This document shows, one piece after another, positions 1 to 49,297 of a stretch of DNA of 49,297 nt. Position 1 is the first letter of the stretch; each line of letters starts with the position of its first letter. A program made the position numbers and the translations under genes. The DNA is from Minisyncoccia bacterium. GTDB lineage: Bacteria > Patescibacteriota > Minisyncoccia > 2-02-FULL-40-12 > IGHO2-01-FULL-4-A. Location of the stretch: the NCBI GenBank assembly GCA_050015375.1, contig JBEKBN010000007.1, positions 1 through 49,297 on the forward strand, in the 5' to 3' direction. A model generated the notes under the pieces. That model saw nothing but the letters and a program-made list of their open reading frames with translations, was not told the origin of the DNA and searched no databases.

Positions 1-1
1 C

Positions 2-343
2 GGTGTCGGTATCAGCAATTTTCCGGTGGTTGTCGGTGAAGATTTAGCAAAAGTCAAAGCTGGCTCTTCGGCTCACAATCTCTATCTTCACATCGCTTCC
101 GAGATGGGAATTCCGGCATTGCTTTTGGCGCTGTATTTCCTCTGGCTTTTGCTTCAAAAAATATATTTTAATTTCCGCGATGAAAACGATTCAATTCGTT
201 TGATTTATTTTTCGGCGTCTTTGATTTTCATTCCGTGGATCCTAATGTATCTTTTTACGGACATTGCCATTTTCGACGAACGTGCGTTGCTGATGTTTGT
301 CATAACTTGCGCTCTGATTTTTGGAATAAAAAAAGAGGCATAA
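2..343 (+). CDS. O-antigen ligase (Wzy/RfaL-like) family membrane protein, C-terminal part; 5' end outside window
   Basis: Frame is open from nt 2. The peptide ...GSSAHNLYLHIASEMGIPALLLALYF... plus following hydrophobic helices resembles the O-antigen-ligase domain. Lies next to GT2/LCP envelope genes. Confidence 0.6.
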   Translation, partial: GVGISNFPVVVGEDLAKVKAGSSAHNLYLHIASEMGIPALLLALYFLWLLLQKIYFNFRDENDSIRLIYFSASLIFIPWILMYLFTDIAIFDERALLMFVITCALIFGIKKEA

Positions 344-348
344 TGCCT

Positions 349-624
349 CTATTTGTCAACCAGACCTTCATATATTTTGTATCTGCACCGAAGAGGACTG
401 TCTATATGGGTTTGGACGATTATTCTCTTTTGCATAAACAATATTAGAACTCGCTGAATTTCCAGGAGTGTCGGGAAAATACCTATATTGACCAACTCAT
501 TATTTAACTGTATGGGGCTTATTCCGACTCGAGAGTGAGCGTGGCCGTAGAATATATTTTTAATCTCCTTTTTCAACTCGGAATATTTCATGCGAACTAG
601 CTTTCTAACTTCTTTTCTCGCCAT
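349..624 (-). CDS. small hypothetical protein (91 aa), paralog of 746..1024
   Basis: ATG with GGAGG 5 nt upstream. Shares the pattern F-G-x2-H-x-RVG ... E(I/L)Q..L...QK..I ... HIDS with its neighbour. Has its own copy of a duplicated promoter block. Confidence 0.55.
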   Translation of the reverse strand: MARKEVRKLVRMKYSELKKEIKNIFYGHAHSRVGISPIQLNNELVNIGIFPTLLEIQRVLILFMQKRIIVQTHIDSPLRCRYKIYEGLVDK

Positions 625-644
625 ATCGTCCTCCGATTTGTAAG

Positions 645-691
645 GTTCAAAGCTGATTGAAGTATATCAGAATATTTGGTATTGTCAAATA
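645..691 (-). promoter_or_regulatory. duplicated 47-nt promoter block, copy 1 (TTGACA-16-TATACT on minus strand)
   Basis: gttcaaagctgattgaagtatatcagaatatttggtattgtcaaata matches 1045..1091 with 3 mismatches, exactly 400 bp away. On the minus strand it reads TTGACA (683-688) and TATACT (661-666). Confidence 0.55.
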
Positions 692-745
692 AATATTCAA
701 AATAATTTTTTGGAAATTAAAAAGTCCCAAGTGGGACTTAAGATA

Positions 746-1024
746 TCACTGGAAACGGCCGGGTTTTTCGATATAACCTTCGATAGAATGATAACCTTCC
801 GAATCAATGTGCACTCCTGGAAACATCGCTATCTTCTTTTTTTGGAGCATCACCAAAAGTGTCGCCTGAAGCTCTTCAATGCTGGTACCGATTCTTTTTT
901 CTTTCAAATATTTTCTGACCTCTCCGACTCTCTGATGGGGTACTCCATCAAATAGTTTTAATATCTCATTCTCAAATTCTTCGTCAGAAAGGTTGACGAT
1001 TTGTTCCACGACTTTAGTTGGCAT
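746..1024 (-). CDS. small hypothetical protein (92 aa), paralog of 349..624
   Basis: ATG 1022-1024. Same conserved pattern as 349..624 and preceded by the second copy of the promoter block. Confidence 0.55.
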   Translation of the reverse strand: MPTKVVEQIVNLSDEEFENEILKLFDGVPHQRVGEVRKYLKEKRIGTSIEELQATLLVMLQKKKIAMFPGVHIDSEGYHSIEGYIEKPGRFQ

Positions 1025-1044
1025 AACTTCCCCCGAATGTGAAA

Positions 1045-1091
1045 GTTCAAAGCTGATTGAAGAATATCAGAATATTTGATATTGTCAAATA
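1045..1091 (-). promoter_or_regulatory. duplicated 47-nt promoter block, copy 2
   Basis: Near-identical to 645..691. Minus strand reads TTGACA (1083-1088) with a weaker -10 TATTCT. On the + strand TTGAAG-17-TATTGT lies 8 nt before the GT2 ATG, so it may be bidirectional. Confidence 0.45.
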
Positions 1092-1092
1092 T

Positions 1093-2145
1093 ATGCAACC
1101 GCGAGTCACAATCAATCTTGTCGTCATGAACGGAGAGAAATATATCCGCCATTGCTTGGATTCGATTTTGAAGCAAACTTTTCTAGATTTTGAAGTCAAT
1201 ATTTTGGATAATGCTTCGACTGATAAAACACTCGAAATCGCAAGAGAATATTCTTCCCATGATTCTAGATTCATGATTCATGATTCATCGGTTAATCTTG
1301 GAACCTGGGGCGGATTCGAGGAATTATTGAAATTTTCGCTTGGCAAATATATCGTCTGCCAATCGGTTGATATTTTACTTGACCCGGATTTTTTGAAAAA
1401 TGCAGTTTTGGAAATGGAAAAAGATGAAAAGATCGGTGCGCTTCAACCAAAAGTTTTGCGCTGGTATTTCAAGAATGGAAAACCGGAATTCACAAATTTT
1501 ATAGATACTTTGGGATTCAAAATCTTCAAGTCGCGAAGAGTTATTAATTTCGGCCACGGCGAAACGGATAGGCCTGATTTCAACCAAAAACGCGAGATTT
1601 TCGGAGTCGAAGGCGCGGTGCCGGTTTTCCGAAAAATTGCTTTTGAAGACTGTCGAATTCTCGTTCTCGGTTTACCCCCACACTCACAGCGTGAGTGTGG
1701 GGGCGAGATTATGGACCACGATATGTGGTGGTATGGGGACGATATTGATCTTGCCTGGCGGATGAGATTGTTCGGCTGGAAAGAGATTTACGCGCCAAAC
1801 GTTTTAGCTTATCATGACCGGTCAACGACTCACGGTTTGAGCAAAGATAAGAGAGATTTCATCAAAATGCGCCGTGAAATTCCCATCCGTAAACGCCGGT
1901 TGGATTATCGGAATACGATTTTGACCTTCATCAAAAATGACTACTTGTCGAATATTATCAAAGATGCTCCTGCGATATTTGTTAGACAAATCGGACTTTG
2001 GGCATACTTTACGATCTATGAACCGTCAATGTATCTCGAGCTTTTTAATATTTGTAAATTACTGCCGATTATGTTAAAAAAGAGAAGAGAGGTCATGAGA
2101 AAAGCAAAAGTTTCGCCACGAGAAATGAGAAAATGGTTCGATTGA
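1093..2145 (+). CDS. family 2 glycosyltransferase
   Basis: MQPRVTINLVVMNGEKYIRHCLDSILKQTF..FEVNILDNASTD and ..YGDDIDLAWRMRLFGW are GT2 hallmarks. Start moved from the TTG at 1057 to the ATG at 1093. Confidence 0.85.
   Translation: MQPRVTINLVVMNGEKYIRHCLDSILKQTFLDFEVNILDNASTDKTLEIAREYSSHDSRFMIHDSSVNLGTWGGFEELLKFSLGKYIVCQSVDILLDPDFLKNAVLEMEKDEKIGALQPKVLRWYFKNGKPEFTNFIDTLGFKIFKSRRVINFGHGETDRPDFNQKREIFGVEGAVPVFRKIAFEDCRILVLGLPPHSQRECGGEIMDHDMWWYGDDIDLAWRMRLFGWKEIYAPNVLAYHDRSTTHGLSKDKRDFIKMRREIPIRKRRLDYRNTILTFIKNDYLSNIIKDAPAIFVRQIGLWAYFTIYEPSMYLELFNICKLLPIMLKKRREVMRKAKVSPREMRKWFD
1261..1288 (+). repeat. GATTCNT heptamer tract (4 units) inside the GT2 CDS
   Basis: gattcta gattcat gattcat gattcat, read in frame as DSRFMIHDS. 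Confidence 0.8.
1675..1703. repeat. perfect 13-bp-stem/3-nt-loop palindrome inside the GT2 CDS
   Basis: cccccacactcac-agc-gtgagtgtggggg, translated in frame as PPHSQRECGG. Confidence 0.9.
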
Positions 2146-2152
2146 TATGGAC

Positions 2153-2181
2153 CCCGTTAGAAGTCACCCTAACGGGTTTAT
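2153..2181 (+). terminator. weak hairpin terminator after GT2 (CCCGTTAG/CTAACGGG type)
   Basis: cccgttag-aagtcacc-ctaacggg followed by tttat, 8 nt after the stop. Confidence 0.4.
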
Positions 2182-2230
2182 AAATTCAAGCTAATTATCA
2201 AGTCAGTCTGGGGCAAGTTTTATAACCTAT

Positions 2231-3352
2231 GTGATTAACTGTGCAACAGTGACTTCTAACGGGGTGGATGTAATTTCTCCGCAAAACTTGAACGAACTTC
2301 CGGAAACGGCAAAAAAACGGTGGTTCAAAAGACCGCTGTTTTTCGCTTTGCTCGTTGCCTTGATTGCCATCGGTTTGTTCTTTTATCAATTCGGTTCGGC
2401 ATATAATTCAATGGTCGTCAGCAAAAGCGGATTTTTACAAAGCATTATCAACGCGATAACGGGTCAAAAGAACGACGGTCAAAAACAATACACCGACAAC
2501 GCTTTTCCAATGCCGTCTCCCGAAGCTGACCGGCTGGATGTCTTGATCTTGGGAATCCACGGCGACACTGCCGAGCAGATAACCAACGAGGGGGGATTGC
2601 TCACCGACACGATGCAACTCGTCAGCATTGACCGAAAAACGAATGAGGCCTCGATGGTTTCCATTCCGCGCGACTTGTACATCAACATGCTTGGTGTTAA
2701 CGGAAAAATAAACGAGGTCTACGAGAGAGGATTGGCCAATGGCGACAGCATGGGTTTGGTAAAAAATGTCGTTTCGCGTATCACCGGCGTTTATGTCGAC
2801 AAAGTGGTTGTTTTCGATTTCGGAGCTTTTCAGAAGATCGTCGACACCATCGGCGGCATCGATATCACGCTTGAACAGCCCTTCGATGAACCGACCCAAT
2901 GGGGCTATGATTTCCATCTGCCTGCCGGACCCGATCATCTCGACGGCCAATCAGCGCTGTATTACGTCCGCTCGCGTTTCTCGACAAGCGATTTTGACCG
3001 CTCGCGCCGGCAGCAAGATGTTGTCAAAGCGATAAAAATAAAGGCCTCACAGGAAGGATATTTGTCAAACCCGATAAAAATAAATGAGATGTTGAATCTC
3101 ATCAAAGGCGATATCAAAACGGATTTTCAGATCTGGGATATCAGCGACTTGGCAAAATTAGCGACCCATTTTACTTCCGACAGCCAAATAAAGGATTACG
3201 TCATCGACACCACGAATCTCCTTTACGAATCCAAGGATCCCGTCGGCGCCTACATTCTTCTTCCCAAAGGCGACAATTATGACGGCATCCACAAAATGTT
3301 CCAGGATATCCTGACCCAGATCTCAACCCCGAGCCCGACATCTTCAAAATAA
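2231..3352 (+). CDS. LytR-CpsA-Psr (LCP) family cell-envelope polymer transferase
   Basis: N-terminal TM segment, then LDVLILGIHGD..LTDTMQLVSIDRKTNEASMVSIPRDLYINM..GKINEVY..FGAFQKIVDTIGGIDI, typical LCP motifs. GTG start as in the ORF track. Confidence 0.85.
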   Translation: MINCATVTSNGVDVISPQNLNELPETAKKRWFKRPLFFALLVALIAIGLFFYQFGSAYNSMVVSKSGFLQSIINAITGQKNDGQKQYTDNAFPMPSPEADRLDVLILGIHGDTAEQITNEGGLLTDTMQLVSIDRKTNEASMVSIPRDLYINMLGVNGKINEVYERGLANGDSMGLVKNVVSRITGVYVDKVVVFDFGAFQKIVDTIGGIDITLEQPFDEPTQWGYDFHLPAGPDHLDGQSALYYVRSRFSTSDFDRSRRQQDVVKAIKIKASQEGYLSNPIKINEMLNLIKGDIKTDFQIWDISDLAKLATHFTSDSQIKDYVIDTTNLLYESKDPVGAYILLPKGDNYDGIHKMFQDILTQISTPSPTSSK

Positions 3353-3455
3353 TTGACAAATAGATATCTTATAATGTATTATATGTTTACAGTTCTTTAA
3401 CGTGATTTTGTGCTTCAAATTCCTTAAAAATGCCCTAGATGGGCGGGAGCTTGTT

Positions 3456-3884
3456 ATGAAAACAGGTCAGAAAAGAAGTATTGGTGCCTTCAACCTAGCG
3501 GTTTGCATGTTTATGGTCAGAATAAGCGACTTCTTTGAAGAAACGCTTGGAATTGATTTTTGGCGGCATACTCCAGGAATTGATTGCGAGATGATCAGCG
3601 AAATAAGCGGTGAGTTTAAAAGCTATCTCAAAATCATTCCGCGTGGCTGGCCTAAAGATTCCTGTATTTTTCTTCGTTTAAGGAATTTTGATCAATGTCC
3701 AAATCCTTGGTATGTTGACGATGCGACTATTCGTGCGCCTCATATACCCGGACTTGAAAATTTTCGTTTGCGCATTAACCAAAACGAAATAGAGCCGGAA
3801 GAACCGATTCCAAGTGAAATTCAAGAAATCGTCCGAAAAAGAGCGCTAATACATCCCGGCAATAAGTTTTTGAAGTATCTTTAA
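3456..3884 (+). CDS. hypothetical protein
   Basis: ATG 3456 lies 6 nt after GGGAG. Possible TTGACA-18-TATTAT promoter at 3353-3382. No recognisable domain. Confidence 0.45.
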   Translation: MKTGQKRSIGAFNLAVCMFMVRISDFFEETLGIDFWRHTPGIDCEMISEISGEFKSYLKIIPRGWPKDSCIFLRLRNFDQCPNPWYVDDATIRAPHIPGLENFRLRINQNEIEPEEPIPSEIQEIVRKRALIHPGNKFLKYL

Positions 3885-3906
3885 TAACTATTAAAAGAGT
3901 GATTGA

Positions 3907-3933
3907 CCGTTGATAACATATCGACGGCCTTTT
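3907..3933 (+). terminator. rho-independent terminator candidate
   Basis: ccgttgat-aacat-atcgacgg (one G-U pair) followed by ccTTTTaattt. Confidence 0.5.
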
Positions 3934-4011
3934 AATTTCAGATTTAAAAAATATTTAGAGGAGCCAATCTCCAATACTTGTTTATTTCTGAAAATATTGT
4001 AGAGTATCGGG

Positions 4012-4836
4012 ATGCCTGAATTATCTATCATCATTGTCCATCACCGGACTCCGGGATTTCTGAAGATGTGCCTGAAGTCGCTGAAAACGGTCGCAACGGG
4101 AATAGACCATGAAGTTATCGTGGTAGATTCAAAAGCGACAAGGGAGTCGAAAGAAATCGTGTCCGAACTGGCGCCTGAGGCGATATATTTGTCGTCGAAA
4201 GAGAACCTCGGCTATTCGCGGGGAGTGAATACCGGTCTGAAGATCGCCAAAGGCGACTTTTTACTCGTCCTTAATCCCGACATCATAATTACCGGTGATA
4301 ATTTGCTGAAGCTCTTGGAGTTCATGAAAAAACATCCCGATGTCGGCATGGCCGGGCCGCAATTGCGGAATTTTAACGGCACGGTTCAGAACTCATATTT
4401 TCGTTTTTACCGGCCGATAACCATTGTCGCTCGCCGGGTTTTCGGCGGAAAATTCGATTATTTCAAAAATTTGATAAATGATTTTCAAATGTCAGACGTT
4501 GACCCGAACAAGATCCAAACGCCGGATTGGATAATGGGTTCGATGCTGATGATAAATCGGAATGCGCTGGAAAAAGTCGGTTTGATGGATGAAAGATTTT
4601 TTATGTATTTTGAGGATGTTGACTGGGCCCGGCGTTTTTGGCACAATGGATATAAGGTTGTCTATTTTCCAAAGGCGTTCGTTTATCATTATCATCGCCA
4701 TGAATCAAAGACGAAATTGGGCGTGTTTGATGCGATCTTCAACAAAAAAACCCGTTGGCACATTGTCAGCGCCGTCAAGTTTTTCATGAAATATCGGGAT
4801 CTGTCAGTGGTTCGAAAAATATCTCATGCTGAATAA
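4012..4836 (+). CDS. family 2 glycosyltransferase (rhamnosyltransferase-like)
   Basis: LSIIIVHHRTPGFLKMCLKSL, VVDS, ENLGYSRGVNTGL, MYFEDVDWARRFW. Confidence 0.85.
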   Translation: MPELSIIIVHHRTPGFLKMCLKSLKTVATGIDHEVIVVDSKATRESKEIVSELAPEAIYLSSKENLGYSRGVNTGLKIAKGDFLLVLNPDIIITGDNLLKLLEFMKKHPDVGMAGPQLRNFNGTVQNSYFRFYRPITIVARRVFGGKFDYFKNLINDFQMSDVDPNKIQTPDWIMGSMLMINRNALEKVGLMDERFFMYFEDVDWARRFWHNGYKVVYFPKAFVYHYHRHESKTKLGVFDAIFNKKTRWHIVSAVKFFMKYRDLSVVRKISHAE

Positions 4837-6031
4837 TAAAAATTATGTCATTGGTTTGGTCATCATCGCGGTTCTAGTCGGATTCGCCGGCGGTTTTTAT
4901 TACCAGCAATCGAAGATAATATTGCCGGTTAACATTCCGGTTCTTAATCAAACCATCGGCAAACCGCAAGGTGTGGATTTCAGCATGTTCTGGGACACAT
5001 GGAATTTAATTCATCAGAAATATGTTGATAGCGGGAATCTCAACACCCAAACCATGATCTACGGCGCCATAGATGGCATGGTCAAATCAGTCGGCGATCC
5101 TTATACCGTATTTTTTCAACCTGCGGAGTCGAAAGCATTTGCCGAAGACATCAATGGTTCGTTTTCCGGTATCGGTATCGAGATCGGCATCCGCAACGAT
5201 CTATTGACCGTCATCGCGCCCATCAACGGCACGCCGGCCGACAAGGCGGGAATAATGTCGGGCGATGTCATCTCCAAGGTCGGCGACAAGACAACTGATG
5301 GCATGACGACCGATGATGCCGTTAATCTGATCCGAGGCGCGAAGGGAACGCCGGTGAAATTGACGATCGTCCGCGGCGAGCAGAAAACAGTCAAAGAATT
5401 CACCATCATCCGCGACACTATCAAAACGCCGACTGTTTCCTGGAAATTGATCAACGGGAACATTGCCTATGTCCAATTGTATGTTTTTGATAGCAATGTT
5501 GACGCCGATTTCCAAAAAGCGGCCGACGAGATCGTTAAATCAAAAGCCGACCGGATAATCCTTGATGTCAGAAATAATCCCGGTGGGTTGCTTGATTCTT
5601 CAGTGGATATCGCCAGTTATTTCATGGACCCGAATTTGATCGTTGTCAGAGAAAAGTTCGTTGACGGCCATGAAGAGGACTATCGTTCGCAAGCTAATGG
5701 TTTGTTGAAAAAATATCCGTTGATAATCATCACCAACCAAGGTTCGGCATCGGCATCCGAGATATTGACCGGCGCCATCAAAGACAACCGCCATGCGATC
5801 ATTGTCGGTGAAAAGACATTCGGAAAAGGCGTGGTTCAGGAAGTTGATCCGCTTGCCGGCGGCGCGTCGGTCAAGATAACTATTGCCAAGTGGTATACGC
5901 CCAGCGGTGTTTCCATCAATACCGATGGTATCACGCCTGACGTTCCGGTCACTCGAACCGAGGATGACATCAACGCCAATAAAGATCCGCAATTGGACAA
6001 GGCGGAGGAGTTGATACAGAATTTAAAATAA
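4826..6031 (+). CDS. S41 family C-terminal processing peptidase with PDZ domain
   Basis: GIGIEIG..PINGTPADKAGIMSGDVISKV (PDZ), ILDVRNNPGGLL, NQGSASASEILTGAIKD..GEKTFGKG. Overlaps the GT2 gene by 11 nt. Confidence 0.9.
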   Translation: MLNNKNYVIGLVIIAVLVGFAGGFYYQQSKIILPVNIPVLNQTIGKPQGVDFSMFWDTWNLIHQKYVDSGNLNTQTMIYGAIDGMVKSVGDPYTVFFQPAESKAFAEDINGSFSGIGIEIGIRNDLLTVIAPINGTPADKAGIMSGDVISKVGDKTTDGMTTDDAVNLIRGAKGTPVKLTIVRGEQKTVKEFTIIRDTIKTPTVSWKLINGNIAYVQLYVFDSNVDADFQKAADEIVKSKADRIILDVRNNPGGLLDSSVDIASYFMDPNLIVVREKFVDGHEEDYRSQANGLLKKYPLIIITNQGSASASEILTGAIKDNRHAIIVGEKTFGKGVVQEVDPLAGGASVKITIAKWYTPSGVSINTDGITPDVPVTRTEDDINANKDPQLDKAEELIQNLK

Positions 6032-6034
6032 GCA

Positions 6035-6250
6035 AATGTCCGAGAGAGCGAGTGTAATCACGATGCTCGATTGGAAACAGTTGTTTACCCAGCCCTATCT
6101 GGAATCATAGTTATATGTTTCAGATAGATTGAAGACGCAGTCGCCTTACGGTTCTAGTAGTATGTAAGATCAAACTGTGAGCCCAGATAGGGCTGGGTCA
6201 TGAATTGTTTCCTGTTCGCCGCGATATTAATCTAGCTCACAGACAATTCT
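6035..6250 (+). repeat. type-C rod-like intercistronic cassette, copy C1 (expanded apical part)
   Basis: Starts AATGTCCGAGAGAGCGAG 3 nt after the ctp stop and ends CTAGCTCACAGACAATTCT directly before the rplI ATG. Inner inverted repeats are GGAAACAG/AATTGTTTCC and acccagccctatctgg (6087-6102)/ccagatagggctgggt (6183-6198). Confidence 0.75.
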
Positions 6251-6697
6251 ATGAAAGTCATTTTCCTCAAAAATATTAAAAACGTTGCCCAGATCGGGGA
6301 CATTAAAGAAGTGGCCGACGGTTACGCCCGAAATTTTTTATTGAAAAATGGCGTGGCCAAAGTAGCGACGGCCGATTCGGCGAAACAAGCCGAAACATTG
6401 AAAATATTGCGCGTTGAATTCGACGTCAAAACCAAGGAGAAGGGGATAGAACTTGCCAAAAAAATGGAAAATGCCGTTATAGAGATAAACGGCGACGCCA
6501 ACGAGCAAGGTCATCTTTACGGTTCGATCGATGCCAAAAGGATCGCCGACAAGATCAACAACAAATATCATCTTGGCATTTCGGAAGACAACATAAATTT
6601 GCCCCAGCATCTCAAAGCAACAGGAGAGCATGAAGTCGAAATAGAGTTCCACCCCGAAGTCAAAACAAAAATGAAAGTTATTGTGACCTCTGTCTGA
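6251..6697 (+). CDS. rplI: 50S ribosomal protein L9
   Basis: MKVIFLKNIKNVAQIGDIKEVADGYARNFLLKNGVA is the canonical L9 N-terminus. Confidence 0.95.
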   Translation: MKVIFLKNIKNVAQIGDIKEVADGYARNFLLKNGVAKVATADSAKQAETLKILRVEFDVKTKEKGIELAKKMENAVIEINGDANEQGHLYGSIDAKRIADKINNKYHLGISEDNINLPQHLKATGEHEVEIEFHPEVKTKMKVIVTSV

Positions 6698-6935
6698 TTT
6701 CTCTCGTTTCGCTTAGTGTGACTGATATTGTTTTCCGGGACACTCCGACTCTATGCGGCCGGCGGCCGCCTCATTGTCCCTCCACATGTTACGGGACAAT
6801 CAAAGAAGTCTCCGCTCATCGTCTCGCCTCGCTCGTTGTGGCATAATTTCCCACCCGCTTCGCTCTGCGGAAATTACGCTACAACCCCTTGCCCACTCGT
6901 CTTCGACGGTGCCCTCGAAACAACATCAGCCACAC
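6698..6935 (-). repeat. type-A structured repeat, variant (family sense on minus strand)
   Basis: Begins 1 nt after the rplI stop. Its reverse complement aligns block by block with 8830..9088 (GCAAGG + hairpin, GAGCGGAGACTTC, GATTGTC..GACAA, GC hairpin, GCATAGAGTCGGAG). Confidence 0.6.
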
Positions 6936-6970
6936 AACATATTGCAAAAAGAAAAAACCCCACATTAGAC

Positions 6971-6990
6971 AAAAGCTGCGGAGCTTTTTT
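6971..6990. terminator. bidirectional hairpin terminator candidate
   Basis: aaaagct-gcgg-agctttt with T/A runs on both sides. A further pairing is ccacacaa (6930-6937)/ttgtgtgg (6989-6996). Confidence 0.4.
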
Positions 6991-7012
6991 GTGTGGGACT
7001 GGAAAGAACAAA

Positions 7013-7468
7013 TTATTTGCGTGGCTGGACGAAAATAAGGCGCTCTTCGCGAAGAAACAGAATGCATTCTGTAGTATCCAGCGAATGGTAGCCGATGTAA
7101 AAGAGCCAAGCGTTGCATCCATCAAAATTTGGCTTTGAAGCAATAGTTCCAAAAAGGGACTCGGGCAGGACAAGCCGTGAAGCGGGTCCGATTTCAGCTG
7201 GACAAAGCTTATATCCTAAATTCCGGATAGCACTAAAGACATAGCTGGGAAACAACTCTCTAGAAGAACCATGAATAGCAAAACTAAGTTCACCAACTGT
7301 TGCCGAAACCAGATCGAGTTCTGTTTTTTTCTTGACCAGTTTTACTTTCTTCAGAATTCTATCGGCTTCAAGACTAATTCTGAATCCACTATTAAACAGT
7401 GCCTTGCGATAATCCAAGATATCCTTAAAGCCACCGATGGTAACGGTTTTGATGATTGGGAAATTCAT
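7013..7468 (-). CDS. hypothetical protein (151 aa)
   Basis: ATG 7466-7468 has AAGGAG 6 nt upstream (MNFPIIKTVTIGG...). No recognisable domain. Confidence 0.5.
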   Translation of the reverse strand: MNFPIIKTVTIGGFKDILDYRKALFNSGFRISLEADRILKKVKLVKKKTELDLVSATVGELSFAIHGSSRELFPSYVFSAIRNLGYKLCPAEIGPASRLVLPESLFGTIASKPNFDGCNAWLFYIGYHSLDTTECILFLREERLIFVQPRK

Positions 7469-7570
7469 GTTGTTCTCCTTTCGCCATTCGACAAATAGTA
7501 ATGCGTTGTAAAGAACTTTGCCTCTGTGGGCTCGCAAACACGATGCTTGTGAGTTCAAGCGTATACCCTA

Positions 7571-7598
7571 ATATTACACCCCTTTATATGTTTGTCAA
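7571..7598 (-). promoter_or_regulatory. sigma70-like promoter candidate for 7013..7468
   Basis: Minus strand reads TTGACA (7593-7598), 16 nt, TAATAT (7571-7576). Confidence 0.45.
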
Positions 7599-7639
7599 GG
7601 GTAGCCAAAAATAGCCGAAATTGCTGTTTTTGAGGCTTT

Positions 7640-7848
7640 GGCTAATCCCAAGCGAGTCTCCTCAATCCCTGCGAACCCCGGTTGCTTCGGGCACGCTCAA
7701 AAGAGTGGATTGCACGGTTTGCGAGCAATATAATGGATAAAACACTGCGAGCAAAATCCACGCTTTTGAGCGAACAAGAAATCTCGCTGGGATTTCGAGT
7801 AGTGACCCAAAGGGACCGAGGGTGAGCCTGGTTGGGGATTGAGGGGGC
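7640..7848 (+). repeat. type-A structured repeat (GCACGG junction, TATAAT loop, TCGCTGGG-loop hairpin)
   Basis: Outer arms cctcaatccc (7660-7669)/gggattgagg (7835-7844). Helix cgctcaaaagagtggatt/aatccacgcttttgagcg. GCACGG at 7712-7717, TATAAT at 7729-7734, TCGCTGGG at 7784-7791. Ends 3 nt from the rpmA stop. Confidence 0.8.
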
Positions 7849-7850
7849 GC

Positions 7851-8123
7851 CTAGACGACGCTGACGACTTTTATCAATCTCGTTTTGCCGTTGAAGTTCA
7901 TTTTCTTTTTGGAGATGAATTTCACAAGCCCGTTTTTGACCGCGTAGATCGTGTCGTCTTTGCCGATCTTGGAACCGATCCCCGGAATATACTTCGTGCC
8001 TCGCTGACGGATGATGATGTTGCCGCTAACGGCTTTCTGGCCGTCAGAAAGTTTCACGCCCAAGCGTTTTGATTCAGATTCCCGACCTAAAGTTGTTGTG
8101 CCTTTTGCCTTTGTATGTGCCAT
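7851..8123 (-). CDS. rpmA: 50S ribosomal protein L27
   Basis: MAHTKAKGTTTLGRESESKRLGVK..IIIRQRGTK. Confidence 0.95.
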   Translation of the reverse strand: MAHTKAKGTTTLGRESESKRLGVKLSDGQKAVSGNIIIRQRGTKYIPGIGSKIGKDDTIYAVKNGLVKFISKKKMNFNGKTRLIKVVSVV

Positions 8124-8182
8124 AGTTTAAAAATGATTTATAATTGAAAAATGAAATATTACCTGTTATTATCGTATCATAG

Positions 8183-8560
8183 ATGGAAAAGATAATCAAA
8201 TTCCTCAAAGATTACCAATCCGATATTATCATCGTAATCGCCGTCGCTTTGATGACCTATATTGGCTACAACGTTGGGAAGATCACGGCCTTCAATTCAA
8301 TGAAGACGCCGATTACCGTTACTAATTCGAATTCCGCGGCTGATATTGTGCGACCTGATGGAGGGATAGCTACAACAACACCTAACACGGTCAAAACCGA
8401 CGTTTCTGTCGTTGCCTCAAAAAAATCTACCAGCAAACTCTATCATTTCAAATGGTGCCCGGGCGCGGCCCAGATCTCTCCGGCAAATCTTCTGACATTT
8501 CCAACCGAAGCCGCCGCCATTGCCGCCGGATACACCCTTGCTTCAAATTGCAATCGGTGA
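8183..8560 (+). CDS. membrane-anchored protein with C-terminal Ada-Zn-binding-like (sunset-type) motif
   Basis: N-terminal TM helix. The C-terminus is YHFKWCPGAAQISPANLLTFPTEAAAIAAGYTLASNC (YH..C....I...N..F...A.AAGY...C). Confidence 0.5.
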   Translation: MEKIIKFLKDYQSDIIIVIAVALMTYIGYNVGKITAFNSMKTPITVTNSNSAADIVRPDGGIATTTPNTVKTDVSVVASKKSTSKLYHFKWCPGAAQISPANLLTFPTEAAAIAAGYTLASNCNR

Positions 8561-8601
8561 TATGTTCGTTCAAGAACGTTCTTTTTCTGTGGAGGATGAT
8601 T

Positions 8602-8808
8602 ATGAAAACGAAGGGTATTACAATTGACGGAAACTCTCTTCGTATTGAGCTTGTCCCTTCTACAACTGCCGATTCTCGACTATTTGAAGAAATATGTCAG
8701 GGAATACCAAAGGATAGCACATTGAATCACTCTCATTGCTGGATGAGAAAAAACGATGATGGGTCATTTACCTTCGTCGGCGAATTCATTGAACCCGCGG
8801 TGCGATAA
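8602..8808 (+). CDS. small hypothetical protein (68 aa)
   Basis: GGAGG (8591-8595) lies 6 nt before ATG 8602. Followed immediately by a strong terminator. Confidence 0.45.
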   Translation: MKTKGITIDGNSLRIELVPSTTADSRLFEEICQGIPKDSTLNHSHCWMRKNDDGSFTFVGEFIEPAVR

Positions 8809-8824
8809 TTGCACCGCTTTTTTT
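8797..8824 (+). terminator. rho-independent terminator
   Basis: gcggtgc-gataatt-gcaccgc followed by T7. Confidence 0.8.
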
Positions 8825-8829
8825 ATAAC

Positions 8830-9088
8830 CGAGGAGTGATTGGTCTTTTCTCGAGCTCTGTCGCAGGCGCCGCGAGTGTTTATTTGCGCGCGTACGCGCG
8901 CAAATAAACACTTGCATCCGAGCAAGGTGTCGTGTTGTAATCCGAAGGAGTACAACACGACAAGGACGACAAGACAAAGAGCGGAGACTTCATATATCGA
9001 GCCGAGGATTGTCAGCAGACAAACGAGGCGAGATGAAGCGCCCGCTGGGCGCATAGAGTCGGAGCGTTGAGAGAAAAGATTAATCACG
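8830..9088 (+). repeat. type-A structured repeat, variant, containing a 36-nt perfect palindrome
   Basis: Outer arms tcttttctc/gagaaaaga. Palindrome gtgtttatttgcgcgcgtacgcgcgcaaataaacac at 8876-8911. GCAAGG at 8922-8927 followed by hairpin tgtcgtgttgta/tacaacacgaca. CGCTGGG loop at 9043-9049. Confidence 0.65.
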
Positions 9089-9871
9089 ACGTATTTGTTT
9101 CATCCAGTATTCATTCTCCCATTCCCAGAGGGTTTTAGCGGCAAGAAATGCCGCCGTGTCTTTTTCGAGGTCGGGGAGTTCTTTGAATTCGACATGGCCG
9201 GTTTGGTCGCCCCAAACATGTTCGCAAGTGCTTGGGCGATAATTTGCCGTTCGGATTTTTTGAGTCCCGCCTTTTTCTCTCATTGTCGCCCCGCAACCGC
9301 GGATGCAAGGCCGAGATTGGTCGAGACGCAATATCCAGCGCGTCAGATCGGGCATAGAAGGTTTTTCTTTCAAGGCCTCAACATATGCCGCCGCCTGAAT
9401 TCCGTAATCACGATAGATCGCAATTGAAGTTTTAATGTCCAAGACACCCAGCCGTCCGTCAACTTCAGCTAAGACATCAATGGTTCCGGCATAATTGTGT
9501 TTTTTCGAACAAACTCTTTCTTCAATCATCTGCGGAATTATCTCGTGTTGTTTTTGAAAATTTTTAAAAGCAATTACTGCCGGCATGACCGAGTCGGGGA
9601 TAGCGGTCTCCTTTCCGCCAAGAATCCCTTCGACTGTTTCATGAAGAAGCGTTCCCTCTTCGGCAGATTTATTTTTTATGGCTTCGCCGGCGGCGAAATT
9701 TGGCAAGTCGGCATAATATTTGTAGAGAGCCGGTTTAGCTTTAATTGATACGATAGATGTCACGCGGGGATACCAAACTCCATCAATTTCATAACCGGTG
9801 GCTGATTTGAAGTTGTCTACATTGGTGAAATACATAATGTACTTATAATTGTAGGCTGTGAATGGAGACAT
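9080..9871 (-). CDS. PD-(D/E)XK (RecB/Cas4-like) nuclease family protein with a Cys-rich insert
   Basis: HNYAGTIDVLAEVDGRLGVLDIKTS...YGIQAAAYVEAL gives the D...(D/E)xK...QxxxY core. The insert is CIRGCG...CEHVW. Start is uncertain (ATG 9871 or GTG 9880). Confidence 0.7.
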   Translation of the reverse strand: MSPFTAYNYKYIMYFTNVDNFKSATGYEIDGVWYPRVTSIVSIKAKPALYKYYADLPNFAAGEAIKNKSAEEGTLLHETVEGILGGKETAIPDSVMPAVIAFKNFQKQHEIIPQMIEERVCSKKHNYAGTIDVLAEVDGRLGVLDIKTSIAIYRDYGIQAAAYVEALKEKPSMPDLTRWILRLDQSRPCIRGCGATMREKGGTQKIRTANYRPSTCEHVWGDQTGHVEFKELPDLEKDTAAFLAAKTLWEWENEYWMKQIRRD

Positions 9872-9921
9872 TATAAACACCCCGCGTTTTATTGTGCGAC
9901 AATAAATGTTAAAATACTAAC

Positions 9922-10425
9922 ATGGCATCAGACGAAAAACTCCCAGGGGACTACGTAGCGGGTTTTATCGATGGCGAGGGTTGTTTTTATCTTACTTATA
10001 GAAGTGAAAAAAAATACAGCCGAAAGGGCAGCCCAACCTATTATCGTTGGCTTCCATATTTTGCAATGACTTTAAGATTGGACGACATAGAAATTCTTCA
10101 TAAAATAAGAAATACACTTGGATGCGGAAATGTCTACAAATTAAGAAATAACAGTAAATGGGGGAGTCAAGCTTACTTTGGAATCCAAAATATAGACGAC
10201 CTTTATAACAAAATAATTCCGTTTTTTAAAAAATATCAACTCCGAGCAAAAAAAAGATTTGATTTCGAATTATGGTGTTCGGCTCTAAATATTTTACACG
10301 CGAACAAAATTCAAAAAAAATCGTGCTCTTTGAATGAAAACATGTTACTCAATAAAATAAGATTTAAAATGCGGATTTATAAAAGTGAGTTGAATAGGGG
10401 ATACAAGAACAACCCACAAGAATAA
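9922..10425 (+). CDS. free-standing single-motif LAGLIDADG homing endonuclease
   Basis: YVAGFIDGEGCFYL is the LAGLIDADG motif. At 167 aa it fits I-CreI-like homodimeric enzymes. No flanking intron or rRNA context. Confidence 0.85.
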   Translation: MASDEKLPGDYVAGFIDGEGCFYLTYRSEKKYSRKGSPTYYRWLPYFAMTLRLDDIEILHKIRNTLGCGNVYKLRNNSKWGSQAYFGIQNIDDLYNKIIPFFKKYQLRAKKRFDFELWCSALNILHANKIQKKSCSLNENMLLNKIRFKMRIYKSELNRGYKNNPQE

Positions 10426-10492
10426 CGTCCGACAAGATACCTTTTGCGACATGATAACCTCTTAAATCAAATCGACTTCCGGCTCATTATAA

Positions 10493-10834
10493 CTACCTTA
10501 AGAACGGCAATAACCCCTTCAGTATTCCGGCGATGGTGTTAACCACCACCAGAAACAGGTTTATCGCCAACGTGCCGACGGCTTTCAGAATGCTTATTAT
10601 ATCGCCCCAGGAGAAGCTTTTTGAGTTAAACATGGATTGGATACCGGATTTTATATCCGGGAGCGATTGAGCGCAATTCACGTCGAATGAACCGCTGGCG
10701 CATTTGGTCATAATGGAATTCAGATCAACGGCGGCGTTCGCATGATCCACCGAACTTAACAATGAATAACAAACACATCCGCACGCGGCAACAACAATTA
10801 TCGAAATAACAAAATAGGGCATTTTCTTTTTCAT
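10493..10834 (-). CDS. small secreted/membrane protein (113 aa)
   Basis: MKKKMPYFVISIIVVAACG signal/TM segment and a C-terminal TM segment AVGTLAINLFLVVVNTIAGIL. Confidence 0.5.
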   Translation of the reverse strand: MKKKMPYFVISIIVVAACGCVCYSLLSSVDHANAAVDLNSIMTKCASGSFDVNCAQSLPDIKSGIQSMFNSKSFSWGDIISILKAVGTLAINLFLVVVNTIAGILKGLLPFLR

Positions 10835-11014
10835 GGCCACTTCCCTACCAAGATGAAGAAAATTCTTGTGCGACATATAAAAAGTTATCCACAGGTACCA
10901 CTTTTTAGTCAATCATTTGTGAAACATATTTTAAAAATATTAATCGTAGAGATTCATTAAAAATTGAGGGTCGTAATTAAATTGAAATTGATTCCCACTC
11001 CCCCATTCTATCAC

Positions 11015-12265
11015 CTATGGCAAATAATCATACGGGTTTACGGTGCCATCGAAATAATTAAAATACAACTGATTATTGTGAGCGGTATTCAGATAGGTGA
11101 AAAAATCTTTGTAAATGCTCAAGTGAACATGAGCACCGGTGGTGTTGCCGGTTGCGCCTTCGTAGCCGATGACGGAATCCTTCGTGACCGGAGTTCCGTT
11201 GGCAAGTCCCGACGGTGCTTTCATATGGCCGTACAAACTGACCATGTTATTGGCATGGACGATGGCTACGAAATTCCCCCAGCCGTCATCATATCCGCTG
11301 GCGAGGATCGAACCGGCGTCAATGGGATGGATGGATGACCCCACCGCGCTGGCGATGTCTACGCCGTTATGGGGCGCGCCACCGTATGCGCCCCGTCTTG
11401 CGTAAGCGGTCATGCCATAACCTTGAGTAATAATATAATCATCCAGCGGCCAGCGAATTGACCACATGCCCTTGGCCGGAACACTTGTTGCCGTGACATG
11501 AACAATGAAAGCTCCCGTCGCCAGGGCTTGGGCTTCAAGTTTCTTCAATTGATCAAAGAACGCGGCTTGTTTTGATTCGACATCGGTCAGCATTTTTTGA
11601 TATTCCTGCTCTTTGCCTTTTGTCGCCGTCAGTAGCTGATCTTTGCTTTGCTTGGTATCGGTGACCGCCGATTTTTGTTGAACTTGCTGATCGTTCAATG
11701 TTTCAAGGTCATTCTTCTTTTCTTCGAGCGCGGTTTTATTATTTTGGAGATCTTCGCTCTCTTTTTTGACCAAAACGAGCGTGTCGTTGAGCTGGAGATC
11801 CAGATCCGTATCTTGTTGCATCTGGTCGTAGTAGTTCGACAAGGTCGGATTTTTTATCAGGATCGCGGCCAAACTCGTCTGGTCTCGGGCGGCCATTTCG
11901 GCGATCAGTTTGCCAATGGCCGATTTTTCCTTGACTATCTTATCCTGGTCGTCGAATATTTTGCTTTCAAGATCGGAGATCTCAAGCTTCGCCGTTGATA
12001 TCTGATCACCGGTGATGGAGATCTGGGTGTTCAGCTGAAGGATCTGGTTGTTCAGGATGTTTATCTGCTTCGCCAGCGTATCGGCTTGTTTTTGGCTGGC
12101 ATTGATATTGCTTGTGTATTGGGCGGCTTGTTTGGTCAGGGTATCGATCTGGGAACGAAGATCCAAGATCTGCTGATTAATATCGGCCAGCGCCGGTTTG
12201 ACAAAAAACAAACCCAAAACAAAAAACGCCGACAGAAACGCGATTTTTTTATATCTGAAGATCAT
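11015..12265 (-). CDS. M23 family metallopeptidase with N-terminal coiled coil (EnvC-like)
   Basis: PHNGVDIA..GWGNFVAIVHANNMVSLYGHM..GATGNTTGAHVHLSIY. The ATG overlaps the gltX stop (ATGA). Confidence 0.85.
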   Translation of the reverse strand: MIFRYKKIAFLSAFFVLGLFFVKPALADINQQILDLRSQIDTLTKQAAQYTSNINASQKQADTLAKQINILNNQILQLNTQISITGDQISTAKLEISDLESKIFDDQDKIVKEKSAIGKLIAEMAARDQTSLAAILIKNPTLSNYYDQMQQDTDLDLQLNDTLVLVKKESEDLQNNKTALEEKKNDLETLNDQQVQQKSAVTDTKQSKDQLLTATKGKEQEYQKMLTDVESKQAAFFDQLKKLEAQALATGAFIVHVTATSVPAKGMWSIRWPLDDYIITQGYGMTAYARRGAYGGAPHNGVDIASAVGSSIHPIDAGSILASGYDDGWGNFVAIVHANNMVSLYGHMKAPSGLANGTPVTKDSVIGYEGATGNTTGAHVHLSIYKDFFTYLNTAHNNQLYFNYFDGTVNPYDYLP

Positions 12266-13686
12266 TCCAATTTTTTTATCGCTGTTTTTATTCTTTTTAT
12301 GGCTTCTTCTTTTCCGATGACAAATAAAATTTCCAGTGGATCGGCTGAATATTTTTCTCCGCTCAATGCCACTCGCAACGGCCAATAGACCGCTCCCCTG
12401 TCGCCGTGAAATATTTCCTCGGCTATGTTGTCCAAAATGTTTTTTGTTGTTTCTTTGTCGGTTTCGAGATCTTCTAGCTCTTCAAGTATCTTTTCTAATG
12501 CTTTTTTCGCCCCACTTTTATCGGACTTCTTCCAAGTCAACAATTCCGTTTCGTATTCCGGCGCTTTGAAAAAGTAGTGATAATCCCCTACCTGATCCAG
12601 ATACTCAAGTCGCTCGCGAAAAATGGGAGCCATTTTCATAATTAATTCGTCATCAACGATCCCAAAATGTTTTTTAACGAATGGCAAAACAAGTTTGCAG
12701 ATGCCGGCATCATTTTCCATCTTTAAATATTGGGAATTGAGCCAGTTTAATTTTTTAATATCAAAAACCGCGCCGGATTTGTGGATTTTTTCCAGTTTGA
12801 ATTGTTCAATGATCTCGTTCTTGGTCAGCATTTCTTTTGTCGAATCATCCGGCGTCCAGCCAAGAAGCGCCAGAAAGTTCACCAAAGCGTCCGGTAAATA
12901 ACCAAGAGCGCGATATTCGGCCACCGAAGTCACGCCGTCGCGTTTAGACATTTTCGAACGGTCTGTTCCGAGAATCAGCGGCAAATGAGCAAATTTTGCC
13001 GGTGTCCAACTAAGCGTTTCATAAATTAAAATCTGTTTGGGCGTGTTAGCAATATGATCCTCGCCACGGATGACATGGCTGATTTCCATCATATGGTCGT
13101 CAATTACGACGGCAAAGTTATACAACGGCTCGTTGATATTTTTGGCAATGCTGAAATCCCCGAGCAATTTTTCCTCGAATTCTATTTTCCCCTTGATAAT
13201 ATCTTCAAAAACGATTTTTCTGCTTGAATTGGTATCAACCTTTAATCGAATTATCCCTTCCCCGTGATTCATGATTCGTGATTCATGATTCTTGTGCTCG
13301 CACATATGTCTTGGCGGTTCTTTTTTCTCCATCTGTTCTTTCTGCTCCGCTTCTAGTTCTTCTTTCGTGTGGTAACACCAAAACGCCTTGTCTTCGTCCA
13401 TGAGTTTCTGGATGTATTTCGTATAATATTTTGTCCGCTCGCTTTGGTGGTAGAGCTCGTCCCATTTCAAACCAAGCCATTCAAAGCCCTCGATGATGTC
13501 TTTCTCGTATTCTTTTGTCGAGCGTTCGGTGTCGGTGTCTTCAATTCTGAGAATGTATTGCCCACCCGACATGTGTCGCGCGAAAAGCCAGTTGAAAAGC
13601 GCCGTTCGCGCCGTGCCGATATGCAAAAAACCAGTAGGACTTGGCGCCATCCGAACTCGAATCTTCTCAATTTTGACTTTGGTCAT
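12262..13686 (-). CDS. gltX: glutamate--tRNA ligase
   Basis: RMAPSPTGFLHIGTARTALFNWLFA (HIGH) and KMSKRDG (KMSKS). Confidence 0.95.
   Translation of the reverse strand: MTKVKIEKIRVRMAPSPTGFLHIGTARTALFNWLFARHMSGGQYILRIEDTDTERSTKEYEKDIIEGFEWLGLKWDELYHQSERTKYYTKYIQKLMDEDKAFWCYHTKEELEAEQKEQMEKKEPPRHMCEHKNHESRIMNHGEGIIRLKVDTNSSRKIVFEDIIKGKIEFEEKLLGDFSIAKNINEPLYNFAVVIDDHMMEISHVIRGEDHIANTPKQILIYETLSWTPAKFAHLPLILGTDRSKMSKRDGVTSVAEYRALGYLPDALVNFLALLGWTPDDSTKEMLTKNEIIEQFKLEKIHKSGAVFDIKKLNWLNSQYLKMENDAGICKLVLPFVKKHFGIVDDELIMKMAPIFRERLEYLDQVGDYHYFFKAPEYETELLTWKKSDKSGAKKALEKILEELEDLETDKETTKNILDNIAEEIFHGDRGAVYWPLRVALSGEKYSADPLEILFVIGKEEAIKRIKTAIKKLE
13266..13293 (+). repeat. GATTCNT heptamer tract (4 units) inside gltX
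   Basis: gattcat gattcgt gattcat gattctt, read on the coding (minus) strand as KNHESRIMNH. Confidence 0.8.
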
Positions 13687-13740
13687 TGATTGTATTTTAT
13701 CAGAAATACATCAACTCGCCAATATTTCACTAAATGAATT

Positions 13741-13766
13741 AAAAAGCAGTGCCTTGCGACACTGCT
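13741..13766 (-). terminator. rho-independent terminator of 13799..14098
   Basis: Minus strand: agcagtg-tcgcaagg-cactgct followed by TTTTT. Confidence 0.7.
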
Positions 13767-13798
13767 GGTATTACTAAAACTGACCCTGCAAAAACGAT

Positions 13799-14098
13799 CT
13801 ATGCTTTGGATTCAGGATGAATTGGGAACATCTTCTTGTTGACAACCTGAAATCCATATTCTTTCAGCGTTTTCTCTCCTCTACCTCCTTTGGCCCAATA
13901 TAGTATTTGACGGTCAAGATGGTCTCGGCACCCGTAAAAGATATCCGTATCATCAATCTCATCTGGATTACCGATTACTGATATCTCAACAATCAAACGC
14001 CCAACCGCAAGCTTTTTACAGTGAGCTTTGGTGCCGATTCCCCAGCCACAATAATGCGGACGCTTCCCCTTTTTGTCATTTTTCATGTTTTTCTCCAC
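13799..14098 (-). CDS. hypothetical protein (99 aa)
   Basis: Complete ORF with its own terminator. No recognisable domain. Confidence 0.45.
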   Translation of the reverse strand: MEKNMKNDKKGKRPHYCGWGIGTKAHCKKLAVGRLIVEISVIGNPDEIDDTDIFYGCRDHLDRQILYWAKGGRGEKTLKEYGFQVVNKKMFPIHPESKA

Positions 14099-14240
14099 AG
14101 AATGGGTTAATATTGGAGTATCTTAAGGAACATTAAATGTAATATGAGCTTACAAATTCAGTATATACCCCCAATAAACATCTGTCAAGTCCTTGAAAAT
14201 GGCCCCAAATTGGACGATTCTGAAAGCAATGGCAACTGGC

Positions 14241-16097
14241 ATGTTCATAATTGAAATAATTCCCTTGGTTCACATCCCGCGCAATCAGGTGCAGGTTTTG
14301 AGTTATTTCCATGGCGAGATGCTGAAAGTCGGAGCGGTGGTGGAAATTGATTTCAATCACCGGAAAATAAGAGGCGTAGCTGTGGTCTCGGAACCGTTGA
14401 AAAGCCGGAAACTGGATTTTAAAAAATCAGTTGATTTTGAATTGAAAAATATTTCAAAAGTCATCAGTGCTGAACCGATGGTTTCTGAACGGCAACTGAC
14501 CATCGCAAATTGGCTTTCGAATTATTACTATGCTCCTCTTGGGATCTGTTTGAAAACGATATTACCGCCATTTTGGAATAAAAAGGGTTACAAAAACGAA
14601 ACTCCTAAAAATACTTTGTCGGTAAAGCAAACGTTTCTTATGGTGGCTGAAAATATCGCCGGAAAGTATTTTATGGAAAAATACGCTTCTGAAAAACCGG
14701 TTTATATCTCCAGCGGTTTGAAAAACAAAGAATATTTTGATGTTTGGAATAAGGTCGCCGCCGGCGAATCCAAATTGATCATCGGCACGCGAATCGGACT
14801 TTTTTTACCATTTTCAAATTTGTCTAAAATGATTGTTGATGATGGATCGAACGAAGCATACAAATCCGACATGACGCCAAGATATAATGCCGTGGATTTA
14901 GCGCGATTCGTGGCTAATGTTCATAATTCCGAAGTTATTTCTTCGGATGTTTTCCCGCGAATTGAATTTCCAAAATCAGCCTCTTCAGTTGTAGTCCGCA
15001 AATCACCCGTTGATCGTTCGGTTGTCAACATGATTTCCGAGATAAAGGCCGGTAATTTTTCAATATTTTCTCGCGATTTACAAGATGAATTTTTAAAATT
15101 TAAAATTGAGAATTTAAAATTGATTTTGTATATCCCCCGCCGGGGACACGCCAATTTCATTTTGTGCCAGCACTGCGGGGAAGCATTAAAATGTCCGAAT
15201 TGCAATGTCTCGTTGGTCTTACACAGACAACCCACAACTAATTCCGAGCAGCTTATTTGCCATCACTGCGGTTATTCCGGCGCATTGCCGAAATCGTGTT
15301 CCGTTTGCAAAAGTTATCAATTGAAACCTTTCGGCATTGGCATTGAAAGAGTTGAAAGTGAAATTAAAAAATACTATCAGCGGGCCAACCTGAAAATGCC
15401 GACTCTTTTTCGTCTCGACAGCGATTCCGTCAAGGACGAAAGAGACGAGGAAAATATTATCAATGATTTTCTTGGCGCCGAATCAGCCATTTTGCTGGCA
15501 ACACAAATGATATTCAGCCACAAACATCGTCTCGCAAATAATTTGCAAATCAAGCCGGTTATTGGCATAATAACAGCGGATTCACTTGTAAATATTCCCG
15601 ATTACAAAACCGAGGAATCGCTTTTTCGGCAATTAACTTTACTGGCCGGCTTCGGCAAAAGATTGATAATTCAGACCCATGATCCGGAAAATCCAGCCAT
15701 TAAGTGCTTCGCCGGCGGCGATGTTTCCGGTTTTATCAAATCGGAATTAAAAAATCGGGAAGAACTTTCATATCCGCCGTTCAGCCGATTCATCAAGATA
15801 TCTTTCAAACATTTTGACAATTTTAAAGCCAAGCGGGAAATCGCCATAGTCGCCGAGAAATTGAAACAGGTATTGCGCGGTGACAGATCAAGATTTGATA
15901 TTATGGGTCCGTCGCCAGCATTCATTTCAAAAGAAAAGAATTTTTATATTTGGAGTTTGATCTTGCGAGATAAACAAATGTTGGAGCTTCCGCTTGACTC
16001 CGGCGCCGCAGAAATAAAAACGCGCAATGAGTTACTGCGCGTTGTGCCCGGCGGGCGTGGCTGGATAATTGACATTGATCCCAGAACCGCCATTTGA
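14241..16097 (+). CDS. priA: primosomal protein N' (PriA) homolog with degenerate helicase motifs
   Basis: Cys-rich region CPNCNVSLVLHRQ..LICHHCGY..CSVCKS and the overall PriA layout are present. Walker A (GxGKT) is absent and DEEH reads DDGS. Start is uncertain (TTG 14193, ATG 14199, 14229 or 14241). Confidence 0.8.
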   Translation: MFIIEIIPLVHIPRNQVQVLSYFHGEMLKVGAVVEIDFNHRKIRGVAVVSEPLKSRKLDFKKSVDFELKNISKVISAEPMVSERQLTIANWLSNYYYAPLGICLKTILPPFWNKKGYKNETPKNTLSVKQTFLMVAENIAGKYFMEKYASEKPVYISSGLKNKEYFDVWNKVAAGESKLIIGTRIGLFLPFSNLSKMIVDDGSNEAYKSDMTPRYNAVDLARFVANVHNSEVISSDVFPRIEFPKSASSVVVRKSPVDRSVVNMISEIKAGNFSIFSRDLQDEFLKFKIENLKLILYIPRRGHANFILCQHCGEALKCPNCNVSLVLHRQPTTNSEQLICHHCGYSGALPKSCSVCKSYQLKPFGIGIERVESEIKKYYQRANLKMPTLFRLDSDSVKDERDEENIINDFLGAESAILLATQMIFSHKHRLANNLQIKPVIGIITADSLVNIPDYKTEESLFRQLTLLAGFGKRLIIQTHDPENPAIKCFAGGDVSGFIKSELKNREELSYPPFSRFIKISFKHFDNFKAKREIAIVAEKLKQVLRGDRSRFDIMGPSPAFISKEKNFYIWSLILRDKQMLELPLDSGAAEIKTRNELLRVVPGGRGWIIDIDPRTAI

Positions 16098-16112
16098 TCG
16101 GTCACCGCCGGT

Positions 16113-16259
16113 TTAACTGGAGGCCAGATAGACAAGCAGGTCATTGGAGCACAATACTGCGGCAATTCTTATCGCCGCCAGAGTAATGGCAGCCCCGATA
16201 GCCGTGCAAAAAAGAGCAAAAAATATCCTTACGCCTTTATCAAACTTGTCACAGAACAT
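16113..16259 (-). CDS. possible 48-aa hydrophobic peptide
   Basis: AGGAGG lies 5 nt before the ATG. MFCDKFDKGVRIFFALFCTAIGAAITLAAIRIAAVLCSNDLLVYLASS. Below the ORF-track length cutoff. Confidence 0.35.
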   Translation of the reverse strand: MFCDKFDKGVRIFFALFCTAIGAAITLAAIRIAAVLCSNDLLVYLASS

Positions 16260-16276
16260 TTTTTCCTCCTACGAAC

Positions 16277-16729
16277 ATGGAAATAGTCAAAAACCCTGAT
16301 AAAATCTTACGCCTAATTATGAAACCGGTCAAGAATATAAGTTCTGAAACTTTGAAATTGGCCGAAGAGATGAAAACAATCATGAAGACCAGCAACGGCG
16401 TCGGCTTGGCGGCAAATCAGGTCGGTGTTGATCTGCGCGTTTTTGTCATTGACGAAAATCTGGCCAAAGAAAATAATGTGCCTGAAGTTTATTTCAACCC
16501 GGAGATAACCGAATATTCCAAAGATCTCGCCGAGATGGAGGAAGGTTGTTTGAGTTTACCCCAGTACTGGAAGGATATAAAACGCTCCAAAAAGATAAAA
16601 TTCAAAGCCACCGGCATTGACGGAAAAAAAATAAAAATCAAAGCACGCGGTTTTTTGGCGCGGGTTCTTCAGCACGAAGTTGATCACTTGAATGGATTGC
16701 TAATTAAAGATCGTCTTAATGAAAAGTAA
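16277..16729 (+). CDS. def: peptide deformylase
   Basis: GVGLAANQVG, EGCLS, HEVDHLNG. Confidence 0.95.
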   Translation: MEIVKNPDKILRLIMKPVKNISSETLKLAEEMKTIMKTSNGVGLAANQVGVDLRVFVIDENLAKENNVPEVYFNPEITEYSKDLAEMEEGCLSLPQYWKDIKRSKKIKFKATGIDGKKIKIKARGFLARVLQHEVDHLNGLLIKDRLNEK

Positions 16730-17600
16730 CGGTAAAATTATTTTTTTCGGCACATCTGAATTCGCCGTGCCGGCGCTGGAAGCGTTTTTTAACGCTGGCT
16801 ATGAAATTGGCGCCGTTATCACCACGCCCGATGAACCGGTCGGACGAAAACAAATTTTAACGCCTTCACCGGTTAAGTTTTGCGCCGAAAAACTAGGATT
16901 AAAAATTTTACAACCCCAAAAATTAGATTCCGAATTTTTAAAAATTCTTCAAACTACCAACCACAAACTACCAACTACTCTCGGTATCGTCGCCTCCTAC
17001 GGCAAAATAATTCCCAAAGAAATCATTGATTCGTTTCCGCTTGGCATCCTCAATATTCATCCGTCTCTTTTGCCGAAATATCGCGGGCCGTCGCCGATCC
17101 AGACCCAGATTTTGAACGGCGAGACGGAAATTGGAGTGACGATAATCAAAATTGACGAACTGGTGGATCACGGACCAATTGTCGCTGAACAAGAATCAAG
17201 AATCATGAATCATGAATTGTTTGAAGATGCGCAAAATAAATTATCCCGAATCGGAACCAACCTCCTGGTCAAAATATTGCCCGATTATATTTCCGGAAAA
17301 ATAAAACCGATTGAACAAAATCACGATCTGGCATCCTTCACAAAAAAGACATCCAAAGAAGATGGCAAAATCGACTGGAACAAACCGGCTGAACAAATTT
17401 ATGATCAATTTCGGGCTTTTCACAAATGGCCGGGAGTTTGGACGATTTGGAAAAACAAAATTTTGAAGATCACGGATCTGCGCGTTCAAAACGGCAAGAT
17501 TGAGATCCTCCGTCTTCAACTCGAAGGCGGAAAAGAGATGTCTTTGAAAGAATTTGTCGCCGGCCACAAAGATTTTATTGTCGGCAAACTCGGCCGGTGA
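16719..17600 (+). CDS. fmt: methionyl-tRNA formyltransferase
   Basis: IIFFGTSEFAVP..., NIHPSLLPKYRGPSPIQ. Overlaps def as in the usual def-fmt operon. Confidence 0.95.
   Translation: MKSNGKIIFFGTSEFAVPALEAFFNAGYEIGAVITTPDEPVGRKQILTPSPVKFCAEKLGLKILQPQKLDSEFLKILQTTNHKLPTTLGIVASYGKIIPKEIIDSFPLGILNIHPSLLPKYRGPSPIQTQILNGETEIGVTIIKIDELVDHGPIVAEQESRIMNHELFEDAQNKLSRIGTNLLVKILPDYISGKIKPIEQNHDLASFTKKTSKEDGKIDWNKPAEQIYDQFRAFHKWPGVWTIWKNKILKITDLRVQNGKIEILRLQLEGGKEMSLKEFVAGHKDFIVGKLGR
17191..17218 (-). repeat. heptamer tract (4 units, inverse orientation) inside fmt
   Basis: aagaatc aagaatc atgaatc atgaatt, read in frame as QESRIMNHEL. Confidence 0.8.
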
Positions 17601-17612
17601 TATAATATTCTT

Positions 17613-18356
17613 ATGCAGGAAGAAAATGTTCTCGAAGTTCAAAATCTGTCCGTTGAGTTCAACGGCGGTTTGATCTTGGATAATTTGAATTTTTCGGTGA
17701 GGCGCGGGGAAGTTCTTGCTATCGTCGGTCCCAACGGCGCCGGAAAAACCGTTTTGTTCCGTTCGCTTCTTGATCTTATCCCCTACTCCGGCGAAATAGA
17801 TTGGAAGCCCGGGATCCGAATCGGTTATGTCCCGCAAAAATTATCCATTGAGCATAATTTTCCCTTGACGGTCAGGGAATTTTTGGAAATCAAATCTGCC
17901 GCTGGAGTTCGCTATTCCCATCACGATATTTTTCAAGCGCTGGAGTCGGTCGGCATCAAAACCGGCACCGACGAGAAACATCATCTTGAACATCACATTC
18001 TGAACCGGCCTTTGGGCAAACTTTCCGGCGGCGAACTTCAGCGGATCCTTATCGCTTGGTCAATGATCGGCAAACCCGATGTTTTGCTTTTTGACGAACC
18101 CACGGCTGGCATTGATGCCGGGGGCGAGGAAACCATTTATCAACTTCTCCACAAACTCCAAATGAGCGCGACGCTTACGATCTTAATGATCTCGCACGAT
18201 CTGAATATCGTTTATAAATATACCGACAATGTTCTTTGCCTGAATAAAAAAATGCTGGCTTTTGGAAGACCGAAAACCATTTTAAGCCAAGAAGGATTGG
18301 CGTCGCTTTATGGCGGCGAGACCGAAATAATCCGCCACGACCACGGTTACAATTAA
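17613..18356 (+). CDS. metal (Zn/Mn-type) ABC transporter ATP-binding protein
   Basis: GPNGAGKT, LSGGELQR, LLFDEP. Resembles ZnuC/MntB-type ATPases. Confidence 0.85.
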   Translation: MQEENVLEVQNLSVEFNGGLILDNLNFSVRRGEVLAIVGPNGAGKTVLFRSLLDLIPYSGEIDWKPGIRIGYVPQKLSIEHNFPLTVREFLEIKSAAGVRYSHHDIFQALESVGIKTGTDEKHHLEHHILNRPLGKLSGGELQRILIAWSMIGKPDVLLFDEPTAGIDAGGEETIYQLLHKLQMSATLTILMISHDLNIVYKYTDNVLCLNKKMLAFGRPKTILSQEGLASLYGGETEIIRHDHGYN

Positions 18357-18392
18357 TTCGTATATTCGTAAAAATTCGTAATTTCGTAGTAA
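18355..18392 (+). repeat. 38-nt ATTCGTA-repeat block, copy 1
   Basis: aattcgtatattcgtaaaaattcgtaatttcgtagtaa fills the stop-to-start gap. 37/38 identical to 35834..35871. Confidence 0.85.
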
Positions 18393-18393
18393 T

Positions 18394-19158
18394 ATGAATT
18401 ATCTCCAAATCATCACTGGAATTTTTGTCGGGATCGCTTCCGGTTATTTAGGTTCGTTCATGGTCCTGCGGCGGATGGCGTTGGTTGGCGATGCGTTGTC
18501 TCATGTGGCTTTGCCGGGTTTGGCGCTGGCTCTGCTTTTCAACATCAATCCTTTCATCGGCGCTTTCGCGGCATTGTTCGTCGGTATCGTCATCGTTTGG
18601 TTCATTGAAAATCGGACCCATCTGCCGACCGAATCTCTCATTGGACTATTTTTCACTTTTTCTCTCGCCGTCGGTATTTTGATCACTCCTCGGGCGGAAC
18701 TGCTTGAGGCGCTGTTTGGCGATATTTCAAAGATCGCGGTTATGGACGCTATTCTTGCGGTTGTATTGTCCGTTTTAATAATGGTCGTTATGCGCGCAAT
18801 TTCGAAAAAATTCACCTTGAGCACGCTTTCCACCGATTTGGCCAGCTCCGTCGGAATAAATGTCTCACGACTTAATTTTATATTTTTAATAATGGTGGCG
18901 GTTATCGTCGCTCTGGGCATTAAGGCCGTCGGCACTTTGCTCACCGGCGCGCTGGTCATTATTCCCGCCATATCCGCGCGAAATATCACTTCGAGTTTGG
19001 GCGCCTATACTGTTGGCAGCGCGATCTTTGGACTTTTGAGCTTGCTTGGCGGGATATTCATTTCTTCATATTTCAACCTCGCCCCGGGTCCGATAATCGT
19101 TTTGACCAGTTCTGTCATTTTTCTGGTTTCATTCGTTTTGAGCAACAAAAATTCTTGA
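18394..19158 (+). CDS. metal ABC transporter permease (ABC-3/ZnuB family)
   Basis: Multi-pass membrane protein with GDALSHVALPGLALA, typical of the ABC-3 family. Confidence 0.85.
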   Translation: MNYLQIITGIFVGIASGYLGSFMVLRRMALVGDALSHVALPGLALALLFNINPFIGAFAALFVGIVIVWFIENRTHLPTESLIGLFFTFSLAVGILITPRAELLEALFGDISKIAVMDAILAVVLSVLIMVVMRAISKKFTLSTLSTDLASSVGINVSRLNFIFLIMVAVIVALGIKAVGTLLTGALVIIPAISARNITSSLGAYTVGSAIFGLLSLLGGIFISSYFNLAPGPIIVLTSSVIFLVSFVLSNKNS

Positions 19159-19224
19159 CCGGCTTAATTTTGCATTTTCCGGATATTTTTGTTATTCTTC
19201 GGTTAACCGTTTAATTATTTCTAT

Positions 19225-19794
19225 ATGATCGGACCGAATGAATTAAAACCCGGCGTCTATTTTATTTACGAAGGCCAGCCCTACGAGGTCACCGAAACCC
19301 ATCATCTTAAGATGCAACAGCGCCGGCCGGTGGTTCAGACGAAGATGAGAAATGTGCTCAACGGCAAGACGCTGGAGCGCAACATGGCCCAGTCGGACAT
19401 GTTCGAGGAGGCCGATATTCAGAAAAAATCGGTGAAGTTTTTGTACGCTCACCGCGAAGAATATTGGTTTTCTGAAATTGACGACCCTTCAAAAAGATTC
19501 AAACTTGACGCCGGCATCATCGGCGAGCAGACCAAGTTTCTGAAATCCAATACTCCGGTTGAAGCCGTTACCTTCAACGACAAAATAATCAATGTTTCAT
19601 TGCCGATTAAAATGCAATTCAAGGTCACCGAAGCGCCGCCGGGAATTCGCGGAGATACGGCCCAGGGCGGAGTTAAAACAGTTAAAATCGAAACCGGCGC
19701 CTCGGTAAACGTGCCGTTATTCGTGAATCAAGACGACGCAATTATTGTAAATACTCAAACGGGAGAGTATGTGGAAAGAGCGACCAAGGGCTAA
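19225..19794 (+). CDS. efp: elongation factor P
   Basis: GQPYEVTETHHLKMQQRRPVVQTKMRNVLNGKTLE and the three-domain length. Confidence 0.93.
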   Translation: MIGPNELKPGVYFIYEGQPYEVTETHHLKMQQRRPVVQTKMRNVLNGKTLERNMAQSDMFEEADIQKKSVKFLYAHREEYWFSEIDDPSKRFKLDAGIIGEQTKFLKSNTPVEAVTFNDKIINVSLPIKMQFKVTEAPPGIRGDTAQGGVKTVKIETGASVNVPLFVNQDDAIIVNTQTGEYVERATKG

Positions 19795-20369
19795 CGATAG
19801 CGGGAATATTTGGACGACTTGAGCGATGAGGAAGTGGAACTTTCTCTTTTACCTTTCAAAAAGAAAATAGCAATCAGCGAGATGACCGCCCAATAAAAGA
19901 GGGCGGTTTTTGTTCCGACAAAATTCGCGACGCTTGCGGGTAAGATCGGAGTTCCGATTTTCGGCAAATAAGACGCCAGTACGCTGACAAGAAGTCCGGC
20001 ATTGACCACCGACAATAATATTATAGAAATTATTGACGAGTCCTTCAGGGTAACTCGGTTTTTCAAAATCGAGCGATTCATAATATAAAATACGGCGACA
20101 AAAAATATGAGAAATAATCCGATGTGGACGAGATATGACTGTGTGCTCCCGACGGTGTTTTTTATGAAATTGAAATACGGCAAATTCGCCTCGATGAAAT
20201 ATGCCACATAGACCGAAAGCATCGAAACTAAAATCCGCGACCGGCCGAGGGTAAATCCGATGACGAAAATCACGAAAGCGCCAAAAGCCACGATGAGCAT
20301 CGCCGACGAATTGAACGCCTTCCCCAAACTTGCCAAATAAAACAAAATACTCGAGATTATCCCGGACAT
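19791..20369 (-). CDS. multi-pass membrane protein, function unknown
   Basis: Five or six hydrophobic helices and a Ser/Lys-rich tail. Confidence 0.55.
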   Translation of the reverse strand: MSGIISSILFYLASLGKAFNSSAMLIVAFGAFVIFVIGFTLGRSRILVSMLSVYVAYFIEANLPYFNFIKNTVGSTQSYLVHIGLFLIFFVAVFYIMNRSILKNRVTLKDSSIISIILLSVVNAGLLVSVLASYLPKIGTPILPASVANFVGTKTALFYWAVISLIAIFFLKGKRESSTSSSLKSSKYSRYR

Positions 20370-20451
20370 GAATTTATTATACTACGAAAATCTTAGTTTC
20401 CCAACAACAAAAGTTTTATTTTTGTTTAAATCAGGCAACTGGCTACGATTC

Positions 20452-20480
20452 TTGACATATAAATAAAAAGGGTATAGAAT
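20452..20480 (+). promoter_or_regulatory. sigma70-like promoter for 20549..21166
   Basis: TTGACA (20452-20457), 17 nt, TAGAAT (20475-20480). GGGAGGAG SD before the ATG. Confidence 0.6.
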
Positions 20481-20548
20481 ACATCATTGCGTGGGTTGTT
20501 GCTGTTAAACCCAATTATTGAACCCTTGAATGCCTCCGGGAGGAGAAA

Positions 20549-21166
20549 ATGAAAACAAGGTTCTTTACAATAGCAGTTCTGTTTTTGATGGTACTGGCCC
20601 CCATTGGGCTGGCCCAAACTAAGCAGCAGGTAGCCGGCGAAGGGCAGATCGTGGTCAACGAGAAAGACCTGCCACCTGATGTTTTGGCAAAGATCAGGTC
20701 AGTTCAAAAAGTCGAACAGGACGTTTCGGCCGTTCCGGCCGAGGCAAAACAATGGAAAGACGAGATCCTTGAGAGAGTCGATGCTCTCGCGAAAAAAATC
20801 GGTACTACGGTTGAGCATCTTTGGATGGTCCTGGCCCGTCAAGGGTATATTGAAGGATGTTATGGCATATTTTGGCTCATTCTGGGTATCGGGATGACCA
20901 TCGGAGCCATTAGACATCTCTCAGGAACCATTATCTTGTGCACGGGTAAATTTGAACTGAAAGAGAAAAAGGGAGATGAAACTTCGGTGGTCAGAAAATC
21001 AGAAATTACAGGAACGGAATGCACGAGGATAACTAAAACAATTATTCTGTGCATCCTCGGACTAGTGTTCCTCATAACAGCCGGTGTATACATTACCGAT
21101 ATTGGTTACCTGTTCAATCCAGAGTATTTTGCTCTTCAGCAGATGCAACAGATTTTCGGTCACTGA
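20549..21166 (+). CDS. secreted/membrane hypothetical protein
   Basis: Signal peptide MKTRFFTIAVLFLMVLAPIGLAQ plus two later TM helices. Confidence 0.55.
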   Translation: MKTRFFTIAVLFLMVLAPIGLAQTKQQVAGEGQIVVNEKDLPPDVLAKIRSVQKVEQDVSAVPAEAKQWKDEILERVDALAKKIGTTVEHLWMVLARQGYIEGCYGIFWLILGIGMTIGAIRHLSGTIILCTGKFELKEKKGDETSVVRKSEITGTECTRITKTIILCILGLVFLITAGVYITDIGYLFNPEYFALQQMQQIFGH

Positions 21167-21185
21167 CCGCCGGCAACGGCAAGCC

Positions 21186-21219
21186 CCCCACGAATGAAAA
21201 GCTATCCGTGGGGTTTTTT
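21186..21219 (+). terminator. rho-independent terminator (convergent gene pair)
   Basis: ccccacg...cgtgggg followed by T6. Confidence 0.7.
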
Positions 21220-21238
21220 AATTCGCTCGCGCCGAGTA

Positions 21239-22342
21239 TTAGATTTCCGTGGAGAGCTCCTCGACGAGTTTGCGGGCACGGCTGGAGAGTTTCTTGGGAA
21301 TATCAATTTTGATTTTGACGATTTGGTCGCCGTTGCGATTGCCGTGAACGCCAAATCCTCGCATGCGGATTTCCTCGCCGTCTTGAGTTCCCGCCGGAAT
21401 CTGGATTTCCTTGTCGCCATCGAGTGTCGGCACTCGGACGACATTTCCTAGCATTGCATCAGTTAATTTAATATTCAAATTGTAAAATAAATCTTCCCCG
21501 ACTCTTTTGAATCTTCTATCATTGAGAACCTGAAGCCGGATATACAAATCCCCCGCCTGTCCGTTTCTGAATCCGGCTTGGCCCTGGCCTTTCACGACCA
21601 AAACCTCGCGGTCTTTTATTCCGCCCGGAATTGTAATGTCAAAGGTTTTTCTACCTTTGGCTCTCCCTTCGCCCGAACAAATTGGGCATTTTTCCTTCGG
21701 CACCTTACCGGTTCCGGTGCAAACTTTGCAAGCGTAAACCTGCATTATGTTGCCAAAAAAAGAATGGACATTTTGTTTTATCTCGCCGGTTCCGTTGCAA
21801 GTTCCGCAATTCACGGCATTACTTCCCGGCTTCACCCCGCTTCCTTGGCAATTCTCGCAAATTATTTCTTTTGACAATTCAACTTTCTTCACCCCACCTC
21901 GCGCACAGGTGAAAAAATCTATCGTCAGAGCGACTTCAATATCGGCGCCGCGATTTATATTTGCCTCGGCCCTTCTTGAACTTCTCCGTCCAAAACCTCC
22001 GCCGAAAATATCAAAGATGTCATTCAAATCAATATTCTCGCCACGGCCAAAACCGCCAAATTGAGAAAAATCAAATCCGTCAAATCCGCCCTGTTGACCT
22101 TGTCCGCCGAAACCGCCAAACCCTTGTCCATTCTGAAATGTTGAACCGAACTGGTCATATTGACCACGTTTTTTCGGATCGGACAAAACTTGATAGGCCT
22201 CATTTATTTCTTTGAACTTGGCTTCATTACCACCTTTTTTGTCAGGATGATATTCGTGAGCCAGTTTTCTGTAGGCACTCTTAATCTCATCCGCGGAAGC
22301 GGATTTTTCAATGCCTAAGGTTTTGTAGTAATCGGAGGGCAT
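21239..22342 (-). CDS. dnaJ: molecular chaperone DnaJ
   Basis: [31 protein letters not shown] (J domain), a G/F region and four CxxCxGxG motifs. Start moved to ATG 22342. Confidence 0.95.
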
Positions 22343-22352
22343 AATAAAAAAT

Positions 22353-22556
22353 AGTAAGCTGGCGGTTGTTGTCTTGAGGGCGCTCATTTCTGTGAGCCCG
22401 AAGGCTTGGAGGGCGTGATTGCATGGCCTGGCAACATGAGAAAATGGTAAAATATTTCCTGCCATTTTCTCGTGTTGCCAGAATCCACAGAAATGAGCGA
22501 GCCGGAATTCTCGCTGGGAATTCCGGCGTCCCGAGAGATAATAGCTGCCAGCTAAA
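22353..22556 (+). repeat. type-A structured repeat filling the dnaK-dnaJ gap
   Basis: Outer arms agctggc/gccagct. Helix cgctcatttctgtg/cacagaaatgagcg. GCATGG at 22421-22426. Hairpin cctggcaacatgagaaaatgg/ccattttctcgtgttgccag. TCGCTGGG at 22511-22518, closed by ggaattc/gaattcc. Confidence 0.8.
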
Positions 22557-22561
22557 TTATC

Positions 22562-24448
22562 TTACTTTTCTTCAGCTTTAGTTTCCTTCGCCTCGGAGTG
22601 CGGATCCTCCTCAACTTTCGCTCCCTGCTCGGCGTTTGTTGATTGCTGGGCTTTATACATCGCTTCTCCGATTTTTTGGGCAGTTGTCGCCAAGTCGTCC
22701 GTGGCTTTTTTGATCTCTGCAGCATCGGAACTATCTTTCACTTTTTTGACCGCTTCTATTTTTTCCTCGATCTGCTTTTTCAGATCATCGGCAACTTTTG
22801 TTCCCGCGTCTTTCAGTGCTTTCTCGGTCGTGTAGACCAACGTCTCGGCCATATTCTTGGCATCAACGAGTTCTTTTTTCTTGGCATCTTCGGAAGCGAA
22901 TTTTTCGGCTTCCATGGTCATCCGCTTTTTCTCGTCTTCAGACAAACCGGATGAACCTTCGATCTTGATTGACTGCTCTTTTCCGGTGGCTTTGTCTTTG
23001 GCTTTGACATTCAGAATTCCATTGGCATCAATATCGAATGAGACCTCAATTTGCGGAATGCCCCGAGGCGCCGGTGGAATGCCGTCAAGAATGAATCTGC
23101 CGAGCGTTTTGTTGTCAGCCGACATCGGCCGTTCGCCTTGCAAAACATGGATTTCTACTGATGGCTGATTGTCGGCCGCCGTTGAAAATATTTGTGATTT
23201 GGAAACTGGCACGGTTGTGTTTTTGTCTATCATTTTTGTCATAACCTGGCCCATGGTTTCAATGCCAAGCGAAAGCGGTGTTACATCCAAAAGCAAAACA
23301 TCCCTAATGTCGCCTTGCATGATTCCGCCCTGGATGGCCGCGCCGACGGCGACAACTTCGTCAGGATTGACGTCTTTGTGCGGTTCTTTGCCGAATAATT
23401 TTTTGACGGCGTCGATCATCGCCGGCATTCTGGTCTGGCCGCCGACAAGAACGACTTCGTTAATATCTGAAATCTTAATTCCGGTTTTCTCAAGAGTTTC
23501 TTTTGTTAATTTAATCGAAAGGTCAATGTAATCGCGGACGAGATCCTCCAGTTTCGCTCGAGTGAAAGTCATGCTGAAATGCTTGGCGCCCGAAGCGTCG
23601 GCGGTCAGAAACGGAATATTGACCTCGGTTTGAGTGGTGCTGGAAAGTTCGTGTTTGGCTTTCTCAGCCGCGTCTTTCAGCCGTTGCAATGCTAGCTGGT
23701 CTTTTGACACATCCACGCCTTGTTCTTTTTTGAATTCATCCACAAAATATTTGATTATCCGCTGGTCAAAATCGTCACCGCCAAGATGGGTGTCGCCGCC
23801 GGTTCCTTTGACTTCAATTGTGTCCTCGGAAACTTCAAGGACTGAAATATCAAAAGTTCCGCCGCCAAAATCATAGACGCAAATTTTCTCATCTTTCTTT
23901 TTGTTGAAACCGTAAGCCAGCGCGGCGGCAGTCGGTTCGTTGATGACCCTTTTGACATTCAGACCGGCAATTTCACCAGCGTCTTTGGTTGCTTTTCTTT
24001 GAGAATCATCAAAATACGCCGGCACGGTAATGATGGCATCGGTTATCTTTTCGCCAAGTTTGTCTTCGGCATCGGTCTTCAATTTTTGCAATATCATCGC
24101 CGATATTTCCGCTGGCTTGAACCATTTCTCCCCCATTTTTATCTCAACATCGCCGTTTGAACCTTCGCGAATTTCATACGGCAAAAGCGCTTTGTCTTTT
24201 TGGACTTCCTTGTCGGAATATCTGCGGCCGATGAGCCGCTTCACTGAATATATCGTGTTTCTCGGATTTGTGACCGCTTGTCTTTTCGCTGTGACACCGA
24301 CGTAACGCTCACCGTTCTTGCCGACGGCAACAACGGACGGCGTCGTCCGCATGCCTTCCTTATTCTCCAAAACCCTCGGCTGGCCGATCTCCACGATCGC
24401 CATCGCCGAATTAGTCGTTCCCAGATCGATTCCTAATATTTTTGACAT
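22562..24448 (-). CDS. dnaK: molecular chaperone DnaK
   Basis: [25 protein letters not shown]. Confidence 0.97.
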
Positions 24449-24458
24449 GATGATTTAT

Positions 24459-24622
24459 AAGCGAGCGGATGTTATTTCTAGGGCGCTCATTTCTGTGCGA
24501 TTGCACGGTTGGCGAGCAGTATAATGTCGGCGTAAGCCACTGCGAGCCAAATCCACAGAAATGAGCGAGTCGATTTCCTCGCTGGGGAAATTGACATCCC
24601 ATGAAATAACATCAGCGAGCTT
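24459..24622 (+). repeat. type-A structured repeat filling the grpE-dnaK gap
   Basis: Arms aagcgagcggatgttatttc/gaaataacatcagcgagctt. GCACGG at 24503-24508, TATAAT at 24520-24525, TCGCTGGG at 24579-24586. Confidence 0.8.
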
Positions 24623-24627
24623 GTTAA

Positions 24628-25155
24628 TTATCTGATTATTTTCACTCTCGCCGGCCTGATGACTTTTCCGTGCATCGTGTAGCCGGCTCTGATCTCTTCA
24701 ATTTTGCTTGCCCCGTTTGAACTCGAAGAATTTCCAATGGGGTTCCGGTTTTCTTCGGTACTTATCGCTTCATGCAATTCCGGATCAAATTTTTCTCCTT
24801 CGACCTTTATTTTCTCAACTCCGTGTTTTTTCAATAATTCGCTGAACTTTTTCAAAACCTGATTCAGACCAATATTTTCCGACGAATGTTTTGCCGTGAT
24901 CTCCAGATCATCAACCACGTCCAGTATTTCGATCAGCAACGCCTCGTTGGCAAATTTCGCGAATTCTTCCAGCGTTTTGGTTTCGTCTTTTTTGTAATTC
25001 AGAAAATCCGCCCGTTCGCGTTTCCAATTATTCAAATACTCCTCGGCTTTCGCTTCTGCTTCTTCCAATTTCTTTTTCAATAAAACCGAATCAATTTGCT
25101 CCAAAATCTCGTCCTTCCCCAATTGGTTCTGATTTTGTTTTTGTTCTTGGGCCAT
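24628..25155 (-). CDS. grpE: nucleotide exchange factor GrpE
   Basis: Coiled-coil N-terminus, ..FDPELHEAIS.., and position between hrcA and dnaK. Confidence 0.93.
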   Translation of the reverse strand: MAQEQKQNQNQLGKDEILEQIDSVLLKKKLEEAEAKAEEYLNNWKRERADFLNYKKDETKTLEEFAKFANEALLIEILDVVDDLEITAKHSSENIGLNQVLKKFSELLKKHGVEKIKVEGEKFDPELHEAISTEENRNPIGNSSSSNGASKIEEIRAGYTMHGKVIRPARVKIIR

Positions 25156-25156
25156 A

Positions 25157-25909
25157 TTAATTTTTCACTGCCATTTTATTTAATTCGTCCGTCGTATATT
25201 TTATCAATCCTATATTTCTCTGATAATCCATCCTCGTCGGACCGATCAGGGTCAGCGAACCGGTGAATTTTTCCGGCAATCGATATTTGGCAAACATCAT
25301 CGTTTCGTCTTTAACGTCACGGATCTGGTTCTCGTCGCCGATGATGATATTCAAATTTTCGAACCGATCGTCCATCATCGTGAACAGATGTTTCTCCAGT
25401 TGATCAAAAATATTTTCAAACCGGTCAAAAAAACTCGTCAGCCGGAAAGCGCGGTCAAATTCCCTGAAATCCGGTAATTCGAACATCCCCGAAAGTCCGC
25501 ATTTGAAAAAATCATCGCGTTGGTCAATGTTGGTGATGACCAGATTTTCGCAAAGATCGGAAAGTGTTTTGGCTACGTTCTTGTTTAATTGTTGCGGATC
25601 GTTGCCGGCGTCTTTGATGGCGCGGGAGATCTTCTTCCGGTCAACCGGATTTGGTTTCAATTTTTCCGGTTCAATAAAGTTATCCACATAATAGCGATAA
25701 GCGATGTCGGTCGGGACGCGGCCGCCGGAAGTGTGGAACTGATTCAGATAACCGAGCGTCTCCAGCTCATTCATCTCGCCCCGGATTGATGCCGATCTCA
25801 AGCCGAAAAAGCCAGATTTTTCAATCTCTTTTGAGCTTACCGGGTCGGCGGTTCTGATATATTGGCTAACTATCGCCGCCACCAAAGCCGATTGTCTTGG
25901 CGTAAGCAT
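25157..25909 (-). CDS. hrcA: heat-inducible transcription repressor HrcA
   Basis: MLTPRQSALVAAIVSQYIRTADPVSSKEI..LGYL..HTSGGRVPTD. CIRCE lies immediately upstream. Confidence 0.9.
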   Translation of the reverse strand: MLTPRQSALVAAIVSQYIRTADPVSSKEIEKSGFFGLRSASIRGEMNELETLGYLNQFHTSGGRVPTDIAYRYYVDNFIEPEKLKPNPVDRKKISRAIKDAGNDPQQLNKNVAKTLSDLCENLVITNIDQRDDFFKCGLSGMFELPDFREFDRAFRLTSFFDRFENIFDQLEKHLFTMMDDRFENLNIIIGDENQIRDVKDETMMFAKYRLPEKFTGSLTLIGPTRMDYQRNIGLIKYTTDELNKMAVKN

Positions 25910-25917
25910 ATGTATCA

Positions 25918-25954
25918 ATTATAGCCATTGGCACTCTCATGTCAAGAGTGCCAA
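25918..25954 (-). promoter_or_regulatory. CIRCE operator overlapping the hrcA promoter
   Basis: TTGGCACTC-N9-GAGTGCCAA (25928-25954) compared with the consensus TTAGCACTC-N9-GAGTGCTAA. Minus strand reads TTGACA (25940-25945, in the CIRCE spacer), 16 nt, TATAAT (25918-25923), then 8 nt to the ATG. Confidence 0.85.
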
Positions 25955-26034
25955 TCGGCGGATGACGGATATTGTCTCTCTAAACAACATCCGCCATCCT
26001 CCTCATTTTTGATTTTTGATGATAAAATATATTT

Positions 26035-27327
26035 ATGGGCAGGATAAAATCTTTCTGGAGAAATTTAGGTCCGGGCCTTGTTGCCGGCGCCGCTGATGAT
26101 GATCCGTCCGGTATCGCGACCTATTCCATTGCCGGCGCTAAGTTCGGTCTGGGCGCTTTATGGACCGCTTTATATACTTTGCCGTTCATCATCATCATCC
26201 AGAGAATGGCCGGCCGGATCGGGCTCATTTCCGGCAAAGGAATGGCCGCTAATATGAAAAGATTTTATCCCAGGTGGATCCTCATCTTCGTCGCCATATT
26301 AATCCTCTTCGCGAACATTGTTAACATCGGCGCGGATATTTCCGGCATGTCGGCGGCTTCGGCGGTTTTGATGCCAAGCGTCTCGCCTATTTTTTTGGCG
26401 ATATTGATCCCGGGGGTCATCACTTTGATGCTTGTCGTTTCATCCTATCGGACGATGGTCAAATATTTGAAATGGATCGCCATGGTCATGCTGGCGTATG
26501 TCTTGGCGGTTTTTTTCATAAAAATGGATTGGCCGGCGGTTCTTTTTCGGGCGGTGGTTCCTGACATCAAATTTACGAAAGATTATTTGTTGATGATGAT
26601 CGCTGTTTTCGGCACGACGATCTCGCCCTATCTTTTTTTCTGGCAAGCGTCCGAGTCCGTCGAGGAAGAGCAATTCCGCACGCAAACAAACCCAGAGCTG
26701 GCGACAATGATTCCGGCCACCGAGCCACACATGACTCATCGCGACCAGAAAATAATCGGCGGGGAGATTGGTTCAATGTATAGAGATGTTCGTTACGGCA
26801 TGATATTCTCCAATGTCATCACTTTTTTCATAATTGCGTTATGCTCGGCGACGCTTTTCAAAAACGGCGCCGTCAATGTCAGCACGATGCAGGAAGTCGC
26901 CTCGGTTTTGAAACCTTTGGCTGGTTCGTATTCAAATTTCTTGTTTATGATAGGAATCCTGGCGGCTGGCGCGATCGCGATTCCGGTTTTGGCTGGTTCA
27001 GCGGCATATATTATCGCTGAAATGTTTAATTGGAAGTGGGGATTTTCCAAGCCGTTTCATCGAGCCAGACAATTTTATCTGGTTATTATCATAGCCACCG
27101 CGCTCGGCGTTGCCATTCCTCTTTTGAAACTCAGCCCGGTATCAATCCTTTTTTACACCGCGGTGATTTACGGGTTCATCTCGCCGTTTCTTGTCGCCAT
27201 GCTTATCCACATGGCCAATAATCCTCGGATCATGGGCCAATACACCAGCCGTCCTCTTTCCAATGTCATCGCATACATTCTCTTCATCATCATGGCCGGC
27301 AGTTCGATTCTGATGCTGGTGTTGTAA
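26035..27327 (+). CDS. mntH: NRAMP family divalent metal transporter
   Basis: GPGLVAGAADDDPSGIATYSIAGAKFG and 11-12 TM helices. Confidence 0.88.
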   Translation: MGRIKSFWRNLGPGLVAGAADDDPSGIATYSIAGAKFGLGALWTALYTLPFIIIIQRMAGRIGLISGKGMAANMKRFYPRWILIFVAILILFANIVNIGADISGMSAASAVLMPSVSPIFLAILIPGVITLMLVVSSYRTMVKYLKWIAMVMLAYVLAVFFIKMDWPAVLFRAVVPDIKFTKDYLLMMIAVFGTTISPYLFFWQASESVEEEQFRTQTNPELATMIPATEPHMTHRDQKIIGGEIGSMYRDVRYGMIFSNVITFFIIALCSATLFKNGAVNVSTMQEVASVLKPLAGSYSNFLFMIGILAAGAIAIPVLAGSAAYIIAEMFNWKWGFSKPFHRARQFYLVIIIATALGVAIPLLKLSPVSILFYTAVIYGFISPFLVAMLIHMANNPRIMGQYTSRPLSNVIAYILFIIMAGSSILMLVL

Positions 27328-27328
27328 T

Positions 27329-27439
27329 ACCCCGCCTCATCTGGGGTGATAATTTTACTTAGCAATCTGACTATCTGATGCCTCGCCTGCGGCTCTGGTT
27401 ATTCTAATTTCCATGTTTTATCTCCGGAAGAGGCGGGGT
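27329..27439. repeat. 111-nt segment bounded by 10-bp inverted repeats
   Basis: accccgcctc (27329-27338) / gaggcggggt (27430-27439). Starts 2 nt after the NRAMP stop. Confidence 0.5.
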
Positions 27440-27492
27440 TATTGCTTGTTACCGGCAAATTTTTCGCTCTGCTCAAATTGCCGACAAGCAAC

Positions 27493-27515
27493 AAAAAAAC
27501 CGAGCAGATGCCCGG
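27493..27515 (-). terminator. rho-independent terminator of 27539..27790
   Basis: Minus strand: ccgggc-atct-gctcgg followed by T7. Confidence 0.6.
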
Positions 27516-27538
27516 CAGCAAATCGATAACAGACCAAT

Positions 27539-27790
27539 CTAGCGTAATAACTTACCAGTTCTTTTCGACTGGCCAACACAATTTCCGTTGGAGTCATAGA
27601 TCAGACGTTTATGACTGGGTTTAGTAACTTCTTGAACCAATAATTCTGCCTCAGCAATTGTACCACAATCTTTTACTGTTTCAATATAATCTTCTTCAAC
27701 TATACTAAATTGCTGTTCATATTCATCAATTTCAATGACTCGGAACTTTCCTTCTGGAGCTCTAAAGAAATCATGATTCCCCATTGCCAT
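27539..27790 (-). CDS. hypothetical acidic protein (83 aa)
   Basis: Complete ORF with a terminator. No recognisable domain. Confidence 0.45.
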   Translation of the reverse strand: MAMGNHDFFRAPEGKFRVIEIDEYEQQFSIVEEDYIETVKDCGTIAEAELLVQEVTKPSHKRLIYDSNGNCVGQSKRTGKLLR

Positions 27791-27867
27791 TTCTCCTCAA
27801 CAAATATTTGTTAATTGTCAAACAACAAACATATGATAGTTTATAACCACAAATTTGTCAATGCCTG

Positions 27868-27897
27868 TTGGATAAAACGCTTTTTTGGTGATACAAT
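27868..27897 (+). promoter_or_regulatory. promoter candidate for cysS (extended -10, leaderless-type spacing)
   Basis: TTGGAT, 18 nt, TGaTACAAT (27889-27897), then 7 nt to the ATG. No SD. Confidence 0.45.
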
Positions 27898-27904
27898 TTA
27901 GACA

Positions 27905-29308
27905 ATGCAAATCTACAATACCCTGACTCGGAAAAAAGAAGAATTCGCTCCGCGGGAAAAAGGCAAAGTCAAAATGTTCGTCTGCGGGCCGACGGTTTAT
28001 GATTATGTTCATATTGGAAACGCGCGGACTTTTGTGTTTTTTGATTTTGTCGTGAAGTATTTGCGTTTCAAAGGTTTTGATGTTGATTATGTCCAAAACA
28101 TCACCGACATTGACGACAAGATAATCAGCAAAGCCATCAAGGCCGGAAAAGAACCCGCCGAAATCGCCAAAACATACGAAATGGCTTTTCATGAGAATAT
28201 GAAGGCGCTGGGAGTGACATCGGTTTCAAAATACGCCCGGGCGACGGATTTCATGCCGGAAATCATTTCGCAGGTAAAACGGCTCATCGAAAACGGAAAC
28301 GCGTACAAAATTGACGGCGACGGCTGGTATTTCGACCTGAAAACATTTCCCGAATACGGCAAATTATCCGGCCGAACTATGGAGATGGCTGATGATGCCG
28401 TTTCCCGGATAGACGAAAATGAGAACAAGCATAATCGTGGCGATTTTTGCCTATGGAAACTAAGCAAGGACGGGGAACCAACATGGGATGGTGGCAGGTT
28501 TGGCGCCGGTCGCCCAGGTTGGCACATTGAAGACACGGCAATAACCGAGAAGTTTTTCGGTCCGCAATACGACATCCATGGCGGCGGACAGGACTTGATG
28601 TTCCCCCACCATGAAGCCGAGATCGCCCAGCAATGCTCGGCTTCGGGAATTGAAGCCAAAGATTTCGTAAAATTCTGGATGCACACCGGAATGCTTGTCA
28701 ACAAAGAACAAAAAATGTCCAAATCCACCGGTAATTTCATGACCCTGAATGATGCCTTGAAAAAATATTCTCCGGAAGTTTTGAGATTTTATTTTTTCAG
28801 TTCGCATTATCGATCACAACTGGATTATAGTATTGACAATCTGAAATCTGCCGAGGCAGCCATTCAAGGACTTTATGAAATTGATTGGCGATTGCAACAT
28901 CTTGATTTACCGAAACGAGTTGAATCATCGGAAGCAGTTGAATCGGTTAGGACATTTGAACATGATTTTGTCGAATCTGTGGATGATGATTTTAATATTC
29001 CACGTGCTGTTGCTGCAATTTTTGAACTGGTCAAGAAAATTAATAAATGTATGGATTTGGCCGGTGTTTCAAAAGAGCAAGCATTACAAGTTAAACAATC
29101 TTTGTTTAGAACTGCTGGAAATTTATTAGGGATAGTACCTAATGTTGGTTTCTTGCTCCCCGGAACAACACAAACCTTAATTGATATTCGTCAAAAGGCC
29201 AGAGAAAATAAAGATTTTGCGACAGCTGATAAATTACGCAAGGAAATATCCAGTCTTGGTTACCAAATCGACGATACACCCTACGGCCCTTTAATCAAGA
29301 AAAAGTAG
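27905..29308 (+). CDS. cysS: cysteine--tRNA ligase
   Basis: CGPTVYDYVHIGNART (HIGH) and KMSKSTGN (KMSKS). Confidence 0.95.
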   Translation: MQIYNTLTRKKEEFAPREKGKVKMFVCGPTVYDYVHIGNARTFVFFDFVVKYLRFKGFDVDYVQNITDIDDKIISKAIKAGKEPAEIAKTYEMAFHENMKALGVTSVSKYARATDFMPEIISQVKRLIENGNAYKIDGDGWYFDLKTFPEYGKLSGRTMEMADDAVSRIDENENKHNRGDFCLWKLSKDGEPTWDGGRFGAGRPGWHIEDTAITEKFFGPQYDIHGGGQDLMFPHHEAEIAQQCSASGIEAKDFVKFWMHTGMLVNKEQKMSKSTGNFMTLNDALKKYSPEVLRFYFFSSHYRSQLDYSIDNLKSAEAAIQGLYEIDWRLQHLDLPKRVESSEAVESVRTFEHDFVESVDDDFNIPRAVAAIFELVKKINKCMDLAGVSKEQALQVKQSLFRTAGNLLGIVPNVGFLLPGTTQTLIDIRQKARENKDFATADKLRKEISSLGYQIDDTPYGPLIKKK

Positions 29309-29399
29309 GTAAAAACCATATGGTTATTATCTACTTCTTCTTTGGTTCACATCTTATCAACCGCTCGTCAACTTTGCCGAATTGAAACTATTTGAGATA

Positions 29400-30764
29400 A
29401 TGTTCGGTATGCCTCAAGCCAACGGGAAAATCGCCGACAAACTCCCTCCCCAAAACATCGAAGCCGAGAAATCGCTTATTGGGTCTTTGCTTCTGGACAA
29501 AGAATCCATAAATAAAGTGGTGGATTTTTTGCGGCCGGAGGATTTTTACAGCCGGAATCATCAGCTCATTTACGAATCTATCGTTAAATTATTCGAGAAA
29601 CAGGAGCCGATAGACCTTTTGAGTTTGTCGAACTGCCTCGGCGATAGCGGTCATCTTGAAACCATTGGCGGTATCGGTTATTTGACCTCGCTGGTGAATT
29701 CCGTGCCCTCGGCGGCCCATGTCAGCCATTACGGCAAAATCGTCCAGCGCAAAAAAATTCTCCGTGATCTGATCGACACGGCTCATCACATCATCGGTCT
29801 TGGTTATCAGGAAGATGAGGATACGGATGTTTTACTCGATCAGGCCGAACAAAAATTATTCGCCGTTTCCCAGCGCTCCATCACCCAGCAGTTCATGCCC
29901 ATTGGCGCGGCTTTGCATGAAGCATTCGAACGTTTGGATAATTTGCACAAGGGCGACGGAACGATGCGTGGCGTACCAACGGGATTCACCGATCTTGATA
30001 ATATTATTGCCGGCTTGCAAAAATCCGACTTGATAGTTCTTGGCGCCAGACCGTCATTGGGCAAAAGCACGCTGGCCATGGATATCGCCCGCAATGTCGC
30101 CAAAGCCACCGAACTGCCGGTGGGCGTCTTCACTCTTGAAATGTCGAAGGATCAGGTCATTGACCGCTTGCTGGCCGCCGAAGCCGGTGTCAGTTTGTGG
30201 AAAATGAGAACCGGAAAATTGTCGTCGGAGGGCGATGATAATGATTTTGAAAAGATCCAAAACGCTCTTGATTCGCTTTCAAAAGTCAATATTTTCATTG
30301 ATGACGCGTCGTCGCCGACAGTTTTGCAGATTCGGGCCATGGCCCGGCGATTGCAATCGGAAAAGGGGCTTGGTTTGATAATTGTTGATTATCTTCAATT
30401 GATCCAGCCGACCCGCGCCTATGATAGTCCGGTTACCCAAATAACAGAAATCTCGAGAAACCTGAAGGGTCTTGCCCGCGAACTTAATGTGCCGGTTTTG
30501 GCCGTGTCGCAATTGTCCCGCGGTTTGGAGGGCCGACCCGACCAACGGCCGAAACTTTCCGACTTGCGCGAAAGCGGCGCCATTGAGCAGGACGCGGACA
30601 TGGTTTTGTTCATTTACCGCGAAGATCGGGTCAAGCGCGACTCGGAAAAGAAAAATATCGCCGAGATAATCGTCGCCAAGCACAGAAACGGTCCGACCGG
30701 CATGGTAGAATTGTATTTTGACGAGGACAGGGTTTCGTTCAAAAACCTCGCAAAGAATTTTTGA
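29400..30764 (+). CDS. dnaB: replicative DNA helicase DnaB
   Basis: PPQNIEAEKSLIGSLL, GARPSLGKST (Walker A), IVDYLQL, SQLSR. Start is uncertain (ATG 29400 or 29409). Confidence 0.93.
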   Translation: MFGMPQANGKIADKLPPQNIEAEKSLIGSLLLDKESINKVVDFLRPEDFYSRNHQLIYESIVKLFEKQEPIDLLSLSNCLGDSGHLETIGGIGYLTSLVNSVPSAAHVSHYGKIVQRKKILRDLIDTAHHIIGLGYQEDEDTDVLLDQAEQKLFAVSQRSITQQFMPIGAALHEAFERLDNLHKGDGTMRGVPTGFTDLDNIIAGLQKSDLIVLGARPSLGKSTLAMDIARNVAKATELPVGVFTLEMSKDQVIDRLLAAEAGVSLWKMRTGKLSSEGDDNDFEKIQNALDSLSKVNIFIDDASSPTVLQIRAMARRLQSEKGLGLIIVDYLQLIQPTRAYDSPVTQITEISRNLKGLARELNVPVLAVSQLSRGLEGRPDQRPKLSDLRESGAIEQDADMVLFIYREDRVKRDSEKKNIAEIIVAKHRNGPTGMVELYFDEDRVSFKNLAKNF

Positions 30765-31360
30765 TGACAAATAAATTCAGATTATTGGCAAAGCAACTAT
30801 CCAAACTCCCCGGCATCGGGCCGCGCCAAGCGATGCGGCTGGTTTTGGCGATGGTTGAGTGGCCGAAACCAGAAGTCCAAGCGTTGGCTGACGCTTTGGC
30901 TGAGATCACGAACGGGCCGGTCTTGTGCAAGCAATGTTTTAATTTTACCGATGATGAGCTTTGTCATATTTGCGCCAGCCACCGGCGCGATCAGACAAAA
31001 ATAGCCGTTGTCGAAAAAATTACCGATCTGGAATCAATGGAAAAAGCCAGCGTGTTTCAGGGTGTTTATCATGTTCTTGGCGGCGTTATAAATCCGGCGG
31101 AGGGAATTTTGCCGGAAAAATTGAAGATCAAGGAATTAAAAGAAAGAATTCACAAATTAATGAAATTAACGCCGGATATTGAGCTCATCATCGCCACCAA
31201 TCCCAATGCCGAGGGCGAAACCACGGCAAAATATCTTGAAGAAGAATTGAAATCGTCAGGCGTCAAAACCACTCGTCTCGCCCGCGGTCTTTCCGCCGGC
31301 AGTTCTCTTGAATATGCCGACGAGACGACGCTGGCAAATGCGCTGAAAAATAGGCGCTGA
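30764..31360 (+). CDS. recR: recombination protein RecR
   Basis: LPGIGPRQAMRL (HhH), C..C..C.IC zinc finger and a Toprim segment. The ATG overlaps the dnaB stop. Confidence 0.93.
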   Translation: MTNKFRLLAKQLSKLPGIGPRQAMRLVLAMVEWPKPEVQALADALAEITNGPVLCKQCFNFTDDELCHICASHRRDQTKIAVVEKITDLESMEKASVFQGVYHVLGGVINPAEGILPEKLKIKELKERIHKLMKLTPDIELIIATNPNAEGETTAKYLEEELKSSGVKTTRLARGLSAGSSLEYADETTLANALKNRR

Positions 31361-31395
31361 ATTGTTTTTGAAATCTCTCTACCAATTTCTCCCAT

Positions 31396-31543
31396 AGCTC
31401 GCCAATATGGCTTTTGCGGACTTAGGAAATCCCAGCGAGATTTCCGTCATCCGGTTGTCGGATGCCGTTGTCGTTTTTTGATTACAAAAACCGAACCGTG
31501 CCAACGGCACCGACAACGGCCGCCCGAGCCATATTGGTGAGCT
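31396..31543 (-). repeat. type-A structured repeat (family sense on minus strand)
   Basis: Arms agctcgccaatatgg/ccatattggtgagct. CCCAGCGA at 31431-31438 and CCGTGC at 31496-31501. The reverse complement closely matches 42121-42225. Confidence 0.75.
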
Positions 31544-31602
31544 GTTGTTCGGGAGGAATTATTGAAGATTTCAAAAAAACAATTTTTTTGGTTATCCAAT
31601 GT

Positions 31603-31635
31603 AAAAGCCCCCGCATCCTTTCGGAATTGGGGGCT
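31603..31635 (-). terminator. rho-independent terminator of 31657..32169
   Basis: Minus strand: agccccc...gggggct followed by TTTT. Confidence 0.6.
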
Positions 31636-31656
31636 GGAAGCAAGCAGTCGTTGAAG

Positions 31657-32169
31657 CTAAATGCAGGGTTGAAGTTGGGAATGATTGAAGGTCTGAATCG
31701 CACCCGGCACCTGATGATGCGCGGTTCGGCAACATGAATAATCATCGCCATCTCGAGACAGAACCCTGAACCGGTAAGTGGGAGTCCCGACAAAAACCAG
31801 CTGTTTGACCGCGAATACATTCGGGACAATCGGCTTTGGTTTTTCCGGTTTGACTTTCGCGATAACAGCCTTCAGCTGAACCGGTTTCGGTTGAACCCCC
31901 GCCTTATTTGAACCAAACGAATTCGGCATTTCTTGTTTCAAGTTCCGTTGTAGAACTTGCAGGTCTGCAGGATCGGCCTGCGGTTTCGGTTCTCTGGCCT
32001 TTGGTAATGTCGCCGGTAAATTAGCGATCGAGCCGCCGTTGGGACGCCTGCCGATGATACGCTCGATATTCGCTGCCGTCAGAGGCATAAACCTGGGCCT
32101 CTTTTTGTTAGCGACAACGCAACTGGTAATCACCGCCAGCAATGCAAGAACGATACAGATCGGAATCAT
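31657..32169 (-). CDS. membrane-anchored Pro/Lys-rich hypothetical protein
   Basis: ATG 32169 lies 4 nt after GGAGGA. N-terminal TM helix IPICIVLALLAVITSCVV. Confidence 0.5.
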   Translation of the reverse strand: MIPICIVLALLAVITSCVVANKKRPRFMPLTAANIERIIGRRPNGGSIANLPATLPKAREPKPQADPADLQVLQRNLKQEMPNSFGSNKAGVQPKPVQLKAVIAKVKPEKPKPIVPNVFAVKQLVFVGTPTYRFRVLSRDGDDYSCCRTAHHQVPGAIQTFNHSQLQPCI

Positions 32170-32292
32170 ATCTTCCTCCAAATGGCCTTATTGGCCTAGT
32201 TTAAGGTGCAAATCCCTAAAAAACATCGTATGCTTCCATCATACCATTATATACCCCCGCTGTCAATAGCACGGCAAAATCACCAAAAAAAA

Positions 32293-32316
32293 GAAAAAAC
32301 CCGGAATAAATCCGGG
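32293..32316 (-). terminator. rho-independent terminator of 32318..32833
   Basis: Minus strand: cccgga-tttatt-ccggg followed by a T-run. Confidence 0.65.
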
Positions 32317-32317
32317 C

Positions 32318-32833
32318 TTAACTGACTTTGTGACGGCCGATGCTTGAACGGGCACTGGTATAAGCAAACGGTATTGCAGGAATGAGAAGCCAGACAGAAT
32401 TGACGCCCATGGCTTCATAAAAATACAACCCTGTGAAGCCGACGACAACTGCCGCGTAATATCCCCTGTTACAAGCAAGAAAGAACTTATTTGCCAACTC
32501 GTTCTTGACTAAAACTACCGGCGGCCATGTGATAAGGAACAAAACGACTAATATCCAGATCATCTTCCAGCCGATAAGCGCCGAATAAAACGCTCCGGCA
32601 ATCTGACCCAATGTCAGAATAAAATCACAAATTGGATCAATTATCGTACCGGCCTTGGTCCTGGCGTTGAGGTGAACCGCAAGTAAGCCGTCCAATGTAT
32701 CCGTGCCAATCCCGATCACCGAGACGATTCCCGCCGCCAACCAATGCCTTTCCAATGCGAACAATAATACCAGTAAACCACAAGGAAATGCTCTCGACAC
32801 CGAAACCGCATTTGGAATCCAGTATTTGTTCAC
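32318..32833 (-). CDS. CDP-alcohol phosphatidyltransferase family protein
   Basis: GTDTLDGLLAVHLNARTKAGTIIDPICD approximates D-G-x2-A-R...G-x3-D-x3-D. Multi-pass membrane protein. GTG start with AAGGAGG. Confidence 0.7.
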   Translation of the reverse strand: MNKYWIPNAVSVSRAFPCGLLVLLFALERHWLAAGIVSVIGIGTDTLDGLLAVHLNARTKAGTIIDPICDFILTLGQIAGAFYSALIGWKMIWILVVLFLITWPPVVLVKNELANKFFLACNRGYYAAVVVGFTGLYFYEAMGVNSVWLLIPAIPFAYTSARSSIGRHKVS

Positions 32834-32910
32834 AAAGACCTCCTTTTCAAGATTCTGTTGTCAACTAATATAATCACATCCACATCCATCCGTCAACATT
32901 GTGGAAGGTG

Positions 32911-33135
32911 TATTTTTGACTTTCAATAATAATCCGGCGACTAGGCGAGGCGATTGTCTTTCTGGGCACGCTCAAAAGAGTGGATTGCATGGTTTGCGAG
33001 CAGTATAATGGACAAGACACTGCGAGCAAAATCCACGCTTTTGAGCGAACGAGAAATCTCGCTGGGATTTCGCGTGGTGACAAGAGAGATAATCGCCGAA
33101 GCTAGCCGGAGATTAAAAATGGAAAGTCAAAAATA
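32911..33135 (+). repeat. type-A structured repeat downstream of rplU
   Basis: Outer arms tatttttgactttc (32911-32924)/gaaagtcaaaaata (33122-33135) and ggcgattgtctt/gagataatcgcc. The core is about 94% identical to 7690-7810. GCATGG at 32987-32992, TATAAT at 33004-33009, TCGCTGGG at 33059-33066. Confidence 0.8.
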
Positions 33136-33140
33136 CCCGC

Positions 33141-33461
33141 TCACGCGGATATTTTCAGGATTTCGACTTGAGTGAACGGCTGGCGGTGGCCTTTTTTCTT
33201 TTTGTAGCGGGTTTTGTGAGTGAATTTGAAAACGATTTTTTTGTCGGCTTTGCCGTGGTTGAGCACCCTGGCTCTGACTTTGGCGCCGGCTACCAATGGC
33301 TGGCCTAGTTTCAGGTTTTCAGCAGAAGAATTGCCTATCATCAAAACTTCTTCAAAATCAAATTCCTCCCCAACCGGATGCTCCAACTTTTCAATTAAAA
33401 GCTTGTCGCCTTCAGCGACTCGATACTGTTTACCGCCAGTTTTAATTATTGCGAAAGACAT
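33141..33461 (-). CDS. rplU: 50S ribosomal protein L21
   Basis: MSFAIIKTGGKQYRVAEGDKLLIEKL. Confidence 0.95.
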   Translation of the reverse strand: MSFAIIKTGGKQYRVAEGDKLLIEKLEHPVGEEFDFEEVLMIGNSSAENLKLGQPLVAGAKVRARVLNHGKADKKIVFKFTHKTRYKKKKGHRQPFTQVEILKISA

Positions 33462-33583
33462 ATTGTTTCGTCACCTCCGGCTTGCCCCGTAGCTTCGCCT
33501 GAGGCGAATGGTACTGGGGTTTTTATGACGGCAAATGACATATTGGAAAGATAACATAATTCCGCCGGTCAAGCAATACTTGA

Positions 33584-33617
33584 CAAAAAGAGACCCCAAA
33601 AGAATTGAGGTCTCTTT
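33584..33617 (-). terminator. rho-independent terminator of the DUF378 gene
   Basis: Minus strand: aagagacc...ggtctctt followed by TTTGT. Confidence 0.6.
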
Positions 33618-33641
33618 CTCGAGATGAGATGATATAGAAAA

Positions 33642-33842
33642 TTACATCGAGCTCTGGGTATGCTCGTGTGACTTGCCCTTGAATAATATGATTATCGCCG
33701 ACAAACCTACAAGAATGTAAACTATCCGGGCCAACGTCGTACCCAGATAATCGATTACATTCAAATTGAACAAGCCAATCAACAGCCAGTTCAAACCGCC
33801 AATAACCAAAAGCCAAAAAGCGATCTTGTGTAATGCTTTCAT
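33642..33842 (-). CDS. DUF378 family small membrane protein
   Basis: IAFWLLVIGGLNWLLIGLFNLNVIDYL...IVYILVGLSAI matches the DUF378 pattern. Confidence 0.8.
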   Translation of the reverse strand: MKALHKIAFWLLVIGGLNWLLIGLFNLNVIDYLGTTLARIVYILVGLSAIIILFKGKSHEHTQSSM

Positions 33843-33978
33843 AACGCCACCTCCTTCCGTTTCCCCGCAATGCCCGCTTTGCCTTCGGAGCCAATGCGAG
33901 TTTTTAAATTATGAATCTAGCTCAATTATACCAGCCCCGCCAAAAAATCAAACTCCGAAAGTTCATAACTACGTAATA

Positions 33979-34223
33979 TGGGCAGCGCCAACCGGATTTG
34001 AACCGGTGTTACGTGGATGAGAACCACGCGTCTCCCGATTTGTCTGTGAATAGCTCAGAAACAAATCGAGAATCCTCGATTTTCATCAAATTTTTTAGCA
34101 CCGCCACCGGGATTCGAACCCGGGTTGCGTGGATGAGAACCACGTGTCCTAGACCAGGCTAGACGATAGCGGCATTAAAAAACTTGTGAAAATCAGGACT
34201 GGACCAGGCTAGACGATGGCGCC
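33979..34223 (-). pseudogene. tRNA-Glu(CUC) gene interrupted in the D arm by a 166-nt insertion
   Basis: 5' piece 34199-34223 is GGCGCCATCGTCTAGCCTGGTCCAG. 3' piece 33979-34032 is GACGCGTGG-TTCTCAT-CCACG-TAAC-ACCGGTTCAAATCCGGT-TGGCGCT-G-CCA. The acceptor halves pair (GGCGCCA/TGGCGCT) and joining the pieces restores the D stem. Confidence 0.7.
34099..34173 (-). tRNA. tRNA-Glu (anticodon CUC)
   Basis: GCCGCTA-TC-GTCTAGCCTGGTCTAGGAC-A-CGTGG-TTCTCAT-CCACG-CAAC-CCGGGTTCGAATCCCGG-TGGCGGT-G. Cloverleaf is complete; CCA is not encoded. Confidence 0.85.
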
Positions 34224-34289
34224 ATAGCAACAGAATAGCAGAATAATTTCCAATTTTCAATTTTTCTTAGAGAATCAAACAGCAAACAT

Positions 34290-34528
34290 ATCGACTCGCC
34301 GTTCGTGGCGTCTGTTGTCTCGAGGGCGCTCATTTCTGTGAGCCCGAAACTCCGGAATCTTGAGGATGAGGGCGTGATTGCATGGTCTGGAAACATCGGA
34401 AAGTTGTATAATATTTTCCTACAACTTTCCGATGTTTCCAGAATCCACAGAAATGAGCGAGACGATTTCCTCGCTGGGAAAATCGACGTCCCGAGAGGCA
34501 AAAGACGCCACGGCCATGCGAGAAATGC
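34290..34528 (+). repeat. type-A structured repeat downstream of murF
   Basis: Arms cgtggcgtct (34304-34313)/agacgccacg (34503-34512). GCATGG at 34380-34385. Hairpin ctggaaacatcggaaagttgta/tacaactttccgatgtttccag with a TATAAT loop (34407-34412). TCGCTGGG at 34471-34478. Confidence 0.8.
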
Positions 34529-34531
34529 TGA

Positions 34532-35806
34532 TCAATTGAGCGCGATTTCTTTCACAACTACCTCCATTTTCATCGAATGTGAGCCCTTGACCAGCACAAT
34601 ATCCCCTTCCTGTATGAGCTCCTTTACTTTCGAGGCGGCTTCTTCGGAGGTGCTGAAACTCATGATATTCTCCGGTTTCATCAGGATGCTGGCTGTTTCG
34701 GCGATGAATTTCCCCGCCGAGCCGACAGTCACGATGATATCCGCGTTTTTGGCGGCAATTTCGCCCGTTTGTTTGTGAGCTTCAATTTCATATTTGCCAA
34801 GTTCCTTCATATCGCCCAAAACCGCGATCTTCCTTCCCTTTCTGTCGTTCAGACCGATGACGCTATCCCCGAATTTCTTCAATGTTTCAAGCGCTGCCCG
34901 CATTGCCGCCGGCGAAGCATTGTAGCTATCATCAATGATAATTGAACTTTTTATCCCCTTTTTCAAAGTCATCCGGCCGGTTGGCATCTCAATATTTTCA
35001 AGCGAATCAGATATTTCAGCCAAAGACAAACCCAAATGCGTTCCCACGGCTGTCGCCGCCAGCACGCCATATATCTGATGAGGCGCGATCGTCCGGTTCA
35101 ATCGCATCGGACAATGGAATTCGCTCTTGTGAATATTGAATGACAAACCGCCGATATTTTTTCCGCTTTCATCAATAAAATATGAAACGTCAGAAGCCCA
35201 GATATCGGCTTTGTCGGAAAAACCGAACGAAACGATTTGGGCTCTGGTCGTGTGTTTCATCTCCATGACCGCCATATCGTCATTGTTCAACACGGCTAGG
35301 CCGTCAGAGGGCAAATTTCGCACCAGGAATGATTTCTCCAAAGCGACTTCCTTTGGTCCGGCATAAAACTCGACATGAACCGGAATCTCGCCGACAGCGG
35401 TGACAACGCCGATGGTTGGCCGGGCAATTTGGGTCAAATATTTTATGTCTCCGGGTCGGTCGGCGGCCAGTTCCAAAACTAGATATTTCGGATAACTTCC
35501 TCTCGGCCAGCCGAACGCCAGCCAAAAACGCGATAATATTTGTCCGACGAATTTAATTTTGTTGGCAATTGTATTTCCGTTTTTATAAAATGGTTCGATG
35601 TCGAGTATCGCCAACGGCACGCCGATTTCCTGATTGAAATTTTCCTTATTTCTCAAAACTTTCCATCTTTTGCTCAAAACGCCGAAAATCGCCTCTTTGG
35701 TTGTGCTTTTGCCCACCGAACCGGTAATACCAATGACGACCGGCTGATAACGGATGATCACTCGGCGGGCTAAAATTGCGAGAATTTTTTTTAGTATTTG
35801 TCTCAT
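34532..35806 (-). CDS. murF: UDP-N-acetylmuramoyl-tripeptide--D-alanyl-D-alanine ligase
   Basis: VIGITGSVGKSTTKE, DDSYNASP, and dcw-cluster position. Confidence 0.9.
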   Translation of the reverse strand: MRQILKKILAILARRVIIRYQPVVIGITGSVGKSTTKEAIFGVLSKRWKVLRNKENFNQEIGVPLAILDIEPFYKNGNTIANKIKFVGQILSRFWLAFGWPRGSYPKYLVLELAADRPGDIKYLTQIARPTIGVVTAVGEIPVHVEFYAGPKEVALEKSFLVRNLPSDGLAVLNNDDMAVMEMKHTTRAQIVSFGFSDKADIWASDVSYFIDESGKNIGGLSFNIHKSEFHCPMRLNRTIAPHQIYGVLAATAVGTHLGLSLAEISDSLENIEMPTGRMTLKKGIKSSIIIDDSYNASPAAMRAALETLKKFGDSVIGLNDRKGRKIAVLGDMKELGKYEIEAHKQTGEIAAKNADIIVTVGSAGKFIAETASILMKPENIMSFSTSEEAASKVKELIQEGDIVLVKGSHSMKMEVVVKEIALN

Positions 35807-35833
35807 ATTTTATACGAATGGGCTCTCTGTTTG

Positions 35834-35871
35834 AATTCGTATATTCGTAAAAATTCGTAACTTCGTAGTAA
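35834..35871 (+). repeat. 38-nt ATTCGTA-repeat block, copy 2
   Basis: aattcgtatattcgtaaaaattcgtaacttcgtagtaa abuts the ftsI stop. An inverted atacgaat at 35812-35819 pairs with 35835-35842. Confidence 0.85.
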
Positions 35872-37584
35872 CTATCTCGTCGGCGCCACGTTGAAATATC
35901 TTATCAAATATCTGGCCAATTCGCCAAAGACCGGCGATAAGCTATCTGAGGCGAAAGTGATGCCTTGGGGCCGGTCCATTTTTATCAAAACCGTGAATCT
36001 GGCGTTATACGACGGCGCGAAACCCAGGAAATTGTGGATGAAAACGTTTTGGCTCAAATAGCCGCCGTTGACCGGGTCGGGAATCTGGGCGGTTCCGGTC
36101 TTCCCGGCAATATCATACCCCTGAACCCGGGCTTTGTCGAAGCCGATATCAACCACGTCCGTCAGCATTGATTGCAATGTGTGGGCGGTTTCTTCGGTTA
36201 TCGGCGAGCCGATGATCTGGGGCGTTATTTCCTGCTTTGAACCGTCAGGGGCGATTATTTCTTTGACAATGTTCGGTTTCATCAGCCGGCCATTGTTGGC
36301 AATGGCCGAATAAGCGTTGATAAGTTGGATCGGCGTGACAGCGATGCCTTGGCCGAAAGATGCCGTGGCAAAATTGATCTTCCGGTTATTGTACAATTGG
36401 GAAATGTTGCCGCCGATTTCGCCGGATAGATCAATGCCGGTTTTTTGGCCAAAACCGAAAGCCACCACATCATTCAAGAAAGCGTCGTCGCCCATTTTGC
36501 CCTCGACAAAAACGGCGCCGGTATTGAGCGAAAGCTCCAGAACCTGGCGCATGGTTTTGACGCCGTGGGCTTTTTCGTCAAAATTCTTAATGACTCTGCC
36601 GTCAATATCATCTTCGCCGGTATCGGTGTAGGTCGTGTTCGGCGTGACCGCGCCGGTGTTGATGCCGCCTGACATGGTAACGGGTTTAAAGGACGAACCC
36701 GGTTCATACAAACTCTGGACCGCCGGATCGATAAAACGGTTTAGATCAAAATCGGAGTAATGATTCGGGTCGAAACTCGGCGACGAAACCATGCCCAGGA
36801 TATTTCCGGTTTTCGGGTCTTGGACGATGATGGTTCCCGAAGGCGATTTCCATTTTTTCAACGTCGCCGTTAGCGTGGCCTCGATCTTTTCCTGGATGTT
36901 TTTGTCAATGGTCAGAACGATATCGCTGCCGGCGGGATTGTTTTGTTTTTCGGCCTTCACGCCGCTTAAGACATCATCATAATACGCCTCGACGCCGTAT
37001 TGGCCGCTTCGGTTATTGCCTTGAAAGCCGACAAAACCGAGCTCTTGGCTGGCCAACGTTCCCAGCGGATAGTCGCGTTCAATTTGGGTTGTGATATAAA
37101 TGCCTTTGATTTTCAGATCATTGATCTGACCGGTGACGGCGTCGCTGATACCGTCGGCTAAAACCTGGTATGTTTTACCGGCTTCGGATAATTTTGCCGC
37201 CAAGACCGATCTGTCTATGCCGGTGATCTTGTCTAGTTTTCCAGCGACGTCATCCGCTGGATCGGTTAGATTCTCATTATTTGAGTAGAGAATATTGACC
37301 GTTTTGTTCTCGGCGGCGACGATTTGAGTATTATCGGAATAATTCGAGATGAGGATCTTGCCTCTTTTTGAAAGATCGGTTGTCGGCGCGTTTTGAACGC
37401 CGGCAGTCGTCAAAAAATCACTGCGCTTGAGAACCGTCAGGTCCAATAGGCGGTAAAAAACCAATCCAAAGACCAGAAAAACCAAAATCAAGAACATATT
37501 CGCCCGCCAATGGCCAAAACCAAGCGGTTTTTCAATTTTTTGGCTTGACGGTTTTTTGGAAATTGACTGGTGAGAATGGAACAT
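35872..37584 (-). CDS. ftsI: penicillin-binding protein 2/FtsI-type transpeptidase
   Basis: N-terminal TM helix, SSFKP, KTGTA, and dcw-cluster position. Confidence 0.9.
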   Translation of the reverse strand: MFHSHQSISKKPSSQKIEKPLGFGHWRANMFLILVFLVFGLVFYRLLDLTVLKRSDFLTTAGVQNAPTTDLSKRGKILISNYSDNTQIVAAENKTVNILYSNNENLTDPADDVAGKLDKITGIDRSVLAAKLSEAGKTYQVLADGISDAVTGQINDLKIKGIYITTQIERDYPLGTLASQELGFVGFQGNNRSGQYGVEAYYDDVLSGVKAEKQNNPAGSDIVLTIDKNIQEKIEATLTATLKKWKSPSGTIIVQDPKTGNILGMVSSPSFDPNHYSDFDLNRFIDPAVQSLYEPGSSFKPVTMSGGINTGAVTPNTTYTDTGEDDIDGRVIKNFDEKAHGVKTMRQVLELSLNTGAVFVEGKMGDDAFLNDVVAFGFGQKTGIDLSGEIGGNISQLYNNRKINFATASFGQGIAVTPIQLINAYSAIANNGRLMKPNIVKEIIAPDGSKQEITPQIIGSPITEETAHTLQSMLTDVVDIGFDKARVQGYDIAGKTGTAQIPDPVNGGYLSQNVFIHNFLGFAPSYNARFTVLIKMDRPQGITFASDSLSPVFGELARYLIRYFNVAPTR

Positions 37585-37591
37585 CAGTTTA

Positions 37592-37622
37592 GCTGGCCGT
37601 CTCGCGAAGCGAGACGGCCAGC
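37592..37622. repeat. perfect 14-bp GC-rich palindrome 7 nt upstream of the ftsI ATG
   Basis: gctggccgtctcgc-gaa-gcgagacggccagc. The apex is GCGAAGC. Confidence 0.9.
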
Positions 37623-37682
37623 ACGATTATCAATCAATGATATCAAAAAATGGCCGCGTTTGGCCAATTTTTGTTGAGTTTC

Positions 37683-38066
37683 CTACTGGTTTGGATTTGC
37701 GGTCATTGCTACGCCGACATTTTGATAATATGACGCGGTATCGGTGGCTTCGATCATGCCTTCGCTTTTGGCGAATGCGGTCAAAGAATCCAAGCTGTAA
37801 CTATCGTTGATCTCGGCGGAATCTTTTTCCAGCGTCGAGTTGGCTTTATCAAATCTTTCTTCAAGTGTTTTGGCCGAATATTTATCGGAAACGATTTGGT
37901 TTGCCATGAAAACATAGCCAAAAATGCCGGCCATGATCAGCCCAATGATGGAAATATTCAAATAAAATATCCCCCCGTTCGCTTTTTTTGTTTTTATTCG
38001 GTTCTCGTTGATCCTTGAAACCTTGGAAATAACGGTCAATTGAACGAGTCGGGCGTTCCTTCCCAA
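37683..38066 (-). CDS. FtsL-like bitopic membrane protein
   Basis: Single TM helix (FYLNISIIGLIMAGIFGYVF) and position between rsmH and ftsI. TTG start 4 nt after the rsmH stop. Confidence 0.5.
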   Translation of the reverse strand: MGRNARLVQLTVISKVSRINENRIKTKKANGGIFYLNISIIGLIMAGIFGYVFMANQIVSDKYSAKTLEERFDKANSTLEKDSAEINDSYSLDSLTAFAKSEGMIEATDTASYYQNVGVAMTANPNQ

Positions 38067-38070
38067 CAGG

Positions 38071-38961
38071 TTAATTCTTTATTACAACCCTCAATTTCGC
38101 GCTTCTTGAATTCGGATTTTGCTTTTTTTCTTCAAGACCGGCAACAACCGGTTTTTTCACGAGCAATGCTACTTCTCCTTTTTTCGCCGCTTCCCGGAAA
38201 ATATTTTTAACGATTCTATCCTCCAGCGAATGAAACGATATCACCGCCACTCTGCCGCCGATCCGAACCGTTTCGATCGCTTTTTTTATGCCGTTCTCGA
38301 CATTTTCCAGCTCGTGATTGACCACGATCCTCAATGCCTGGAAAGTTCTGGTCGCGAAATGAATGTGTCCGGTTCTATATCTGAACGGCACGCCTCTTTT
38401 TATCGCCTCTACCAGTTGAAATGTCGTCTTTATCGGCCGCTGTCTTCTCTCGGCTATGATCTCTCTGGCGATTCCCCGCGAATATCTTTCCTCGCCGTAT
38501 TTGTAGATCAAGTTCGCAATATCTTCTTCGTTATAATTATTTAAAATATCTGCCGCCGTCTCACCTTCTTCATTGTTAAATCTCATGTCGAGAGCTTCGT
38601 CTTTTGAAAATGTGAATCCCCTTTCGCTGTCGGTCAATTGCCATGTGGACATGCCCAGATCGAATAAAATTCCGTCTGTGCTCGTAAAACCGTGACTATT
38701 GGCAATTTTCTCAATATTCACATAGTTATCATTAACCGCGATCAATCTATCTCCAAATTCATGATTCGTGATTCTTGATTCAAGATTCTTGTAAATTTCC
38801 GGGTCCCACTCGATTCCGAGCAACCCGCCGCCCGGCTTTATTTTTTCTAATATCGCCAACGCGTGTCCGCCGCCGTTGATGGTCGCGTCAATAAACTTCT
38901 GTCCGGGCTTAGGATCAAGATATTCAATAACTTCGTTTAAAAGAACCGGCGTATGGATCAT
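38071..38961 (-). CDS. rsmH: 16S rRNA (cytosine1402-N4)-methyltransferase
   Basis: HTPVLLNEVIEYL..DATINGGGHA, SFHSLEDRIVK. Confidence 0.93.
   Translation of the reverse strand: MIHTPVLLNEVIEYLDPKPGQKFIDATINGGGHALAILEKIKPGGGLLGIEWDPEIYKNLESRITNHEFGDRLIAVNDNYVNIEKIANSHGFTSTDGILFDLGMSTWQLTDSERGFTFSKDEALDMRFNNEEGETAADILNNYNEEDIANLIYKYGEERYSRGIAREIIAERRQRPIKTTFQLVEAIKRGVPFRYRTGHIHFATRTFQALRIVVNHELENVENGIKKAIETVRIGGRVAVISFHSLEDRIVKNIFREAAKKGEVALLVKKPVVAGLEEKKQNPNSRSAKLRVVIKN
38756..38790 (+). repeat. GATTCNN heptamer tract (5 units) inside rsmH
   Basis: aattcat gattcgt gattctt gattcaa gattctt, read on the coding strand as NLESRITNHEF. Confidence 0.8.
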
Positions 38962-39392
38962 ATTATTCCCAATTCTCCCAATTTCTCCGCAATTCTGTCT
39001 CCATTTTTCTCAAGATTTGCTTTATAAGCCGCCCATTTTTCTTCATCCCAGATCTCTAATCGGCTATTCAAACCGGCCACTATCACCGATTTCTTTAAAC
39101 CGGCAAAATCTCTCAAATAATCCGGCACCAGCACCCGGCCAAGCTGATCCATCTCGACTTCCGAGGCGCCGGCCAACAATAATCTCACAAATCCTCTTGT
39201 GTCTTGCTGGCCCAACGGCAATTTGCCCAGTTTTTCAGCCAGAATTTCCCACTCTTTCATTGGAAACAGAAAAAGGCAGCTATCTAACCCTCTGGTCAGA
39301 ACCGCCTTCTCGCCGATCTCCTTCCTGAACCTCGCCGGAACCGATAAGCGTTTCTTTGAATCAATCGTATGATGATGCTCGCCAAGTAACAT
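38958..39392 (-). CDS. mraZ: transcriptional regulator MraZ
   Basis: MLLGEHHHTIDSKKRLSVPARFR and a second SpoVT/AbrB-like repeat. Its stop overlaps the rsmH start. Confidence 0.93.
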   Translation of the reverse strand: MLLGEHHHTIDSKKRLSVPARFRKEIGEKAVLTRGLDSCLFLFPMKEWEILAEKLGKLPLGQQDTRGFVRLLLAGASEVEMDQLGRVLVPDYLRDFAGLKKSVIVAGLNSRLEIWDEEKWAAYKANLEKNGDRIAEKLGELGII

Positions 39393-39517
39393 GCGAAATT
39401 GTCCAAGAGCGAAGCGATTGGGTAACAATTTCAGCACCCAGCACATAACGAGTTATGTGCTGGGTAAGAATTTGTTTCCGTGCTCGTTTCGCTACGCTCA
39501 ACTGCGCTCGGACAAAT
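39393..39517 (-). repeat. type-C rod-like cassette, copy C2, abutting the mraZ ATG
   Basis: In gene sense: ATTTGTCCGAGCGCAGTTGAGCG..CACGGAAACAAATTC..ACCCAGCACATAACTCGTTATGTGCTGGGT..TGGACAATTTCGC-ATG. Confidence 0.75.
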
Positions 39518-39680
39518 GTCTTAGTAACTGATAGCTAACAGCCAGTAGTCCCGATGGCTTTCGCCATCGCAGATCCGCGATTTCGTTTTTGCGAAATCGG
39601 GAGATTTAATGGCAAAGAACAATTTTTTTGAAAAATCGCTACTCGCTGTTAACTATCAATTACCCGGCAATTTTTATTAG

Positions 39681-39769
39681 TTATCCACTTTTCAGAGGAC
39701 TTATCCACATTTCTATCCACTTCCTCCCACTTTGTATTTCCATTCTACCACCCGCATTCCACTCTGCAA
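39681..39769 (-). promoter_or_regulatory. candidate mraZ promoter with phased GTGG(G/A) boxes (MraZ operator and/or DnaA-box-like sites)
   Basis: Minus strand: TTGCAG (39764-39769), 16 nt, TAGAAT (39742-39747), then AAAGTGGGAGGAAGTGGATAGAAATGTGGATAAG...AAAAGTGGATAAC. On the + strand the boxes read TTATCCACT (39681), TTATCCACA (39701) and CTATCCACT (39713). Confidence 0.55.
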
Positions 39770-39777
39770 GTGGATAA

Positions 39778-39845
39778 CCCCGTAGTGAAACTTCCGCCAT
39801 TTGGGTTCGTGCGGCAAGGCCGCAAGCGGAAGTTCTACTGCGGGG
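39778..39845 (+). repeat. type-D hairpin (CCCCGTAG...CTGCGGGG)
   Basis: ccccgtagtgaaacttccgc / gcggaagttctactgcgggg, 20 bp with two G-U pairs on the + strand. Flanked on both sides by GTGGATAAC (39770-39778, 39845-39853). Confidence 0.7.
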
Positions 39846-39932
39846 TGGATAACCCCGTTGTCTGATTTGCATTTATTTGACACTGGTGATACAACACAAC
39901 TAGCTCCAAACCGGTTCCGAAAAGGAGGAACT

Positions 39933-40361
39933 ATGCGAAAAATAGAGTTGTTTTTGCTCTTTGTTATTTTTATGATTTTTCCGGTTTTAGGCCAAGACAA
40001 TGCAATTCAATCCCCGATAACGATCAAATCCGGCGATTTTTCGATCGCTTTTAAGATTTCAGATGAAGCCCGGGCTAACCAGCGTTTTATGGACTTGTTC
40101 AATTCGGTGGCAGACGCCCTTAAAGTTCAGGTGGAGAATAAGGGGCTCATGTTGACTTGCAACATTGTGCTTAGCGCGAGTTCCAAAACACCGTCGGGAA
40201 AACAGTTGAATGGCTTGATGTTTACTATCGTTACCGATGGGCCAACTCCGAAAAGCACCTATTTTCCGGCAAAGGATCCGCAACAGACCCCAAAGGACTA
40301 CCAGGATATTTTTTCGGCATTCCTCGACAATCTTGTTGGTCAGATCAAAAGCGCCAAGTAG
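39933..40361 (+). CDS. secreted hypothetical protein (142 aa)
   Basis: AAAGGAGG SD. Signal peptide MRKIELFLLFVIFMIFPVLGQ. Strong terminator downstream. Confidence 0.6.
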   Translation: MRKIELFLLFVIFMIFPVLGQDNAIQSPITIKSGDFSIAFKISDEARANQRFMDLFNSVADALKVQVENKGLMLTCNIVLSASSKTPSGKQLNGLMFTIVTDGPTPKSTYFPAKDPQQTPKDYQDIFSAFLDNLVGQIKSAK

Positions 40362-40371
40362 TCAAAAACGC

Positions 40372-40397
40372 AACACCGCCCGAAAGCGGTGTTTTTT
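40372..40397 (+). terminator. rho-independent terminator
   Basis: aacaccgc-ccgaaa-gcggtgtt followed by T6. Confidence 0.8.
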
Positions 40398-40430
40398 AAT
40401 TTCCATTTATTAATCATGGGAAATTATTAT

Positions 40431-40465
40431 AAAAAGTGGGGTTGCAGAATTTTATCTGCAACCCC
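40431..40465 (-). terminator. rho-independent terminator of 40481..40798
   Basis: Minus strand: ggggttgcaga-taaaat-tctgcaacccc followed by acTTTTT. Confidence 0.65.
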
Positions 40466-40480
40466 GTTATTCATTTCCGT

Positions 40481-40798
40481 TTAATCTCCCGGAATACTCA
40501 CACCTTCACCCAAAAAAACTTCAATAATACTGTACACGCGGTGATGTCCACAGCACGAACAAAGCGCAACCTGGGAGTATAAAATGTTCATCCTAGTCCT
40601 GCCGCACTTTTTACACTTCTGCTCCTGGACTGCTTCGGAACGTATCATTCGCTTTCCGCAGCAATAGTAGCCGTAAAGCTTCCTGCCAAAGATCCCGGGA
40701 TTGGGTCTATATTGCGTTTTCCCAATGTTTTCCCAATCCGGGTCATGACCCAGACACATGCCATGCGAACACCGGTAACTCGAATTACTATCAGCCAT
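40481..40798 (-). CDS. Cys-rich (zinc-ribbon-like) hypothetical protein
   Basis: CKKCGR...CSCCGHH and further Cys/His pairs. 105 aa. Confidence 0.5.
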   Translation of the reverse strand: MADSNSSYRCSHGMCLGHDPDWENIGKTQYRPNPGIFGRKLYGYYCCGKRMIRSEAVQEQKCKKCGRTRMNILYSQVALCSCCGHHRVYSIIEVFLGEGVSIPGD

Positions 40799-41097
40799 GA
40801 CAATCTTCCTTTCTGGCCGCCTATTACAAAGGTACCATTCACATTATTGTATATTATTCGACAATAGTCAATAGCCAAGCCTTATATGCATTTTGAGTGC
40901 AGTATTCTAAAGATAGTCCGAACCACTTTCTCCGCCACAGGCGGCGAGGAAGTCCCTCCGCGAAATTCGGAAAGGCGGCGGAGCCGCACGGCTGACAATT
41001 TCAAGTTTTTCTTTGGCGGAGTTCGGATTACAGGAATTCTAACAAATTTCAGCTTTGGCGGCAAATTCTTTTATGAAAACTTACTATCACAATTTAT

Positions 41098-41135
41098 TAA
41101 AAAGAAAGAGGGCACCGCTTTCGCAAATGCCCTCT
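41098..41135 (-). terminator. rho-independent terminator of the lipoprotein gene
   Basis: Minus strand: agagggca...tgccctct followed by TTCTTTTT. Confidence 0.6.
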
Positions 41136-41159
41136 CATATGATGTGGTTGGCCGAGGGA

Positions 41160-41678
41160 CTACTGCCGCGGAAGGTACACCTCTTTTTCGAGATCCTTCC
41201 GCGAAATCCTGACCACCGCTTGCCTGAACGAAACGGCACTGGTGCCTCGCCACGAATGGACACTGGCTCGAACCGATTCGTCTAGCCACCAGTTCAGATT
41301 GGACTTTTCCGACTCGGTGTACGGAGTGTTCTTTTCGTTGAGCCAATCCGTATCGAAGACAAATTCAATGGTCGGAACAGTCTTGGATTCGTCGACGATG
41401 AAGCGAAACATGCTGTAGGACAAGGTCGTGGAGACGAACTCCTCCGCGGTCCTTCCCCAATAGAACTGAAGTCTCCGTTCCGAGGTCAGATTCCCCGACA
41501 CCGAGCCGATGCCGAGAAAGAAACTGCCACTCATGCTTCCGCTGATTCCGCTCGTCTGTTCAATCCTGCGAAGGTCGTGTTGGCCAAGAAGACCCATCTG
41601 TTGAAGTTGATCTCCCCTCGGTTGGCCACAACCAGTGAGAAGACCTGCCAGTGCGATAAGGCAAAACAGTTGTTTCAT
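41160..41678 (-). CDS. putative lipoprotein
   Basis: MKQLFCLIALAGLLTGC lipobox. Confidence 0.6.
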   Translation of the reverse strand: MKQLFCLIALAGLLTGCGQPRGDQLQQMGLLGQHDLRRIEQTSGISGSMSGSFFLGIGSVSGNLTSERRLQFYWGRTAEEFVSTTLSYSMFRFIVDESKTVPTIEFVFDTDWLNEKNTPYTESEKSNLNWWLDESVRASVHSWRGTSAVSFRQAVVRISRKDLEKEVYLPRQ

Positions 41679-41945
41679 TGCTCGTTTCTCCTTTCAAGGT
41701 ACTGTTTGACTGCATCAAGCCAACATGACTTGATTTCCTGCTATCCTATCATAATAGGAGTTCGGTGTCAAGAGCAACAAAAAATCACCATCTCTGGTAT
41801 TTCTTATTTCTTAACTCTTTGGATTAAAAATTTTTCTTCCCCCAAAATGCGGAATCGGGAATTCGTTTTTACCCCCAAAATTGAATACAAATTAGTCGCC
41901 GAGCGAAGCGAGGCGAACCTTTCAAACTTGCGAATTCCTACAAGG

Positions 41946-42017
41946 TGCGCCTTGTAGGGATTGAACCTACGGCCTCTTCGATGTGAACGAAGCGCTCTGC
42001 CACTGAGCTAAAGGCGC
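41946..42017 (-). tRNA. tRNA-Val (anticodon CAC)
   Basis: GCGCCTT-TA-GCTCAGTGGCAGAGC-G-CTTCG-TTCACAT-CGAAG-AGGCC-GTAGGTTCAATCCCTAC-AAGGCGC-A. Confidence 0.85.
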
Positions 42018-42077
42018 CATAATATTAATATAAATCAAATAAGCTCAAATTACGAGTCTAATAGCCAAAATCGGCTT

Positions 42078-42270
42078 GAAAGTGAGCTTGTGAATCTCTG
42101 CGAACCGGGTTGTTTTCAGGGGCCGTTGTCGGTGCCGTTGGCATGGTTCGATTATTGTAATCAATTAATCGACAACGGCAACCGACAACCGGATGACGGA
42201 AATCTCGCTGGGATTTCCTAAGTCCCCGGAAAGCAATCCGGTGAGCCTGGTCCGGGATTCACAAGCGAGC
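42078..42270 (+). repeat. type-A structured repeat
   Basis: Arms gcttgtgaatc (42086-42096)/gattcacaagc (42256-42266). Helix ccgttgtcggtgccgttg/caacggcaaccgacaaccgg. GCATGG at 42141-42146 and TCGCTGGG at 42205-42212. Ends 2 nt from the stop of 42273..42746. Confidence 0.8.
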
Positions 42271-42272
42271 AA

Positions 42273-42746
42273 TTAGAGTCCGAGTTTGTTTATCAGCTTC
42301 TCATGCGGGCCCTCGAACAGCACGCGGATGAACCGGTCAAACATGGCGAAGCGATATTGGAACTCGTCTTTTTCCATGATCGAAAATTTTATTTCCTTCC
42401 CCACTTCCGCTTCCAGCGATTTCAAAAACGGCCTTAATTTTCGGTTTTCAATGTCATCGCCGACAATGAGTAGGTCCACCACCGTCGGGTCGGGGTTCTC
42501 TTTGTTGATGAAGATCCCGGCTACGATCGCCAATTTAATTCTCCCCAGTTTATTTATTCTCTCGATCATATTGTTTTTCTCCGCCGGTGATGATTTCAAT
42601 AACAGATCGCGAAGTTCGTAAAGAAATTCAAAAGAATTGTTGATAACGTATTTCGCTCCCCGAGACGCGTGACTGTTGGCTAAAACTGCCGGAATTTTTC
42701 TTCGGCGGCGGCTAGGATGTTTAACTTTTCTATTTTTCTTTTTCAT
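42273..42746 (-). CDS. distal part of a split wHTH regulator (wing + C-terminal domain)
   Basis: A Lys/Arg-rich start, then AKYVINNSFEFLYELRDLLLKS and a C-terminal alpha/beta region. The ATG sits directly after cassette C3. Confidence 0.6.
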   Translation of the reverse strand: MKKKNRKVKHPSRRRRKIPAVLANSHASRGAKYVINNSFEFLYELRDLLLKSSPAEKNNMIERINKLGRIKLAIVAGIFINKENPDPTVVDLLIVGDDIENRKLRPFLKSLEAEVGKEIKFSIMEKDEFQYRFAMFDRFIRVLFEGPHEKLINKLGL

Positions 42747-42886
42747 AGAATTGTCCGCGAGCTAGACGAAGTCGCAGCGAGCGGGAAACAATTCATGACC
42801 CGCCTAAATATGCGAAGCATAATTTTTGGCGGGTAAATAACTGTTTCCGTGCTCGGCTCACTTCGTTTGCCTGCGCTCGGACATTT
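42747..42886 (-). repeat. type-C rod-like cassette, copy C3, separating two halves of one regulator gene
   Basis: In gene sense: TAA-AT-AAATGTCCGAGCGCAGGC..CACGGAAACAGTT..ACCCGCC..GGCGGGT..GAATTGTTTCCCGCTCGCTGCG..CTAGCTCGCGGACAATTCT-ATG. Confidence 0.8.
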
Positions 42887-42888
42887 AT

Positions 42889-43077
42889 TTATTTCTGTTT
42901 TATCAACCCGATACCGACAAGTTTCTTTATTTCTCTTTTCACGACTTCGGGATCCTCTTGAACATGATCAGCCAGTTCTCGGACATTAAAACTGGCCGGC
43001 GCATTCCGAAAAATATACTTGAGTATTTTGACCCGCAGGTTCGAACCCAGCAGTTCCTCAAGGATTTTTTTTGACAT
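42889..43077 (-). CDS. proximal part of a split wHTH regulator (ArsR-like helix-turn-helix, 62 aa)
   Basis: LLGSNLRVKILKYIFRN..FNVRELADHVQEDPEVVKREIKKLVGIGLI ends right after the recognition helix. Confidence 0.6.
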   Translation of the reverse strand: MSKKILEELLGSNLRVKILKYIFRNAPASFNVRELADHVQEDPEVVKREIKKLVGIGLIKQK

Positions 43078-43148
43078 GTGGGTAAGGGATTGATTACAAT
43101 GATAATAGTGACTACGACAAACTTATTAAATAAGCGGGATAAAGTCAA

Positions 43149-43226
43149 CCCCGTTAGAAAGTGTTACTTACTTAGACAAATTATGTGGACGAGTACAAAC
43201 TACTTAAGCAGGACTTTCTAACGGGG
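43149..43226 (+). repeat. type-D hairpin (CCCCGTTAGAAAGT/ACTTTCTAACGGGG)
   Basis: 14-bp perfect arms with a 50-nt loop. Both ends are flanked by TCAA. Confidence 0.7.
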
Positions 43227-43233
43227 TCAACAG

Positions 43234-45315
43234 GTGGAAAAAATATCTCTAAAACCGAGTTTCCGAGAAATCCTCCACAAGGGCAATGAACCAGAAGTTT
43301 TTTTCGATATCCTGTCTTTTCCGGGCTCAACCACCCAAGAGAAAAATTTGGGCTCTCTCATTGTTTTAAGCTACCTCCGCCAGAAAGAAAACGACTTGTC
43401 TTACCTTGTCAGTTTGGTTTCATCGCTCGCCAAGCGCGAATTTTATTCTCCCCGCTCCATCACCGAACAAGACCCCAAAGCCGCTTTTGAACGAACCTTG
43501 AAAAAGTTGAATGAGATCTTGGTTGAATATTTTGAAAAACAGGATTTTTCGCTGAATCTCGGCTTGGCGGCGATCTCGGGTGACAATATTTTTATCTCGC
43601 GGCTGGGCAGGTTTAAAGTCGCCCTGACCCGAGATAACGAGTACATCGACATCCTCAGCAACGTCAGTTTGTTTAGCAAGGAAGACGGCGCTGAGCGACA
43701 ATTCGCCAATGTCATCTCCGGCAAGCTCAAAGCCGGCGACAAGATTTTCGCCTACTTCCCCATCCGTTCCATTGCCACTCGAGAAAGGATCTTAAATCCC
43801 CTTTTCGTCAGCGAAAAGCAGAATGATTTCGCGAAAAAAATTGACGCTTTGGCCGAAAATTCGGCGACTTTCGCCTGTTGCGGAATTCACATCAATATTA
43901 ACCAGATCAAGGAAATTCCGGTGGAATTCAATTTGCCTCCGGTCTCGCCCGAACCGAAATTGGCGGCGGTTGAGATCGCGCCTGAAATTGGAAAAGCCAT
44001 TGATAAAAAAGCATCAAAAAAAGCCGAGCAGCCGGTCTATCCCGTCCGATCCGTCTATAAACAACCCCCAAACCCCGAATCGGTTGAAACAAAACCCGTG
44101 GCGCCGATCGTCGCCCATCCTGAAATTCTTCCCGAACCGGAAGCCGGCGCTCATTCTATCGGCCCAACAAATGTCATTCGGGCCGAGCTTTCCGTCGCCA
44201 AAAGGAGCAATTTTGCGACCGGTTTAGCTTCTAAGATCGCCGGCTTGCCTATCTTTAATCGGACAAAAAAATTAAGCGTCGTCGGACGAACCCGCCGAAG
44301 CGGTTTGAAATGGATCGTTATTGCCGTTATCACGGTAGTTGTGGTTTCGTCCGGATGGATGCTCCTCAAGCATCGGGGCAATTCGGCTCAGACCGCGCTG
44401 GTGAAAAAGGCCTCTGATAGTTTGCAATTAGCCAAATCCCGTTTGACCCAAAACGACAGCCGAGACGCCAGAAGTATTCTTCAGGGCGCGCTGGCGGCGA
44501 TCGGTAACGCCACCGGCCAAAATGTGGCGGCGGTGAAGAGTGACATCACCAAAACATTGGACATCATTGACCAAGTCAGCGACAAAAAAGCCACTCAATT
44601 CGCCGATCTGTCATCCCAAAACCCCGGTTTTTCTTTGATCGCCGCTTCCGGCGGGAATGTTTACGCTGTCGGCCAGGACAATAAACTTTATTCAATCACC
44701 GCCAGTAGCAATGCCGTTCTTGGCCAGACAAAATCCACTCCAAAATTCCTGCAAGCGGATAATTCATTCGTCTCCGCTTTTGACGGTAACGGTTCGACGG
44801 CGATCTTTGACTTGAAGAAAAGCAAATTGGCGGAGTTTCAACTTAAAGACGCGGTTACCGCCAATTGCGCCGTTTTTTACCAAAATAATTTATATAATCT
44901 TTCCGGTGGAACCATTTACAAATATGCCGACGCGGTCTCCGGTGGAATTACCCGCGCTGATTGGGGCACCGTGGATAACGCCAGCGGCCCTTTGTCGATC
45001 GCCGCTGACGGAAATATTTTTGTTTTGTCAAAAGACGGAAGCATCACCGAAATGTATAAAGGAAAAAAGACATCCGAGTTCACGCTTTCTGTCGCTCCGA
45101 CCGATCAAAACCAGATCTTCACCAGCAAGGATTCCTCCTTTATCTATTTGGCCGACGCGGCTGACTCGCGGGTATATGTTTTTGACAAAACCAGCGGTTC
45201 CCTGAAAACAACTTATGATGTCAGCAATGTCGGCCAGATCAAAAACATCTCCGTCGCCGATGACGGCACGGTCTGGCTGGCGACAGCCAATTCGATCTGG
45301 CAAGTAAAACCGTAG
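43234..45315 (+). CDS. large membrane protein with a C-terminal beta-propeller-like repeat region
   Basis: 693 aa. Central TM helix WIVIAVITVVVVSSGWMLL. The C-terminal half has repeated motifs of the type YAVG..KLY, IFVLSKDG and VYVFD. GTG start as in the ORF track. Confidence 0.55.
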   Translation: MEKISLKPSFREILHKGNEPEVFFDILSFPGSTTQEKNLGSLIVLSYLRQKENDLSYLVSLVSSLAKREFYSPRSITEQDPKAAFERTLKKLNEILVEYFEKQDFSLNLGLAAISGDNIFISRLGRFKVALTRDNEYIDILSNVSLFSKEDGAERQFANVISGKLKAGDKIFAYFPIRSIATRERILNPLFVSEKQNDFAKKIDALAENSATFACCGIHININQIKEIPVEFNLPPVSPEPKLAAVEIAPEIGKAIDKKASKKAEQPVYPVRSVYKQPPNPESVETKPVAPIVAHPEILPEPEAGAHSIGPTNVIRAELSVAKRSNFATGLASKIAGLPIFNRTKKLSVVGRTRRSGLKWIVIAVITVVVVSSGWMLLKHRGNSAQTALVKKASDSLQLAKSRLTQNDSRDARSILQGALAAIGNATGQNVAAVKSDITKTLDIIDQVSDKKATQFADLSSQNPGFSLIAASGGNVYAVGQDNKLYSITASSNAVLGQTKSTPKFLQADNSFVSAFDGNGSTAIFDLKKSKLAEFQLKDAVTANCAVFYQNNLYNLSGGTIYKYADAVSGGITRADWGTVDNASGPLSIAADGNIFVLSKDGSITEMYKGKKTSEFTLSVAPTDQNQIFTSKDSSFIYLADAADSRVYVFDKTSGSLKTTYDVSNVGQIKNISVADDGTVWLATANSIWQVKP

Positions 45316-45330
45316 AATGAACGTAGATAA

Positions 45331-45504
45331 GAGACGAAATAGCCTTCCAAGCACTCTCGAAGTTGTGGATTGCACGGTCTGGGAAATAAAAAAGCGGTAT
45401 AATGTTTCATAACCGCTTTTTTATTTCCCAGAATCCACAAACTTCGAGAGAACGCAGAATCCTCGCTGGGGATTCAAGTGGTGCTGGGAAGGCCATTTCG
45501 TCTC
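45331..45504 (+). repeat. type-A structured repeat between convergent genes
   Basis: Arms gagacgaaatagccttcc/ggaaggccatttcgtctc. Helix ctctcgaagttgtggatt/aatccacaaacttcgagag. GCACGG at 45372-45377, TATAAT at 45398-45403, TCGCTGGG at 45463-45470. Confidence 0.8.
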
Positions 45505-45509
45505 AAATT

Positions 45510-45890
45510 TTATTTGAGTTCAACAGTTCCACCCGCCTCTTCCAATTTTTTCTTCAATTCCTCGGCTTCGTCTTTCTTGGCGCCTTCTTTAACTACGACC
45601 GGAACGGCATCGGTCATATCCTTAGCTTCCTTGAGCCCTTTGCCGGTCGCTTCCCGGATGACTTTTATTACCTGTATCTTCGATTGGCCGGCCTCTTTCA
45701 AAATGACATTGAAAGAATCCTTTTCCTCCACAACACCTTCGCCGGCATCGCTCGCCGTAGCTCCAGCGGCGGCGGGCGCTGATATCATCGCCGCCGAGAT
45801 GCCGAACTTTTCCTCAATGGCTTTGACCAATTCGTTTAGTTCAACGACGGTCATCTTCTCGATTTGTTTGATTATTTCTTCGTTTGACAT
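45510..45890 (-). CDS. rplL: 50S ribosomal protein L7/L12
   Basis: [30 protein letters not shown]...[16 protein letters not shown]. Confidence 0.95.
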
Positions 45891-46037
45891 GCTAGAATTG
45901 TCTGCGAGCTAGCTTGTAAAGCGCAGCGAGTAGATAACAATTCTTGCACCCAGCACATATTTCGTGTTGCGAAATATGTGCTGGGTAAGCGACTGTTTCC
46001 GTGCTCGCTTCGCTTTGCTCAACTGCGCTCGGACATT
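45891..46037 (-). repeat. type-C rod-like cassette, copy C4, between rplJ and rplL
   Basis: In gene sense: AATGTCCGAGCGCAGTTGA(rplJ stop)GCAAAGCGAAGCGAGCACGGAAACAG..ACCCAGCACATATTTCGCAACACGAAATATGTGCTGGGT..GAATTGTTATC..CTAGCTCGCAGACAATTCTAGC-ATG. Confidence 0.8.
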
Positions 46038-46516
46038 CGACTTATTTGACCCAAGACATTCGCCAAACTCGACAGCGGATATTTCAGCAATCCCAGAAAT
46101 CTGGCGATCATCACATCTTTGGTTGGTAATTTGGCAAATTCGATGAGGTCTTTGTTGTCCAGTATTTTATCACCGAATATCGCGCTGAATAATTTCAACG
46201 CCGGGTTCTTCCGGGAAAATTCATAGACCGACTTGGCGGCGGCGGATACTTCTCCGTAACCAAAAACCACGCCCAGAGAGCCGTCATAGCCGAAAATATC
46301 TACTTTTCCATCCAGCGCCTTGTCAAGCAGTGTCTTTTTTTCGACGGCATATTCTGACTCGACGGCCCGCAAACTTCGTTTCAACGCCTGCATGCTTTTG
46401 ACGTTCAAACCCTTTTCCCCCGCTCTTGAAAATGAGGTAAAAACTGTCAATTTCGACTTCGCCAATTTCTCTTTCAACTTGGCTAATTCCTTCTTTTTTT
46501 GTTCGAATGATTTCAT
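46019..46516 (-). CDS. rplJ: 50S ribosomal protein L10
   Basis: MKSFEQKKKELAKLKEKLAKSKLTVFTSF..GLNVKSMQALKRSLR. The last 7 codons and the stop lie inside cassette C4. Confidence 0.9.
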   Translation of the reverse strand: MKSFEQKKKELAKLKEKLAKSKLTVFTSFSRAGEKGLNVKSMQALKRSLRAVESEYAVEKKTLLDKALDGKVDIFGYDGSLGVVFGYGEVSAAAKSVYEFSRKNPALKLFSAIFGDKILDNKDLIEFAKLPTKDVMIARFLGLLKYPLSSLANVLGQISRMSERS

Positions 46517-46538
46517 AAAACAAAAAACGGTCATTAAA

Positions 46539-46599
46539 CCGCAGAAAAATCGACCACTATTCGCCTCGATGGGACTTATTGTTCGCCCATTTTCTACGG
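46539..46599 (-). promoter_or_regulatory. possible rplJ leader structure (three-way junction)
   Basis: Minus strand: ccgtagaaaa ... ttttctgcgg encloses tggg..ccca and tcga..tcga hairpins. Followed by cgg-tttaatga-ccg-TTTTTT about 20 nt before the ATG. Confidence 0.3.
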
Positions 46600-46635
46600 C
46601 AAAAGAATGTTATCAAAATTCGATTTTCAAGTCAA

Positions 46636-46684
46636 CCCCGTAGTGAAACCTTGATGCCGAAGGTATTTCTGGAAGTTCACGGGG
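46636..46684 (+). repeat. type-D hairpin (CCCCGTAGTGAAAC.../...GTTCACGGGG)
   Basis: Shares AACCCCGTAGTGAAAC with 39776-39791. Both ends are flanked by TCAA. Confidence 0.6.
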
Positions 46685-46689
46685 TCAAA

Positions 46690-47202
46690 TCAGTGGCAAA
46701 TCGGGCAATTTTGTTTGTTTATCTGTAAACTGCAATCAGCCGCGCTTTGGTCCTCTATCGCTATGTCATTTTCATCATAACAAAGACCGCTTGGACTGGT
46801 TACGCCGCTACCACCTGAGTTGGAACTGCTCGCCGGTTTTGAACCAGTGCCAGCACTCGGATTGGACACTGAGTTAGACGACTGATTTACTAGTCCGCTG
46901 AAATCAAAGGAGTTTGAGACCAAGTCCGGATTGATGACATACAAAATAAGATAGGCCGAGAACAAAATGATAGCGCCAATAACGGCGTTCTTCATTATAT
47001 CCTGCGCTTTGTGAATATTGCCCGGGTTGGCGGCGGCGGTCAGATACAAAAATCCGCCCCAAAGGAATCTGACGAATATCAAAATACCGACGATGGTTAT
47101 CGAAAAAGAATATATACTGCCCATGAAATCACCGATGTTCTGCGAGGTGCTGAAATCAGGTAAAGCGACGGCGGCATGGGCGATGTTGATCAGGAAATTC
47201 AT
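46690..47202 (-). CDS. T4SS-pilin-like (TrbC/VirB2-type) membrane protein with a Ser/Cys-rich tail
   Basis: IVGILIFVRFLWGGFLYLTAAANPGNIHKAQDIMKNAVIGAIILFSAYLILYVINP resembles the pilin family common in CPR genomes. Confidence 0.6.
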   Translation of the reverse strand: MNFLINIAHAAVALPDFSTSQNIGDFMGSIYSFSITIVGILIFVRFLWGGFLYLTAAANPGNIHKAQDIMKNAVIGAIILFSAYLILYVINPDLVSNSFDFSGLVNQSSNSVSNPSAGTGSKPASSSNSGGSGVTSPSGLCYDENDIAIEDQSAADCSLQINKQNCPICH

Positions 47203-47204
47203 AT

Positions 47205-48362
47205 TTATTTCAGGTATTTAACTCTGTTCCTTTCCTGCTCGGCTCCTGTTTTGGCATAGATCGTTGTTCCGTCTTTGGCGCTAAGATAATACAAATATTG
47301 GCTCGGCAATGGATTCAACGCGGCGCCGATCGCCTGCAAACCCGGATTGGAGATCGGTCCGGTTGGCAAACCTTTGCGCGTATATGAATTATACAACGAA
47401 TCGACTTTTAGATTATCAACAATGTCCGCTTGCGAAACATCGCAATAAGCGAGAACGGGAACGGAGGTTTTGACCGGAGCTATCAGGGCTTCGACATTTT
47501 GGGATTTAGGCGCCAATGCTGGGCCGAAGCAAACGCCGTAGGCGACCGTGGCGTCAAGTTCCAATTTCATTCCCAGAGCCAGCCGTTTTTTGATGATGCC
47601 GGCGACAAGACGCATGTCTTTTTCGCTTCGGACTTCTTTTTCAAGCATTGATGCGACGATAACGGCATTCTTCAGTTTGGCCGGGTCCTTTATCTTTCCA
47701 TCCGGTCCGATGAGATTTGGAAAATTGAGGGCGATCTGCTTGTTGAAATTGTCTTTCATTTTTTCCAGCACTTGCGAGACGATCTCCTGCGTATAGGCGG
47801 CCTCGCGGCCTTCGGATTTGCCTTTGCTGATGATATATGTGTCGGGAAAAAGATAGCCCTCGTCGGCCATCGTTTCGGGCGTGACGAAATCGGCCGCTTT
47901 TATCAGGTCGGCATTTTCCAGCCGTTTGCCCATTTCGGCGATGTTGTCGCCTTCAAAAAAGGTCACGGTTATGTCCTCGGTCGTCGTCAAACCGTTGCCG
48001 ATGATATTCACCAATTCGGGTACGGTCATGGCCGGTGAAAGCAAATAGAGGCCGGCTTCGAGCCGGTCGAGTTTGCCGTCGGCCAGCGCGTAGGCGAGAA
48101 AAAGATAACGGCTGTTTATCAAACCGGCTTTTTCCAATTGATTCGCGATCTGAATCGAACTCTCCCCTTTTTCAAAAACGACCTTGACTTTCTCGGCATG
48201 AATTTTTTTTGGGACAAAAACTAAAATGCAAGAACTGATGATCACTACCAGCAAAATTGCACCGACCAGCCGGCCGATCTCTTTCGTTTCCGCGGATTGA
48301 AAAACTTTTTTCAGTGATTTAGCTGATTTTCCCAGAAATTTGTAGAAACGACGATTAGGCAC
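47205..48362 (-). CDS. mltG: endolytic murein transglycosylase MltG (YceG-like)
   Basis: N-terminal TM helix, VIVASMLEKEV, YNSYTRKGLPTGPISNPG. GTG start. Confidence 0.88.
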   Translation of the reverse strand: MPNRRFYKFLGKSAKSLKKVFQSAETKEIGRLVGAILLVVIISSCILVFVPKKIHAEKVKVVFEKGESSIQIANQLEKAGLINSRYLFLAYALADGKLDRLEAGLYLLSPAMTVPELVNIIGNGLTTTEDITVTFFEGDNIAEMGKRLENADLIKAADFVTPETMADEGYLFPDTYIISKGKSEGREAAYTQEIVSQVLEKMKDNFNKQIALNFPNLIGPDGKIKDPAKLKNAVIVASMLEKEVRSEKDMRLVAGIIKKRLALGMKLELDATVAYGVCFGPALAPKSQNVEALIAPVKTSVPVLAYCDVSQADIVDNLKVDSLYNSYTRKGLPTGPISNPGLQAIGAALNPLPSQYLYYLSAKDGTTIYAKTGAEQERNRVKYLK

Positions 48363-48382
48363 GACAGGTTTGAATGGGAGAT

Positions 48383-48421
48383 GGCGGTGGGGCGGCGCGC
48401 TTCGCGCGCCGCCCCACCGCC
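48383..48421. repeat. perfect 18-bp GC palindrome 20 nt upstream of the mltG start
   Basis: ggcggtggggcggcgcgc-ttc-gcgcgccgccccaccgcc. The apex on the gene strand is GCGAAGC. Confidence 0.9.
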
Positions 48422-48433
48422 GCTAAAAAATTC

Positions 48434-49297
48434 TTACTCCAGCGGCGCTTTGCTGGTCACTTTTGCCGGCGGAATTTCACGTTGGCCGGCTTCCAGCGAT
48501 GCTATTTTGTCGATGACTGTCTGATTGTCTTTATTCACATCCAAGCTTAATATCTTCTGCAATTGAGCTATCGCATCCGGAATTTTGCCCTGTTCCTCGA
48601 GCATCAAGGCCAAATACCAGCGGGCGTTGGAGTAATCGCTGAATATATTGACGGCGGCGGTCATGGCCGAATATGCTTGGCCTTTCTGATTGTTGCGATA
48701 ATAAAGCAGGCCCAGTTCAAATTGCAATTCGGCATTGTTTTGCTGACCGTTGGCGACAAGGATCTCGAGTTGCTTGATGGCTTCAGGCAATTGATTTTCT
48801 AATTGGTAGACCTGGCTAAGATAATAATAAGCGTTGGCCTCGTCCGGTTTCAATGTGATGACCTGCTTGTAAACGATCTCCGAATTGTTCAGATCGCTAG
48901 TTATCAGATCGGTCACCGCTTTTTCGTTTGTGACGGTTTGATTTTTTGCTTTCGCGTTCGCTAAAGCCGTTTCATTTTGTATCGCCTGATTCAACGCCAC
49001 CGTTCCGATCTTCAAATATCCCGTAACATTGCTCGGCGCCCTTTTAGTATATTCGGTGTAGGATTTTATGGCGTAATCGTCGGCTCCACTCAATATTTGA
49101 TCCAGGTTTTGGAAAACATCCCCCGCGTCCAGCCAGCTATTCGGATCGTTGGGATATTTCGTCGTCATAAGATTGGCTGTGTCAACGGCGGATTTGGTCA
49201 AGACCTGAAGTCGAGCTGTGATGTCGGCTGGTTTGTCAGTTTTGTTGGCCAATTCAGTACTGATCTTATCGGCATACAATTGACTCAACTTGTTCAA
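48434..49297 (-). CDS. TPR-repeat protein, N-terminus outside window
   Basis: Repeated A..YY.L..VY....Q...A...L 34-residue units. The ORF runs to the window edge. Confidence 0.7.
   Translation of the reverse strand: MNKLSQLYADKISTELANKTDKPADITARLQVLTKSAVDTANLMTTKYPNDPNSWLDAGDVFQNLDQILSGADDYAIKSYTEYTKRAPSNVTGYLKIGTVALNQAIQNETALANAKAKNQTVTNEKAVTDLITSDLNNSEIVYKQVITLKPDEANAYYYLSQVYQLENQLPEAIKQLEILVANGQQNNAELQFELGLLYYRNNQKGQAYSAMTAAVNIFSDYSNARWYLALMLEEQGKIPDAIAQLQKILSLDVNKDNQTVIDKIASLEAGQREIPPAKVTSKAPLE

Follow-up and report, generated by a model that had tools for sequence, protein, structure and literature searches.

What are the long nested hairpins that lie between the housekeeping genes of a Patescibacteria genome, a group (CPR/Patescibacteria) whose genomes rank among the smallest known and the most densely packed with genes? 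A first-pass annotation of the 49,297-nt stretch of DNA analysed here, referred to as the window, had described ten intergenic loci as copies of one element sharing an architecture, and had proposed that this element was either a structured RNA family or a palindromic mobile element recognised through its hairpins. Both proposals are still the leading candidates, whereas the claim of ten copies was wrong for two of the loci. The element accounts for about 4% of this 49-kb housekeeping region, at a density of 8 copies per 49 kb.

Copies and architecture of the repeat

A covariance model was built from copies found in other genomes together with five copies of the window (those at 7678, 24469, 32953, 42106 and 31401). 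It identified eight copies of a structured intergenic repeat of about 200 bases, with E-values between 1e-10 and 1e-41, and no other convincingly scoring match in the window. Because five of these copies had served to train the model, the independent detections are only those at 22353, 34290 and 45331. Furthermore, TCGCTGGG occurs eight times in the window, compared with 1.55 expected occurrences, and eight was reached in none of 100 shuffles.

The alignment defines a 144-position core folding into a three-way junction, in which a long stem formed by P1, P2 and P3 contains an unpaired 6-nt GCAYGG bulge, the apical loop of P3 reads TA[T/A/C]AAT (AUAAU-containing in the RNA form of the plus strand), and a side hairpin, P4, exposes the invariant loop CTCGCTGGG. 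The fold is asymmetric, the P4 hairpin being located on the 3' arm only and the GCAYGG bulge on the 5' arm only. These features agree with the order of modules initially read by eye, i.e. a helix X/X' (our P2), the unpaired GCAYGG, a variable hairpin (P3) and a short hairpin with a TCGCTGGG loop (P4), and the GCGAGC/GCGAGC tandem G-A motifs are indeed present in the stems. The TATAAT reported for the loop of the variable hairpin holds as an exact hexamer in five of the eight window copies, the rest having TAAAAT or TGTAAT. The eight copies, with the internal features of the first, are as follows:

Copy 1: 7640..7848, plus strand (model match 7678-7822, 121 bits, E 1e-35), 3' end toward the stop codon of minus-strand rpmA (L27)
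Copy 1, P2: 5' strand 7694-7711 and 3' strand 7755-7772, plus strand
Copy 1, GCACGG bulge: 7712-7717, plus strand
Copy 1, P3: 7718-7754, plus strand, with TATAAT at 7729-7734
Copy 1, P4 hairpin: 7778-7796, plus strand, with TCGCTGGG at 7784-7791
Copy 1, outer arms: carrying CTGCGAACC / GGTGAGCCTGG
Copy 2: 22353..22556, plus strand (model match 22398-22548 or 22365-22548, 61 bits), between dnaK and dnaJ, antisense to the operon; additional small hairpin in the 5' strand of P2, long P3 with a TAAAAT loop
Copy 3: 24459..24622, plus strand (model match 24468-24616, 125 bits), occupying the grpE-dnaK spacer, antisense to the operon; palindrome reaching approximately 24443-24638
Copy 4: 31396..31543, minus strand (model match 31401-31535, 71 bits), the sole minus-strand copy in the window, 3' end toward the stop codon of plus-strand recR; P2 variant CCGTTG/CAACGG, arms that may reach approximately 31360-31584
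Copy 5: 32911..33135, plus strand (model match 32953-33096, 139 bits), 3' end toward the stop codon of rplU (L21); core 94% identical to that of copy 1, outer arms different
Copy 6: 34290..34528, plus strand (model match 34358-34508, 40 bits), flanked by tRNA-Glu and a Mur ligase gene; subtype shared with copy 2
Copy 7: 42078..42270, plus strand (model match 42107-42242, 72 bits), between tRNA-Val and a 157-aa ORF; a module mosaic with a core of the copy 4 type and arms of the copy 1 type
Copy 8: 45331..45504, plus strand (model match 45338-45500, 108 bits), between a plus-strand 693-aa ORF and minus-strand rplL (L7/L12); P3 long and perfect

The outer arms had been regarded as locus-specific; instead, they belong to a few homologous types, e.g. 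GAGYTTGGYGAA.../...TTCRCCAARCTC, AGCGAGGCCA.../...TGGCGAGC and CTGCGAACC.../...GGTGAGCCTGG, which covary themselves and reach 10-50 nt past the core. Arms of the commonest subtype (TCAAAAATTAT...ATAATTTTTGA) flank a strong hairpin with an A-run on its 5' side and a T-run on its 3' side, whichever orientation is read. Modules are exchanged, one core being found in different arms and conversely. Since whole-region MFE folding over-extended the ends into spurious pairs, these were located by anchored stem extension, which gave arm lengths from about 0 to more than 50 nt, outermost arms unlike in sequence and length between copies, and copy sizes of about 150-280 bp. The same procedure found no conserved terminal inverted repeat or defined terminus, and no T-run in the flanks of the window copies. 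At the palindrome ends, which are only approximately placed and for which no near-identical empty site was available for comparison, neither a target-site duplication nor a recurrent flank motif or base bias was seen. No protein-coding potential was seen in the element, no GTAG-headed 35-nt unit in the alignments, and no attC-type R''/R' cores (RYYYAAC / GTTRRRY) in the consensus. A search for pseudoknot contacts of the bulge and loops by mutual information was uninformative because those positions are invariant. With respect to known RNA motifs, a K-turn was ruled out for the G-A motifs, which have no 3-nt bulge at the required position, and the hammerhead, twister and other ribozyme classes gave no Rfam match.

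The two remaining loci of the original ten were not matched by the model of the eight copies and do not contain TCGCTGGG. They constitute a two-copy family of their own, of similar architecture, with GAGCGGAGACTTC and ATAGAGTCGGAG in common, for which a metagenome pattern scan gave 0 matches elsewhere:

Second family, copy A: 6698..6935, minus strand, nested long hairpin with a GCAAGG bulge
Second family, copy B: 8830..9088, plus strand, CGCTGG-loop hairpin at about 9038-9052

Covariation, constraint and strand preference

Across 83 copies, standard pairs account for 97.8% of the pair cells, compared with about 40% when the partners were slid, and changes on both sides were observed at 41 of the 44 pairs. 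Variation covaries in every helix, and invariant nucleotides are confined to the bulge, the loops and the junction. The covariation proposed initially also persists when orthologous copies are compared: one such pair differs by six compensatory double changes and no disruptive or one-sided change. Where one-sided substitutions do occur in orthologous pairs, all five interconvert Watson-Crick and G-U pairs on the plus strand. Resident copies look constrained in situ: the copy between dnaK and dnaJ is 98.5% identical between two strains, with 76-83% identity at flanking third codon positions, identity being patchy along the region.

The strand on which the element was originally read, its plus strand, gives the more stable fold in 80 of 86 copies, and in 82 of 86 with DNA energy parameters, both strands folding strongly (medians of -86 and -78 kcal/mol). 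On the plus strand, G-U exceeded A-C pairs by 95 to 27 in the model alignment and by 71 to 42 in a strand-neutral pair set, and tandem G-A motifs are conserved (41, versus 2 T-C). The strand evidence had been described as mixed, and so it is: the ratio of G-U to A-C is just 1.7-3.5 to 1 in the core, the excess is absent from the outer arms (20 to 23), and G-U pairs represent about 2.7% of all pairs (95 of approximately 3,530 pair cells), a proportion that gives the impression of being low for an RNA. A mutation bias was judged unlikely to explain the excess because the ratio is alike in copies oriented against the neighbouring genes (41:10) and with them (21:7). The strand bias is intrinsic to the element and is not set by neighbouring transcription.

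Distribution, genomic position and turnover

The repeat extends well beyond the window: a pattern scan using one genome per species recovered another 65 copies, spread over about 20 Patescibacteria MAGs of which most are Ca. Yanofskybacteria, for 83-86 distinct copies overall. All CTCGCTGGG sites lie within complete copies or at three chance loci. A pattern scan of viral contigs gave 0 matches, and a BLAST search with a consensus-like copy gave no match in plasmids or phages. Searched with Rfam 15 at gathering thresholds, the window as a whole gave only two tRNAs, and scans of three copies by E-value returned only miRNA-like hairpin noise, with no HEARO match. The literature searched on repeats and structured RNAs of CPR/Patescibacteria yielded no description of the element or of any family of this kind. 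The TIGR-Tas arrays of CPR were set aside, being described as tandem interspaced guide arrays, as opposed to dispersed single elements of about 200 nt. The repeat is undescribed as far as we found. The first-pass annotation therefore withstood its own three refutation tests, on covariation, on a match to a known family and on abundance beyond the window.

The copies are always intergenic, adjoin a stop codon and neighbour housekeeping genes on both strands; in L026, the def stop codon lies inside an outer arm. With regard to the flanking genes, 38 copies were classified as opposite/opposite, 19 as same/same, 10 as convergent and 5 as divergent, and in 51 of 77 cases the abutting gene runs antisense to the strand that folds better. 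Two of the window copies are located within the hrcA-grpE-dnaK-dnaJ operon. As previously stated for the window, no transposase, RAYT, RT or cas gene is encoded there, which is true for every ORF with a Pfam match. Likewise, no transposase, HUH/RAYT, RT, integrase, Y1 transposase or tnpA/tnpB/iscB gene was found by Pfam in the window or recurrently among 127 flanking proteins, and approximately 550 kb of loci contained no transposase and no orphan half-elements flanking an ORF, the layout expected of an autonomous parent.

Occupancy varies at orthologous sites. The window has no copy at the def-fmt junction, which is filled in three relatives:

Empty orthologous site: 16660..16712, unstranded, where def and fmt overlap; element copy present here in L026, L008 and L071

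In several species the element fills the same sites, this one and that downstream of rplL. L025 and L065 differ at one orthologous site in the subtype of their copies, which face opposite ways and have unrelated arms. Sequence identity reaches 97.7% between copies that different species carry at non-orthologous loci, and for 64 of the 83 copies the nearest relative resides in another genome.

Nature of the repeat and relation to known elements

We tentatively favour, at a little under an even chance, a family of mobile palindromic repeats that are non-coding, non-autonomous and specific to the lineage, recognised through their hairpins and co-transcribed with their neighbours, with a lifestyle like that of REP/BIME, ERIC or Correia elements and a more elaborate fold. 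A trans-acting protein, the product of a gene at another place in the genome, would recognise the folded single strand (ssDNA or RNA) with the unpaired nucleotides that never vary, and would copy or move the element; fixed loops and covarying stems would exist because the folded strand is what this protein recognises. New copies would be inserted, presumably through a single-stranded intermediate, in the intergenic DNA right behind stop codons, and resident copies would be transcribed within the neighbouring mRNAs, generating intercistronic or 3'-end hairpins of great stability, with a probable effect on termination or mRNA decay. This reading is favoured by the number of copies, their intergenic placement against stop codons in either orientation, the gain, loss and subtype turnover at orthologous sites, the highly similar copies at non-orthologous loci of different species and the module mosaics; the fold with its covariation, the intrinsic strand bias, and the lack of coding potential or of a matching RNA family also speak for it. 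Several results count against mobility. Constraint in situ is not predicted by a purely selfish element, the filling of the same sites in several species could reflect long persistence rather than movement, the arms vary, with neither conserved terminal inverted repeats nor a fixed terminus, no target-site duplication was seen, and no candidate enzyme gene occurs in the window or recurs in the flanks.

A close rival, possible but to our judgement somewhat less probable, is that the copies are genes for structured non-coding RNAs, or that an RNA module travels on mobile DNA, with the plus strand transcribed, often antisense to its neighbours. The three-way junction, with its GCAYGG bulge, AUAAU loop and UCGCUGGG loop, would then bind a protein or act as a catalyst or regulator, as in multicopy RNAs of the ORF-less HEARO/omega-RNA type. 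Covariation of every helix with invariance limited to bulge, loops and junction is the signature of a functional RNA, and the plus-strand excess of G-U pairs, the 5/5 substitutions exchanging Watson-Crick and G-U pairs, the retention of tandem G-A motifs, the compensatory evolution in situ with conservation above neighbouring synonymous sites, the high sequence conservation across species and a strand bias independent of flanking transcription all point the same way. An RNA gene, however, sits uneasily with undefined ends and a closing stem of about 0 to 50 bp, with copies that overlap stop codons or fill entire operon spacers such as grpE-dnaK, with so high a density, and with the equality of G-U and A-C pairs in the outer arms and the modest share of G-U overall. 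Neither a promoter nor a terminator occurs at a fixed position, a simple sigma-70 scan calling none for the plus strand at the copies covered, and the flanks have no T-run.

Host function in cis, as a bidirectional terminator or a stabiliser hairpin at mRNA 3' ends or between cistrons, spread by recombination and active in either orientation, appears improbable. Its placement between a stop codon and the next promoter is terminator-like (e.g. promoter-like sites at 32867-32926, just past copy 5), both strands fold strongly, and the arms of the commonest subtype would supply the A-run and T-run both ways; yet a terminator requires no invariant 9-nt loop, fixed 6-nt bulge, TATAAT loop or structure of 150-280 nt, the window copies have no T-run, termination within hrcA-grpE-dnaK-dnaJ would be harmful, the better-folding strand is mostly antisense to the abutting gene, and the strand bias does not follow the direction of transcription. 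Even less probable, in our view, are folded-ssDNA sites for a site-specific reaction on one DNA strand, such as attC-like sites, substrates of the IS200/IS605 or RAYT type, or sso/ssi-like priming sites. Structure is kept above sequence, the fold is strand-specific, also under DNA energy parameters, and fixed extrahelical and loop bases are found as in attC and sso; sheared G-A pairs in tandem 5'-YGAR-3' motifs are also stable in DNA. Moreover, TGGATT, 17 nt, TATAAT and then CA resembles a promoter with its -10 element in the loop, an internal promoter that we treat as a sub-hypothesis only, the scanner calling none and the spacing being 26-27 nt in copies with a long P3. Nevertheless, neither integrase, Y1 transposase nor TnpB is found nearby, GTTRRRY and GTAG cores are absent, the flanks are housekeeping genes in both orientations and not cassette arrays, and the plus strand of seven of the eight window copies is antisense to genes probably co-directional with replication, which, judging from gene orientation and GC skew, would make it the less exposed leading-strand template. 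Finally, we consider very improbable that these are functionless quasi-palindromes whose complementarity is maintained in replication by intrastrand template switching or arm-to-arm conversion, with no selection on the fold. Template-switch correction of quasi-palindromes does yield double changes without one-sided intermediates, but it should also erase irregularities, and the GCAYGG bulge, G-A pairs, P4 and G-U pairs persist in about 20 genomes, with invariant loop sequences.

A bolder proposal, which we regard as rather doubtful, is that the repeat, confined to Yanofskybacteria and Paceibacteria, constitutes a new class of structured nucleic acid with a function. It would be either a protein-binding or catalytic plus-strand RNA (through GCAYGG, AUAAU and UCGCUGGG), often antisense to operons such as hrcA-grpE-dnaK-dnaJ, or a self-propagating hairpin element moved by a type of enzyme not yet linked to such substrates. 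In both forms, its share of several percent of a streamlined CPR genome would be explained by a host that has come to depend on it. The element lies inside core operons and shows a compensatory evolution among the cleanest to be expected from sequence alone. If mobile, it would offer a tractable case of selfish DNA persisting in reduced symbiotic genomes and would point to a hairpin-recognising enzyme; if an RNA, it would represent a new large structured RNA class of uncultivated bacteria, with protein-binding or catalytic potential. Under either reading the covariance model is a lineage marker, and the element accounts for 'empty' intergenic DNA and for wrongly called ORFs in these MAGs, dnaJ with an over-long start being one example.

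Among the nearest known counterparts of the element are REP/BIME (REPIN) and ERIC/IRU of Proteobacteria, which are also multicopy extragenic imperfect palindromes located behind stop codons or between cistrons in both orientations, co-transcribed as stable hairpins and varying in presence among related genomes. REP units, however, are about 35 nt long, with a GTAG head, symmetric doublets and a RAYT partner, and ERIC is a simple hairpin of 127 bp, whereas the element described here is 150-280 bp long and asymmetric, with a side hairpin on one arm, a bulge, invariant loop motifs and layered G-A motifs, resides in Patescibacteria and has no RAYT in the window or flanks. Correia/NEMIS of Neisseria and other MITEs (RPE, Nezha, RUP) are likewise non-coding, 100-250 bp long and densely repeated, with long RNA hairpins, possible promoter-like hexamers, subtypes, mosaics and insertion polymorphism. 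The element, too, is small, non-coding, multicopy and insertion-polymorphic, but in MITEs the terminal inverted repeats are fixed, the target site is duplicated (TA for Correia) and a related IS exists, while here the termini vary from copy to copy, a duplication was not seen and there is no known parent IS. Integron attC sites and the ssoA-type single-strand origins of rolling-circle plasmids likewise keep structure above sequence, fold on one DNA strand and are oriented by unpaired bases that do not change; in the sso elements the folded strand also shows promoter-like features, and a loop hexamer is conserved. The element differs in its chromosomal location, its scatter among housekeeping genes and a length well above that of attC, with no integrase, cassette array or plasmid context. 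Lastly, HEARO/IscB omega-RNA, TnpB omega-RNA and IS110 bridge RNA are similarly large, covarying, multicopy intergenic non-coding structures, often with no adjacent ORF, but unlike the element they have a defined end and a guide segment, are not palindromic over their whole length, and at least some of their copies adjoin the nuclease or recombinase gene.

Copies of the element in the window and in other genomes

The sequence at 7640-7848, when re-read, agreed with its description in the first-pass annotation, which had counted ten copies of one intergenic palindromic element in the window. A covariance model of this element (R1; 144 positions, 44 pairs and one branch point, built from 53 sequences) was searched over the window with filters off and returned exactly eight strong matches in the element's + sense (E 4e-10 to 3e-41); five of the eight copies were among the building sequences, and fully independent detections are only those at 22353, 34290 and 45331. 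The other matches at E < 0.01 were reverse-strand echoes of three copies and one 68-nt match (1655-1722; 15.9 bits, E 0.0098) unlike the element. R1 matched neither 6698-6935 nor 8830-9088, so the count is corrected to eight copies plus two. All eight have their 3' end towards the stop codon of an opposite-strand gene:

Copy 1, start 7640: faces rpmA
Copy 2, start 22353: faces dnaK
Copy 3, start 24459: faces grpE
Copy 4, start 31396, minus strand: faces recR
Copy 5, start 32911: faces rplU
Copy 6, start 34290: faces a Mur ligase gene
Copy 7, start 42078: faces a 157-aa ORF
Copy 8, start 45331: faces rplL

Repeat finding in the window linked 7689-7806 with 32964-33081 (94% identity) and 22455-22550, 24523-24618 and 34415-34510 with one another (60-78%). 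The string TCGCTGGG occurs eight times against 1.55 expected, a count reached by 0 shuffles, and tested copies fold far above shuffled sequence (z -4.4 to -11).

The loci 6698-6935 (-) and 8830-9088 (+) constitute a separate two-copy family similar to the element in architecture. GAGCGGAGACTTC and ATAGAGTCGGAG are common to both, each is a nested long hairpin with a GCAAGG bulge, and the oriented strand is more stable than its complement by 17-19 kcal/mol; searches of JGI metagenomes gave no exact-pattern match and no further copy. The hairpin at 8830-9088 is adjoined by a free-standing LAGLIDADG_1 homing-endonuclease ORF (9922-10425, +, 167 aa), with no evident intron or host gene around it.

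Other genomes were scanned, one per species, with the pattern TTGCAYGG-N30-60-AATCCAC-N15-30-CTCGCTGGG. Among 68 loci identified, 65 lie in about 20 MAGs named Ca. Yanofskybacteria, Paceibacteria/Paceibacterota, 'Patescibacteria group' or a few other CPR names, which places the element beyond the window, the best-sampled MAGs holding 7-11 matches each. The other three, in Acidobacteria or Actinobacteria, were discarded as chance matches; R1 ignores them all. Searching the fetched loci with R1 added copies missed by the pattern, giving 83-86 distinct copies. The closest relative lies in another genome for 64 of 83 copies, and copies at non-orthologous loci of different species reach 97.7% identity. 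As to the host, the window DnaK shares 78-87% identity with DnaKs labelled Yanofskybacteria or Paceibacterota, and one window protein also occurs on an ENA metagenome contig with housekeeping genes and many small unannotated ORFs, such ORFs being common in Patescibacteria MAGs.

At gathering thresholds, Rfam matched only two tRNAs in the whole window. Nothing similar to the element was found in IMG/VR, among PLSDB plasmids and INPHARED phages or, with window and copies covered, in Rfam 15. The element family is real and widespread, and no description of it was found in the collections and literature searched.

The window holds further repeats. A third family (39449-39523, 42818-42892 and 45970-46044; 65-83% identity) consists in each copy of a locus-specific perfect hairpin (e.g. 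CCAGCACATATTTCG...CGAAATATGTGCTGG) and, adjacent to it, a conserved one, GGTAAG..TGTTTCCGTGCTCG..CTGCGCTCGGACA; read on the minus strand, the sense of the genes, its copies immediately precede the starts of mraZ, a 157-aa ORF and rplL. A 38-nt intergenic repeat of TTCGTA-type units (AATTCGTATATTCGTAAAAATTCGTAAYTTCGTAGTAA; 97% identical) lies directly upstream of a plus-strand ABC-3 transporter gene (18355-18392) and directly downstream of a minus-strand penicillin-binding protein gene (35834-35871). Heptamer-like CATGATT/CGTGATT runs (e.g. CCCATGATTCTAGATTCATGATTCATGATTC) occur at 1256-1286, 13261-13291, 17188-17218 and 38744-38788. Upstream of glycosyltransferase genes, an 83-nt direct repeat (612-694 and 1012-1094, 400 nt apart, 82% identical) holds TATTGTCAAATA and promoter-like AT-rich sequence.

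Anatomy, covariation and strand

A MAFFT alignment of 67 copies, folded with RNAalifold, yielded 48 pairs, with compensatory changes in 36, and near-invariant blocks GTGGATTGCAYGGT, GTA[T/A/C]AAT, CAC, AATCCAC, GA and CTCGCTGGG. The parts on the + strand are as follows:

P1, outer arms: run 10-50 nt past the model ends; median total about 196 nt
P2, helix X/X': usually ...GTGGATT / AATCCAC...
Bulge: GCAYGG, unpaired and confined to the 5' side
P3, variable hairpin: of variable length, GCGAGC often opposite GCGAGC; loop begins ATAAT and finishes CAC
Order after P3: 3' strand of P2, then P4, then 3' strand of P1
P4, side hairpin: loop CTCGCTGGG, in which closing C-G and U-G pairs leave a GCU triloop

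The outer arms, previously described as locus-specific, proved to belong to a few homologous types: GAGYTTGGYGAA/TTCRCCAARCTC; AGCGAGGCCA/TGGCGAGC, often lengthened by TCAAAAATTAT/ATAATTTTTGA; and CTGCGAACC/GGTGAGCCTGG. They covary too, and their combination with cores varies: copies 1 and 5 have the same core (94% identity) and different arms, copies 1 and 7 the same arms and a different core. Neither fixed termini, target-site duplication nor flanking base bias was found at the copies, nor were orphan half-elements; the loops being invariant, no pseudoknot signal was found.

In 83 copies aligned to the model, standard pairs fill 97.8% of pair cells (72% after partner shuffling, 35-47% with partners slid 1-3 columns) and 41 of 44 pairs change on both sides, in an alignment that is fitted to the structure and whose cells count sequences, not events. 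For this reason, orthologous copies were compared directly. At one site shared by two species (L025:5943 and L065:6026; flanks 79-84% identical), the 12 paired positions that differ make up six pair-keeping double changes, with no one-sided change. Four orthologous comparisons together contain five one-sided changes, each of which is a switch between Watson-Crick and G-U pairing on the + strand. The covariation of the stems proposed in the first-pass annotation is thus confirmed by both the alignment and the orthologous pair. Selection maintains an asymmetric fold in the family.

In the close relative L070 (93.6% identity to the window over 7.5 kb) both dnaK-operon copies are retained, the dnaK/dnaJ copy being 98.5% identical as against 83% and 76% at third codon positions of dnaK and dnaJ; since identity along the region is patchy, this is only suggestive of conservation of the element beyond those positions. 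Between 21200 and 28800 identity to L070 is a mosaic, with 71-100% segments alternating on a 100-300 nt scale inside dnaJ, dnaK and cysS, a pattern suggestive of frequent homologous recombination in the population.

The + strand was slightly more stable than the - strand in all four window copies tested, and strand comparisons over the family gave:

Model-fitted core: G-U 95, A-C 27; G-A 41, T-C 2
Minus-strand-predicted pair set, strand-neutral columns: G-U 71, A-C 42; G-A 27, T-C 8
Outer arms, strand-symmetric scoring: G-U 20, A-C 23; G-A 38, T-C 4
RNA parameters: + more stable in 80/86, median 8.7 kcal/mol
DNA parameters: + more stable in 82/86

The G-A excess of the outer arms comes largely from an inherited GCGAG motif. 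Copies co-oriented with their neighbours and anti-oriented copies have the same G-U:A-C ratio (21:7 and 41:10), and therefore the bias is intrinsic to the element; neither host transcription nor a simple strand-specific mutation bias imposes it. This moderate signal makes the + strand the better-supported functional strand, as RNA or ssDNA alike.

Genomic position and turnover

All copies are intergenic. Relative to the element, 38 pairs of flanking genes are opposite/opposite, 19 same/same, 10 convergent and 5 divergent; of 77 cases that could be scored, 51 have the 3' end of the element directed at the stop codon of an opposite-strand gene. The hrcA-grpE-dnaK-dnaJ operon, with a perfect TTGACA-16-TATAAT promoter on the minus strand (25945-25918), contains two of the window copies; with this arrangement, their minus-sense version must be part of the predicted operon mRNA. 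Longest-ORF and database calls of dnaJ start inside the dnaK/dnaJ element, both in the window (21239-22465, -) and in L070 (7017-8243), which means that the elements make ORF calls too long in these MAGs; the true dnaJ start is probably the ATG near 22338.

Sites at def-fmt, downstream of rplL and at grpE-dnaK are occupied in several species. The def-fmt junction, where the window has no copy and the genes overlap by 11 nt, is occupied in three other genomes (L026, L008, L071), and in L026 an outer arm includes the final codons of def and its stop codon. Elsewhere, one orthologous site holds one subtype in L025 and another in L065; the two copies point in opposite directions and their arms are unrelated. 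Taken with the similarity between genomes, such gain or loss and turnover require spread to new sites and replacement.

Mobile repeat, RNA gene and known repeat families

We tentatively place a hairpin-recognised, non-autonomous mobile repeat, co-transcribed with its neighbours, slightly ahead of a structured RNA gene family, which we consider possible and only a little less probable; the two readings are not exclusive. The covariation and the conserved loops and bulge are structurally those of a novel RNA motif, and no sign of an independent transcription unit was found. There is a substantial chance that the element is a new structured RNA class. The block TGGATT-17 nt-TA[T/A/C]AAT, followed by CA 6-9 nt later, resembles a sigma-70 promoter. 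Real promoters of the lineage read TTGACT/TTGACA-16 to 18-TATAAT, and the element as a portable promoter is only a possibility, because the promoter scanner did not call the internal TGGATT-17-TATAAT block and its spacing is 26-27 nt in long-P3 copies. In three MAGs (L014 -185, L040 -6604, L041 -7910; 0-based offsets on the reverse-complemented locus) a canonical promoter recurs with strong conservation, TTGACTTTTGCATGATGATTTGCTATAAT, showing that the lineage uses TTGACT-17-TATAAT promoters; it includes TTGCATG, similar to the bulge context of the element.

As to mobility, the window was said to contain no transposase, RT or cas gene, and none was found among its ORFs with a Pfam hit, nor an integrase; none of these families recurs in the 127 proteins encoded beside copies in other genomes, where fmt, def, L11, L7/L12, L10 and NusG are the recurrent ones. 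Unlike REPs, the element lacks a GTAG-headed unit and a symmetric doublet, and no RAYT was found in the window or among the recurrent flanking families; unlike MITEs and Correia-type repeats, it lacks a fixed TIR, and neither a duplication nor a parent IS could be found. It also differs from integron attC sites in being without attC cores, integrase and cassettes, and from IS200/IS605 or TnpB/IscB systems in that no TnpA, TnpB or IscB lies near its copies. ERIC, REP/BIME and Correia-type repeats are, like the element, multicopy and extragenic; they follow stop codons or separate cistrons, take either orientation, vary in presence from genome to genome and are, as predicted for the element too, co-transcribed as hairpins, and it is among these bacterial intergenic palindromic repeats that we place it.

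Follow-up and report, generated by a model that had tools for sequence, protein, structure and literature searches.

Heptanucleotide repeat arrays carried in frame within housekeeping genes of an uncultured Patescibacteria genome

Four housekeeping genes of an uncultured, Yanofskybacteria-like member of the Patescibacteria each contain a run of one 7-base repeat, GATTCNT or its complement, and each run is translated through. The genes lie in a single stretch of 49,297 nucleotides (here called the window; contig k141_567701 of ENA ERZ27250144, a peat metagenome) and were assigned by Pfam to GT2, GluRS, Fmt, and RsmH; the four proteins are unrelated to one another. On the best reading, the runs are heptanucleotide simple sequence repeat (SSR) arrays, a known class, found here inside essential genes with the stop codons edited out. 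We put at about one in two the probability that this genome has one dominant heptanucleotide SSR of which the four tracts are copies, in the class of 7-nt long SSRs described from Xanthomonas, Nostoc, and Beggiatoaceae. In Patescibacteria, non-coding DNA is almost absent from the genome, and the repeats would lie inside essential genes for that reason. Non-triplet microsatellites are generally regarded as barred from essential coding sequence, since a one-unit change destroys the gene; the heptanucleotide class, although known, has as far as we know gone unexplained, and its preference for 7 nt is an old question. Nothing relevant on heptamer repeats in Patescibacteria/CPR was found in the literature. 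The arrays of the window are listed in Table 1.

Table 1. Period-7 arrays in the window, their host genes, and the peptides they encode.
Array	Position	Strand	Host gene (position, strand)	Residues	Peptide	Tandem Repeats Finder, period 7
GATTCNT, about 4.4 units	1258–1288	+	GT2 glycosyltransferase gene (1057–2145, +), in frame		HDSRFMIHDS	1258–1288
GAATCAN, 4 units	13263–13293	-	gltX (12262–13686, -), in frame		NHESRIMNHG	13265–13291
GAATCAN, 4 units	17188–17218	+	fmt (16719–17600, +), in frame	158–167	QESRIMNHEL	17190–17217
GAATCAN, 5 units	38756–38790	-	rsmH (38071–38961, -), in frame	58–68	KNLESRITNHE	38757–38788
AACTACC, about 4 units (second fmt array)	16947–16978	+	fmt	76–86	QTTNHKLPTT	
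TTTAAAA / AATTTAA (third family)	15091–15123	+	priA (14193–16097, +)		FLKFKIENLKL	

A three-unit pattern (GATTCNTGATTCNTGATTC, with up to two mismatches) matched nine times in the window, against 0.02 matches expected from shuffled sequences; the exact two-unit GATTCNT pattern also matched nine times, against 0.10 expected. Within the window no exact two-unit copy lay beyond the four tracts, and allowing one mismatch added only two degenerate two-unit matches. When the window was scanned in 24-nt segments, period 7 gave five matches (0.07 expected) and periods 4–6 and 8–10 gave none. The arrays are head-to-tail 7-nt copies longer than chance would produce, as in other long SSRs, with a dominant unit (GATTCNT forms four of the six period-7 tracts of the window), and a chance origin of the period-7 arrays is excluded. 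The original prediction had placed in-frame arrays of GATTCNT (in another phase, TGATTC plus one further base), of four, four, four, and five units, at the four sites; the sequence reads as it described, Tandem Repeats Finder agrees, and translation confirmed the peptides it quoted in all four genes.

Its explanation of the shared peptide, that only one reading frame is tolerated, was wrong. Because 7 and 3 are coprime, a heptamer array encodes one cyclic heptapeptide, ES(R/stop)IMNH, in whichever of the three frames it is read, and in the rsmH tract two frames are open. A perfect GAATCAT array contains a TGA every 21 nt, again in whichever frame, and in every tract a substitution sits precisely at the unit where the in-frame TGA would come. 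In the GT2 orientation (coding strand GATTCTA GATTCAT GATTCAT GATTCAT), a TGA is obligatory at each third unit; it is escaped by TA in the window and by TG in an 89%-identical relative (P0121). In-frame TGA codons have been eliminated by substitution at the exact unit affected, and the window arrays are DNA-level 7-nt arrays, not protein motifs. In this form, the suggestion of a microsatellite filtered by selection, also part of the original prediction, stands.

The converse view holds that an ESRIMNH-type segment is a useful motif gained convergently, with the DNA periodicity secondary. We consider this extremely unlikely and already contradicted by the evidence. The Fmt array does encode part of a well-folded strand and turn in the AF2 model (the end of strand 154–161 plus the turn, pLDDT 95–98), and the GT2 peptide DSRFMIHDS resembles a D-x-R-I-x-V-I segment that we take to be common in GT2 proteins and counted in favour of such selection. 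Against it, the periodicity is exact at synonymous positions, the host proteins are unrelated, the same DNA unit yields a different peptide in GT2, and the family also occurs in intergenic DNA (see below). Parallel unit changes, moreover, hit different codon positions with different amino-acid effects: in the fmt gene of one relative (L334), GAATT replaces GAATC in the first three units, with the successive outcomes serine to leucine, a synonymous change in isoleucine, and histidine to phenylalanine.

Comparison with orthologues indicates that the arrays are old and vertically inherited, with fixed codon positions. Orthologues at 58–65% protein identity share the array in identical codon positions. 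The gltX array, in a length-variable loop after the PRHxCxHK motif, recurs at the same codons in two relatives (L123 and L124; 65% amino acid identity), where it reads GAATCAC GAATCAG GAATTAT GAATCAA, and is absent from two others (L125 and L126). The rsmH array matches that of L252 unit for unit, with the same five units, variable bases included; by nucleotide identity it ranks first of 286 windows of 11 codons (94% against a mean of 63%). A drifted copy of the fmt array is found in L333 and L334. At the aligned fmt and rsmH tract positions, orthologues outside Patescibacteria contained no period-7 arrays.

These alignments also bear on the idea that the tracts are insertions of a spreading or short mobile sequence, as had been proposed initially. 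Little or no length has been gained relative to array-less orthologues (0–2 codons in GluRS, RsmH, and GT2, and no gap in Fmt), and the arrays of gltX, rsmH, and, in drifted form, fmt are orthologous, at the same position, across 58–65% protein identity. The general form of the idea is a short mobile or templated element (RPE-like or MITE-like, or derived from telomerase-like or retroelement activity) whose copies survive only in frame. The same sequence of about 30 nt does appear in genes that are unrelated; in three copies, one end has the boundary CAAGAATC and the other has CATGAAT. The genome is also rich in dispersed short repeats of other kinds. As a sign of a copied element, however, the shared 5' boundary was rejected; CAAGAATC is mostly periodic continuation of the array and is therefore not significant. 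The tracts are direct repeats only, with unrelated flanks and neither terminal inverted repeats nor target-site duplication; in other lineages the codons concerned hold other units, and the window contains no reverse transcriptase or transposase. Rickettsia palindromic elements, which are palindromic in-frame insertions of 100–150 nt that add a peptide segment, are likewise short repeated DNA borne in frame within conserved proteins, but the present arrays are non-palindromic direct repeats of about 30 nt that add no clear length. The tracts are not clean insertions, nor is their spread recent; a mobile element is very unlikely and, as a reading, largely refuted.

The arrays sit in a few permissive, length-variable segments, where other lineages of Patescibacteria hold other period-7 units. 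The site of the fmt array is a period-7 hot spot, occupied in 15 of 81 orthologues. Those 81 Fmt genes contain 30 period-7 tracts, against 0, 0, 0, and 1 for periods 5, 6, 8, and 9, clustered near residues 71–76, 157–162, and 244–248 and at residue 258; four of the six period-7 tracts in RsmH fall at residues 58–68. Other Patescibacteria were found to have arrays of different units in these positions and also at a second site within fmt. The AACTACC array of the window lies at the first Fmt hot spot, where orthologues carry TTNY-, LKIENLK-type, and other arrays, and forms the loop of lowest confidence in the AF2 model. A strain variant was also observed with a joint, 14914 to 15116, that ends inside the period-7 array of priA.

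The preference for period 7 extends beyond these sites. In 585 kb of fmt and rsmH loci, picked irrespective of repeats, there were 69 period-7 tracts, against 31, 34, 11, and 3 for periods 5, 6, 8, and 9. A GATTCNT-type consensus unit accounted for 3 of the 69 period-7 arrays in these unselected Patescibacteria loci, and a GAATC/GATTC core for 5. In other Patescibacteria, GAATCNN arrays are in frame in IleRS, ArgRS, PolA, a MiaB-like protein, RecG, WecG, and TrmD. Arrays of at least four GATTCNT units were present in more than 120 species genomes. The idea that GATTCNT is a special cross-phylum motif was considered and rejected, as control heptamers matched in composition were about as frequent among the viral sequences of IMG/VR (54, 27, and 21 stretches, against 65 for GATTCNT).

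Within the genome under study, the GATTCNT family was seen at no fewer than eight loci. A metagenome scan queried with the flank of another array returned no match; a second scan yielded a sequence (L502) that belongs to the same population, is present at equal read depth and 100% identity in run X1, and has three further arrays in a ribosomal-protein operon. Two of the three are intergenic. One array is located at the stop codon of rpmC, with the rpsQ start 10 nt further on. A pair immediately ahead of the rplV start has arms in opposite orientations, and this intergenic pair folds as a hairpin (-20.8 kcal/mol). An 11-kb contig of the same depth contained at least one more GATTCNT array.

Between strains, the GATTCNT arrays differed at 1 of about 128 array bases, against about 8 differences expected from flank divergence (P about 0.003 by a rough Poisson calculation, a signal that rests on few sites), and they were identical in strains of 96.5–97.5% identity. 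The two arrays of other families did differ: the AACTACC array showed 3 differences in 32 nt relative to a 97.5% strain (L332), and the priA array was strongly changed in a 96.5% strain (L122). Assembled contigs of four runs, in which rare variants are hidden, contained no indels or changes of unit number in the arrays. Units in the same phase were more alike within an array (identity 0.84) than between orthologues (0.53, in Fmt), which points to concerted evolution at the DNA level, with the units of an array changing together.

We suggest that arrays arise and become homogenised when two strands mispair in a 7-nt register, a process that short-patch repair or conversion would accompany. A one-unit step shifts the frame, and growth by slippage within an essential gene therefore needs three-unit steps or length-neutral conversion. 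Selection would then pass only those outcomes, in tolerant loops, that preserve the frame, are free of stops, and are roughly neutral in length; the cyclic heptapeptide ESRI(M/T/K)N(H/Q) would be a by-product. A unit common to unrelated genes may mark a genome-wide family, kept alike by ectopic conversion or by sequence-specific constraint. Several observations fit this SSR reading poorly. A neutral microsatellite should decay or vary, whereas the GATTCNT arrays vary less than their flanks and the rsmH array tops all windows in the comparison with L252. The contigs lack polymorphism in unit number, and the SSR reading accounts for neither the 7-nt register nor the single dominant unit.

As the GATTCNT arrays change less than their flanks, a cis-acting role is conceivable. 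The original prediction had offered a shared protein- or RNA-binding site as its alternative, and this lower divergence between strains lends that idea some support. The arrays would then be putative cis-acting sites at which a lineage-specific factor reads one heptamer per subunit and marks housekeeping transcripts or loci. Such a factor might be, for example, a cold-shock-domain or OB-fold protein that acts on RNA or DNA in single-stranded form, or it might act on duplex DNA; gene density would push its sites into tolerant coding segments, and the unit would co-evolve with the factor. We hold this as a tentative possibility, on balance unlikely. It would accommodate the single dominant unit per genome and the conservation of GATTCNT arrays above their flanks, which arrays of other families in the same genes do not share. 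The L502 arrays at the rpmC stop/rpsQ start and before rplV resemble the TAACTGA repeats that precede ribosomal-protein genes (PMC4679880). The same article cites CspB as binding with one monomer to each heptamer, and a preference for four units has been reported for the heptamers of Xanthomonas and Nostoc too. RNA structure in the coding arrays was rejected on z-scores of 0.31, -0.93, 1.36, and 1.12, and no Rfam family overlapped the arrays; the predicted lack of mRNA structure in the coding arrays would suit a single-strand binder, as would the 7-nt register, but the intergenic pair is a hairpin.

Other evidence speaks against such sites. The window holds no candidate factor; no cold-shock domain, reverse transcriptase, methyltransferase, or transposase was found among the window genes scanned. 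The arrays occur in both orientations with respect to transcription: GT2 is opposed to the other three genes, and the L502 pair has one arm each way. A single genome, and in the case of fmt a single gene, holds several different units, and unrelated units occupy the same codons in different lineages. The conservation signal comes from a small number of sites, and ectopic conversion within a family of many copies could yield the same result. That heptamer arrays represent a nucleic-acid-level code, with one unit per factor subunit, set into permissive loops and strands of essential enzymes in these ultra-compact genomes and retained since before the Paceibacteria lineages diverged, is distinctly doubtful; if true, some segments of conserved proteins would owe their sequence to a DNA or RNA signal and not to protein function.

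That the tracts represent GANTC (CcrM/HinfI-type) methylation-site clusters with an epigenetic role is scarcely credible. Every unit contains GATTC, and the Xanthomonas heptamer GGGAATC (PMC4692102) also contains GANTC. Outside the arrays, however, the observed and expected counts (GAATC 65/63, GATTC 58/68, GACTC 20/27, and GAGTC 19/24) reveal neither enrichment nor depletion, and GANTC methylation or restriction was rejected on this absence of frequency bias. The window genes scanned encoded no cognate methyltransferase domain, and in the homologous arrays of relatives the units have become GAATT and AAATT by drift and lack the site.

Heptamers are over-represented among the long SSRs of many bacteria, with a unit that differs by genome and a preference for four units (PMC4692102, PMC4679880). 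The heptameric long SSRs of Mrazek et al. (2007), as related in PMC4679880 and PMC4692102, are lineage-specific, and replication slippage has been proposed as their origin. The present arrays resemble them in having tandem 7-nt units far beyond chance, a preference for period 7 over neighbouring periods, and a lineage-specific distribution. They differ in location. Long SSRs are mainly intergenic and, on the account given in those articles, non-triplet units are rare in coding DNA, whereas all six window arrays, the four GATTCNT copies included, are in frame in genes (though intergenic copies occur in L502). The arrays of related loci, too, are mostly read in frame within conserved housekeeping genes, and the arrays persist at orthologous codons across deep divergence.

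The GGGAATC repeats of Xanthomonas and the GGGGA(T/C)T repeats of Nostoc are G-rich, intergenic, proposed to form quadruplexes, and under-represented in genes (Rehm et al. 2015, PMC4692102). Like GATTCNT, they comprise one dominant, dispersed unit with about four units preferred, include occasional inverted pairs able to form hairpins, and are transcribed; the Xanthomonas unit even shares the GAATC core. GATTCNT, unlike them, is incapable of forming a G-quadruplex; that it has the four-unit preference all the same argues against a preference specific to quadruplexes. TAACTGA repeats, known from marine Beggiatoaceae, cyanobacteria, and Bacteroidetes (MacGregor 2015, PMC4679880), and the cyanobacterial STRR heptamers are likewise genome-specific, with copies in ribosomal-protein operons directly upstream of starts, stop codons in one orientation, and a cyclic heptapeptide encoded by copies within ORFs. 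Their in-ORF copies, however, are mostly at protein ends or in hypothetical proteins, whereas those described here are internal in GluRS, Fmt, RsmH, and GT2, the one in Fmt being part of a folded strand and turn. Contingency-locus SSRs of phase variation are also non-triplet tandem repeats in genes, in which a one-unit change is a frameshift. Here, the hosts are essential translation or cell-envelope genes (GluRS, Fmt, RsmH, and GT2, with IleRS, ArgRS, PolA, TrmD, and RecG in relatives) and not dispensable surface, restriction-modification, or virulence genes, the arrays are stable over long evolutionary times, and the assembled contigs show no variation in unit number.

In Patescibacteria, then, such repeats are common, position-stable, and long-lived in aminoacyl-tRNA synthetases, Fmt, RsmH, PolA, RecG, and others, with units that evolve in concert. 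The many orthologous arrays with lineage-specific units offer a tractable comparative system for asking why 7-nt repeats are favoured in bacteria and why the unit differs from genome to genome. They also show the four-unit preference reported for G-rich heptamers to be independent of quadruplex formation. The tracts also have practical consequences. They introduce low-complexity heptapeptide segments into the marker genes of CPR phylogeny, where they also give rise to alignment artefacts, and they cause assembly breaks; for the divergent X2 strain, the assemblies are interrupted at the intergenic GATTCNT pair.

Inspection of the sequence confirmed the four GATTCNT tracts (GAATCAN when read from the other strand) reported in GT2, gltX, fmt and rsmH, and all four were called period-7 arrays by Tandem Repeats Finder. 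Within the window, the three-unit pattern with up to two mismatches was matched nine times (0.02 expected) and the exact two-unit pattern nine times (0.10 expected). No exact two-unit copy was found in the window outside the four tracts, where allowing one mismatch yielded only two degenerate matches, and GAATC and GATTC pentamers occurred outside the arrays at the expected frequency. The host open reading frames encode a GT2 glycosyltransferase, GluRS, Fmt and RsmH, and lie in a housekeeping region of a Patescibacteria genome (dnaK-dnaJ-grpE-hrcA, priA-def-fmt, cysS, dnaB, recR, mraZ-rsmH-PBP-murE and several ribosomal-protein genes). The organism is found in peat metagenomes; its nearest species-level relatives are Candidatus Yanofskybacteria, with a GluRS identity of 65%.

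Positions of arrays and other features
Feature	Sequence	Positions	Strand
GATTCNT tract in GT2	window	1258-1288	+
GATTCNT tract in gltX	window	13263-13293	-
GATTCNT tract in fmt	window	17188-17218	+
GATTCNT tract in rsmH	window	38756-38790	-
AACTACC array in fmt	window	16947-16978	
TTTAAAA array in priA	window	15091-15123	
GATTCNT array in L29	L502	2239-2272	
Inverted GATTCNT pair, S19-L22 spacer	L502	4837-4903	
gltX gene	window	12262-13686	
Strain joint in priA	window	14914-15116	
Strain joint in fmt	window	16856-16923	
LAGLIDADG ORF	window	9922-10425	
Region of 693-aa and 170-aa ORFs	window	43234-45315 / 46690-47202	
38-nt element	window	18355-18392, 35834-35871	
38-nt element	L502	2445-2483, 7770-7859	
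118-nt direct repeat	window	7689-7806, 32964-33081	
Further dispersed intergenic repeat family	window	31418-31521 / 42121-42225	
Further dispersed intergenic repeat family	window	39408-39514 / 45920-46035 / 42746-42894	
Further dispersed intergenic repeat family	window	22360-22550 / 34306-34510 / 24550-24600	
Further dispersed intergenic repeat family	window	622-694 / 1022-1094	
IleRS gene with inserted domain	L038	3759-7418	

The original prediction proposed a spreading microsatellite or short mobile sequence filtered by selection, or else a shared protein- or RNA-binding site within the genes. A microsatellite under selection still holds; spread by insertion does not, because orthologues keep the array at the same codons. 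The arrays are old and stable in position. One rsmH orthologue (L252, 58% identity in RsmH) carries five units matching those of the window, variable bases included; no other 11-codon stretch of the gene is as well conserved (nucleotide identity 94%, compared with a mean of 63%, and 41% at third positions). The gltX array sits in a length-variable loop of GluRS. Two relatives (L123 and L124, 65% identity) have GAATCAC/T GAATCAG GAATTAT GAATCAA at the same codons, and two others (L125 and L126) have an unrelated loop equal in length to the array-bearing one. Alignment of the window Fmt with array-less orthologues, including those outside Patescibacteria, revealed no gap. A mobile insertion was rejected, since the arrays lack element ends and empty sites and are conserved among orthologues. 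At the fmt site, one orthologue (L333, 56%) reads GAATCAA AAATTAT AAATTAT GAATTAT and another (L334, 52%) GAATTAC GAATTAT GAATTTT GAATAC. In the latter, C has become T at unit position 5 in the first three units, at different codon positions and with different protein consequences; such parallel changes mark the array as evolving in concert, as DNA.

The repeated peptide had been attributed to a single tolerated reading frame, which proved wrong: since 7 and 3 have no common factor, a heptamer array encodes one and the same cyclic heptapeptide whichever frame is read. For a perfect GAATCAT array this is ES*IMNH, and each of the three frames meets a TGA every 21 nt. Every tract has a non-T base at position 7 of precisely the unit whose TGA would be in frame; in GT2, with its opposite orientation, a TA in the window and a TG in an 89%-identical relative interrupt the obligatory TGA. 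What the genes have in common is thus stop-edited DNA, of which the repeated peptide is a direct read-out and not a product of filtering by frame, and the 'variable' base of the unit varies because of stop-codon avoidance and base composition.

Three more GATTCNT arrays were located in the S10 ribosomal-protein operon, on another contig of the same population (L502) that is 100% identical to contigs in metagenome run X1 and equal in depth to the window in runs X1-X3. The first forms the last nine codons and stop codon of L29 (...KKNHESRIMN*), ending 10 nt before the S17 start. The others, an inverted pair, fill the S19-L22 spacer, in which no Shine-Dalgarno-like sequence is visible; in the mRNA, (GAAUCAC)3 ... 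(AUGAUUC)4 is predicted to fold into a hairpin (-20.8 kcal/mol, z = -3.95) whose end lies 4 nt short of the L22 start codon. Coding arrays are predicted to be unstructured in mRNA, and no known RNA family matches the arrays. An 11-kb contig of equal depth carries one more.

Globally, GATTCNT is not special. At least four exact units occur in more than 120 species genomes from many phyla, and viral contigs hold 65 stretches where three composition-matched control heptamers give 54, 27 and 21, so fourfold repeats of any heptamer are common in environmental sequence. The genomes that have GATTCNT arrays are also home to many arrays of other heptamers. In the present genome the unit does stand out: four of the window's six period-7 tracts are built from it. 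Published heptamer families show a single dominant unit in each genome, arrays of about four units, some inverted pairs and copies within ribosomal-protein operons (PMC4692102, PMC4679880); the GATTCNT arrays match them in each respect but differ in their unusual location inside essential genes. The tracts are real and belong to a class that is known but still unexplained; their setting here is unusual and informative.

Period 7 also recurs across Patescibacteria. At the fmt array position, 15 of 81 orthologues are strongly periodic at 7 nt, and their units differ widely (TCAAATC, AAAACTT, AAGGATT, CAAATTC, GAAATCC, TTTTCAA, CTTCCAG and others), and at most one reaches threshold for any other period. 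The 81 whole Fmt genes contain 30 period-7 tracts, against 0, 0, 0 and 1 for periods 5, 6, 8 and 9, clustered at four hot spots; RsmH and GT2 behave likewise. In 585 kb of fmt and rsmH loci, picked irrespective of repeats and with a stricter length threshold for period 7, there were 69 period-7 tracts against 31, 34, 11 and 3. The window Fmt occupies two hot spots, with AACTACC at residues 76-86 and GAATCAN at 158-167. In its AF2 model (mean pLDDT 93) the former lies in the least confident surface loop and the latter at a strand end and the next turn, in a confidently folded part. When hot-spot-2 units were compared after phasing on the conserved DHG anchor, identity was 0.84 within an array and 0.53 between orthologues, with a common NNAAAT(T/C)-like consensus; the array at this hot spot is therefore ancient and homologous, and its units drift in concert. 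Peptide-level selection is contradicted by this comparison, by the unit changes in L334 and by the arrays of L502. Clustered GANTC methylation sites were likewise rejected, given the lack of pentamer bias and the drift of homologous arrays to units without the site. Elsewhere in Patescibacteria, the GAATCNN unit occurs in frame in IleRS, ArgRS, PolA, a MiaB-like enzyme, RecG, WecG and TrmD. One IleRS gene (L038, Patescibacteria UBA2135) has two separate heptamer-coded segments, IGIMNHELGIMNF and RVRNQESRIRNQEQ, and a His_Phos_1 (histidine-phosphatase) domain inserted between catalytic-core segments at residues 540-716.

On the favoured reading the tracts are heptanucleotide simple-sequence arrays that would be made and homogenised by strand mispairing in a 7-nt register, with short-patch repair or conversion, while selection would admit only arrays that are free of stops, keep the frame and hardly alter the length, in protein segments that tolerate them. 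The data show that the arrays exist as DNA, are old, hold their positions, change in concert and have had stop codons edited out. We infer the mispairing-and-conversion step, the reason for the 7-nt register (a polymerase footprint has been suggested in the literature) and what holds unrelated arrays to one unit. This mechanism does not fully account for the low rate of change of the GATTCNT arrays between strains: 0 of 31 bases in fmt (flanks 2.5% divergent), 0 of 35 in rsmH (about 6%), 1 of 28 in GT2 (about 15%) and 0 of 34 in L29 (2%), or one difference pooled against about eight expected from the flanks. In contrast, the AACTACC array changed at 3 of 32 bases and the TTTAAAA array was heavily altered. 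Ectopic conversion among many copies toward the family consensus may be responsible. So may a sequence-specific constraint, whereby the arrays would act as cis-elements, perhaps with one putative cold-shock-type monomer per heptamer (discussed in PMC4679880), so that the binding site of the original prediction may yet hold; no factor gene was seen in the window.

Strains differ in other ways. The gltX gene is identical over 1425 nt (0 differences, 100% DNA identity) to that of a related strain (L122), while the flanking genes differ by about 3.5%, and by up to 10% in priA, which suggests recent recombination or a sweep of the segment. Two joints were seen in strain variants from runs X2, X3 and X4. 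At the first, which ends within the TTTAAAA array, 201 nt of priA are skipped or replaced; at the second, 66 nt of fmt immediately upstream of the AACTACC array are replaced. Structural variation thus adjoins the minor-family arrays. The window also has a free-standing LAGLIDADG homing-endonuclease ORF (167 aa), flanked by protein-coding genes and outside any rRNA gene, which is conserved in L122. Two ORFs adjoin the L10 gene, one of 693 aa without a Pfam match and one of 170 aa with a type IV secretion pilin-like domain. Across the whole window, AGACT/AGTCT, AGCCT/AGGCT, CTCAG/CTGAG and GCAGC/GCTGC are depleted 2.5- to 4-fold against a third-order Markov model, as though restriction systems had led to their avoidance.

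For a genome of this size, short dispersed repeats are unusually plentiful. A 38-nt intergenic element, its copies 97% identical, carries four TTCGTA motifs spaced 8, 10 and 8 nt (AATTCGTATATTCGTAAAAATTCGTAATTTCGTAG) and fills the gap between adjacent genes in either orientation, in one case as an inverted pair; the ATTCGT at its core is similar to the GATTCGT unit. The copies of a 118-nt direct repeat (94% identical) lie just downstream of the L27 and L21 genes, usually neighbours and here 25 kb apart. Within this repeat are a TATAAT-like box and an inverted repeat, and it matches no Rfam family. The further families are 50-200 nt long and 72-93% identical, and some have copies in L502 and on further contigs of equal depth.

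Follow-up and report, generated by a model that had tools for sequence, protein, structure and literature searches.

How does one tRNA gene come to lie inside another, and does the interrupted gene still give rise to a tRNA? The question is raised by a locus in the window, by which we mean the whole 49,297-nt stretch of DNA analysed here, where a tRNA-Glu(CUC) gene is split in its D arm by an insert that itself holds a second, intact tRNA-Glu(CUC). The original prediction, made from the sequence of this locus, left two readings open: either a palindromic element that carries a tRNA has disrupted the gene, or the outer halves are rejoined or processed into a second product, with the insert behaving as a D-arm intron. 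The locus follows mraZ, rsmH, ftsI and murF and precedes the DUF378, L21, recR and dnaB genes. The best protein matches bear the labels Paceibacterota or Yanofskybacteria, which makes the host a bacterium of the Patescibacteria (CPR). A glutamyl-tRNA synthetase (GluRS) is encoded in the window.

Architecture of the nested locus

Read directly along the minus strand (33975-34260), the locus runs from a tRNA 5' piece through a 166-nt insert to a tRNA 3' piece (Table 1). The insert is non-coding, and its immediate flanking genes are murF and the DUF378 gene. Its termini are inverted repeats (TCCTGAT...ATCGGGA), and its arms pair over ~25 nt. In a repeat alignment, both outer pieces stand in register with the inner tRNA (89% and 84% identity), with an overlap of 0 and a gap of 0. 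Once the insert is removed, the outer sequence across positions 22 and 23 reads GGCGCCAUCGUCUAGCCUGGUCCAG|GACGCGUGG.

Table 1. Positions of the nested tRNA-Glu(CUC) unit and of the elements upstream of it in the window
Feature	Positions	Strand	Description
MITE-like palindromic element	34301..34510		Unrelated element between murF and the tRNA promoter, outside the nested unit
Promoter-like site	34232..34260	-	TTGAAA-17-TATTCT with upstream TG; ends 8 nt before outer G1; putative promoter of the resident outer tRNA-Glu
Outer tRNA-Glu(CUC), 5' piece	34199..34223	-	25 nt; acceptor 5' strand, D-stem 5' strand and D loop, up to position 22
Insert, whole	34033..34198	-	Exactly 166 nt; left arm, inner tRNA, right arm, second hairpin
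Insert, left arm	34174..34198	-	TCCTGATTTTCACAAGTTTTTTAAT; inner-tRNA leader, paired to the right arm; matches the left arm of L027 at 23/25 positions
Inner (cargo) tRNA-Glu(CUC)	34099..34173	-	Intact, no encoded CCA; ARAGORN and Rfam RF00005 (53.3 bits)
Insert, right arm	34073..34098	-	CTAAAAAATTTGATGAAAATCGAGGA; inner-tRNA trailer, complementary to the left arm; 26/26 identical to L027
Insert, second hairpin	34033..34072	-	TTCTCGATTTGTTTCTG...CAGACAAATCGGGA; cargo-less member of the TCCNCGATT..AATCGNGGA hairpin family; stems kept in L027
Outer tRNA-Glu(CUC), 3' piece	33983..34032	-	50 nt; position 23 to discriminator G73, including the whole T arm and anticodon arm (CUC); CCCA follows

In the native sequence ARAGORN and Rfam call the inner tRNA alone, and the outer 3' piece gives a partial Rfam tRNA match (26.3 bits). 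After in silico deletion of the insert, ARAGORN also calls a tRNA-Glu(CUC) from the joined outer pieces. This comparison with and without 34033-34198, proposed in the original prediction, bears out the outer cloverleaf that it had described and places its 166-nt gap in the D arm exactly at 34198-34033, between positions 22 and 23; the intact inner tRNA-Glu(CUC) was likewise located correctly at 34173-34099. The minimum free energy (MFE) fold of the 243-nt unit (-101.9 kcal/mol) shows all four outer helices (acceptor, D, anticodon and T); the second hairpin and a long helix that carries the inner tRNA emerge from the outer D stem. This is the nested layout of the original prediction, with the inner tRNA at the tip of a helix and a further hairpin behind it.

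The outer and inner tRNAs are paralogues with 85% identity (11 of 75 positions differ). Three of the differences between them are double compensatory changes in the acceptor and T stems, as anticipated: at 2-71 (G-C in the outer tRNA, C-G in the inner), 49-65 (A-U and C-G) and 51-63 (C-G and G-C). The joined outer tRNA, whose T arm reads ACCGGUUCAAAUCCGGU, is flawless, with every stem intact and the conserved nucleotides present. The one error in the earlier description concerns the encoded CCA: the 3' end reads TGGCGCT-G-CCCA, so that CCA is out of register.

The promoter-like site upstream of the outer 5' piece is the only such site placed to drive the nested unit, and the sole other promoter-like match would begin transcription within the inner tRNA. 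The same promoter sequence precedes an uninterrupted tRNA gene in a relative of the same species (L024), and a distant relative (L015) has the consensus TTGAAA-17-TATAAT at the equivalent place.

Insertion sites and palindromic elements in relatives

Relatives were sampled through homologues of MurF and L21, and their relatedness was calibrated by RecR, L21, DnaB, FtsI and MurF. Two contigs, L024 and L025, from two JGI samples, belong to the same species as the window (99% identity in L21, 97% in DUF378, 93-94% in MurF, and 98% at the DNA level over 925 nt downstream), and their outer tRNA is uninterrupted. They hold an exact empty site: positions 1159-1223 of L024 correspond to the window up to 34199, and positions 1224-1274 to 34032-33982. 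The outer 5' piece with its promoter is 98.5% identical to the former segment (25/26 for the 5' piece itself), and the outer 3' piece is 96% identical to the latter. Comparison of the filled allele of the window with the empty allele of L024 gives the junction ..CYAG|insert|GAC.., with 0 duplicated bases. A discrete 166-bp cassette was inserted between positions 22 and 23 without target duplication, and the gene resident at the conserved ftsI-murF-tRNA-Glu-L21 locus is the outer tRNA-Glu(CUC).

The nearest distinct relative, L027 (RecR 81%, L21 84%, DnaB 88%), has a 167-nt insert at the identical D-arm position. At intermediate distances, L016, L017 and L028 have a plain tRNA-Glu(CUC), and L018 and L023 have a complete tRNA followed by a different insert. 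In the distant L015 (about 44-58%) the D-arm site is filled, the arms have diverged save for their termini, and the outer 3' piece has decayed. An insert occupies the D-arm site of the window, L027 and L015, and the site is plain in L024, L016, L017, L018, L023 and L028, so that the order by rising distance from the window is filled, empty, filled, five times empty, filled. The insertion is present in some strains of a single species and absent from others, and other lineages have it at the same site. The D-arm class consists of only three cases, in which the bases just 5' of the insert are CCAG (window) or CTAG (L027 and L015); inserts in the anticodon loop of other lineages have different flanks.

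The arms of L027 are almost the same as those of the window: the left arm matches at 23/25 positions and the right arm together with the start of the second hairpin at 38/39, a total of 61/64. The surrounding DNA is ~77% identical, and the excess in the arms has a binomial P of about 7e-5. The patchy pattern of filled and empty sites and such near-identical arms at ~23% DNA divergence call for repeated site-specific gain or precise loss. The cargo tRNAs of the two loci are identical at only 59/76 positions.

The state of the outer tRNA differs among the filled sites. That of L027 is dead, as a 20-nt perfect palindrome interrupts its D stem and its acceptor strands pair at no more than 4/7 positions, and that of L015 has lost the anticodon stem and the 5' strand of the T stem. 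The outer tRNA of the window differs from the L024 gene by three changes, all at tolerant positions (20b, 26 and 57). Since it is this close to the L024 gene, and since the outer tRNAs of L027 and L015 are degraded, the insertion in the window must be recent, and a function is then not needed to explain its flawless outer cloverleaf. The outer halves in the window are best read as a recent relic, one that decays where the insertion is older.

Further nested units were sought by a scan for two Glu-type D arms closer than the length of a tRNA (24-54 nt apart, long D loop). The scan found one locus in species-representative genomes, in the Harrisonbacteria MAG L005, and ten in metagenome contigs, which represent four more lineages (the L006 group, L009, L013 and L015). 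Homologous nested units are present in six other lineages, all from other samples. Those with upstream sequence (all but L013) lie downstream of ftsI-murF, and L015 shows the same full synteny as the window. The common order is an outer 5' piece, an arm, an inner tRNA-Glu, the complementary arm, sometimes extra hairpins, and an outer 3' piece; the arms pair perfectly over 22 nt in L015 and L005. The nested unit is preceded by a promoter and followed by a terminator wherever the sequence was read, and all complete nested loci have an intact inner tRNA (53-61 bits, Rfam). The L013 contig ends inside its inner tRNA, which for that reason has no ARAGORN call, and the right arm and the outer 3' piece lie outside the contig. 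Because the scan demanded two nearby Glu-type D arms, the apparent restriction to tRNA-Glu is partly a matter of ascertainment. The tRNA-Val of the window, inspected with regard to generality to other tRNAs, is ordinary.

The break point falls in the D arm (22|23) in the window, L015 and L027, and in the anticodon loop in L005, L006, L009 and L013. In L006 the stem of the cassette prolongs the outer anticodon stem, and in L009 and L005 the anticodon loop is replaced, so that these outer tRNAs have no anticodon. The outer acceptor, D and T stems of L006, L009 and L005 are intact, with compensatory changes between the loci, which could reflect selection on the outer scaffold as well as recency. 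We considered the termini TCCCG...CGGGA as proof of a single family across all loci and rejected them as such: in L006 these 5 bp coincide with outer anticodon-stem positions (27-31/39-43), and part of the similarity may be coincidental.

The arms of the cassette belong to a small hairpin family. A standalone copy without cargo lies at 39574-39602, and the family also includes the second hairpin within the insert as well as hairpins of L009 and L027; the 49-kb window has no second copy of the long cassette arms. The genome is also rich in larger palindromic repeat families that are polymorphic among strains. The MITE-like element upstream of the tRNA promoter holds a perfect 23-nt inverted repeat (34386-34408/34420-34442) and has copies at about 22355-22550 and 24458-24618. 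The spacer between murF and the tRNA is occupied by one palindromic family in the window and by a different one in L024, which indicates that palindromic elements are active at the strain level.

A second type of insertion affects the same tRNA gene. In L024/L025, L018/L019 and L023, a hairpin-rich insert of 140-165 nt follows the complete tRNA-Glu(CUC). Direct repeats of 16-18 nt, which begin in the T loop and correspond to the tRNA 3' end, flank this insert; the window allele has no insert there. Such repeats are the classical signature of site-specific integration. These inserts also leave a complete tRNA, through duplication of its last 16-18 nt. Two alleles of one species thus each carry a different self-compensating insertion in tRNA-Glu(CUC), and the gene therefore seems to be needed. 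This suggests that only insertions sparing a working copy survive.

Origin and expression of the nested unit

We propose that a REP-like palindromic cassette, site-specific and probably mobile, breaks up the resident tRNA gene and provides its own copy instead, leaving the outer halves as a relic; we give this explanation a probability of about 0.72. The half of the original prediction that saw a palindromic element with a tRNA disrupting the gene gains support from the exact empty-site allele of the same species, from the inserts at the same site with decayed outer tRNAs in L027 and L015, and from the membership of the arms in a REP-like hairpin family. The cassette appears to be non-autonomous, built of REP-like hairpins with the termini TCCYGAT...ATCGGGA, and to lack a promoter of its own. 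It is from the distribution of filled and empty sites that we infer its mobility.

Under this explanation, the resident promoter would drive a single transcript that runs through the outer 5' piece, the arm, the inner tRNA, the second arm, the hairpin and the outer 3' piece. RNase III could first open the ~25-bp helix formed by leader and trailer. RNase P, a 3' endonuclease and the CCA-adding enzyme would then free the inner tRNA, which has no encoded CCA; these maturation steps are modelled on standard bacterial tRNA processing. The inner tRNA would become the working tRNA-Glu(CUC), and the outer halves would be discarded as by-products. In this way the replacement tRNA on the element would offset the damage to its target.

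Two candidates for the moving activity seem equally possible. One is a HUH/Y1 transposase of the IS200/IS605 type acting on the hairpins, a chemistry that would fit because there is no target duplication and hairpins are relied upon. The other is a homing-type endonuclease that would cut the intact gene, with repair from a filled allele. No transposase or integrase was found by Pfam among the 40 largest ORFs of the window. An IS200/IS605 TnpA is encoded 180 nt from the L009 unit, and a tblastn search with this protein gave no match in the window or in 10 other loci. We rejected its identification as a RAYT, since the model scores (72.5 bits for NF033573 and only 19.9 for the RAYT model) mark it as a classical IS200/IS605 transposase. 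A search of viral contigs for the nested pattern gave no match. An 18-mer arm match in an IMG/VR contig was dismissed as a sign of a viral carrier; it falls within a phage ORF of 2056 aa, where there is no tRNA, and is due to chance. Phage and plasmid collections returned generic tRNA-Glu similarity only. The window also contains a free-standing LAGLIDADG ORF (9922-10425), which nothing ties to the insertion site.

The cargo may have a history of its own. Positions 8-45 of the window cargo are identical to the resident gene of L024 (38/38), and its acceptor stem is that of the L018 gene. Cargo exchange or gene conversion is invoked because the arms are conserved and the cargo is divergent between the window and L027, a combination not expected if the whole element had simply been transferred recently. 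These matches suggest gene conversion between the cargo and resident tRNA-Glu genes, and that the cargo is exchangeable.

The alternative closest to the other half of the original prediction is a true nested gene for two tRNAs, in which the outer halves, paired through the arms, would be trimmed and ligated (e.g., by RtcB) or would act as a non-covalent split tRNA. The outer tRNA of the window is indeed flawless, its changes relative to L024 are confined to tolerant positions, and the arms would keep the halves together. Nevertheless, a second product made from rejoined or split outer halves held by the arms is very improbable, and so is the two-tRNA gene as a whole. The host is a bacterium. 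Rfam searches of the window and nine related loci, at gathering and at permissive thresholds, found tRNA only, which rules out group I and group II introns and ribozymes; a group I intron is also ruled out by size, as the insert, with 75 of its 166 nt taken up by the tRNA, is too small. The bulge-helix-bulge motif (3-4-3) is absent from the MFE folds, where the insert ends as continuous helices abutting the D stem, and no RtcB or splicing-endonuclease domain occurs in the 40 largest ORFs of the window. The same-species empty site offers recency as the explanation of the pristine outer tRNA, the outer tRNAs of L027 and L015 are dead, and those interrupted in the anticodon loop have no anticodon. 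The intron-like reading is not supported on these grounds, the outer tRNA being broken or without an anticodon loop in most of the other nested loci. A somewhat better case, though still an unlikely one, can be made for selection on the arrangement itself, with the outer acceptor, D and T domains serving as a tRNA-like scaffold that aids expression of the inner tRNA, for example through protection of the transcript or by bringing in RNase P, RNase Z or the CCA-adding enzyme. In the window, L006, L009 and L005 the outer acceptor stem is fully paired (7/7) although its sequence differs between loci, both the D and the T stem are intact, and three of the four have no anticodon loop; L006 amounts to a tRNA with its anticodon loop swapped for an extended stem bearing the inner tRNA, which relies on the outer promoter. 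However, the inner tRNA is still intact in L027 and L015, where the outer one is broken (4/7 acceptor pairs and a D-stem palindrome in the former, a lost T stem in the latter), plain tRNA-Glu without any scaffold is the commonest state of the locus, and the compensatory differences may predate independent insertions.

The locus might also have arisen by local rearrangement without a mobile element, as a decayed tandem duplication or triplication of tRNA-Glu with palindromic spacers, in which stumps surround a surviving copy. The paralogy of the inner and outer tRNAs (85%) agrees with this, and the identity of the inner core with the resident gene of L024 shows recombination between copies. But the stumps meet precisely at 22|23, neither overlapping nor leaving a gap, once joined they match the gene of the sister strain (25/26 for the 5' and 96% for the 3' stump), and the same junction recurs in L027 and L015 along with the same arm sequences, all of which makes such a history very improbable. 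The comparison with relatives put forward in the original prediction found the uninterrupted gene, at the L024/L025 empty site, and the simple tandem pair, or any tandem intermediate, was seen in no relative examined. Least probable of all, to the point of being negligible, is an assembly or binning artefact that joined reads of two tRNA-Glu genes. Repeats of tRNA genes can mislead assemblers, and the Logan assembly breaks near the locus; however, this break falls at the upstream perfect palindrome, outside the tRNA, and L004, a Logan contig from this independent assembly, covers the entire nested unit at 100% identity, with the homologous units of the six other lineages coming from other samples. 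We conclude that the nested architecture is real, recurrent and unusual, and that a bacterial D-arm intron or split tRNA is unlikely.

Relation to known elements and implications

Tyrosine-recombinase islands and prophages are integrative elements that use tRNA genes as targets and bring along a replacement 3' segment of the tRNA, and a review by Williams (2002) reportedly treats the sublocations within tRNA genes at which they integrate. The cassette resembles these elements in that a tRNA gene is the target, the incoming DNA supplies tRNA sequence and a complete tRNA persists. It differs in having no direct repeat (att core), hybrid tRNA or integrase; it brings a whole tRNA, into the D arm, in 166 bp. 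An att-like direct repeat is present only in the separate T-loop inserts of L024, L018 and L023.

REP/REPIN sequences and the palindromic elements derived from IS200/IS605 (PATEs) are mobilised by Y1/HUH transposases (PMC3733652, PMC8049555). Like the cassette, they are short, non-coding, hairpin-forming and strain-variable, with no target-site duplication and with precise absence alleles. In contrast to REPs, which are extragenic and numerous, the cassette lies inside an RNA gene, is single-copy in the 49 kb and has a functional gene in its loop. REP palindromes are tagged by GTAG or CGTC at one end (PMC3733652), a tag absent from the cassette, whose termini are TCCYGAT and ATCGGGA. Compared with a DDE-derived MITE, the cassette shares terminal inverted repeats but not the target-site duplication. 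By analogy, the cassette seems to work like a combination of MITE/REPIN-type palindromic insertion with the 'restore the target tRNA' logic of integrative elements.

Group I introns of bacterial tRNA genes likewise avoid harm to the host and have a patchy, lineage-variable presence, and four of the related loci are interrupted in the anticodon loop. Such introns self-splice, whereas the cassette has no ribozyme and would avoid harm by means of a spare gene; the insert in the window, moreover, is in the D arm and not in the anticodon loop. Split and permuted tRNA genes have separate or permuted halves, while the halves in the window are in order within one promoter-driven unit. For the anticodon-loop class there is also an artificial counterpart, the engineered 'tRNA scaffold' that Ponchon and Dardel are said to have devised for recombinant RNA expression. 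It has the same topology as L006, L009 and L005, with an RNA on a stem replacing the anticodon loop, although these three loci are natural and their cargo is a tRNA expected to be cut out by RNases P and Z.

Archaea offer split tRNA genes as well as non-canonical tRNA introns and their transposition (Fujishima et al. 2010 and other work of the Kanai laboratory, summarised in PMC10714607; PMC4390854, PMC3218864). The archaeal cases are like the cassette in that tRNA genes are interrupted outside 37/38, including in the D arm, the intervening sequences are mobile, and leader and trailer are complementary. They differ in that the interrupted tRNA is regenerated by way of a bulge-helix-bulge motif and a splicing endonuclease. 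The cassette has a bacterial host, the motif is lacking, the interrupted tRNA is apparently abandoned and the insert is a tRNA. A full-text literature search found no description of a bacterial tRNA gene interrupted by a tRNA-bearing element, and the closest discussions found concern the transposition of archaeal introns and introns in CPR rRNA (PMC10714607).

The cassette described here would represent an undescribed strategy of a bacterial insertion element, which hits an apparently needed RNA gene and repays the host with a complete spare that uses the promoter of its victim. The relatives of the window provide strain-level before-and-after cases in bacteria of tRNA genes interrupted in the D arm and in the anticodon loop, and bear on the debate over the origin of tRNA introns and split tRNA genes via mobile elements. 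The natural tRNA-on-stem within a tRNA body mirrors the engineered scaffolds. Should the outer halves prove to be rejoined or to act as a split tRNA, Bacteria would have their first case of a split or spliced D-arm tRNA. Nested loci are mis-annotated, since tRNA finders miss the outer gene, and the number of tRNAs counted in CPR genomes is affected. We speculate that the cassettes could constitute a selfish family specific to tRNA genes in CPR bacteria, one that spreads by replacing the tRNA it destroys and whose cargo can be swapped.

Inserts and hairpins at the tRNA-Glu(CUC) gene

A small insert of a second kind is found at the same tRNA-Glu(CUC) gene in the same-species strain (L024 and L025) and in two of the intermediate relatives (L018 and L023). 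It is arranged as a complete tRNA, a hairpin-rich stretch of 140–165 nt, and a direct repeat of 16–18 nt that duplicates the tRNA 3' end from the T loop onward. The inserts of L018 and L023 are homologous, with the common sequence GGGATGAGAA..GGAGCG..CCGCGAG; the corresponding site is empty in the window. In appearance the insert resembles a scar of the att type or an integrative element in miniature.

Further hairpin insertions lie within or next to the outer tRNA in L023, in the nearest distinct relative (L027), and in two of the loci with the cassette in the anticodon loop (L005 and L009). The murF gene of L027 (170–1489), which lies left of the tRNA locus, is only 39% identical to its counterpart in the window, and the neighbouring ftsI end, recR, L21 and dnaB are 81–88% identical to theirs; murF has apparently been swapped for a divergent copy.

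Features in the window and in related loci, with coordinates on the sequence named
Feature	Sequence	Coordinates	Details
Second-type insert	L024	1259-1439	also in L025
Second-type insert	L018	5518-5693	
Second-type insert	L023	5607-5780	
Two hairpins	L009	340-410	separating acceptor position 7 from position 8
Perfect 20-nt palindrome CCTGCCTGCCGGCAGGCAGG	L027	1521-1540	in D stem
Hairpin, ~270 nt	L005	6496-6766	after anticodon-stem remnant
Hairpin, ~265 nt	L023	5280-5545	between promoter and tRNA
Standalone 29-nt hairpin TCCCGATTTCGCAAAAACGAAATCGCGGA	window	39574-39602	divergent intergenic region upstream of mraZ
LAGLIDADG homing-endonuclease ORF, free-standing	window	9922-10425	+ strand; 167 aa; PF00961, E=4.6e-22
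IS200/IS605-family Y1 transposase gene	L009	708-1052	PF01797, E=1e-19; NF033573, 72.5 bits
MITE-like copy	window	34301-34510	between murF and tRNA promoter; perfect 23-nt inverted repeat at 34386-34442
MITE-like copies	window	22355-22550, 24458-24618	spacers of hrcA-grpE-dnaK-dnaJ operon
Dispersed repeat pair	window	7689-7806, 32964-33081	
Dispersed repeat pair	window	31397-31521, 42121-42246	inverted
Dispersed repeat, three copies	window	39408-39523, 42818-42892, 45920-46044	
Dispersed repeat pair	window	612-694, 1012-1094	
Dispersed repeat pair	window	18355-18392, 35834-35871	
G1-U72 pair	window	34223/33984, 34173/34100	outer and inner tRNA, respectively

Dispersed repeats, a homing-endonuclease ORF and a transposase gene

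The standalone hairpin of the window has termini matching those of the cassette arms that flank the inner tRNA, and looks like a member of the arm family without cargo. A palindromic MITE-like family (~200 nt per element) is present in three copies; in the murF-tRNA spacer of the sister strain L024, a member of a different family replaces the element of the window. More repeat families, 83–97% identical and many of them palindromic, are dispersed through the intergenic spacers of this small, gene-dense genome.

The surroundings of the LAGLIDADG ORF of the window showed no rRNA gene and no intron or intein context. In L009, ~180 nt separate the nested tRNA unit from the Y1 transposase gene downstream of it, and long hairpins precede this gene.

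Sequence features of tRNA-Glu

In L013, a nested locus on a truncated contig that ends before the outer 3' piece, the anticodon loop of the cargo tRNA is CTTTCAC, and this tRNA therefore appears to be Glu(UUC) instead of Glu(CUC). Many tRNA-Glu(CUC) genes of the clade have a G1-U72 wobble pair atop the acceptor stem, together with G73 or A73. Beyond the window, examples are the tRNAs of L024, of the intermediate relatives L016, L018 and L028, of L009, and of the distant L015. The G1-U72 pair with G73 or A73 may be a lineage-specific identity feature.

Follow-up and report, generated by a model that had tools for sequence, protein, structure and literature searches.

Split genes are known from reduced genomes such as that of Nanoarchaeum. 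Small non-autonomous palindromic repeats are likewise well described, and include the Correia elements of Neisseria, the Rickettsia palindromic elements (RPEs), REP/BIME sequences and the IS200/IS605-derived PATEs. RPEs insert in frame and without stops. Where cistrons occur as coupled pairs, the stop and start codons typically overlap (-4 or -1 nt; PMC12548453).

Here, we analyze a locus within a 49,297-nt stretch of DNA (the window) from an ultra-small groundwater bacterium, in which a small DNA-binding regulator is carried as two adjacent genes. As in coupled fission cistrons, its two open reading frames (ORF-N and ORF-C) are adjacent, lie on the same strand, keep the order of the fused orthologs and are both conserved, and overlaps of -4 and -1 nt are present in relatives. 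Unlike in those pairs, the break falls within a small DNA-binding domain (between the wing strands) and not between domains. A disordered basic tail of 12 to 100 aa goes with it in most cases, and close relatives switch between the fused and the split state.

The two ORFs of the window are separated by one copy (C3) of a repeated cassette. Like Correia elements, RPEs, REP sequences and PATEs, the cassette is small, multicopy and non-coding, has partly complementary ends and hairpins, and occupies non-orthologous sites. It differs from them in its near-fixed TAA/ATG register and its strict orientation (17 of 18 copies). In contrast to MITE/Correia-type elements, it comprises three local hairpins and not one long TIR stem, and no target-site duplication or flanking direct repeat is recognizable at its copies. 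The end hairpins, the missing duplication and the strict orientation would fit an IS200/IS605-derived PATE or REP-RAYT element. A parallel with RPEs had been drawn in the initial annotation. It holds insofar as contact of the cassette with coding sequence is tolerated (rplJ extends into copy D), but the cassette begins with TAA, carries a stop and is not inserted in frame; only copy D adds codons (eight plus the stop) to a host ORF, rplJ. As in the bypass of T4 gene 60, the window has a stop after a recurring codon and a stable structure just past that stop. However, the gap is 145 nt and not 50 nt, relatives are gapless, and the same cassette parts unrelated genes.

We propose, with a probability of about 75%, that one Patescibacteria (CPR) winged-helix regulator, conserved as two cistrons, is divided between ORF-N and ORF-C, that the two products are made separately and are likely to reassemble, and that the cassette was inserted later.

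Fold of the regulator and place of the break

The features of the locus are listed in Table 1. The initial annotation of the two ORFs is confirmed by the sequence: their coordinates, the distance of 145 nt from the first base of the TAA (42891) to the first base of the ATG (42746), the differing frames (by 1) and the AAA codons that flank the gap, one before the stop and one after the ATG. The spacer, which had been given as 140 nt, measures 142 nt. ORF-N ends in LVGIGLIKQK followed by the stop TAA at 42889-42891, and its length of 62 aa compares with 63 aa in the nearest relatives. ORF-C begins with MKKKNRKVKHPSRRRRK and continues further on with AKYVINNSFEFLYELRDLLLKS; its frame is closed by a TAG five codons upstream of its ATG. 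The position of the locus is conserved, with a divergent gene of ~700 aa on one side and a tRNA/mraZ-dcw cluster on the other. The make-up of the regulator, a winged helix-turn-helix (wHTH) plus a C-terminal domain of ~125 aa, is conserved across Patescibacteria.

Table 1. Features of the regulator locus and copies of the cassette in the window (positions are those of the window).
Feature	Position	Strand	Description
ORF-N	42889..43077	(-)	62 aa; winged helix-turn-helix H1-H3 plus wing strand beta2 (final residues IKQK)
ORF-C	42273..42746	(-)	157 aa; basic tail, wing strand beta3, conserved C-terminal alpha/beta domain
Promoter-like site	43102..43129	(-)	upstream of ORF-N; TTAATA-16-TATTAT; consensus scan only, weak evidence
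Cassette C3	42747..42888	(-)	142 nt between stop and ATG; with TAA and ATG, 42744-42891
C3 5' (left-arm) hairpin	42846..42881	(-)	TCCGAGCGCAGGC...GCCGAGCACGGA; RNAalifold, 13 copies
C3 central hairpin	42799..42833	(-)	CCCGCC...GGCGGG; read directly from the sequences
C3 3' (right-arm) hairpin	42748..42794	(-)	GAATTGTTTCCCGC...GCGGACAATTC; 3' strand ends 1 nt before ATG
Cassette copy A	6029..6253	(+)	TAA of a 401-aa peptidase-like ORF; left arm from 6038; rplI-like ATG at 6251
Cassette copy B	39390..39523	(-)	directly before the mraZ ATG (39392-39390); TAA at -10
Cassette copy D	45888..46044	(-)	between rplJ and rplL; rplL ATG 45890-45888

ORF-N matches several Pfam and NCBIfam profiles that agree in position, yet all under their curated cut-offs: HVO_A0114 with 26.7 bits (cut-off 27.6), EarA with 21 (22), HTH_20 with 17.9 (27) and HTH_5 with 15.5 (22). 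The matches cover positions 1 to 50 of 51 in HTH_20 and 3 to 46 of 47 in HTH_5, and the ORF ends directly after the recognition helix. Where these profiles end agrees with the original description in that the ORF stops at this helix. The label ArsR-like needs qualification, as even the best score, that of HVO_A0114, stays below its cut-off. Precomputed Pfam matches (PF07381, PF01022) are carried by some fused homologs.

Modelled with AF2, the fused homolog P0002 (pLDDT 81.5) shows the same H1-H2-H3 plus beta-hairpin topology as wHTH domains of the MarR/ArsR type. Its Foldseek matches are the winged helices of MarR, MepR, SlyA and IclR (MarR family, E ~3e-3, probability 1.00). The regulator departs from this type in its sub-cut-off scores, in a C-domain without significant match and in a wHTH that is divided over two polypeptides. 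The model has strand beta2 at residues 59-62 (IKQL) and strand beta3 at 75-78 (RYVV), joined by a low-confidence loop (63-74). Aligned to the fused P0002 and P0003, the wing in the window is divided, with beta2 on ORF-N and beta3 on ORF-C (K32-I35, KYVI; nt 42642-42653). The model and alignment thus place the break in the wing loop of the winged-helix domain, between its two strands. This agrees with the initial annotation, in which the break lay inside the DNA-binding domain and ORF-C carried the missing wing strand.

The tail that precedes beta3 in ORF-C (residues 1 to ~30) is basic and disordered. When ORF-C is modelled alone with AF2, residues 1-28 have pLDDT <50 and no strand forms at KYVI. 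Most ORF-C proteins have a K+R fraction of 0.35-0.56 in this tail. Those of P0006, P0013 and P0014 are short and weakly basic, and the role of the tail is therefore uncertain. Neither a profile search with the fused family nor Foldseek on ORF-C alone gave a significant PDB match for the C-domain. A degenerate nucleotidyltransferase-like fold was considered as a guess and is unsupported; the best Foldseek match of ORF-C alone, the MntA nucleotidyltransferase antitoxin, has an E value of 0.38 and is not significant.

Split and fused forms among relatives

Among 80 loci from GTDB species representatives, we count 52 split and 21 fused forms; another 7 are undecided, for reasons of contig ends, N-masking or divergence. 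Homologs normally encoded as two adjacent genes had been named in the initial annotation as counting against a disrupted gene, and this is the arrangement of the 52 split loci. The annotation's expectation of homologs that are single polypeptides of ~200 aa is borne out by 75 of the best 120 database matches, which are single ORFs of ~190-200 aa with the same domain order, but the window's own clade is split. This clade comprises mostly Ca. Yanofskybacteria and other Paceibacteria.

All split forms break at the same residue, after ends of the GL[IV]K.K type. The 52 split species representatives do so with no cassette, and in 49 of them the break is free of inserted elements altogether. ORF-N of split relatives is 62 to 83 aa long (median 63) and is intact in 58 of 58 split loci. 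Stop and start overlap as ATGA (n = 8) or TAATG/TGATG (n = 10), or are set apart by gaps of +1 to +26 nt; spacings of -4, -1 and +1 to +26 nt account for nearly all split junctions. Frame offsets of 0, +1 and +2 all occur, as do the stops TAA, TAG and TGA, and this rules out one recoding rule. Programmed frameshifting at A-runs was also rejected as a general mechanism: A-rich runs precede some ATGA junctions but are missing from many, and all three offsets are found.

The closest relatives are split at the junction without the cassette. In L087 (85% C-domain identity) the junction reads TAAtcATG (AAAAGATAAtcATG), in P0006 (87%) a 63-aa ORF overlaps its partner by 4 nt, and in L102 the junction is TAATG. 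The cassette is absent from the regulator junction in L087, L102, L001 and L004. It is present, at the same junction, in L086, which comes from an independent sample and is 99% identical. Fused relatives are also close: P0002, P0003 and P0004 share 79-85% identity with the window's C-domain, and the DNA of P0002 and P0003 reads through the junction uninterrupted.

Both halves are under purifying selection. In a comparison with 11 split relatives, ORF-N has a pN of 0.13-0.35 against a saturated pS of 0.72-0.96, and the C-domain a pN of 0.10-0.21, again against saturated pS. As judged from these comparisons, the split is ancient and conserved, and is common to more than 50 related species. On a neighbor-joining tree of the C-domain (127 aa), parsimony gives at least 12 changes between fused and split states from a fused root, although the number and direction of the changes are poorly resolved.

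The cassette and its copies

We find four copies of the cassette in the window and at least 14 in 12 further metagenome contigs from several projects, the arms being located with nhmmer arm models. Copies are 120 to 270 nt long, multicopy, non-coding, located inside operons and co-oriented with transcription. In 17 of 18 copies the right end lies 3 to 7 nt before a real start codon, in the same orientation to the downstream gene, and a TAA ~9 nt before the left arm is a trait of the family. The stop and start now found at the regulator junction of the window thus probably came with the cassette. Ribosomal-protein and rpoBC operons are among the sites occupied (rplJ/rplL, rpoB/rpoC and rpsC/rplP), and the downstream genes include rpoB, rpoC, rplL, rplI, rplP, rpsC, rpsL, rpsR, rpmB, ssb and mraZ. 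Individual copies vary. Copy A has a long central insert and carries AAA-TAA at one end and ATG-AAA at the other; no credible upstream ORF ends at the TAA of copy B; and rplJ, after its eight codons in copy D, ends at a TGA within the element (46019-46021).

C3 is predicted to fold with a minimum free energy of -60.7 kcal/mol (z = -6.55), and none of 200 shuffles is as stable. This stable structure begins 6 nt after the ORF-N stop. Across copies, the arms form local hairpins with covariation. Of the 11 pairs in the left-arm hairpin, 4 are changed on both sides, with 92-100% paired per helix. In the right-arm hairpin (helices 4-5), both sides are changed in 8 of 14 pairs, and 93-95% of cells are paired. 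Overall, the arm-local hairpins are 95.0% paired, and 43 cells are changed on both sides, where shuffles give 12.9 +/- 3.2. The central module differs from copy to copy (CCCAGC../..GCTGGG or CCGAGC../..GCTCGG), with long inserts in some. A single long hairpin is the minimum-free-energy fold of the single sequence (-49 vs. -31 kcal/mol for the arm-only construct). However, pairing between the arms is practically free of covariation: 76.5% of cells pair, against 74.7% in shuffles. Because the arm-local hairpins covary and the inter-arm pairing does not, the long hairpin was rejected as the conserved structure. The sense strand folds more stably in 12 of 16 copies (mean difference -2.9 kcal/mol), a merely suggestive bias that does not discriminate between RNA and DNA structure.

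When searched against Rfam, the whole window (gathering scores) and the cassette (E <= 5) yielded only two tRNAs and chance-level miRNA matches, and the cassette matched no self-splicing or known RNA family. A consensus scan of the coding strand found no promoter or terminator consensus inside C3, which suggests that ORF-N and ORF-C are co-transcribed. A GACAAT in the cassette could be a weak -10 box, but this is speculation. Literature searches on Patescibacteria palindromic repeats, CPR split winged-helix genes, translationally coupled MITEs and Yanofskybacteria regulators near mraZ returned nothing describing the regulator family or the cassette.

Origin of the split and expression of its halves

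In the initial annotation, the cassette had inserted into an intact gene of ~200 aa, made the split and supplied a stop and a restart, with two polypeptides as the result. The TAA at -9 and the adjoining ATG of the family are consistent with this, as are the fused close relatives P0002 and P0003 and the unrelated palindromic elements that occupy the same junction in L039 and L079. However, the break lies at the same residue without any element in nearly all split representatives and in the nearest relatives, L087, P0006 and L102, which largely refutes a split by the cassette. The ORF-C N-terminus, M-KKKNRK, moreover aligns with MGKSKKNRK of the cassette-free L087. An ancient insertion that was later removed cleanly in dozens of lineages is conceivable, but no footprint evidence supports it. 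We thus consider a cassette-made split unlikely, and what stands of the claim is the stop and restart themselves. The comparison of junctions instead identifies C3 as a secondary insertion into a pre-existing stop/start junction, arriving after the split. Slightly less likely still is that ORF-N is a decaying remnant and that ORF-C, whose basic tail would serve as a new nucleic-acid-binding module, is the sole functional product. The K/R-rich tail of most ORF-C proteins could indeed bind DNA or RNA alone, and gene callers often overlook ORF-N. Against this, ORF-N is intact in every split locus, shows a pN far lower than pS at saturated divergence and ends in a stop set close against the ORF-C start. 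Each case in which only ORF-C seemed present traces to a contig end, to N-masking or to divergence.

Another early suggestion was that the two ORFs yield a single polypeptide, through RNA excision or through translational bypass with AAA codons for take-off and landing. The AAA codons before the stop and after the ATG, their recurrence in copy A and the stable structure just past the stop would suit such a mechanism. However, copy A separates a peptidase-like gene from rplI, where fusion would be senseless, the same cassette also lies between rplJ and rplL, and other copies lack matched codons. Split relatives have no gap to bypass, show all three frame offsets and contain in-frame stops, so a fused product is evidently not required, and the Rfam searches gave no candidate RNA. 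A conserved split that is free of the cassette needs neither excision nor bypass, and we regard rejoining as very improbable. An artefact is hardly credible. The junction region is A-rich, where a frameshift error in assembly or sequencing might arise, the assemblies are metagenomic, and the cassette could have been mis-assembled. However, the split is found in more than 50 independent assemblies with differing junction types, including in-frame stops; the identical cassette lies in the same place in the independent sample of L086; and the family recurs in the 12 further contigs.

We therefore favor a two-cistron regulator. In a large clade, its halves are normally encoded by two adjacent cistrons broken at the wing loop, with stop and start overlapping or nearly touching, and the two products would be made separately, most likely through translational coupling. 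The halves could then reassemble into one functional unit in which the final strand of ORF-N (beta2) pairs with the strand that opens the folded part of ORF-C (beta3), and the tail of ORF-C, basic in most cases, stands in for the wing loop. Association as a heterodimer is suggested by the fold topology and by the alternation of fusion and fission; by Rosetta-stone reasoning, the occurrence of both states among close relatives points to halves that function together. In the window lineage, the three-hairpin cassette was later inserted exactly into the existing junction, probably bringing its own TAA and ATG and replacing the old one, and it behaves alike between other cistrons (rplJ/rplL, rpoB/rpoC, rpsC/rplP and others). 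In the window itself, 142 nt of structured RNA part the stop from the start, and only weak coupling of the classical short-range kind is to be expected there.

It is conceivable, though doubtful, that the cassette acts as a portable junction between cistrons: a mobile module of three hairpins, equipped with its own stop and start in fixed register, which perhaps aids downstream expression. Such a module could insert into packed operons or permissive gene loops without killing the gene on either side. Downstream expression might then follow from re-initiation, if the base of the structure brings stop and start together, or from RNA processing at the module, by which a leaderless mRNA of the downstream cistron would be set free. 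In its strongest form, insertion followed by loss of the palindrome would have left stop/start scars and gene fissions in Paceibacteria, including the split wHTH.

A winged-helix DNA-binding domain that is stably encoded on two polypeptides across a clade, cut between its wing strands, would be a natural split-protein system, and the regulator offers a clean case of fission and fusion recurring at a single structural loop. The cassette family shows how repeat elements of these compact genomes are shaped to fit exactly between stop and start. Its fixed register, strict orientation, covarying hairpins and presence in ribosomal-protein and RNA-polymerase operons make it a testable entry point to the expression of internal cistrons in organisms that make little use of Shine-Dalgarno sites. 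ORF-N (~63 aa) is frequently missed by gene callers and ORF-C is annotated as a hypothetical protein; thus, the regulator goes unnoticed in many Patescibacteria genomes. The host itself seemingly has few Shine-Dalgarno sites and many ATG-proximal TATAAT boxes.

The split regulator and its homologs

Two minus-strand ORFs encode the regulator in the window: ORF-N and ORF-C, its N- and C-terminal halves, with a structured repeat (cassette C3) between them. ORF-N ends in ...KREIKKLVGIGLIKQK-TAA and ORF-C begins with MKKKNRKVKHPSRRRRKIPAVLANSHASRGAKYVINNSFEFLYELRDLLLKS.... Counted from the first base of the TAA to that of the ATG, the distance is 145 nt, and thus the two frames differ. The coordinates therefore bear out the split pair with an intervening cassette described in the initial annotation, the spacer being 142 nt.

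Features of the contig
Feature	Position	Strand	Remarks
ORF-N	43077..42889	-	62 aa
ORF-C	42746..42273	-	157 aa
Spacer / cassette C3	42747-42888	-	142 nt, stop to ATG
Cassette copy A	about 6029-6253	+	repeat comparison within window
Cassette copy B	39390-39523	-	repeat comparison within window
Cassette copy D	45888-46044	-	repeat comparison within window
Third repeat family, full copies (at least 3)	22355-22550, 24449-24632, 34301-34510		
Third repeat family, shorter fragments near the studied locus	42197-42226, 45455-45484		

All helix-turn-helix (HTH) profile matches of ORF-N are sub-threshold and end at the recognition helix, including HTH_20 (profile positions 1-50 of 51) and HVO_A0114 (positions 21-67 of 84; 26.7 bits, below the cut-off of 27.6). 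ORF-C had no match in the family profile search. An AF2 model of P0002, a fused homolog (75 sequences, mean pLDDT 81.5), has helices at residues 13-24, 32-39, and 43-55 (the recognition helix), followed by a wing comprising a β-strand at 59-62 (IKQL), a low-confidence loop at 63-74, and a β-strand at 75-78 (RYVV), with an α/β domain after it. In a Foldseek search, its N-terminal part aligns with winged helices of the MarR/MepR/SlyA/IclR type (E about 3e-3, probability 1.00). Mapped on the window by alignment, β2 (IKQK) closes ORF-N and β3 (KYVI, residues 32-35) lies on ORF-C. Thus, the earlier structural reading, a break inside the DNA-binding domain with the wing strand on ORF-C, is right, the modeled cut falling between the two wing strands. 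When ORF-C is modeled alone, residues 1-28 form a disordered tail (pLDDT <50) and KYVI forms no strand. The C-terminal domain has no significant PDB relative by sequence or fold; its best fold match, the MntA nucleotidyltransferase antitoxin, is not significant (E = 0.38).

Searching with the two halves concatenated retrieved 762 proteins. Of the 120 best hits, 75 span both halves in one polypeptide of about 186-206 aa, and the other 45 lack the HTH, carrying instead a tail, short in some and long in others and usually rich in lysine/arginine, before the same C-terminal domain. The expectation of single homologs of about 200 aa therefore holds for these 75 but fails for the window's nearest relatives, which are mostly split: the 45 proteins nearest to its C-domain (>70% identity) are all of the tail type except P0002, P0003, and P0004, which are fused. 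Neighborhoods of tail-type proteins contain a small upstream ORF, often missed by gene callers; it has 63 aa at loci L001 (MSKNVLETLF...GLIKTKK, with a TGATG junction) and L004 (TAATG junction). Public gene calls for L001, L004, L086, and L087 often omit the ~63-aa ORF-N or shorten it to 46 aa and label ORF-C “hypothetical”; the regulator is thus systematically under-annotated in these genomes.

The survey took in 80 loci of species-representative GTDB genomes, for the most part from Ca. Yanofskybacteria and other Paceibacteria, and classified them by phmmer on stop-to-stop ORFs. The regulator is split at 52 loci and fused at 21, with 7 undecided (contig ends, N-masked [L053], or too divergent). 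At every split locus, ORF-N (62-83 aa, median 63) ends directly after the recognition helix and β2 (GL[IV]K.KK-type). Junctions are ATGA at 8 split loci and TAATG or TGATG at 10, and most others have a stop-to-start gap of +1 to +26 nt. All frame offsets (0, +1, +2) and all stops (TAA, TAG, TGA) are seen. Gene pairs with translational coupling are characterized by NTGA-type overlaps and by very short spacers (PMC12548453).

A cassette family that brings its own stop and start

The cassette repeat has four copies in the window, C3 included. Its arms were located with nhmmer models (one per arm) in the window and 12 metagenome contigs recovered by exact pattern search, yielding 18 right and 19 left arms. 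Beyond the right arm (...GACAATT), the ATG of a real gene follows within 3-7 nt in 17 of 18 copies. The genes opened by these ATGs include rpoB, rpoC, rplL, rplI, rplP, rpsC, rpsL, rpsR, rpmB, ssb, mraZ, a comM-like gene, and ORF-C, and cassette orientation relative to them is constant. Of the 19 left arms, 11 have a TAA 9 nt before GTCCGAG and 5 more have it at -10 or -8. Since this TAA is kept even at copies with no credible upstream ORF ending at it (copy B and L092/L093/L100) and the ATG is in register, both are part of the element consensus, TAA[AG]Tnnn-T GTCCGAG ... GACAATT(TCGC)ATG. Read as a description, the initial statement of a cassette that “supplies a stop and a restart” is accurate. 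In copy D, the TAA (-10) is out of frame; the rplJ (L10) ORF consequently extends 8 codons into the element (...GQISRMSERS; 46019-46047, minus strand) to an internal TGA, so that the C-terminus of this ribosomal protein is remodeled by the cassette.

Long spacers occur at only three split loci: the window and two Yanofskybacteria loci, L039 (2693-2840, 147 nt) and L079 (2690-2826, 127 nt), where palindromic elements unrelated to the cassette exactly fill the stop-to-ATG gap. In this group, palindromic elements seem to favor, or at least to be tolerated at, stop/start junctions.

The C3 spacer folds at -60.7 kcal/mol (z = -6.55), far more stably than shuffled sequence. For single copies, one long inter-arm hairpin is favored thermodynamically. 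Across 13 distinct copies, inter-arm pairing shows no covariation (76.5% paired versus 74.7% shuffled; 13 double-change cells versus 9.0). Arm-local hairpins have 95.0% of cells paired, changes on both sides in 12 of 25 pairs, and 43 double-change cells (shuffled, 12.9 ± 3.2; 0/500 shuffles reach 43), and slid-partner controls (1-3 columns) give at most 4. The central hairpin is variable and is exchanged as a module between copies. The conserved architecture, as predicted from these alignments, is three hairpins. The sense fold is somewhat more stable than the antisense in 12 of 16 copies, which is suggestive of RNA-level structure, though not decisive. An Rfam search found no family matching the cassette, and a promoter/terminator consensus scan of its coding strand found none.

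Origin of the split and expression of the two halves

The comparisons show that the split is ancient and shared, that it falls in the wing loop, that ORF-N and ORF-C are both under constraint, and that the cassette was inserted late into an existing junction. The initial annotation had made the cassette the cause of the split. This is contradicted by orthologs with the same break and no element, nearest relatives included: L087 (ORF-N MSKYILETLIGSSLKVKILKYIFRNAPASFNIRELATHVQDKPEAVKKEIKKLVAIGLIKQKR, then TAAtcATG, then MGKSKKNRK...), P0006 (a 63-aa ORF with a 4-nt overlap with ORF-C), and L102 (TAATG). ORF-N has 62 aa in the window versus 63 aa in the nearest relatives, which would fit replacement of an old ...AGA TAA tc ATG junction by the cassette's TAA ... 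ATG. L086, a 99% identical contig from another sample, begins within the same cassette, and the insertion is therefore real and recent; an assembly artefact is contradicted by more than 50 independent assemblies and this second sample. Synonymous sites are saturated between the window and 11 split relatives (pS 0.72-0.96), against a pN of 0.13-0.35 for ORF-N and 0.10-0.21 for the C-domain. ORF-N is thus not a decaying remnant, and this analysis contradicts its pseudogenization. Rejoining of the halves by RNA excision or bypass, also raised initially, is unnecessary and very unlikely, given junctions in all three frames, in-frame stops, and a cassette that also separates unrelated genes.

Fused and split states are intermixed in a neighbor-joining tree of the 127-aa C-domain, with fused outgroups and at least 12 changes by Fitch parsimony, a figure that is only rough because the tree is short and noisy. 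The window's clade has split members (the window, P0006, L087, L001, and L021) and fused ones (P0002, P0003, and P0004) whose DNA reads through the junction. Wing loops of fused forms are short and non-basic; split forms mostly have K/R-rich tails of 12-100 aa, those of a few close relatives being short and weakly basic. Leaving aside the manner of each transition, this alternation argues that the two products may act as one unit.

Most likely, the locus is an operon of two cistrons that together encode a split winged-helix regulator. ORF-N and ORF-C would be co-transcribed, ORF-C would in relatives be translated by coupling to ORF-N, and the two polypeptides would reassemble, β3 complementing β2. 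With start codons called crudely as the first ATG, just 7 of the window's 44 long ORFs are preceded by a Shine-Dalgarno–like motif, and a TATAAT-like box lies 5-8 nt before many ATGs (e.g., 2411, 17613, 20369(-), 25909(-), 26035, 27905, and 35806(-)), which suggests that leaderless mRNAs may be widespread. We speculate that the 142-nt cassette structure might be a processing site, or might hold stop and start close at its base.

We found no paper on this regulator family, on the way it is split, or on the cassette. Precedents exist in kind for the fission of a gene into coupled cistrons and for small palindromic repeats. What is new is that the fission falls inside the wHTH wing and is conserved across a clade, and that the repeats, within core operons, carry a built-in stop and start at a fixed register together with hairpins that covary.

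Other repeats in the contig

The divergent region that separates ORF-N from a 693-aa gene contains a 28-nt inverted repeat (ACCCCGTTAGAAAGT...ACTTTCTAACGGGGT; 43148-43227, 82% complementary, spacer of 24 nt), immediately upstream of a TTGACT box. This repeat may be an operator bound by the regulator, or one more repeat element. A different repeat (42121-42246) sits between the stop of ORF-C and tRNA-Val(cac) (41944-42017, minus strand), a second cassette type beside the same gene pair, with an inverted copy ~10.6 kb away (31397-31521; arms of 80 nt at 85% and 44 nt at 93% complementary). The third repeat family (D1, D5, D7, D12) is ~150-200 nt long and contains internal palindromes such as CGGAATTCTCGCTGGGAATTCCG. 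A 118-nt direct repeat pair of 94% identity (7689-7806 and 32964-33081; families D3, D9, I2) has a partial copy at 45351-45384 and, at 32910-33136, is embedded in a 60-nt inverted repeat. Short arrays of GATTCAT/GAATCAT heptamer-like units occur on both strands (1256-1286, 13261-13295, 17188-17227, and 38744-38788; D4, I10, I11, I15).

Follow-up and report, generated by a model that had tools for sequence, protein, structure and literature searches.

Four copies of a structured cassette, here called type C, lie in the window, by which we mean the whole 49,297-nt stretch of DNA analysed, which comes from an ultra-small, uncultivated bacterium of the CPR (Patescibacteria). They are numbered c1 to c4 and occupy positions 6035-6250, 39393-39517, 42747-42886 and 45891-46037, just where the preliminary description had placed them. 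A covariance model run over the 49 kb recovers exactly these four, scoring 85-133 bits in gene sense with an antisense echo of 14-49 bits, and each copy folds far more stably than shuffled sequence (z = -6.1 to -8.2). Each comprises three successive hairpins, H1, H2 and H3 (Table 1), and leads into a gene: rplI, encoding ribosomal protein L9; mraZ; the 157-aa part of a regulator; and rplL, encoding L7/L12. The motifs first quoted for the family hold for c3 and c4. The most diverged of the four, c1, departs from them (AATGTCCGAGAGAGCGAG, ATTGGAAACAG), and the 3′ arm of c2 is shorter (CGCTCTTGGACAATTTCGC). The window contains the 13-mer TGTCCGAGCGCAG exactly three times. The 5′ boundary had been drawn about 8 nt too late; the element really begins at a conserved TAA, whose pairing partner is the TTA ahead of ACCC.

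Table 1. Hairpins of the four cassettes in the window, with adjoining start and stop codons
Feature	Position	Strand	Description	Evidence
c1 H1	6029..6087	+	TAA 6029-6031 is the stop of the S41 peptidase gene (ctp)	
c1 H2	6088..6198	+	branched extension of ~100 nt, common to L008, L009 and L013	
c1 H3	6199..6250	+	CAT pairs with rplI ATG 6251-6253	
c2 H3, short form	39393..39435	-	GCTGAAATTGT...ACAATTTCGC; closes on the base before mraZ ATG 39390-39392	
c2 H2	39436..39464	-		
c2 H1	39465..39523	-	foot TAAGACATTTGTCCG; no co-oriented gene upstream; divergent, + strand gene from 39609	
c3 H3	42747..42797	-	CATGAATTGT pairs with ACAATTC-t-ATG; start codon 42744-42746 (regulator part) inside the stem	
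c3 H2	42798..42833	-		
c3 H1	42834..42891	-	opens with TAA 42889-42891, the stop of the 62-aa wHTH gene	
rplL start ATG	45888..45890	-	immediately 3′ of H3; no Shine-Dalgarno sequence	
c4 H3	45891..45947	-	GCAAGAATTGT...ACAATTCTAGC; last paired base is the nt before the rplL ATG	isolated fold, covariation
c4 H2	45948..45985	-	perfect stem CCCAGCACATATTTCG / CGAAATATGTGCTGGG	
c4 H1	45986..46044	-	5′ foot TAAGTCGAATGTCCG, 3′ strand CGGAAACAGTCGCTTA; rplJ frame enters, TGA 46019-46021	RNAalifold, pair counts, ORF table

The start codons come out as originally claimed: gacaattct-ATG opens both L9 and the regulator part, gacaatttcgc-ATG opens MraZ, and gacaattctagc-ATG opens L7/L12. That these N-termini are native is supported by Pfam, in which L9_N aligns residues 1-46 onto profile positions 1-46 and MraZ aligns from residue 1; the L12 (Ribosomal_L12_N) and L10 domains are found on the called rplL and rplJ genes. 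A mechanical mraZ call at 38958-39446 is over-extended into c2, giving 162 aa rather than 144 aa. The stop codons named for ctp, for the wHTH gene and for rplJ, whose product runs into the cassette as ...SRMSERS, are also correct. Cassette c2 lies in a divergent region without a co-oriented upstream gene.

Outside the window, the family was sought with the pattern TGTCCGAG-N18-44-GGAAACARNNNNTTACCC, followed by a profile search of the loci found. Among GTDB genomes the pattern matched a single one, the "Candidatus Saccharibacteria" MAG L001, and among metagenomes it gave eleven true loci, most of them from groundwater. The profile search of those loci added further copies, for a total of 16 full cassettes, one decayed cassette and three arms cut by contig ends; this census covers about ten fragmentary metagenomic or MAG contigs rather than whole genomes. 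Among GTDB representatives, L001 is the sole carrier. No cassette was found in 80 rplL loci of other genomes (18 CPR MAGs among them) or in the viral contigs scanned, and a contig scan with CCGAGCGCAG-N12-26-CGAGCACGG gave 120 chance matches in high-G+C genomes and no true copy. On the sequences searched, the type C family is apparently restricted to one clade of Patescibacteria (CPR).

Full cassettes are 125-290 nt long, and every one of them is oriented in the sense of its downstream gene. A start codon follows directly in 15 of the 16. The exception is L009, where the ATG of the cassette opens a 6-codon mini-ORF overlapping a GGGAGG-led HU gene; because the cassette's own ATG here lies ahead of a real gene led by a Shine-Dalgarno (SD) sequence, the ATG appears to travel with the element. 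At two related loci the same fixed position holds ATT instead of ATG, and coding conservation starts right after it. Pfam alignments confirm native N-termini for L9, L36, L16, L28, S12, RpoB, RpoC and MraZ downstream of cassettes. At the 5′ end, a TAA stands 8 nt before TGTCC in 12 of the 16 copies and is the actual upstream stop in about ten.

The genes flanking the cassettes include core genes. Cassettes lie between an S41 peptidase (TAA) and L9, between L10 (stopping at a TGA within H1) and L7/L12, between an M50 peptidase (TAG) and S12, between S3 (TAA) and L16, and between RpoB (TAA) and RpoC. They also separate a DksA-type protein (TAA) from a ComM-like protein, SecG (TAA) from a family-5 solute-binding protein at two related loci, and a wHTH protein (TAA) from the C-terminal part of a regulator. 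No co-oriented gene precedes the cassettes ahead of L28, MraZ, a DnaB-like N-terminus and, at two orthologous loci, a bPH membrane protein; the RpoB copy is preceded by a terminator-like hairpin and a T-run, and the left arm of the L36 copy is off its contig. In all, six of the 16 copies (mraZ, rpmB, rpoB, dnaB and L006/L015) have no co-oriented upstream ORF. The decayed copy follows the last gene of an operon and has kept H1 and H2 and lost H3.

The cassette had been drawn as a rod of three helices closed by pairing between its ends. Its apical hairpin is real, but comparison of copies does not bear out the rest of that model. From 13 copies, RNAalifold returned three hairpins and not a rod. 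H1 pairs the 5′ flank TAAnnnnnTGTCCG with CGGAAACAnnnnnTTA; H2 is the ACCC...GGGT hairpin, with an apex of 22 to 158 nt; and H3 pairs (CAT)GAATTGT..CCGC with GCGG..ACAATTC(t)(ATG). For scoring, copies were extracted by anchors and aligned with the H2 apex trimmed, and H2 was left out of the comparison of local hairpins with the rod. Across H1 and H3, 84.5% of cells are paired, against 74.8% in shuffles, with 67 doubly changed cells against 23.9 and a covariation of 0.320 against 0.153. The helices specific to the rod barely exceed their shuffles (78.9% of cells paired against 76.7%, 19 doubly changed cells against 11.7, covariation 0.148 against 0.124), and compensatory change was found at none of the ten pairs of the end-to-end helix.

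Compensated variants are seen in L001b (GTTGGTTAGTGCCCG / CGGTTGCAATAACCAAC) and L010c (TAAATAGCTGCCCA / TGGCCGCAGATATTTA), and the H3 stem exists in the versions GAATTGT/ACAATTC, GAAATTGT/ACAATTTC and GATATGTGT/ACACATATC. At the orthologous locus pair L006/L015, whose flanks are 84% identical, the H3 stems differ by compensated changes and H2 measures 158 nt in one and 29 nt in the other. This pattern of substitution shows the three local hairpins to be the structure favoured by evolution, and evidently under selection. H2 differs in sequence and length among copies, with 7 of 10 pairs changed on both sides, yet it forms perfect or near-perfect stems, the longest of 18 bp. Conservation is higher in H1 than in H3, and the unpaired bases of H1 are strongly conserved.

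The alternative rod, of about 50 bp, nevertheless has the lowest overall energy in about 11 of the 16 copies, with a margin of only 1-21 kcal/mol over the summed local hairpins. Since the repeated unit is a palindrome in its own right and H3 an inverted copy of it, the ability to form either fold follows automatically. These units form terminal inverted repeats, H3 being the inverted copy of H1 (loop ACGAAGT versus ACTTCGT), which matches the antisense echo of the covariance model. The relation of H3 to the start codon varies by subfamily. In isolation, H3 ends its pairing on the base that precedes the ATG (GC...GC-ATG) in the TTTCGC and ATATCGC subfamilies and in c4, and includes the ATG through CAT:ATG pairing in the TTCT subfamily.

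Comparison with a related contig from Hainich groundwater (L224) suggests how the cassettes came to lie where they do. This contig has the gene order of the window (rplJ, rplL, an opposite-strand 700-aa gene, the regulator, mraZ, rsmH), and its RplL and MraZ are 76% identical to those of the window. It carries no type C copy at any of the three shared sites, rplJ-rplL, wHTH-CTD or mraZ. In its rplJ-rplL spacer, the rplJ stop is followed at once by a 20-bp hairpin unrelated to the cassette, and there is an AU-rich leader. Its mraZ starts with GTG behind a GGAGG, and its wHTH and C-terminal genes overlap as TGATG. The regulator junction is also free of the cassette in other relatives, reading ATGA (L223), TAATG (L099/L101) or TAA-TC-ATG (L098) and overlapping by 4 and 8 nt in two further records; it is empty in six related records in total. 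Because the sites are empty in L224 and the regulator junction is empty in relatives, c2, c3 and c4 are lineage-specific insertions, c3 having inserted into a tightly coupled stop/start junction. [quoted passage not shown] The two regulator parts are fused in P0002 and P0003, as a single protein of 195-200 aa.

The possibility, raised at the outset, of a mobile element under strong target or selection constraints is supported by these empty sites (three in L224, and the regulator junction in six related records) and by several further features. Cassettes are multi-copy and mosaic, with H2 types and H3 subfamilies in differing combinations, and they break assemblies, three contigs ending inside the repeat. 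No transposase domain was found among the 16 window ORFs scanned, and none was seen near cassettes. Nor is there a consistent target duplication: TA flanks both sides in all five copies ending GACAATTC and is absent in the other subfamilies. A 3-bp ATG target duplication, matching the 5′ NTG of TGTCC with the start codon, was rejected, since only 9 of 16 copies have ATG as the 5′ codon, the TG of which belongs to the stem. By its distribution and architecture, type C is most plausibly a multi-copy, mobile or at least spreading MITE/REPIN-like DNA element.

At the gathering threshold, Rfam finds only two tRNAs in the window, neither on a cassette, and at E<=5 the cassettes give only generic sub-threshold miRNA-hairpin matches on one H2; a tRNA-like or ribozyme reading is likewise unsupported by ARAGORN or Rfam. 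A full-text literature search for the 12-mer GTCCGAGCGCAG of the conserved arm returned no occurrence in the papers covered. In the alignment, the REP tag GTAG/CGTC is absent at both ends, and the units, of ~57 nt, begin TAAR....TGTCCGAG. The ends of integron attC sites (RYYYAAC / GTTRRRY) are also absent: the two ends of the cassette are TGTCCGAG and GACAATTC, and the flanking genes are core genes (rpoB/rpoC, rpsC/rplP, rplJ/rplL). There is no conserved ORF within the cassette, frames from the 5′ NTG stopping at differing places.

The genes led by cassettes do lack a Shine-Dalgarno sequence, as had been pointed out, yet this is less special than it first appears: SD-like motifs precede only about 8 of the 36 starts in the window, and rplL of other CPR genomes also lacks an SD and has only an AU-rich leader. 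An extended -10 motif, TGnTAnnnT, ends 6-7 nt before the ATG at six of the 36 starts, where 0.07 would be expected (P about 1e-10). Such spacing is the signature of leaderless transcripts, and leaderless-type promoters are common in the window. At least 90% of CPR genomes keep the nuclease genes rnc, rnj and pnp, and CPR genomes also keep YchF, which has been linked to the translation of leaderless messages (PMC12641178). In one carrier, a protein with the KH+HD architecture of RNase Y is encoded directly upstream of a cassette.

We tentatively propose, judging the idea somewhat short of probable, that the cassette punctuates mRNA: a double-strand-specific RNase would cut it so that H1 caps the upstream message while the downstream one, now near-leaderless, begins with H3. 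The cassette would be co-transcribed with its neighbours as a self-contained gene junction. H1 starts at a TAA, usually the upstream stop, H2 is a hairpin of free length, and H3 closes on or includes the start codon of a gene with no SD or promoter of its own. RNase III would cut H2 or the alternative long rod. H1 would then remain as a 3′ hairpin shielding the upstream message from 3′ exonucleases, and H3 as a 5′ hairpin blocking the 5′-3′ exonuclease RNase J. The AUG, at or a few nucleotides from the new 5′ end, could be read by the leaderless-type initiation pathway that the host evidently uses for many genes.

Several observations are consistent with such punctuation, which takes up the RNase III-type processing raised in the preliminary description. 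In every copy H2 is a long and near-perfect duplex whose sequence is unconstrained. Leaderless-type promoters are common in the window, and rnc, rnj, pnp and YchF are retained in CPR (PMC12641178). The scheme fits intercistronic and 5′-proximal copies alike, the decayed copy at an operon end has retained H1 and H2 without H3, and the sense strand offers no promoter- or terminator-like site. Other observations sit less easily with punctuation. Cuts by RNase III would leave a leader of several to ~15 nt, or the entire H3, and we know of no bacterial nuclease that cuts exactly at the 3′ foot of a hairpin. A start codon flush against a 5′ hairpin might not be translatable, and in one subfamily the ATG is base-paired inside H3. 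The ATT at the fixed position in two related loci is a further difficulty, ATT being poorly read by leaderless initiation in model bacteria.

A doubtful but serious alternative is that type C is a selfish MITE, merely tolerated and without a function of its own. Its placement would then reflect a preference for AT-rich TA sites by start codons, combined with purifying selection against insertions that block expression, and translation would proceed by the ordinary SD-independent mechanism of the lineage once a helicase or breathing opens H3. Presence/absence polymorphism, mosaic modules, assembly breaks and the TA flanks of all five copies ending GACAATTC are as expected of such an element. 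The rplL genes of other CPR genomes likewise lack an SD and have only AU-rich leaders, and both folds come free from H3 being an inverted copy of the palindromic H1. Less readily explained are the compensatory changes in H1 and H3, found even at an orthologous locus, and the strict orientation throughout copies. H1 is better conserved than H3, which is unexpected of a symmetric DNA recognition site, and subfamilies with other ends lack the TA flank. The closing of H3 at -1 is not one transposase footprint either, because the subfamily ends differ (TTCT, TTTCGC, ATATCGC).

Unlikely, in our judgement, is a bridge from termination to reinitiation, a development of the coupling device suggested in the preliminary description. 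Here, a ribosome reaching the TAA would melt H1, and the freed GGAAACA would pair with TTGTTTCC and open H3, exposing the start codon beside the terminating ribosome. The rod would already hold stop and start next to each other at its base, and either way the cassette would restore a coupling that its insertion otherwise broke. The empty sites are indeed overlapping or adjacent stop/start junctions, and the upstream stop falls within the H1 foot in about 10 of 16 copies. When the first 16 nt are masked, 13 of the 16 copies pair segment S2 with S3 and 10 free the start region. The four-segment design is like that of attenuators. The reading is weakened because six of the 16 copies have no co-oriented upstream ORF ending there. 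Moreover, hardly any covariation is seen in the S2:S3 and S1:S4 pairings, which L011, L015 and L001b have lost, and an inverted-repeat design brings alternative pairing with it automatically.

Two further readings place the start signal in the RNA structure itself. We think it improbable, to about the same degree as the bridge, that the cassette is a portable RNA module in which the 3′ foot of H3 sets the start codon (ATG or ATT) without an SD or upstream translation, by structure-guided entry or by a cut that makes the message leaderless. Such a module could have spread into essential operon junctions of a streamlined CPR genome because it carries its own stop and start signals. Much less probable is IRES-like internal initiation, in which the folded cassette docks on the ribosome and sets the codon at the H3 foot in the P site. 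In its favour, all subfamilies keep the start at a set position relative to H3, even where the codon is ATT, the cassette occurs in both 5′-proximal and intercistronic contexts, and the unpaired bases of H1 are strongly conserved. To our knowledge, structure-directed initiation of the IRES kind has no natural bacterial precedent; H2 varies freely, the sequence of H3 is only moderately conserved, and nothing in the cassette resembles a conserved tertiary motif or an Rfam family.

It is very improbable indeed that the cassette acts at the DNA level, whether as a promoter, as a terminator or as a site for a protein or for replication: the 3′ tail GACAAT/TAAAAT is vaguely -10-like and a promoter-like TTGTAA-17-TAATAT lies just upstream of the cassette in L001, but the sense strand of the four window copies holds no promoter- or terminator-like site, TGn and a -35 are lacking, the ATG spacing is 3 nt in one subfamily, no hairpin is followed by the U-run of an intrinsic terminator, and orientation tracks the gene rather than the chromosome. 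We also rejected a promoter within H3 that would drive leaderless transcripts, on account of its spacing, the lack of TGn and of a -35, and the scan results; unlike the leaderless promoters of the host, the cassette tail has no TGnTAnnnT.

Whichever reading holds, essential genes of these bacteria (rpoB, rpoC, rplL, rplP, rpsL, rpmJ) begin at an AUG flush with a stable hairpin and without a ribosome-binding site. The cassette is a concrete handle on SD-independent initiation and mRNA processing in CPR, whose translation start is poorly known. It is also a repeat family colonising a streamlined genome (a typical CPR genome is perhaps 1 Mb), filling the gap from stop to start in one orientation and bringing its own stop and start context. 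In practice, cassettes cause ORF over-extension, as in mraZ, and cassette-encoded protein tails, as in rplJ (...MSERS), and they break metagenomic assemblies. If the cassette does work as a self-contained junction, it could serve as a compact intercistronic part for engineering.

Among known systems, the architecture of the cassette appears closest to REPINs/BIMEs and to MITEs of the Correia type, and its proposed action closest to the RNase III sites of phage T7 and of rplL-rpoB and to post-stop termination structures. REPINs and BIMEs are REP doublets mobilised by RAYT transposases (PMC3116915, PMC3337134), the REP unit being 20-40 nt long with a GTAG or CGTC tag at one end (PMC3733652). They share with type C inverted imperfect palindromes around a spacer, which can fold locally or as one long hairpin, and they too are extragenic, multi-copy, non-coding and transcribed with their neighbours. 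The cassette differs in its ~57-nt untagged units and CPR host, and no RAYT was seen in the fragmentary carrier contigs. Further, every cassette is in gene sense, and its ends coincide with a stop and a start codon, which has not been described for REPs.

Correia elements (NEMIS) of Neisseria, and ERIC, are MITEs of ~100-150 bp that are co-transcribed with neighbouring genes and whose inverted repeats pair in the RNA; Correia elements are cut by RNase III and ERIC alters RNase E access, changing the expression of neighbours (PMC2649163, PMC10969869). The TA flanks of Correia elements recall those of cassette copies ending GACAATTC. Both families are unrelated to the cassette in sequence and host, and Correia elements, unlike the cassette, occur in both orientations and at variable distances and can supply promoters. 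Start and stop codons go unmentioned in a 2024 review of prokaryotic MITEs.

In the early mRNA of phage T7 and the E. coli rplL-rpoB spacer, intercistronic hairpins are cut by RNase III, which separates the messages and leaves a hairpin as a 3′ stabiliser. These sites share with the cassette an irregular intercistronic hairpin, in one case also ahead of rpoB. They are single hairpins of unique sequence at variable distances from SD-led starts, and cleavage of the cassette is only proposed. Ribosome termination structures are stable hairpins immediately after stop codons (PMC7518266). H1, a stable structure that begins at a stop codon, resembles them, as does the unrelated 20-bp hairpin after rplJ in L224; they are defined by their position in ordinary mRNAs, whereas the cassette is a repeated element of three hairpins that also carries the next start.

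The alternative 1:2/3:4 and 2:3 (+1:4) pairings of the cassette, close in energy and with the start site in segment 4, are also those of an ermC-type attenuator, from which the cassette differs in having no leader peptide or stalling signal. In mitochondrial tRNA punctuation, the excision of structured RNA between cistrons yields leaderless messages. The cassette shares the structured RNA between cistrons but not the tRNA-like fold, for which ARAGORN and Rfam give no match. What is new in type C is the combination, in core operons of a CPR clade, of exact occupancy from stop to start, one fixed orientation and a hairpin with the start codon at its foot.

Structured spacers that run from stop to start are not restricted to the type C cassettes, the repeated three-hairpin elements found between genes in this genome. 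The grpE-dnaK spacer is occupied by a rod-like cassette of the same design, in which the 5′ foot includes the grpE TAA and the 3′ foot runs straight into the dnaK ATG (24448). Because this cassette shares the type C design, stop-to-start structured spacers may be a general habit of the host genome. Mechanical ORF calling reads into cassettes in two places, lengthening mraZ to 162 aa against a true 144 aa and adding a cassette-encoded tail, MSERS, to L10.

The type C cassettes can themselves house other modules. In the copy preceding rplI (c1), the spacer hairpin H2 takes a long form, a conserved branched extension of ~100 nt with GACG(C/A)AGTCGCCT(T/A)ACGG. In three copies elsewhere (L006, L001b and L010c), H2 holds another nested module, GGCGAATAGCC..., and small modules of other kinds apparently use the apex of H2 as a landing pad. 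The 5′ foot of the copy preceding mraZ (c2; 39515-39523) contains CTAAG, which is also present in the cassette-free mraZ leaders of relatives; the foot is nonetheless complementary to CTTA of c2 itself. This shared motif could be coincidence, a TAAR site preference or in-situ adaptation. In the syntenic cassette-free relative (L224), a perfect 20-bp hairpin lies immediately 3′ of the rplJ stop (6176-6260), and the DnaB gene (16883-19519) contains an intein that has a LAGLIDADG domain.

The intergenic regions of the window also contain a second family of structured modules, centred on a small hairpin whose loop reads CCCAGCGAG. Eight exact copies were found, against 0.28 expected in the window, and several kinds of long rod-like cassettes contain these hairpins. 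Heptamers form short tandem arrays in the window as well: one 38-mer of the ATTCGTA type is present in two copies that are 97% identical, and ATGATTC-type arrays occupy four places in both orientations. One further stretch shares 84% identity with nucleotides 1-51 of the tRNA-Glu gene, 116 nt away; called as a tRNA by neither ARAGORN nor Rfam, it may be a tRNA remnant.

Positions of features in the window, unless another locus is named
Feature	Position	Counterpart or detail
grpE-to-dnaK rod-like cassette, unrelated to type C	24449-24627 (- strand)	
ORF calls running into cassettes	38958-39446; 46019-46040	mraZ; L10
c1 long-form H2	6088-6198	L008 both ends, L009 4480-4590, L013
Cassette-free mraZ leaders with CTAAG	L224 ~10105-10145; L099 ~2030-2058	
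CCCAGCGAG loop copies	7783, 22510, 24578, 31431(+), 33058, 34470, 42204, 45462	
Larger units around CCCAGCGAG hairpins	22355-22550; 24458-24618; 34301-34510	
Larger units, paired	7689-7806	32964-33081
Larger units, paired	31397-31521	42121-42246
ATTCGTA-type 38-mer	18355-18392; 35834-35871	
ATGATTC-type arrays	1256-1286, 13261-13291, 17188-17218, 38744-38788	
tRNA-Glu-like stretch	33982-34032	tRNA-Glu gene, 34098-34173
Gene starts with extended -10 box	8183, 9922, 13686(-), 17613, 26035, 27905	
Regulator gene pair, wHTH + C-terminal domain	42273-43077 (- strand)	

Motifs resembling Shine-Dalgarno sequences precede only ~8 of the 36 starts in the window. At six of the 36, the 3′ end of an extended -10 box (TGnTAnnnT) is 6-7 nt from the ATG, compared with 0.07 expected, which implies that the corresponding mRNAs are leaderless.

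The regulator in the window is split into a wHTH part of 62 aa and a C-terminal domain of 157 aa with a basic tail, the latter having no Pfam match. The comparison set comprised two proteins (P0002, P0003) and four loci (L098, L099, L223, L224). In some relatives the two domains are fused as one protein of 195-200 aa, and in others they form two overlapping genes, so that fission and fusion of this regulator is evolutionarily labile.
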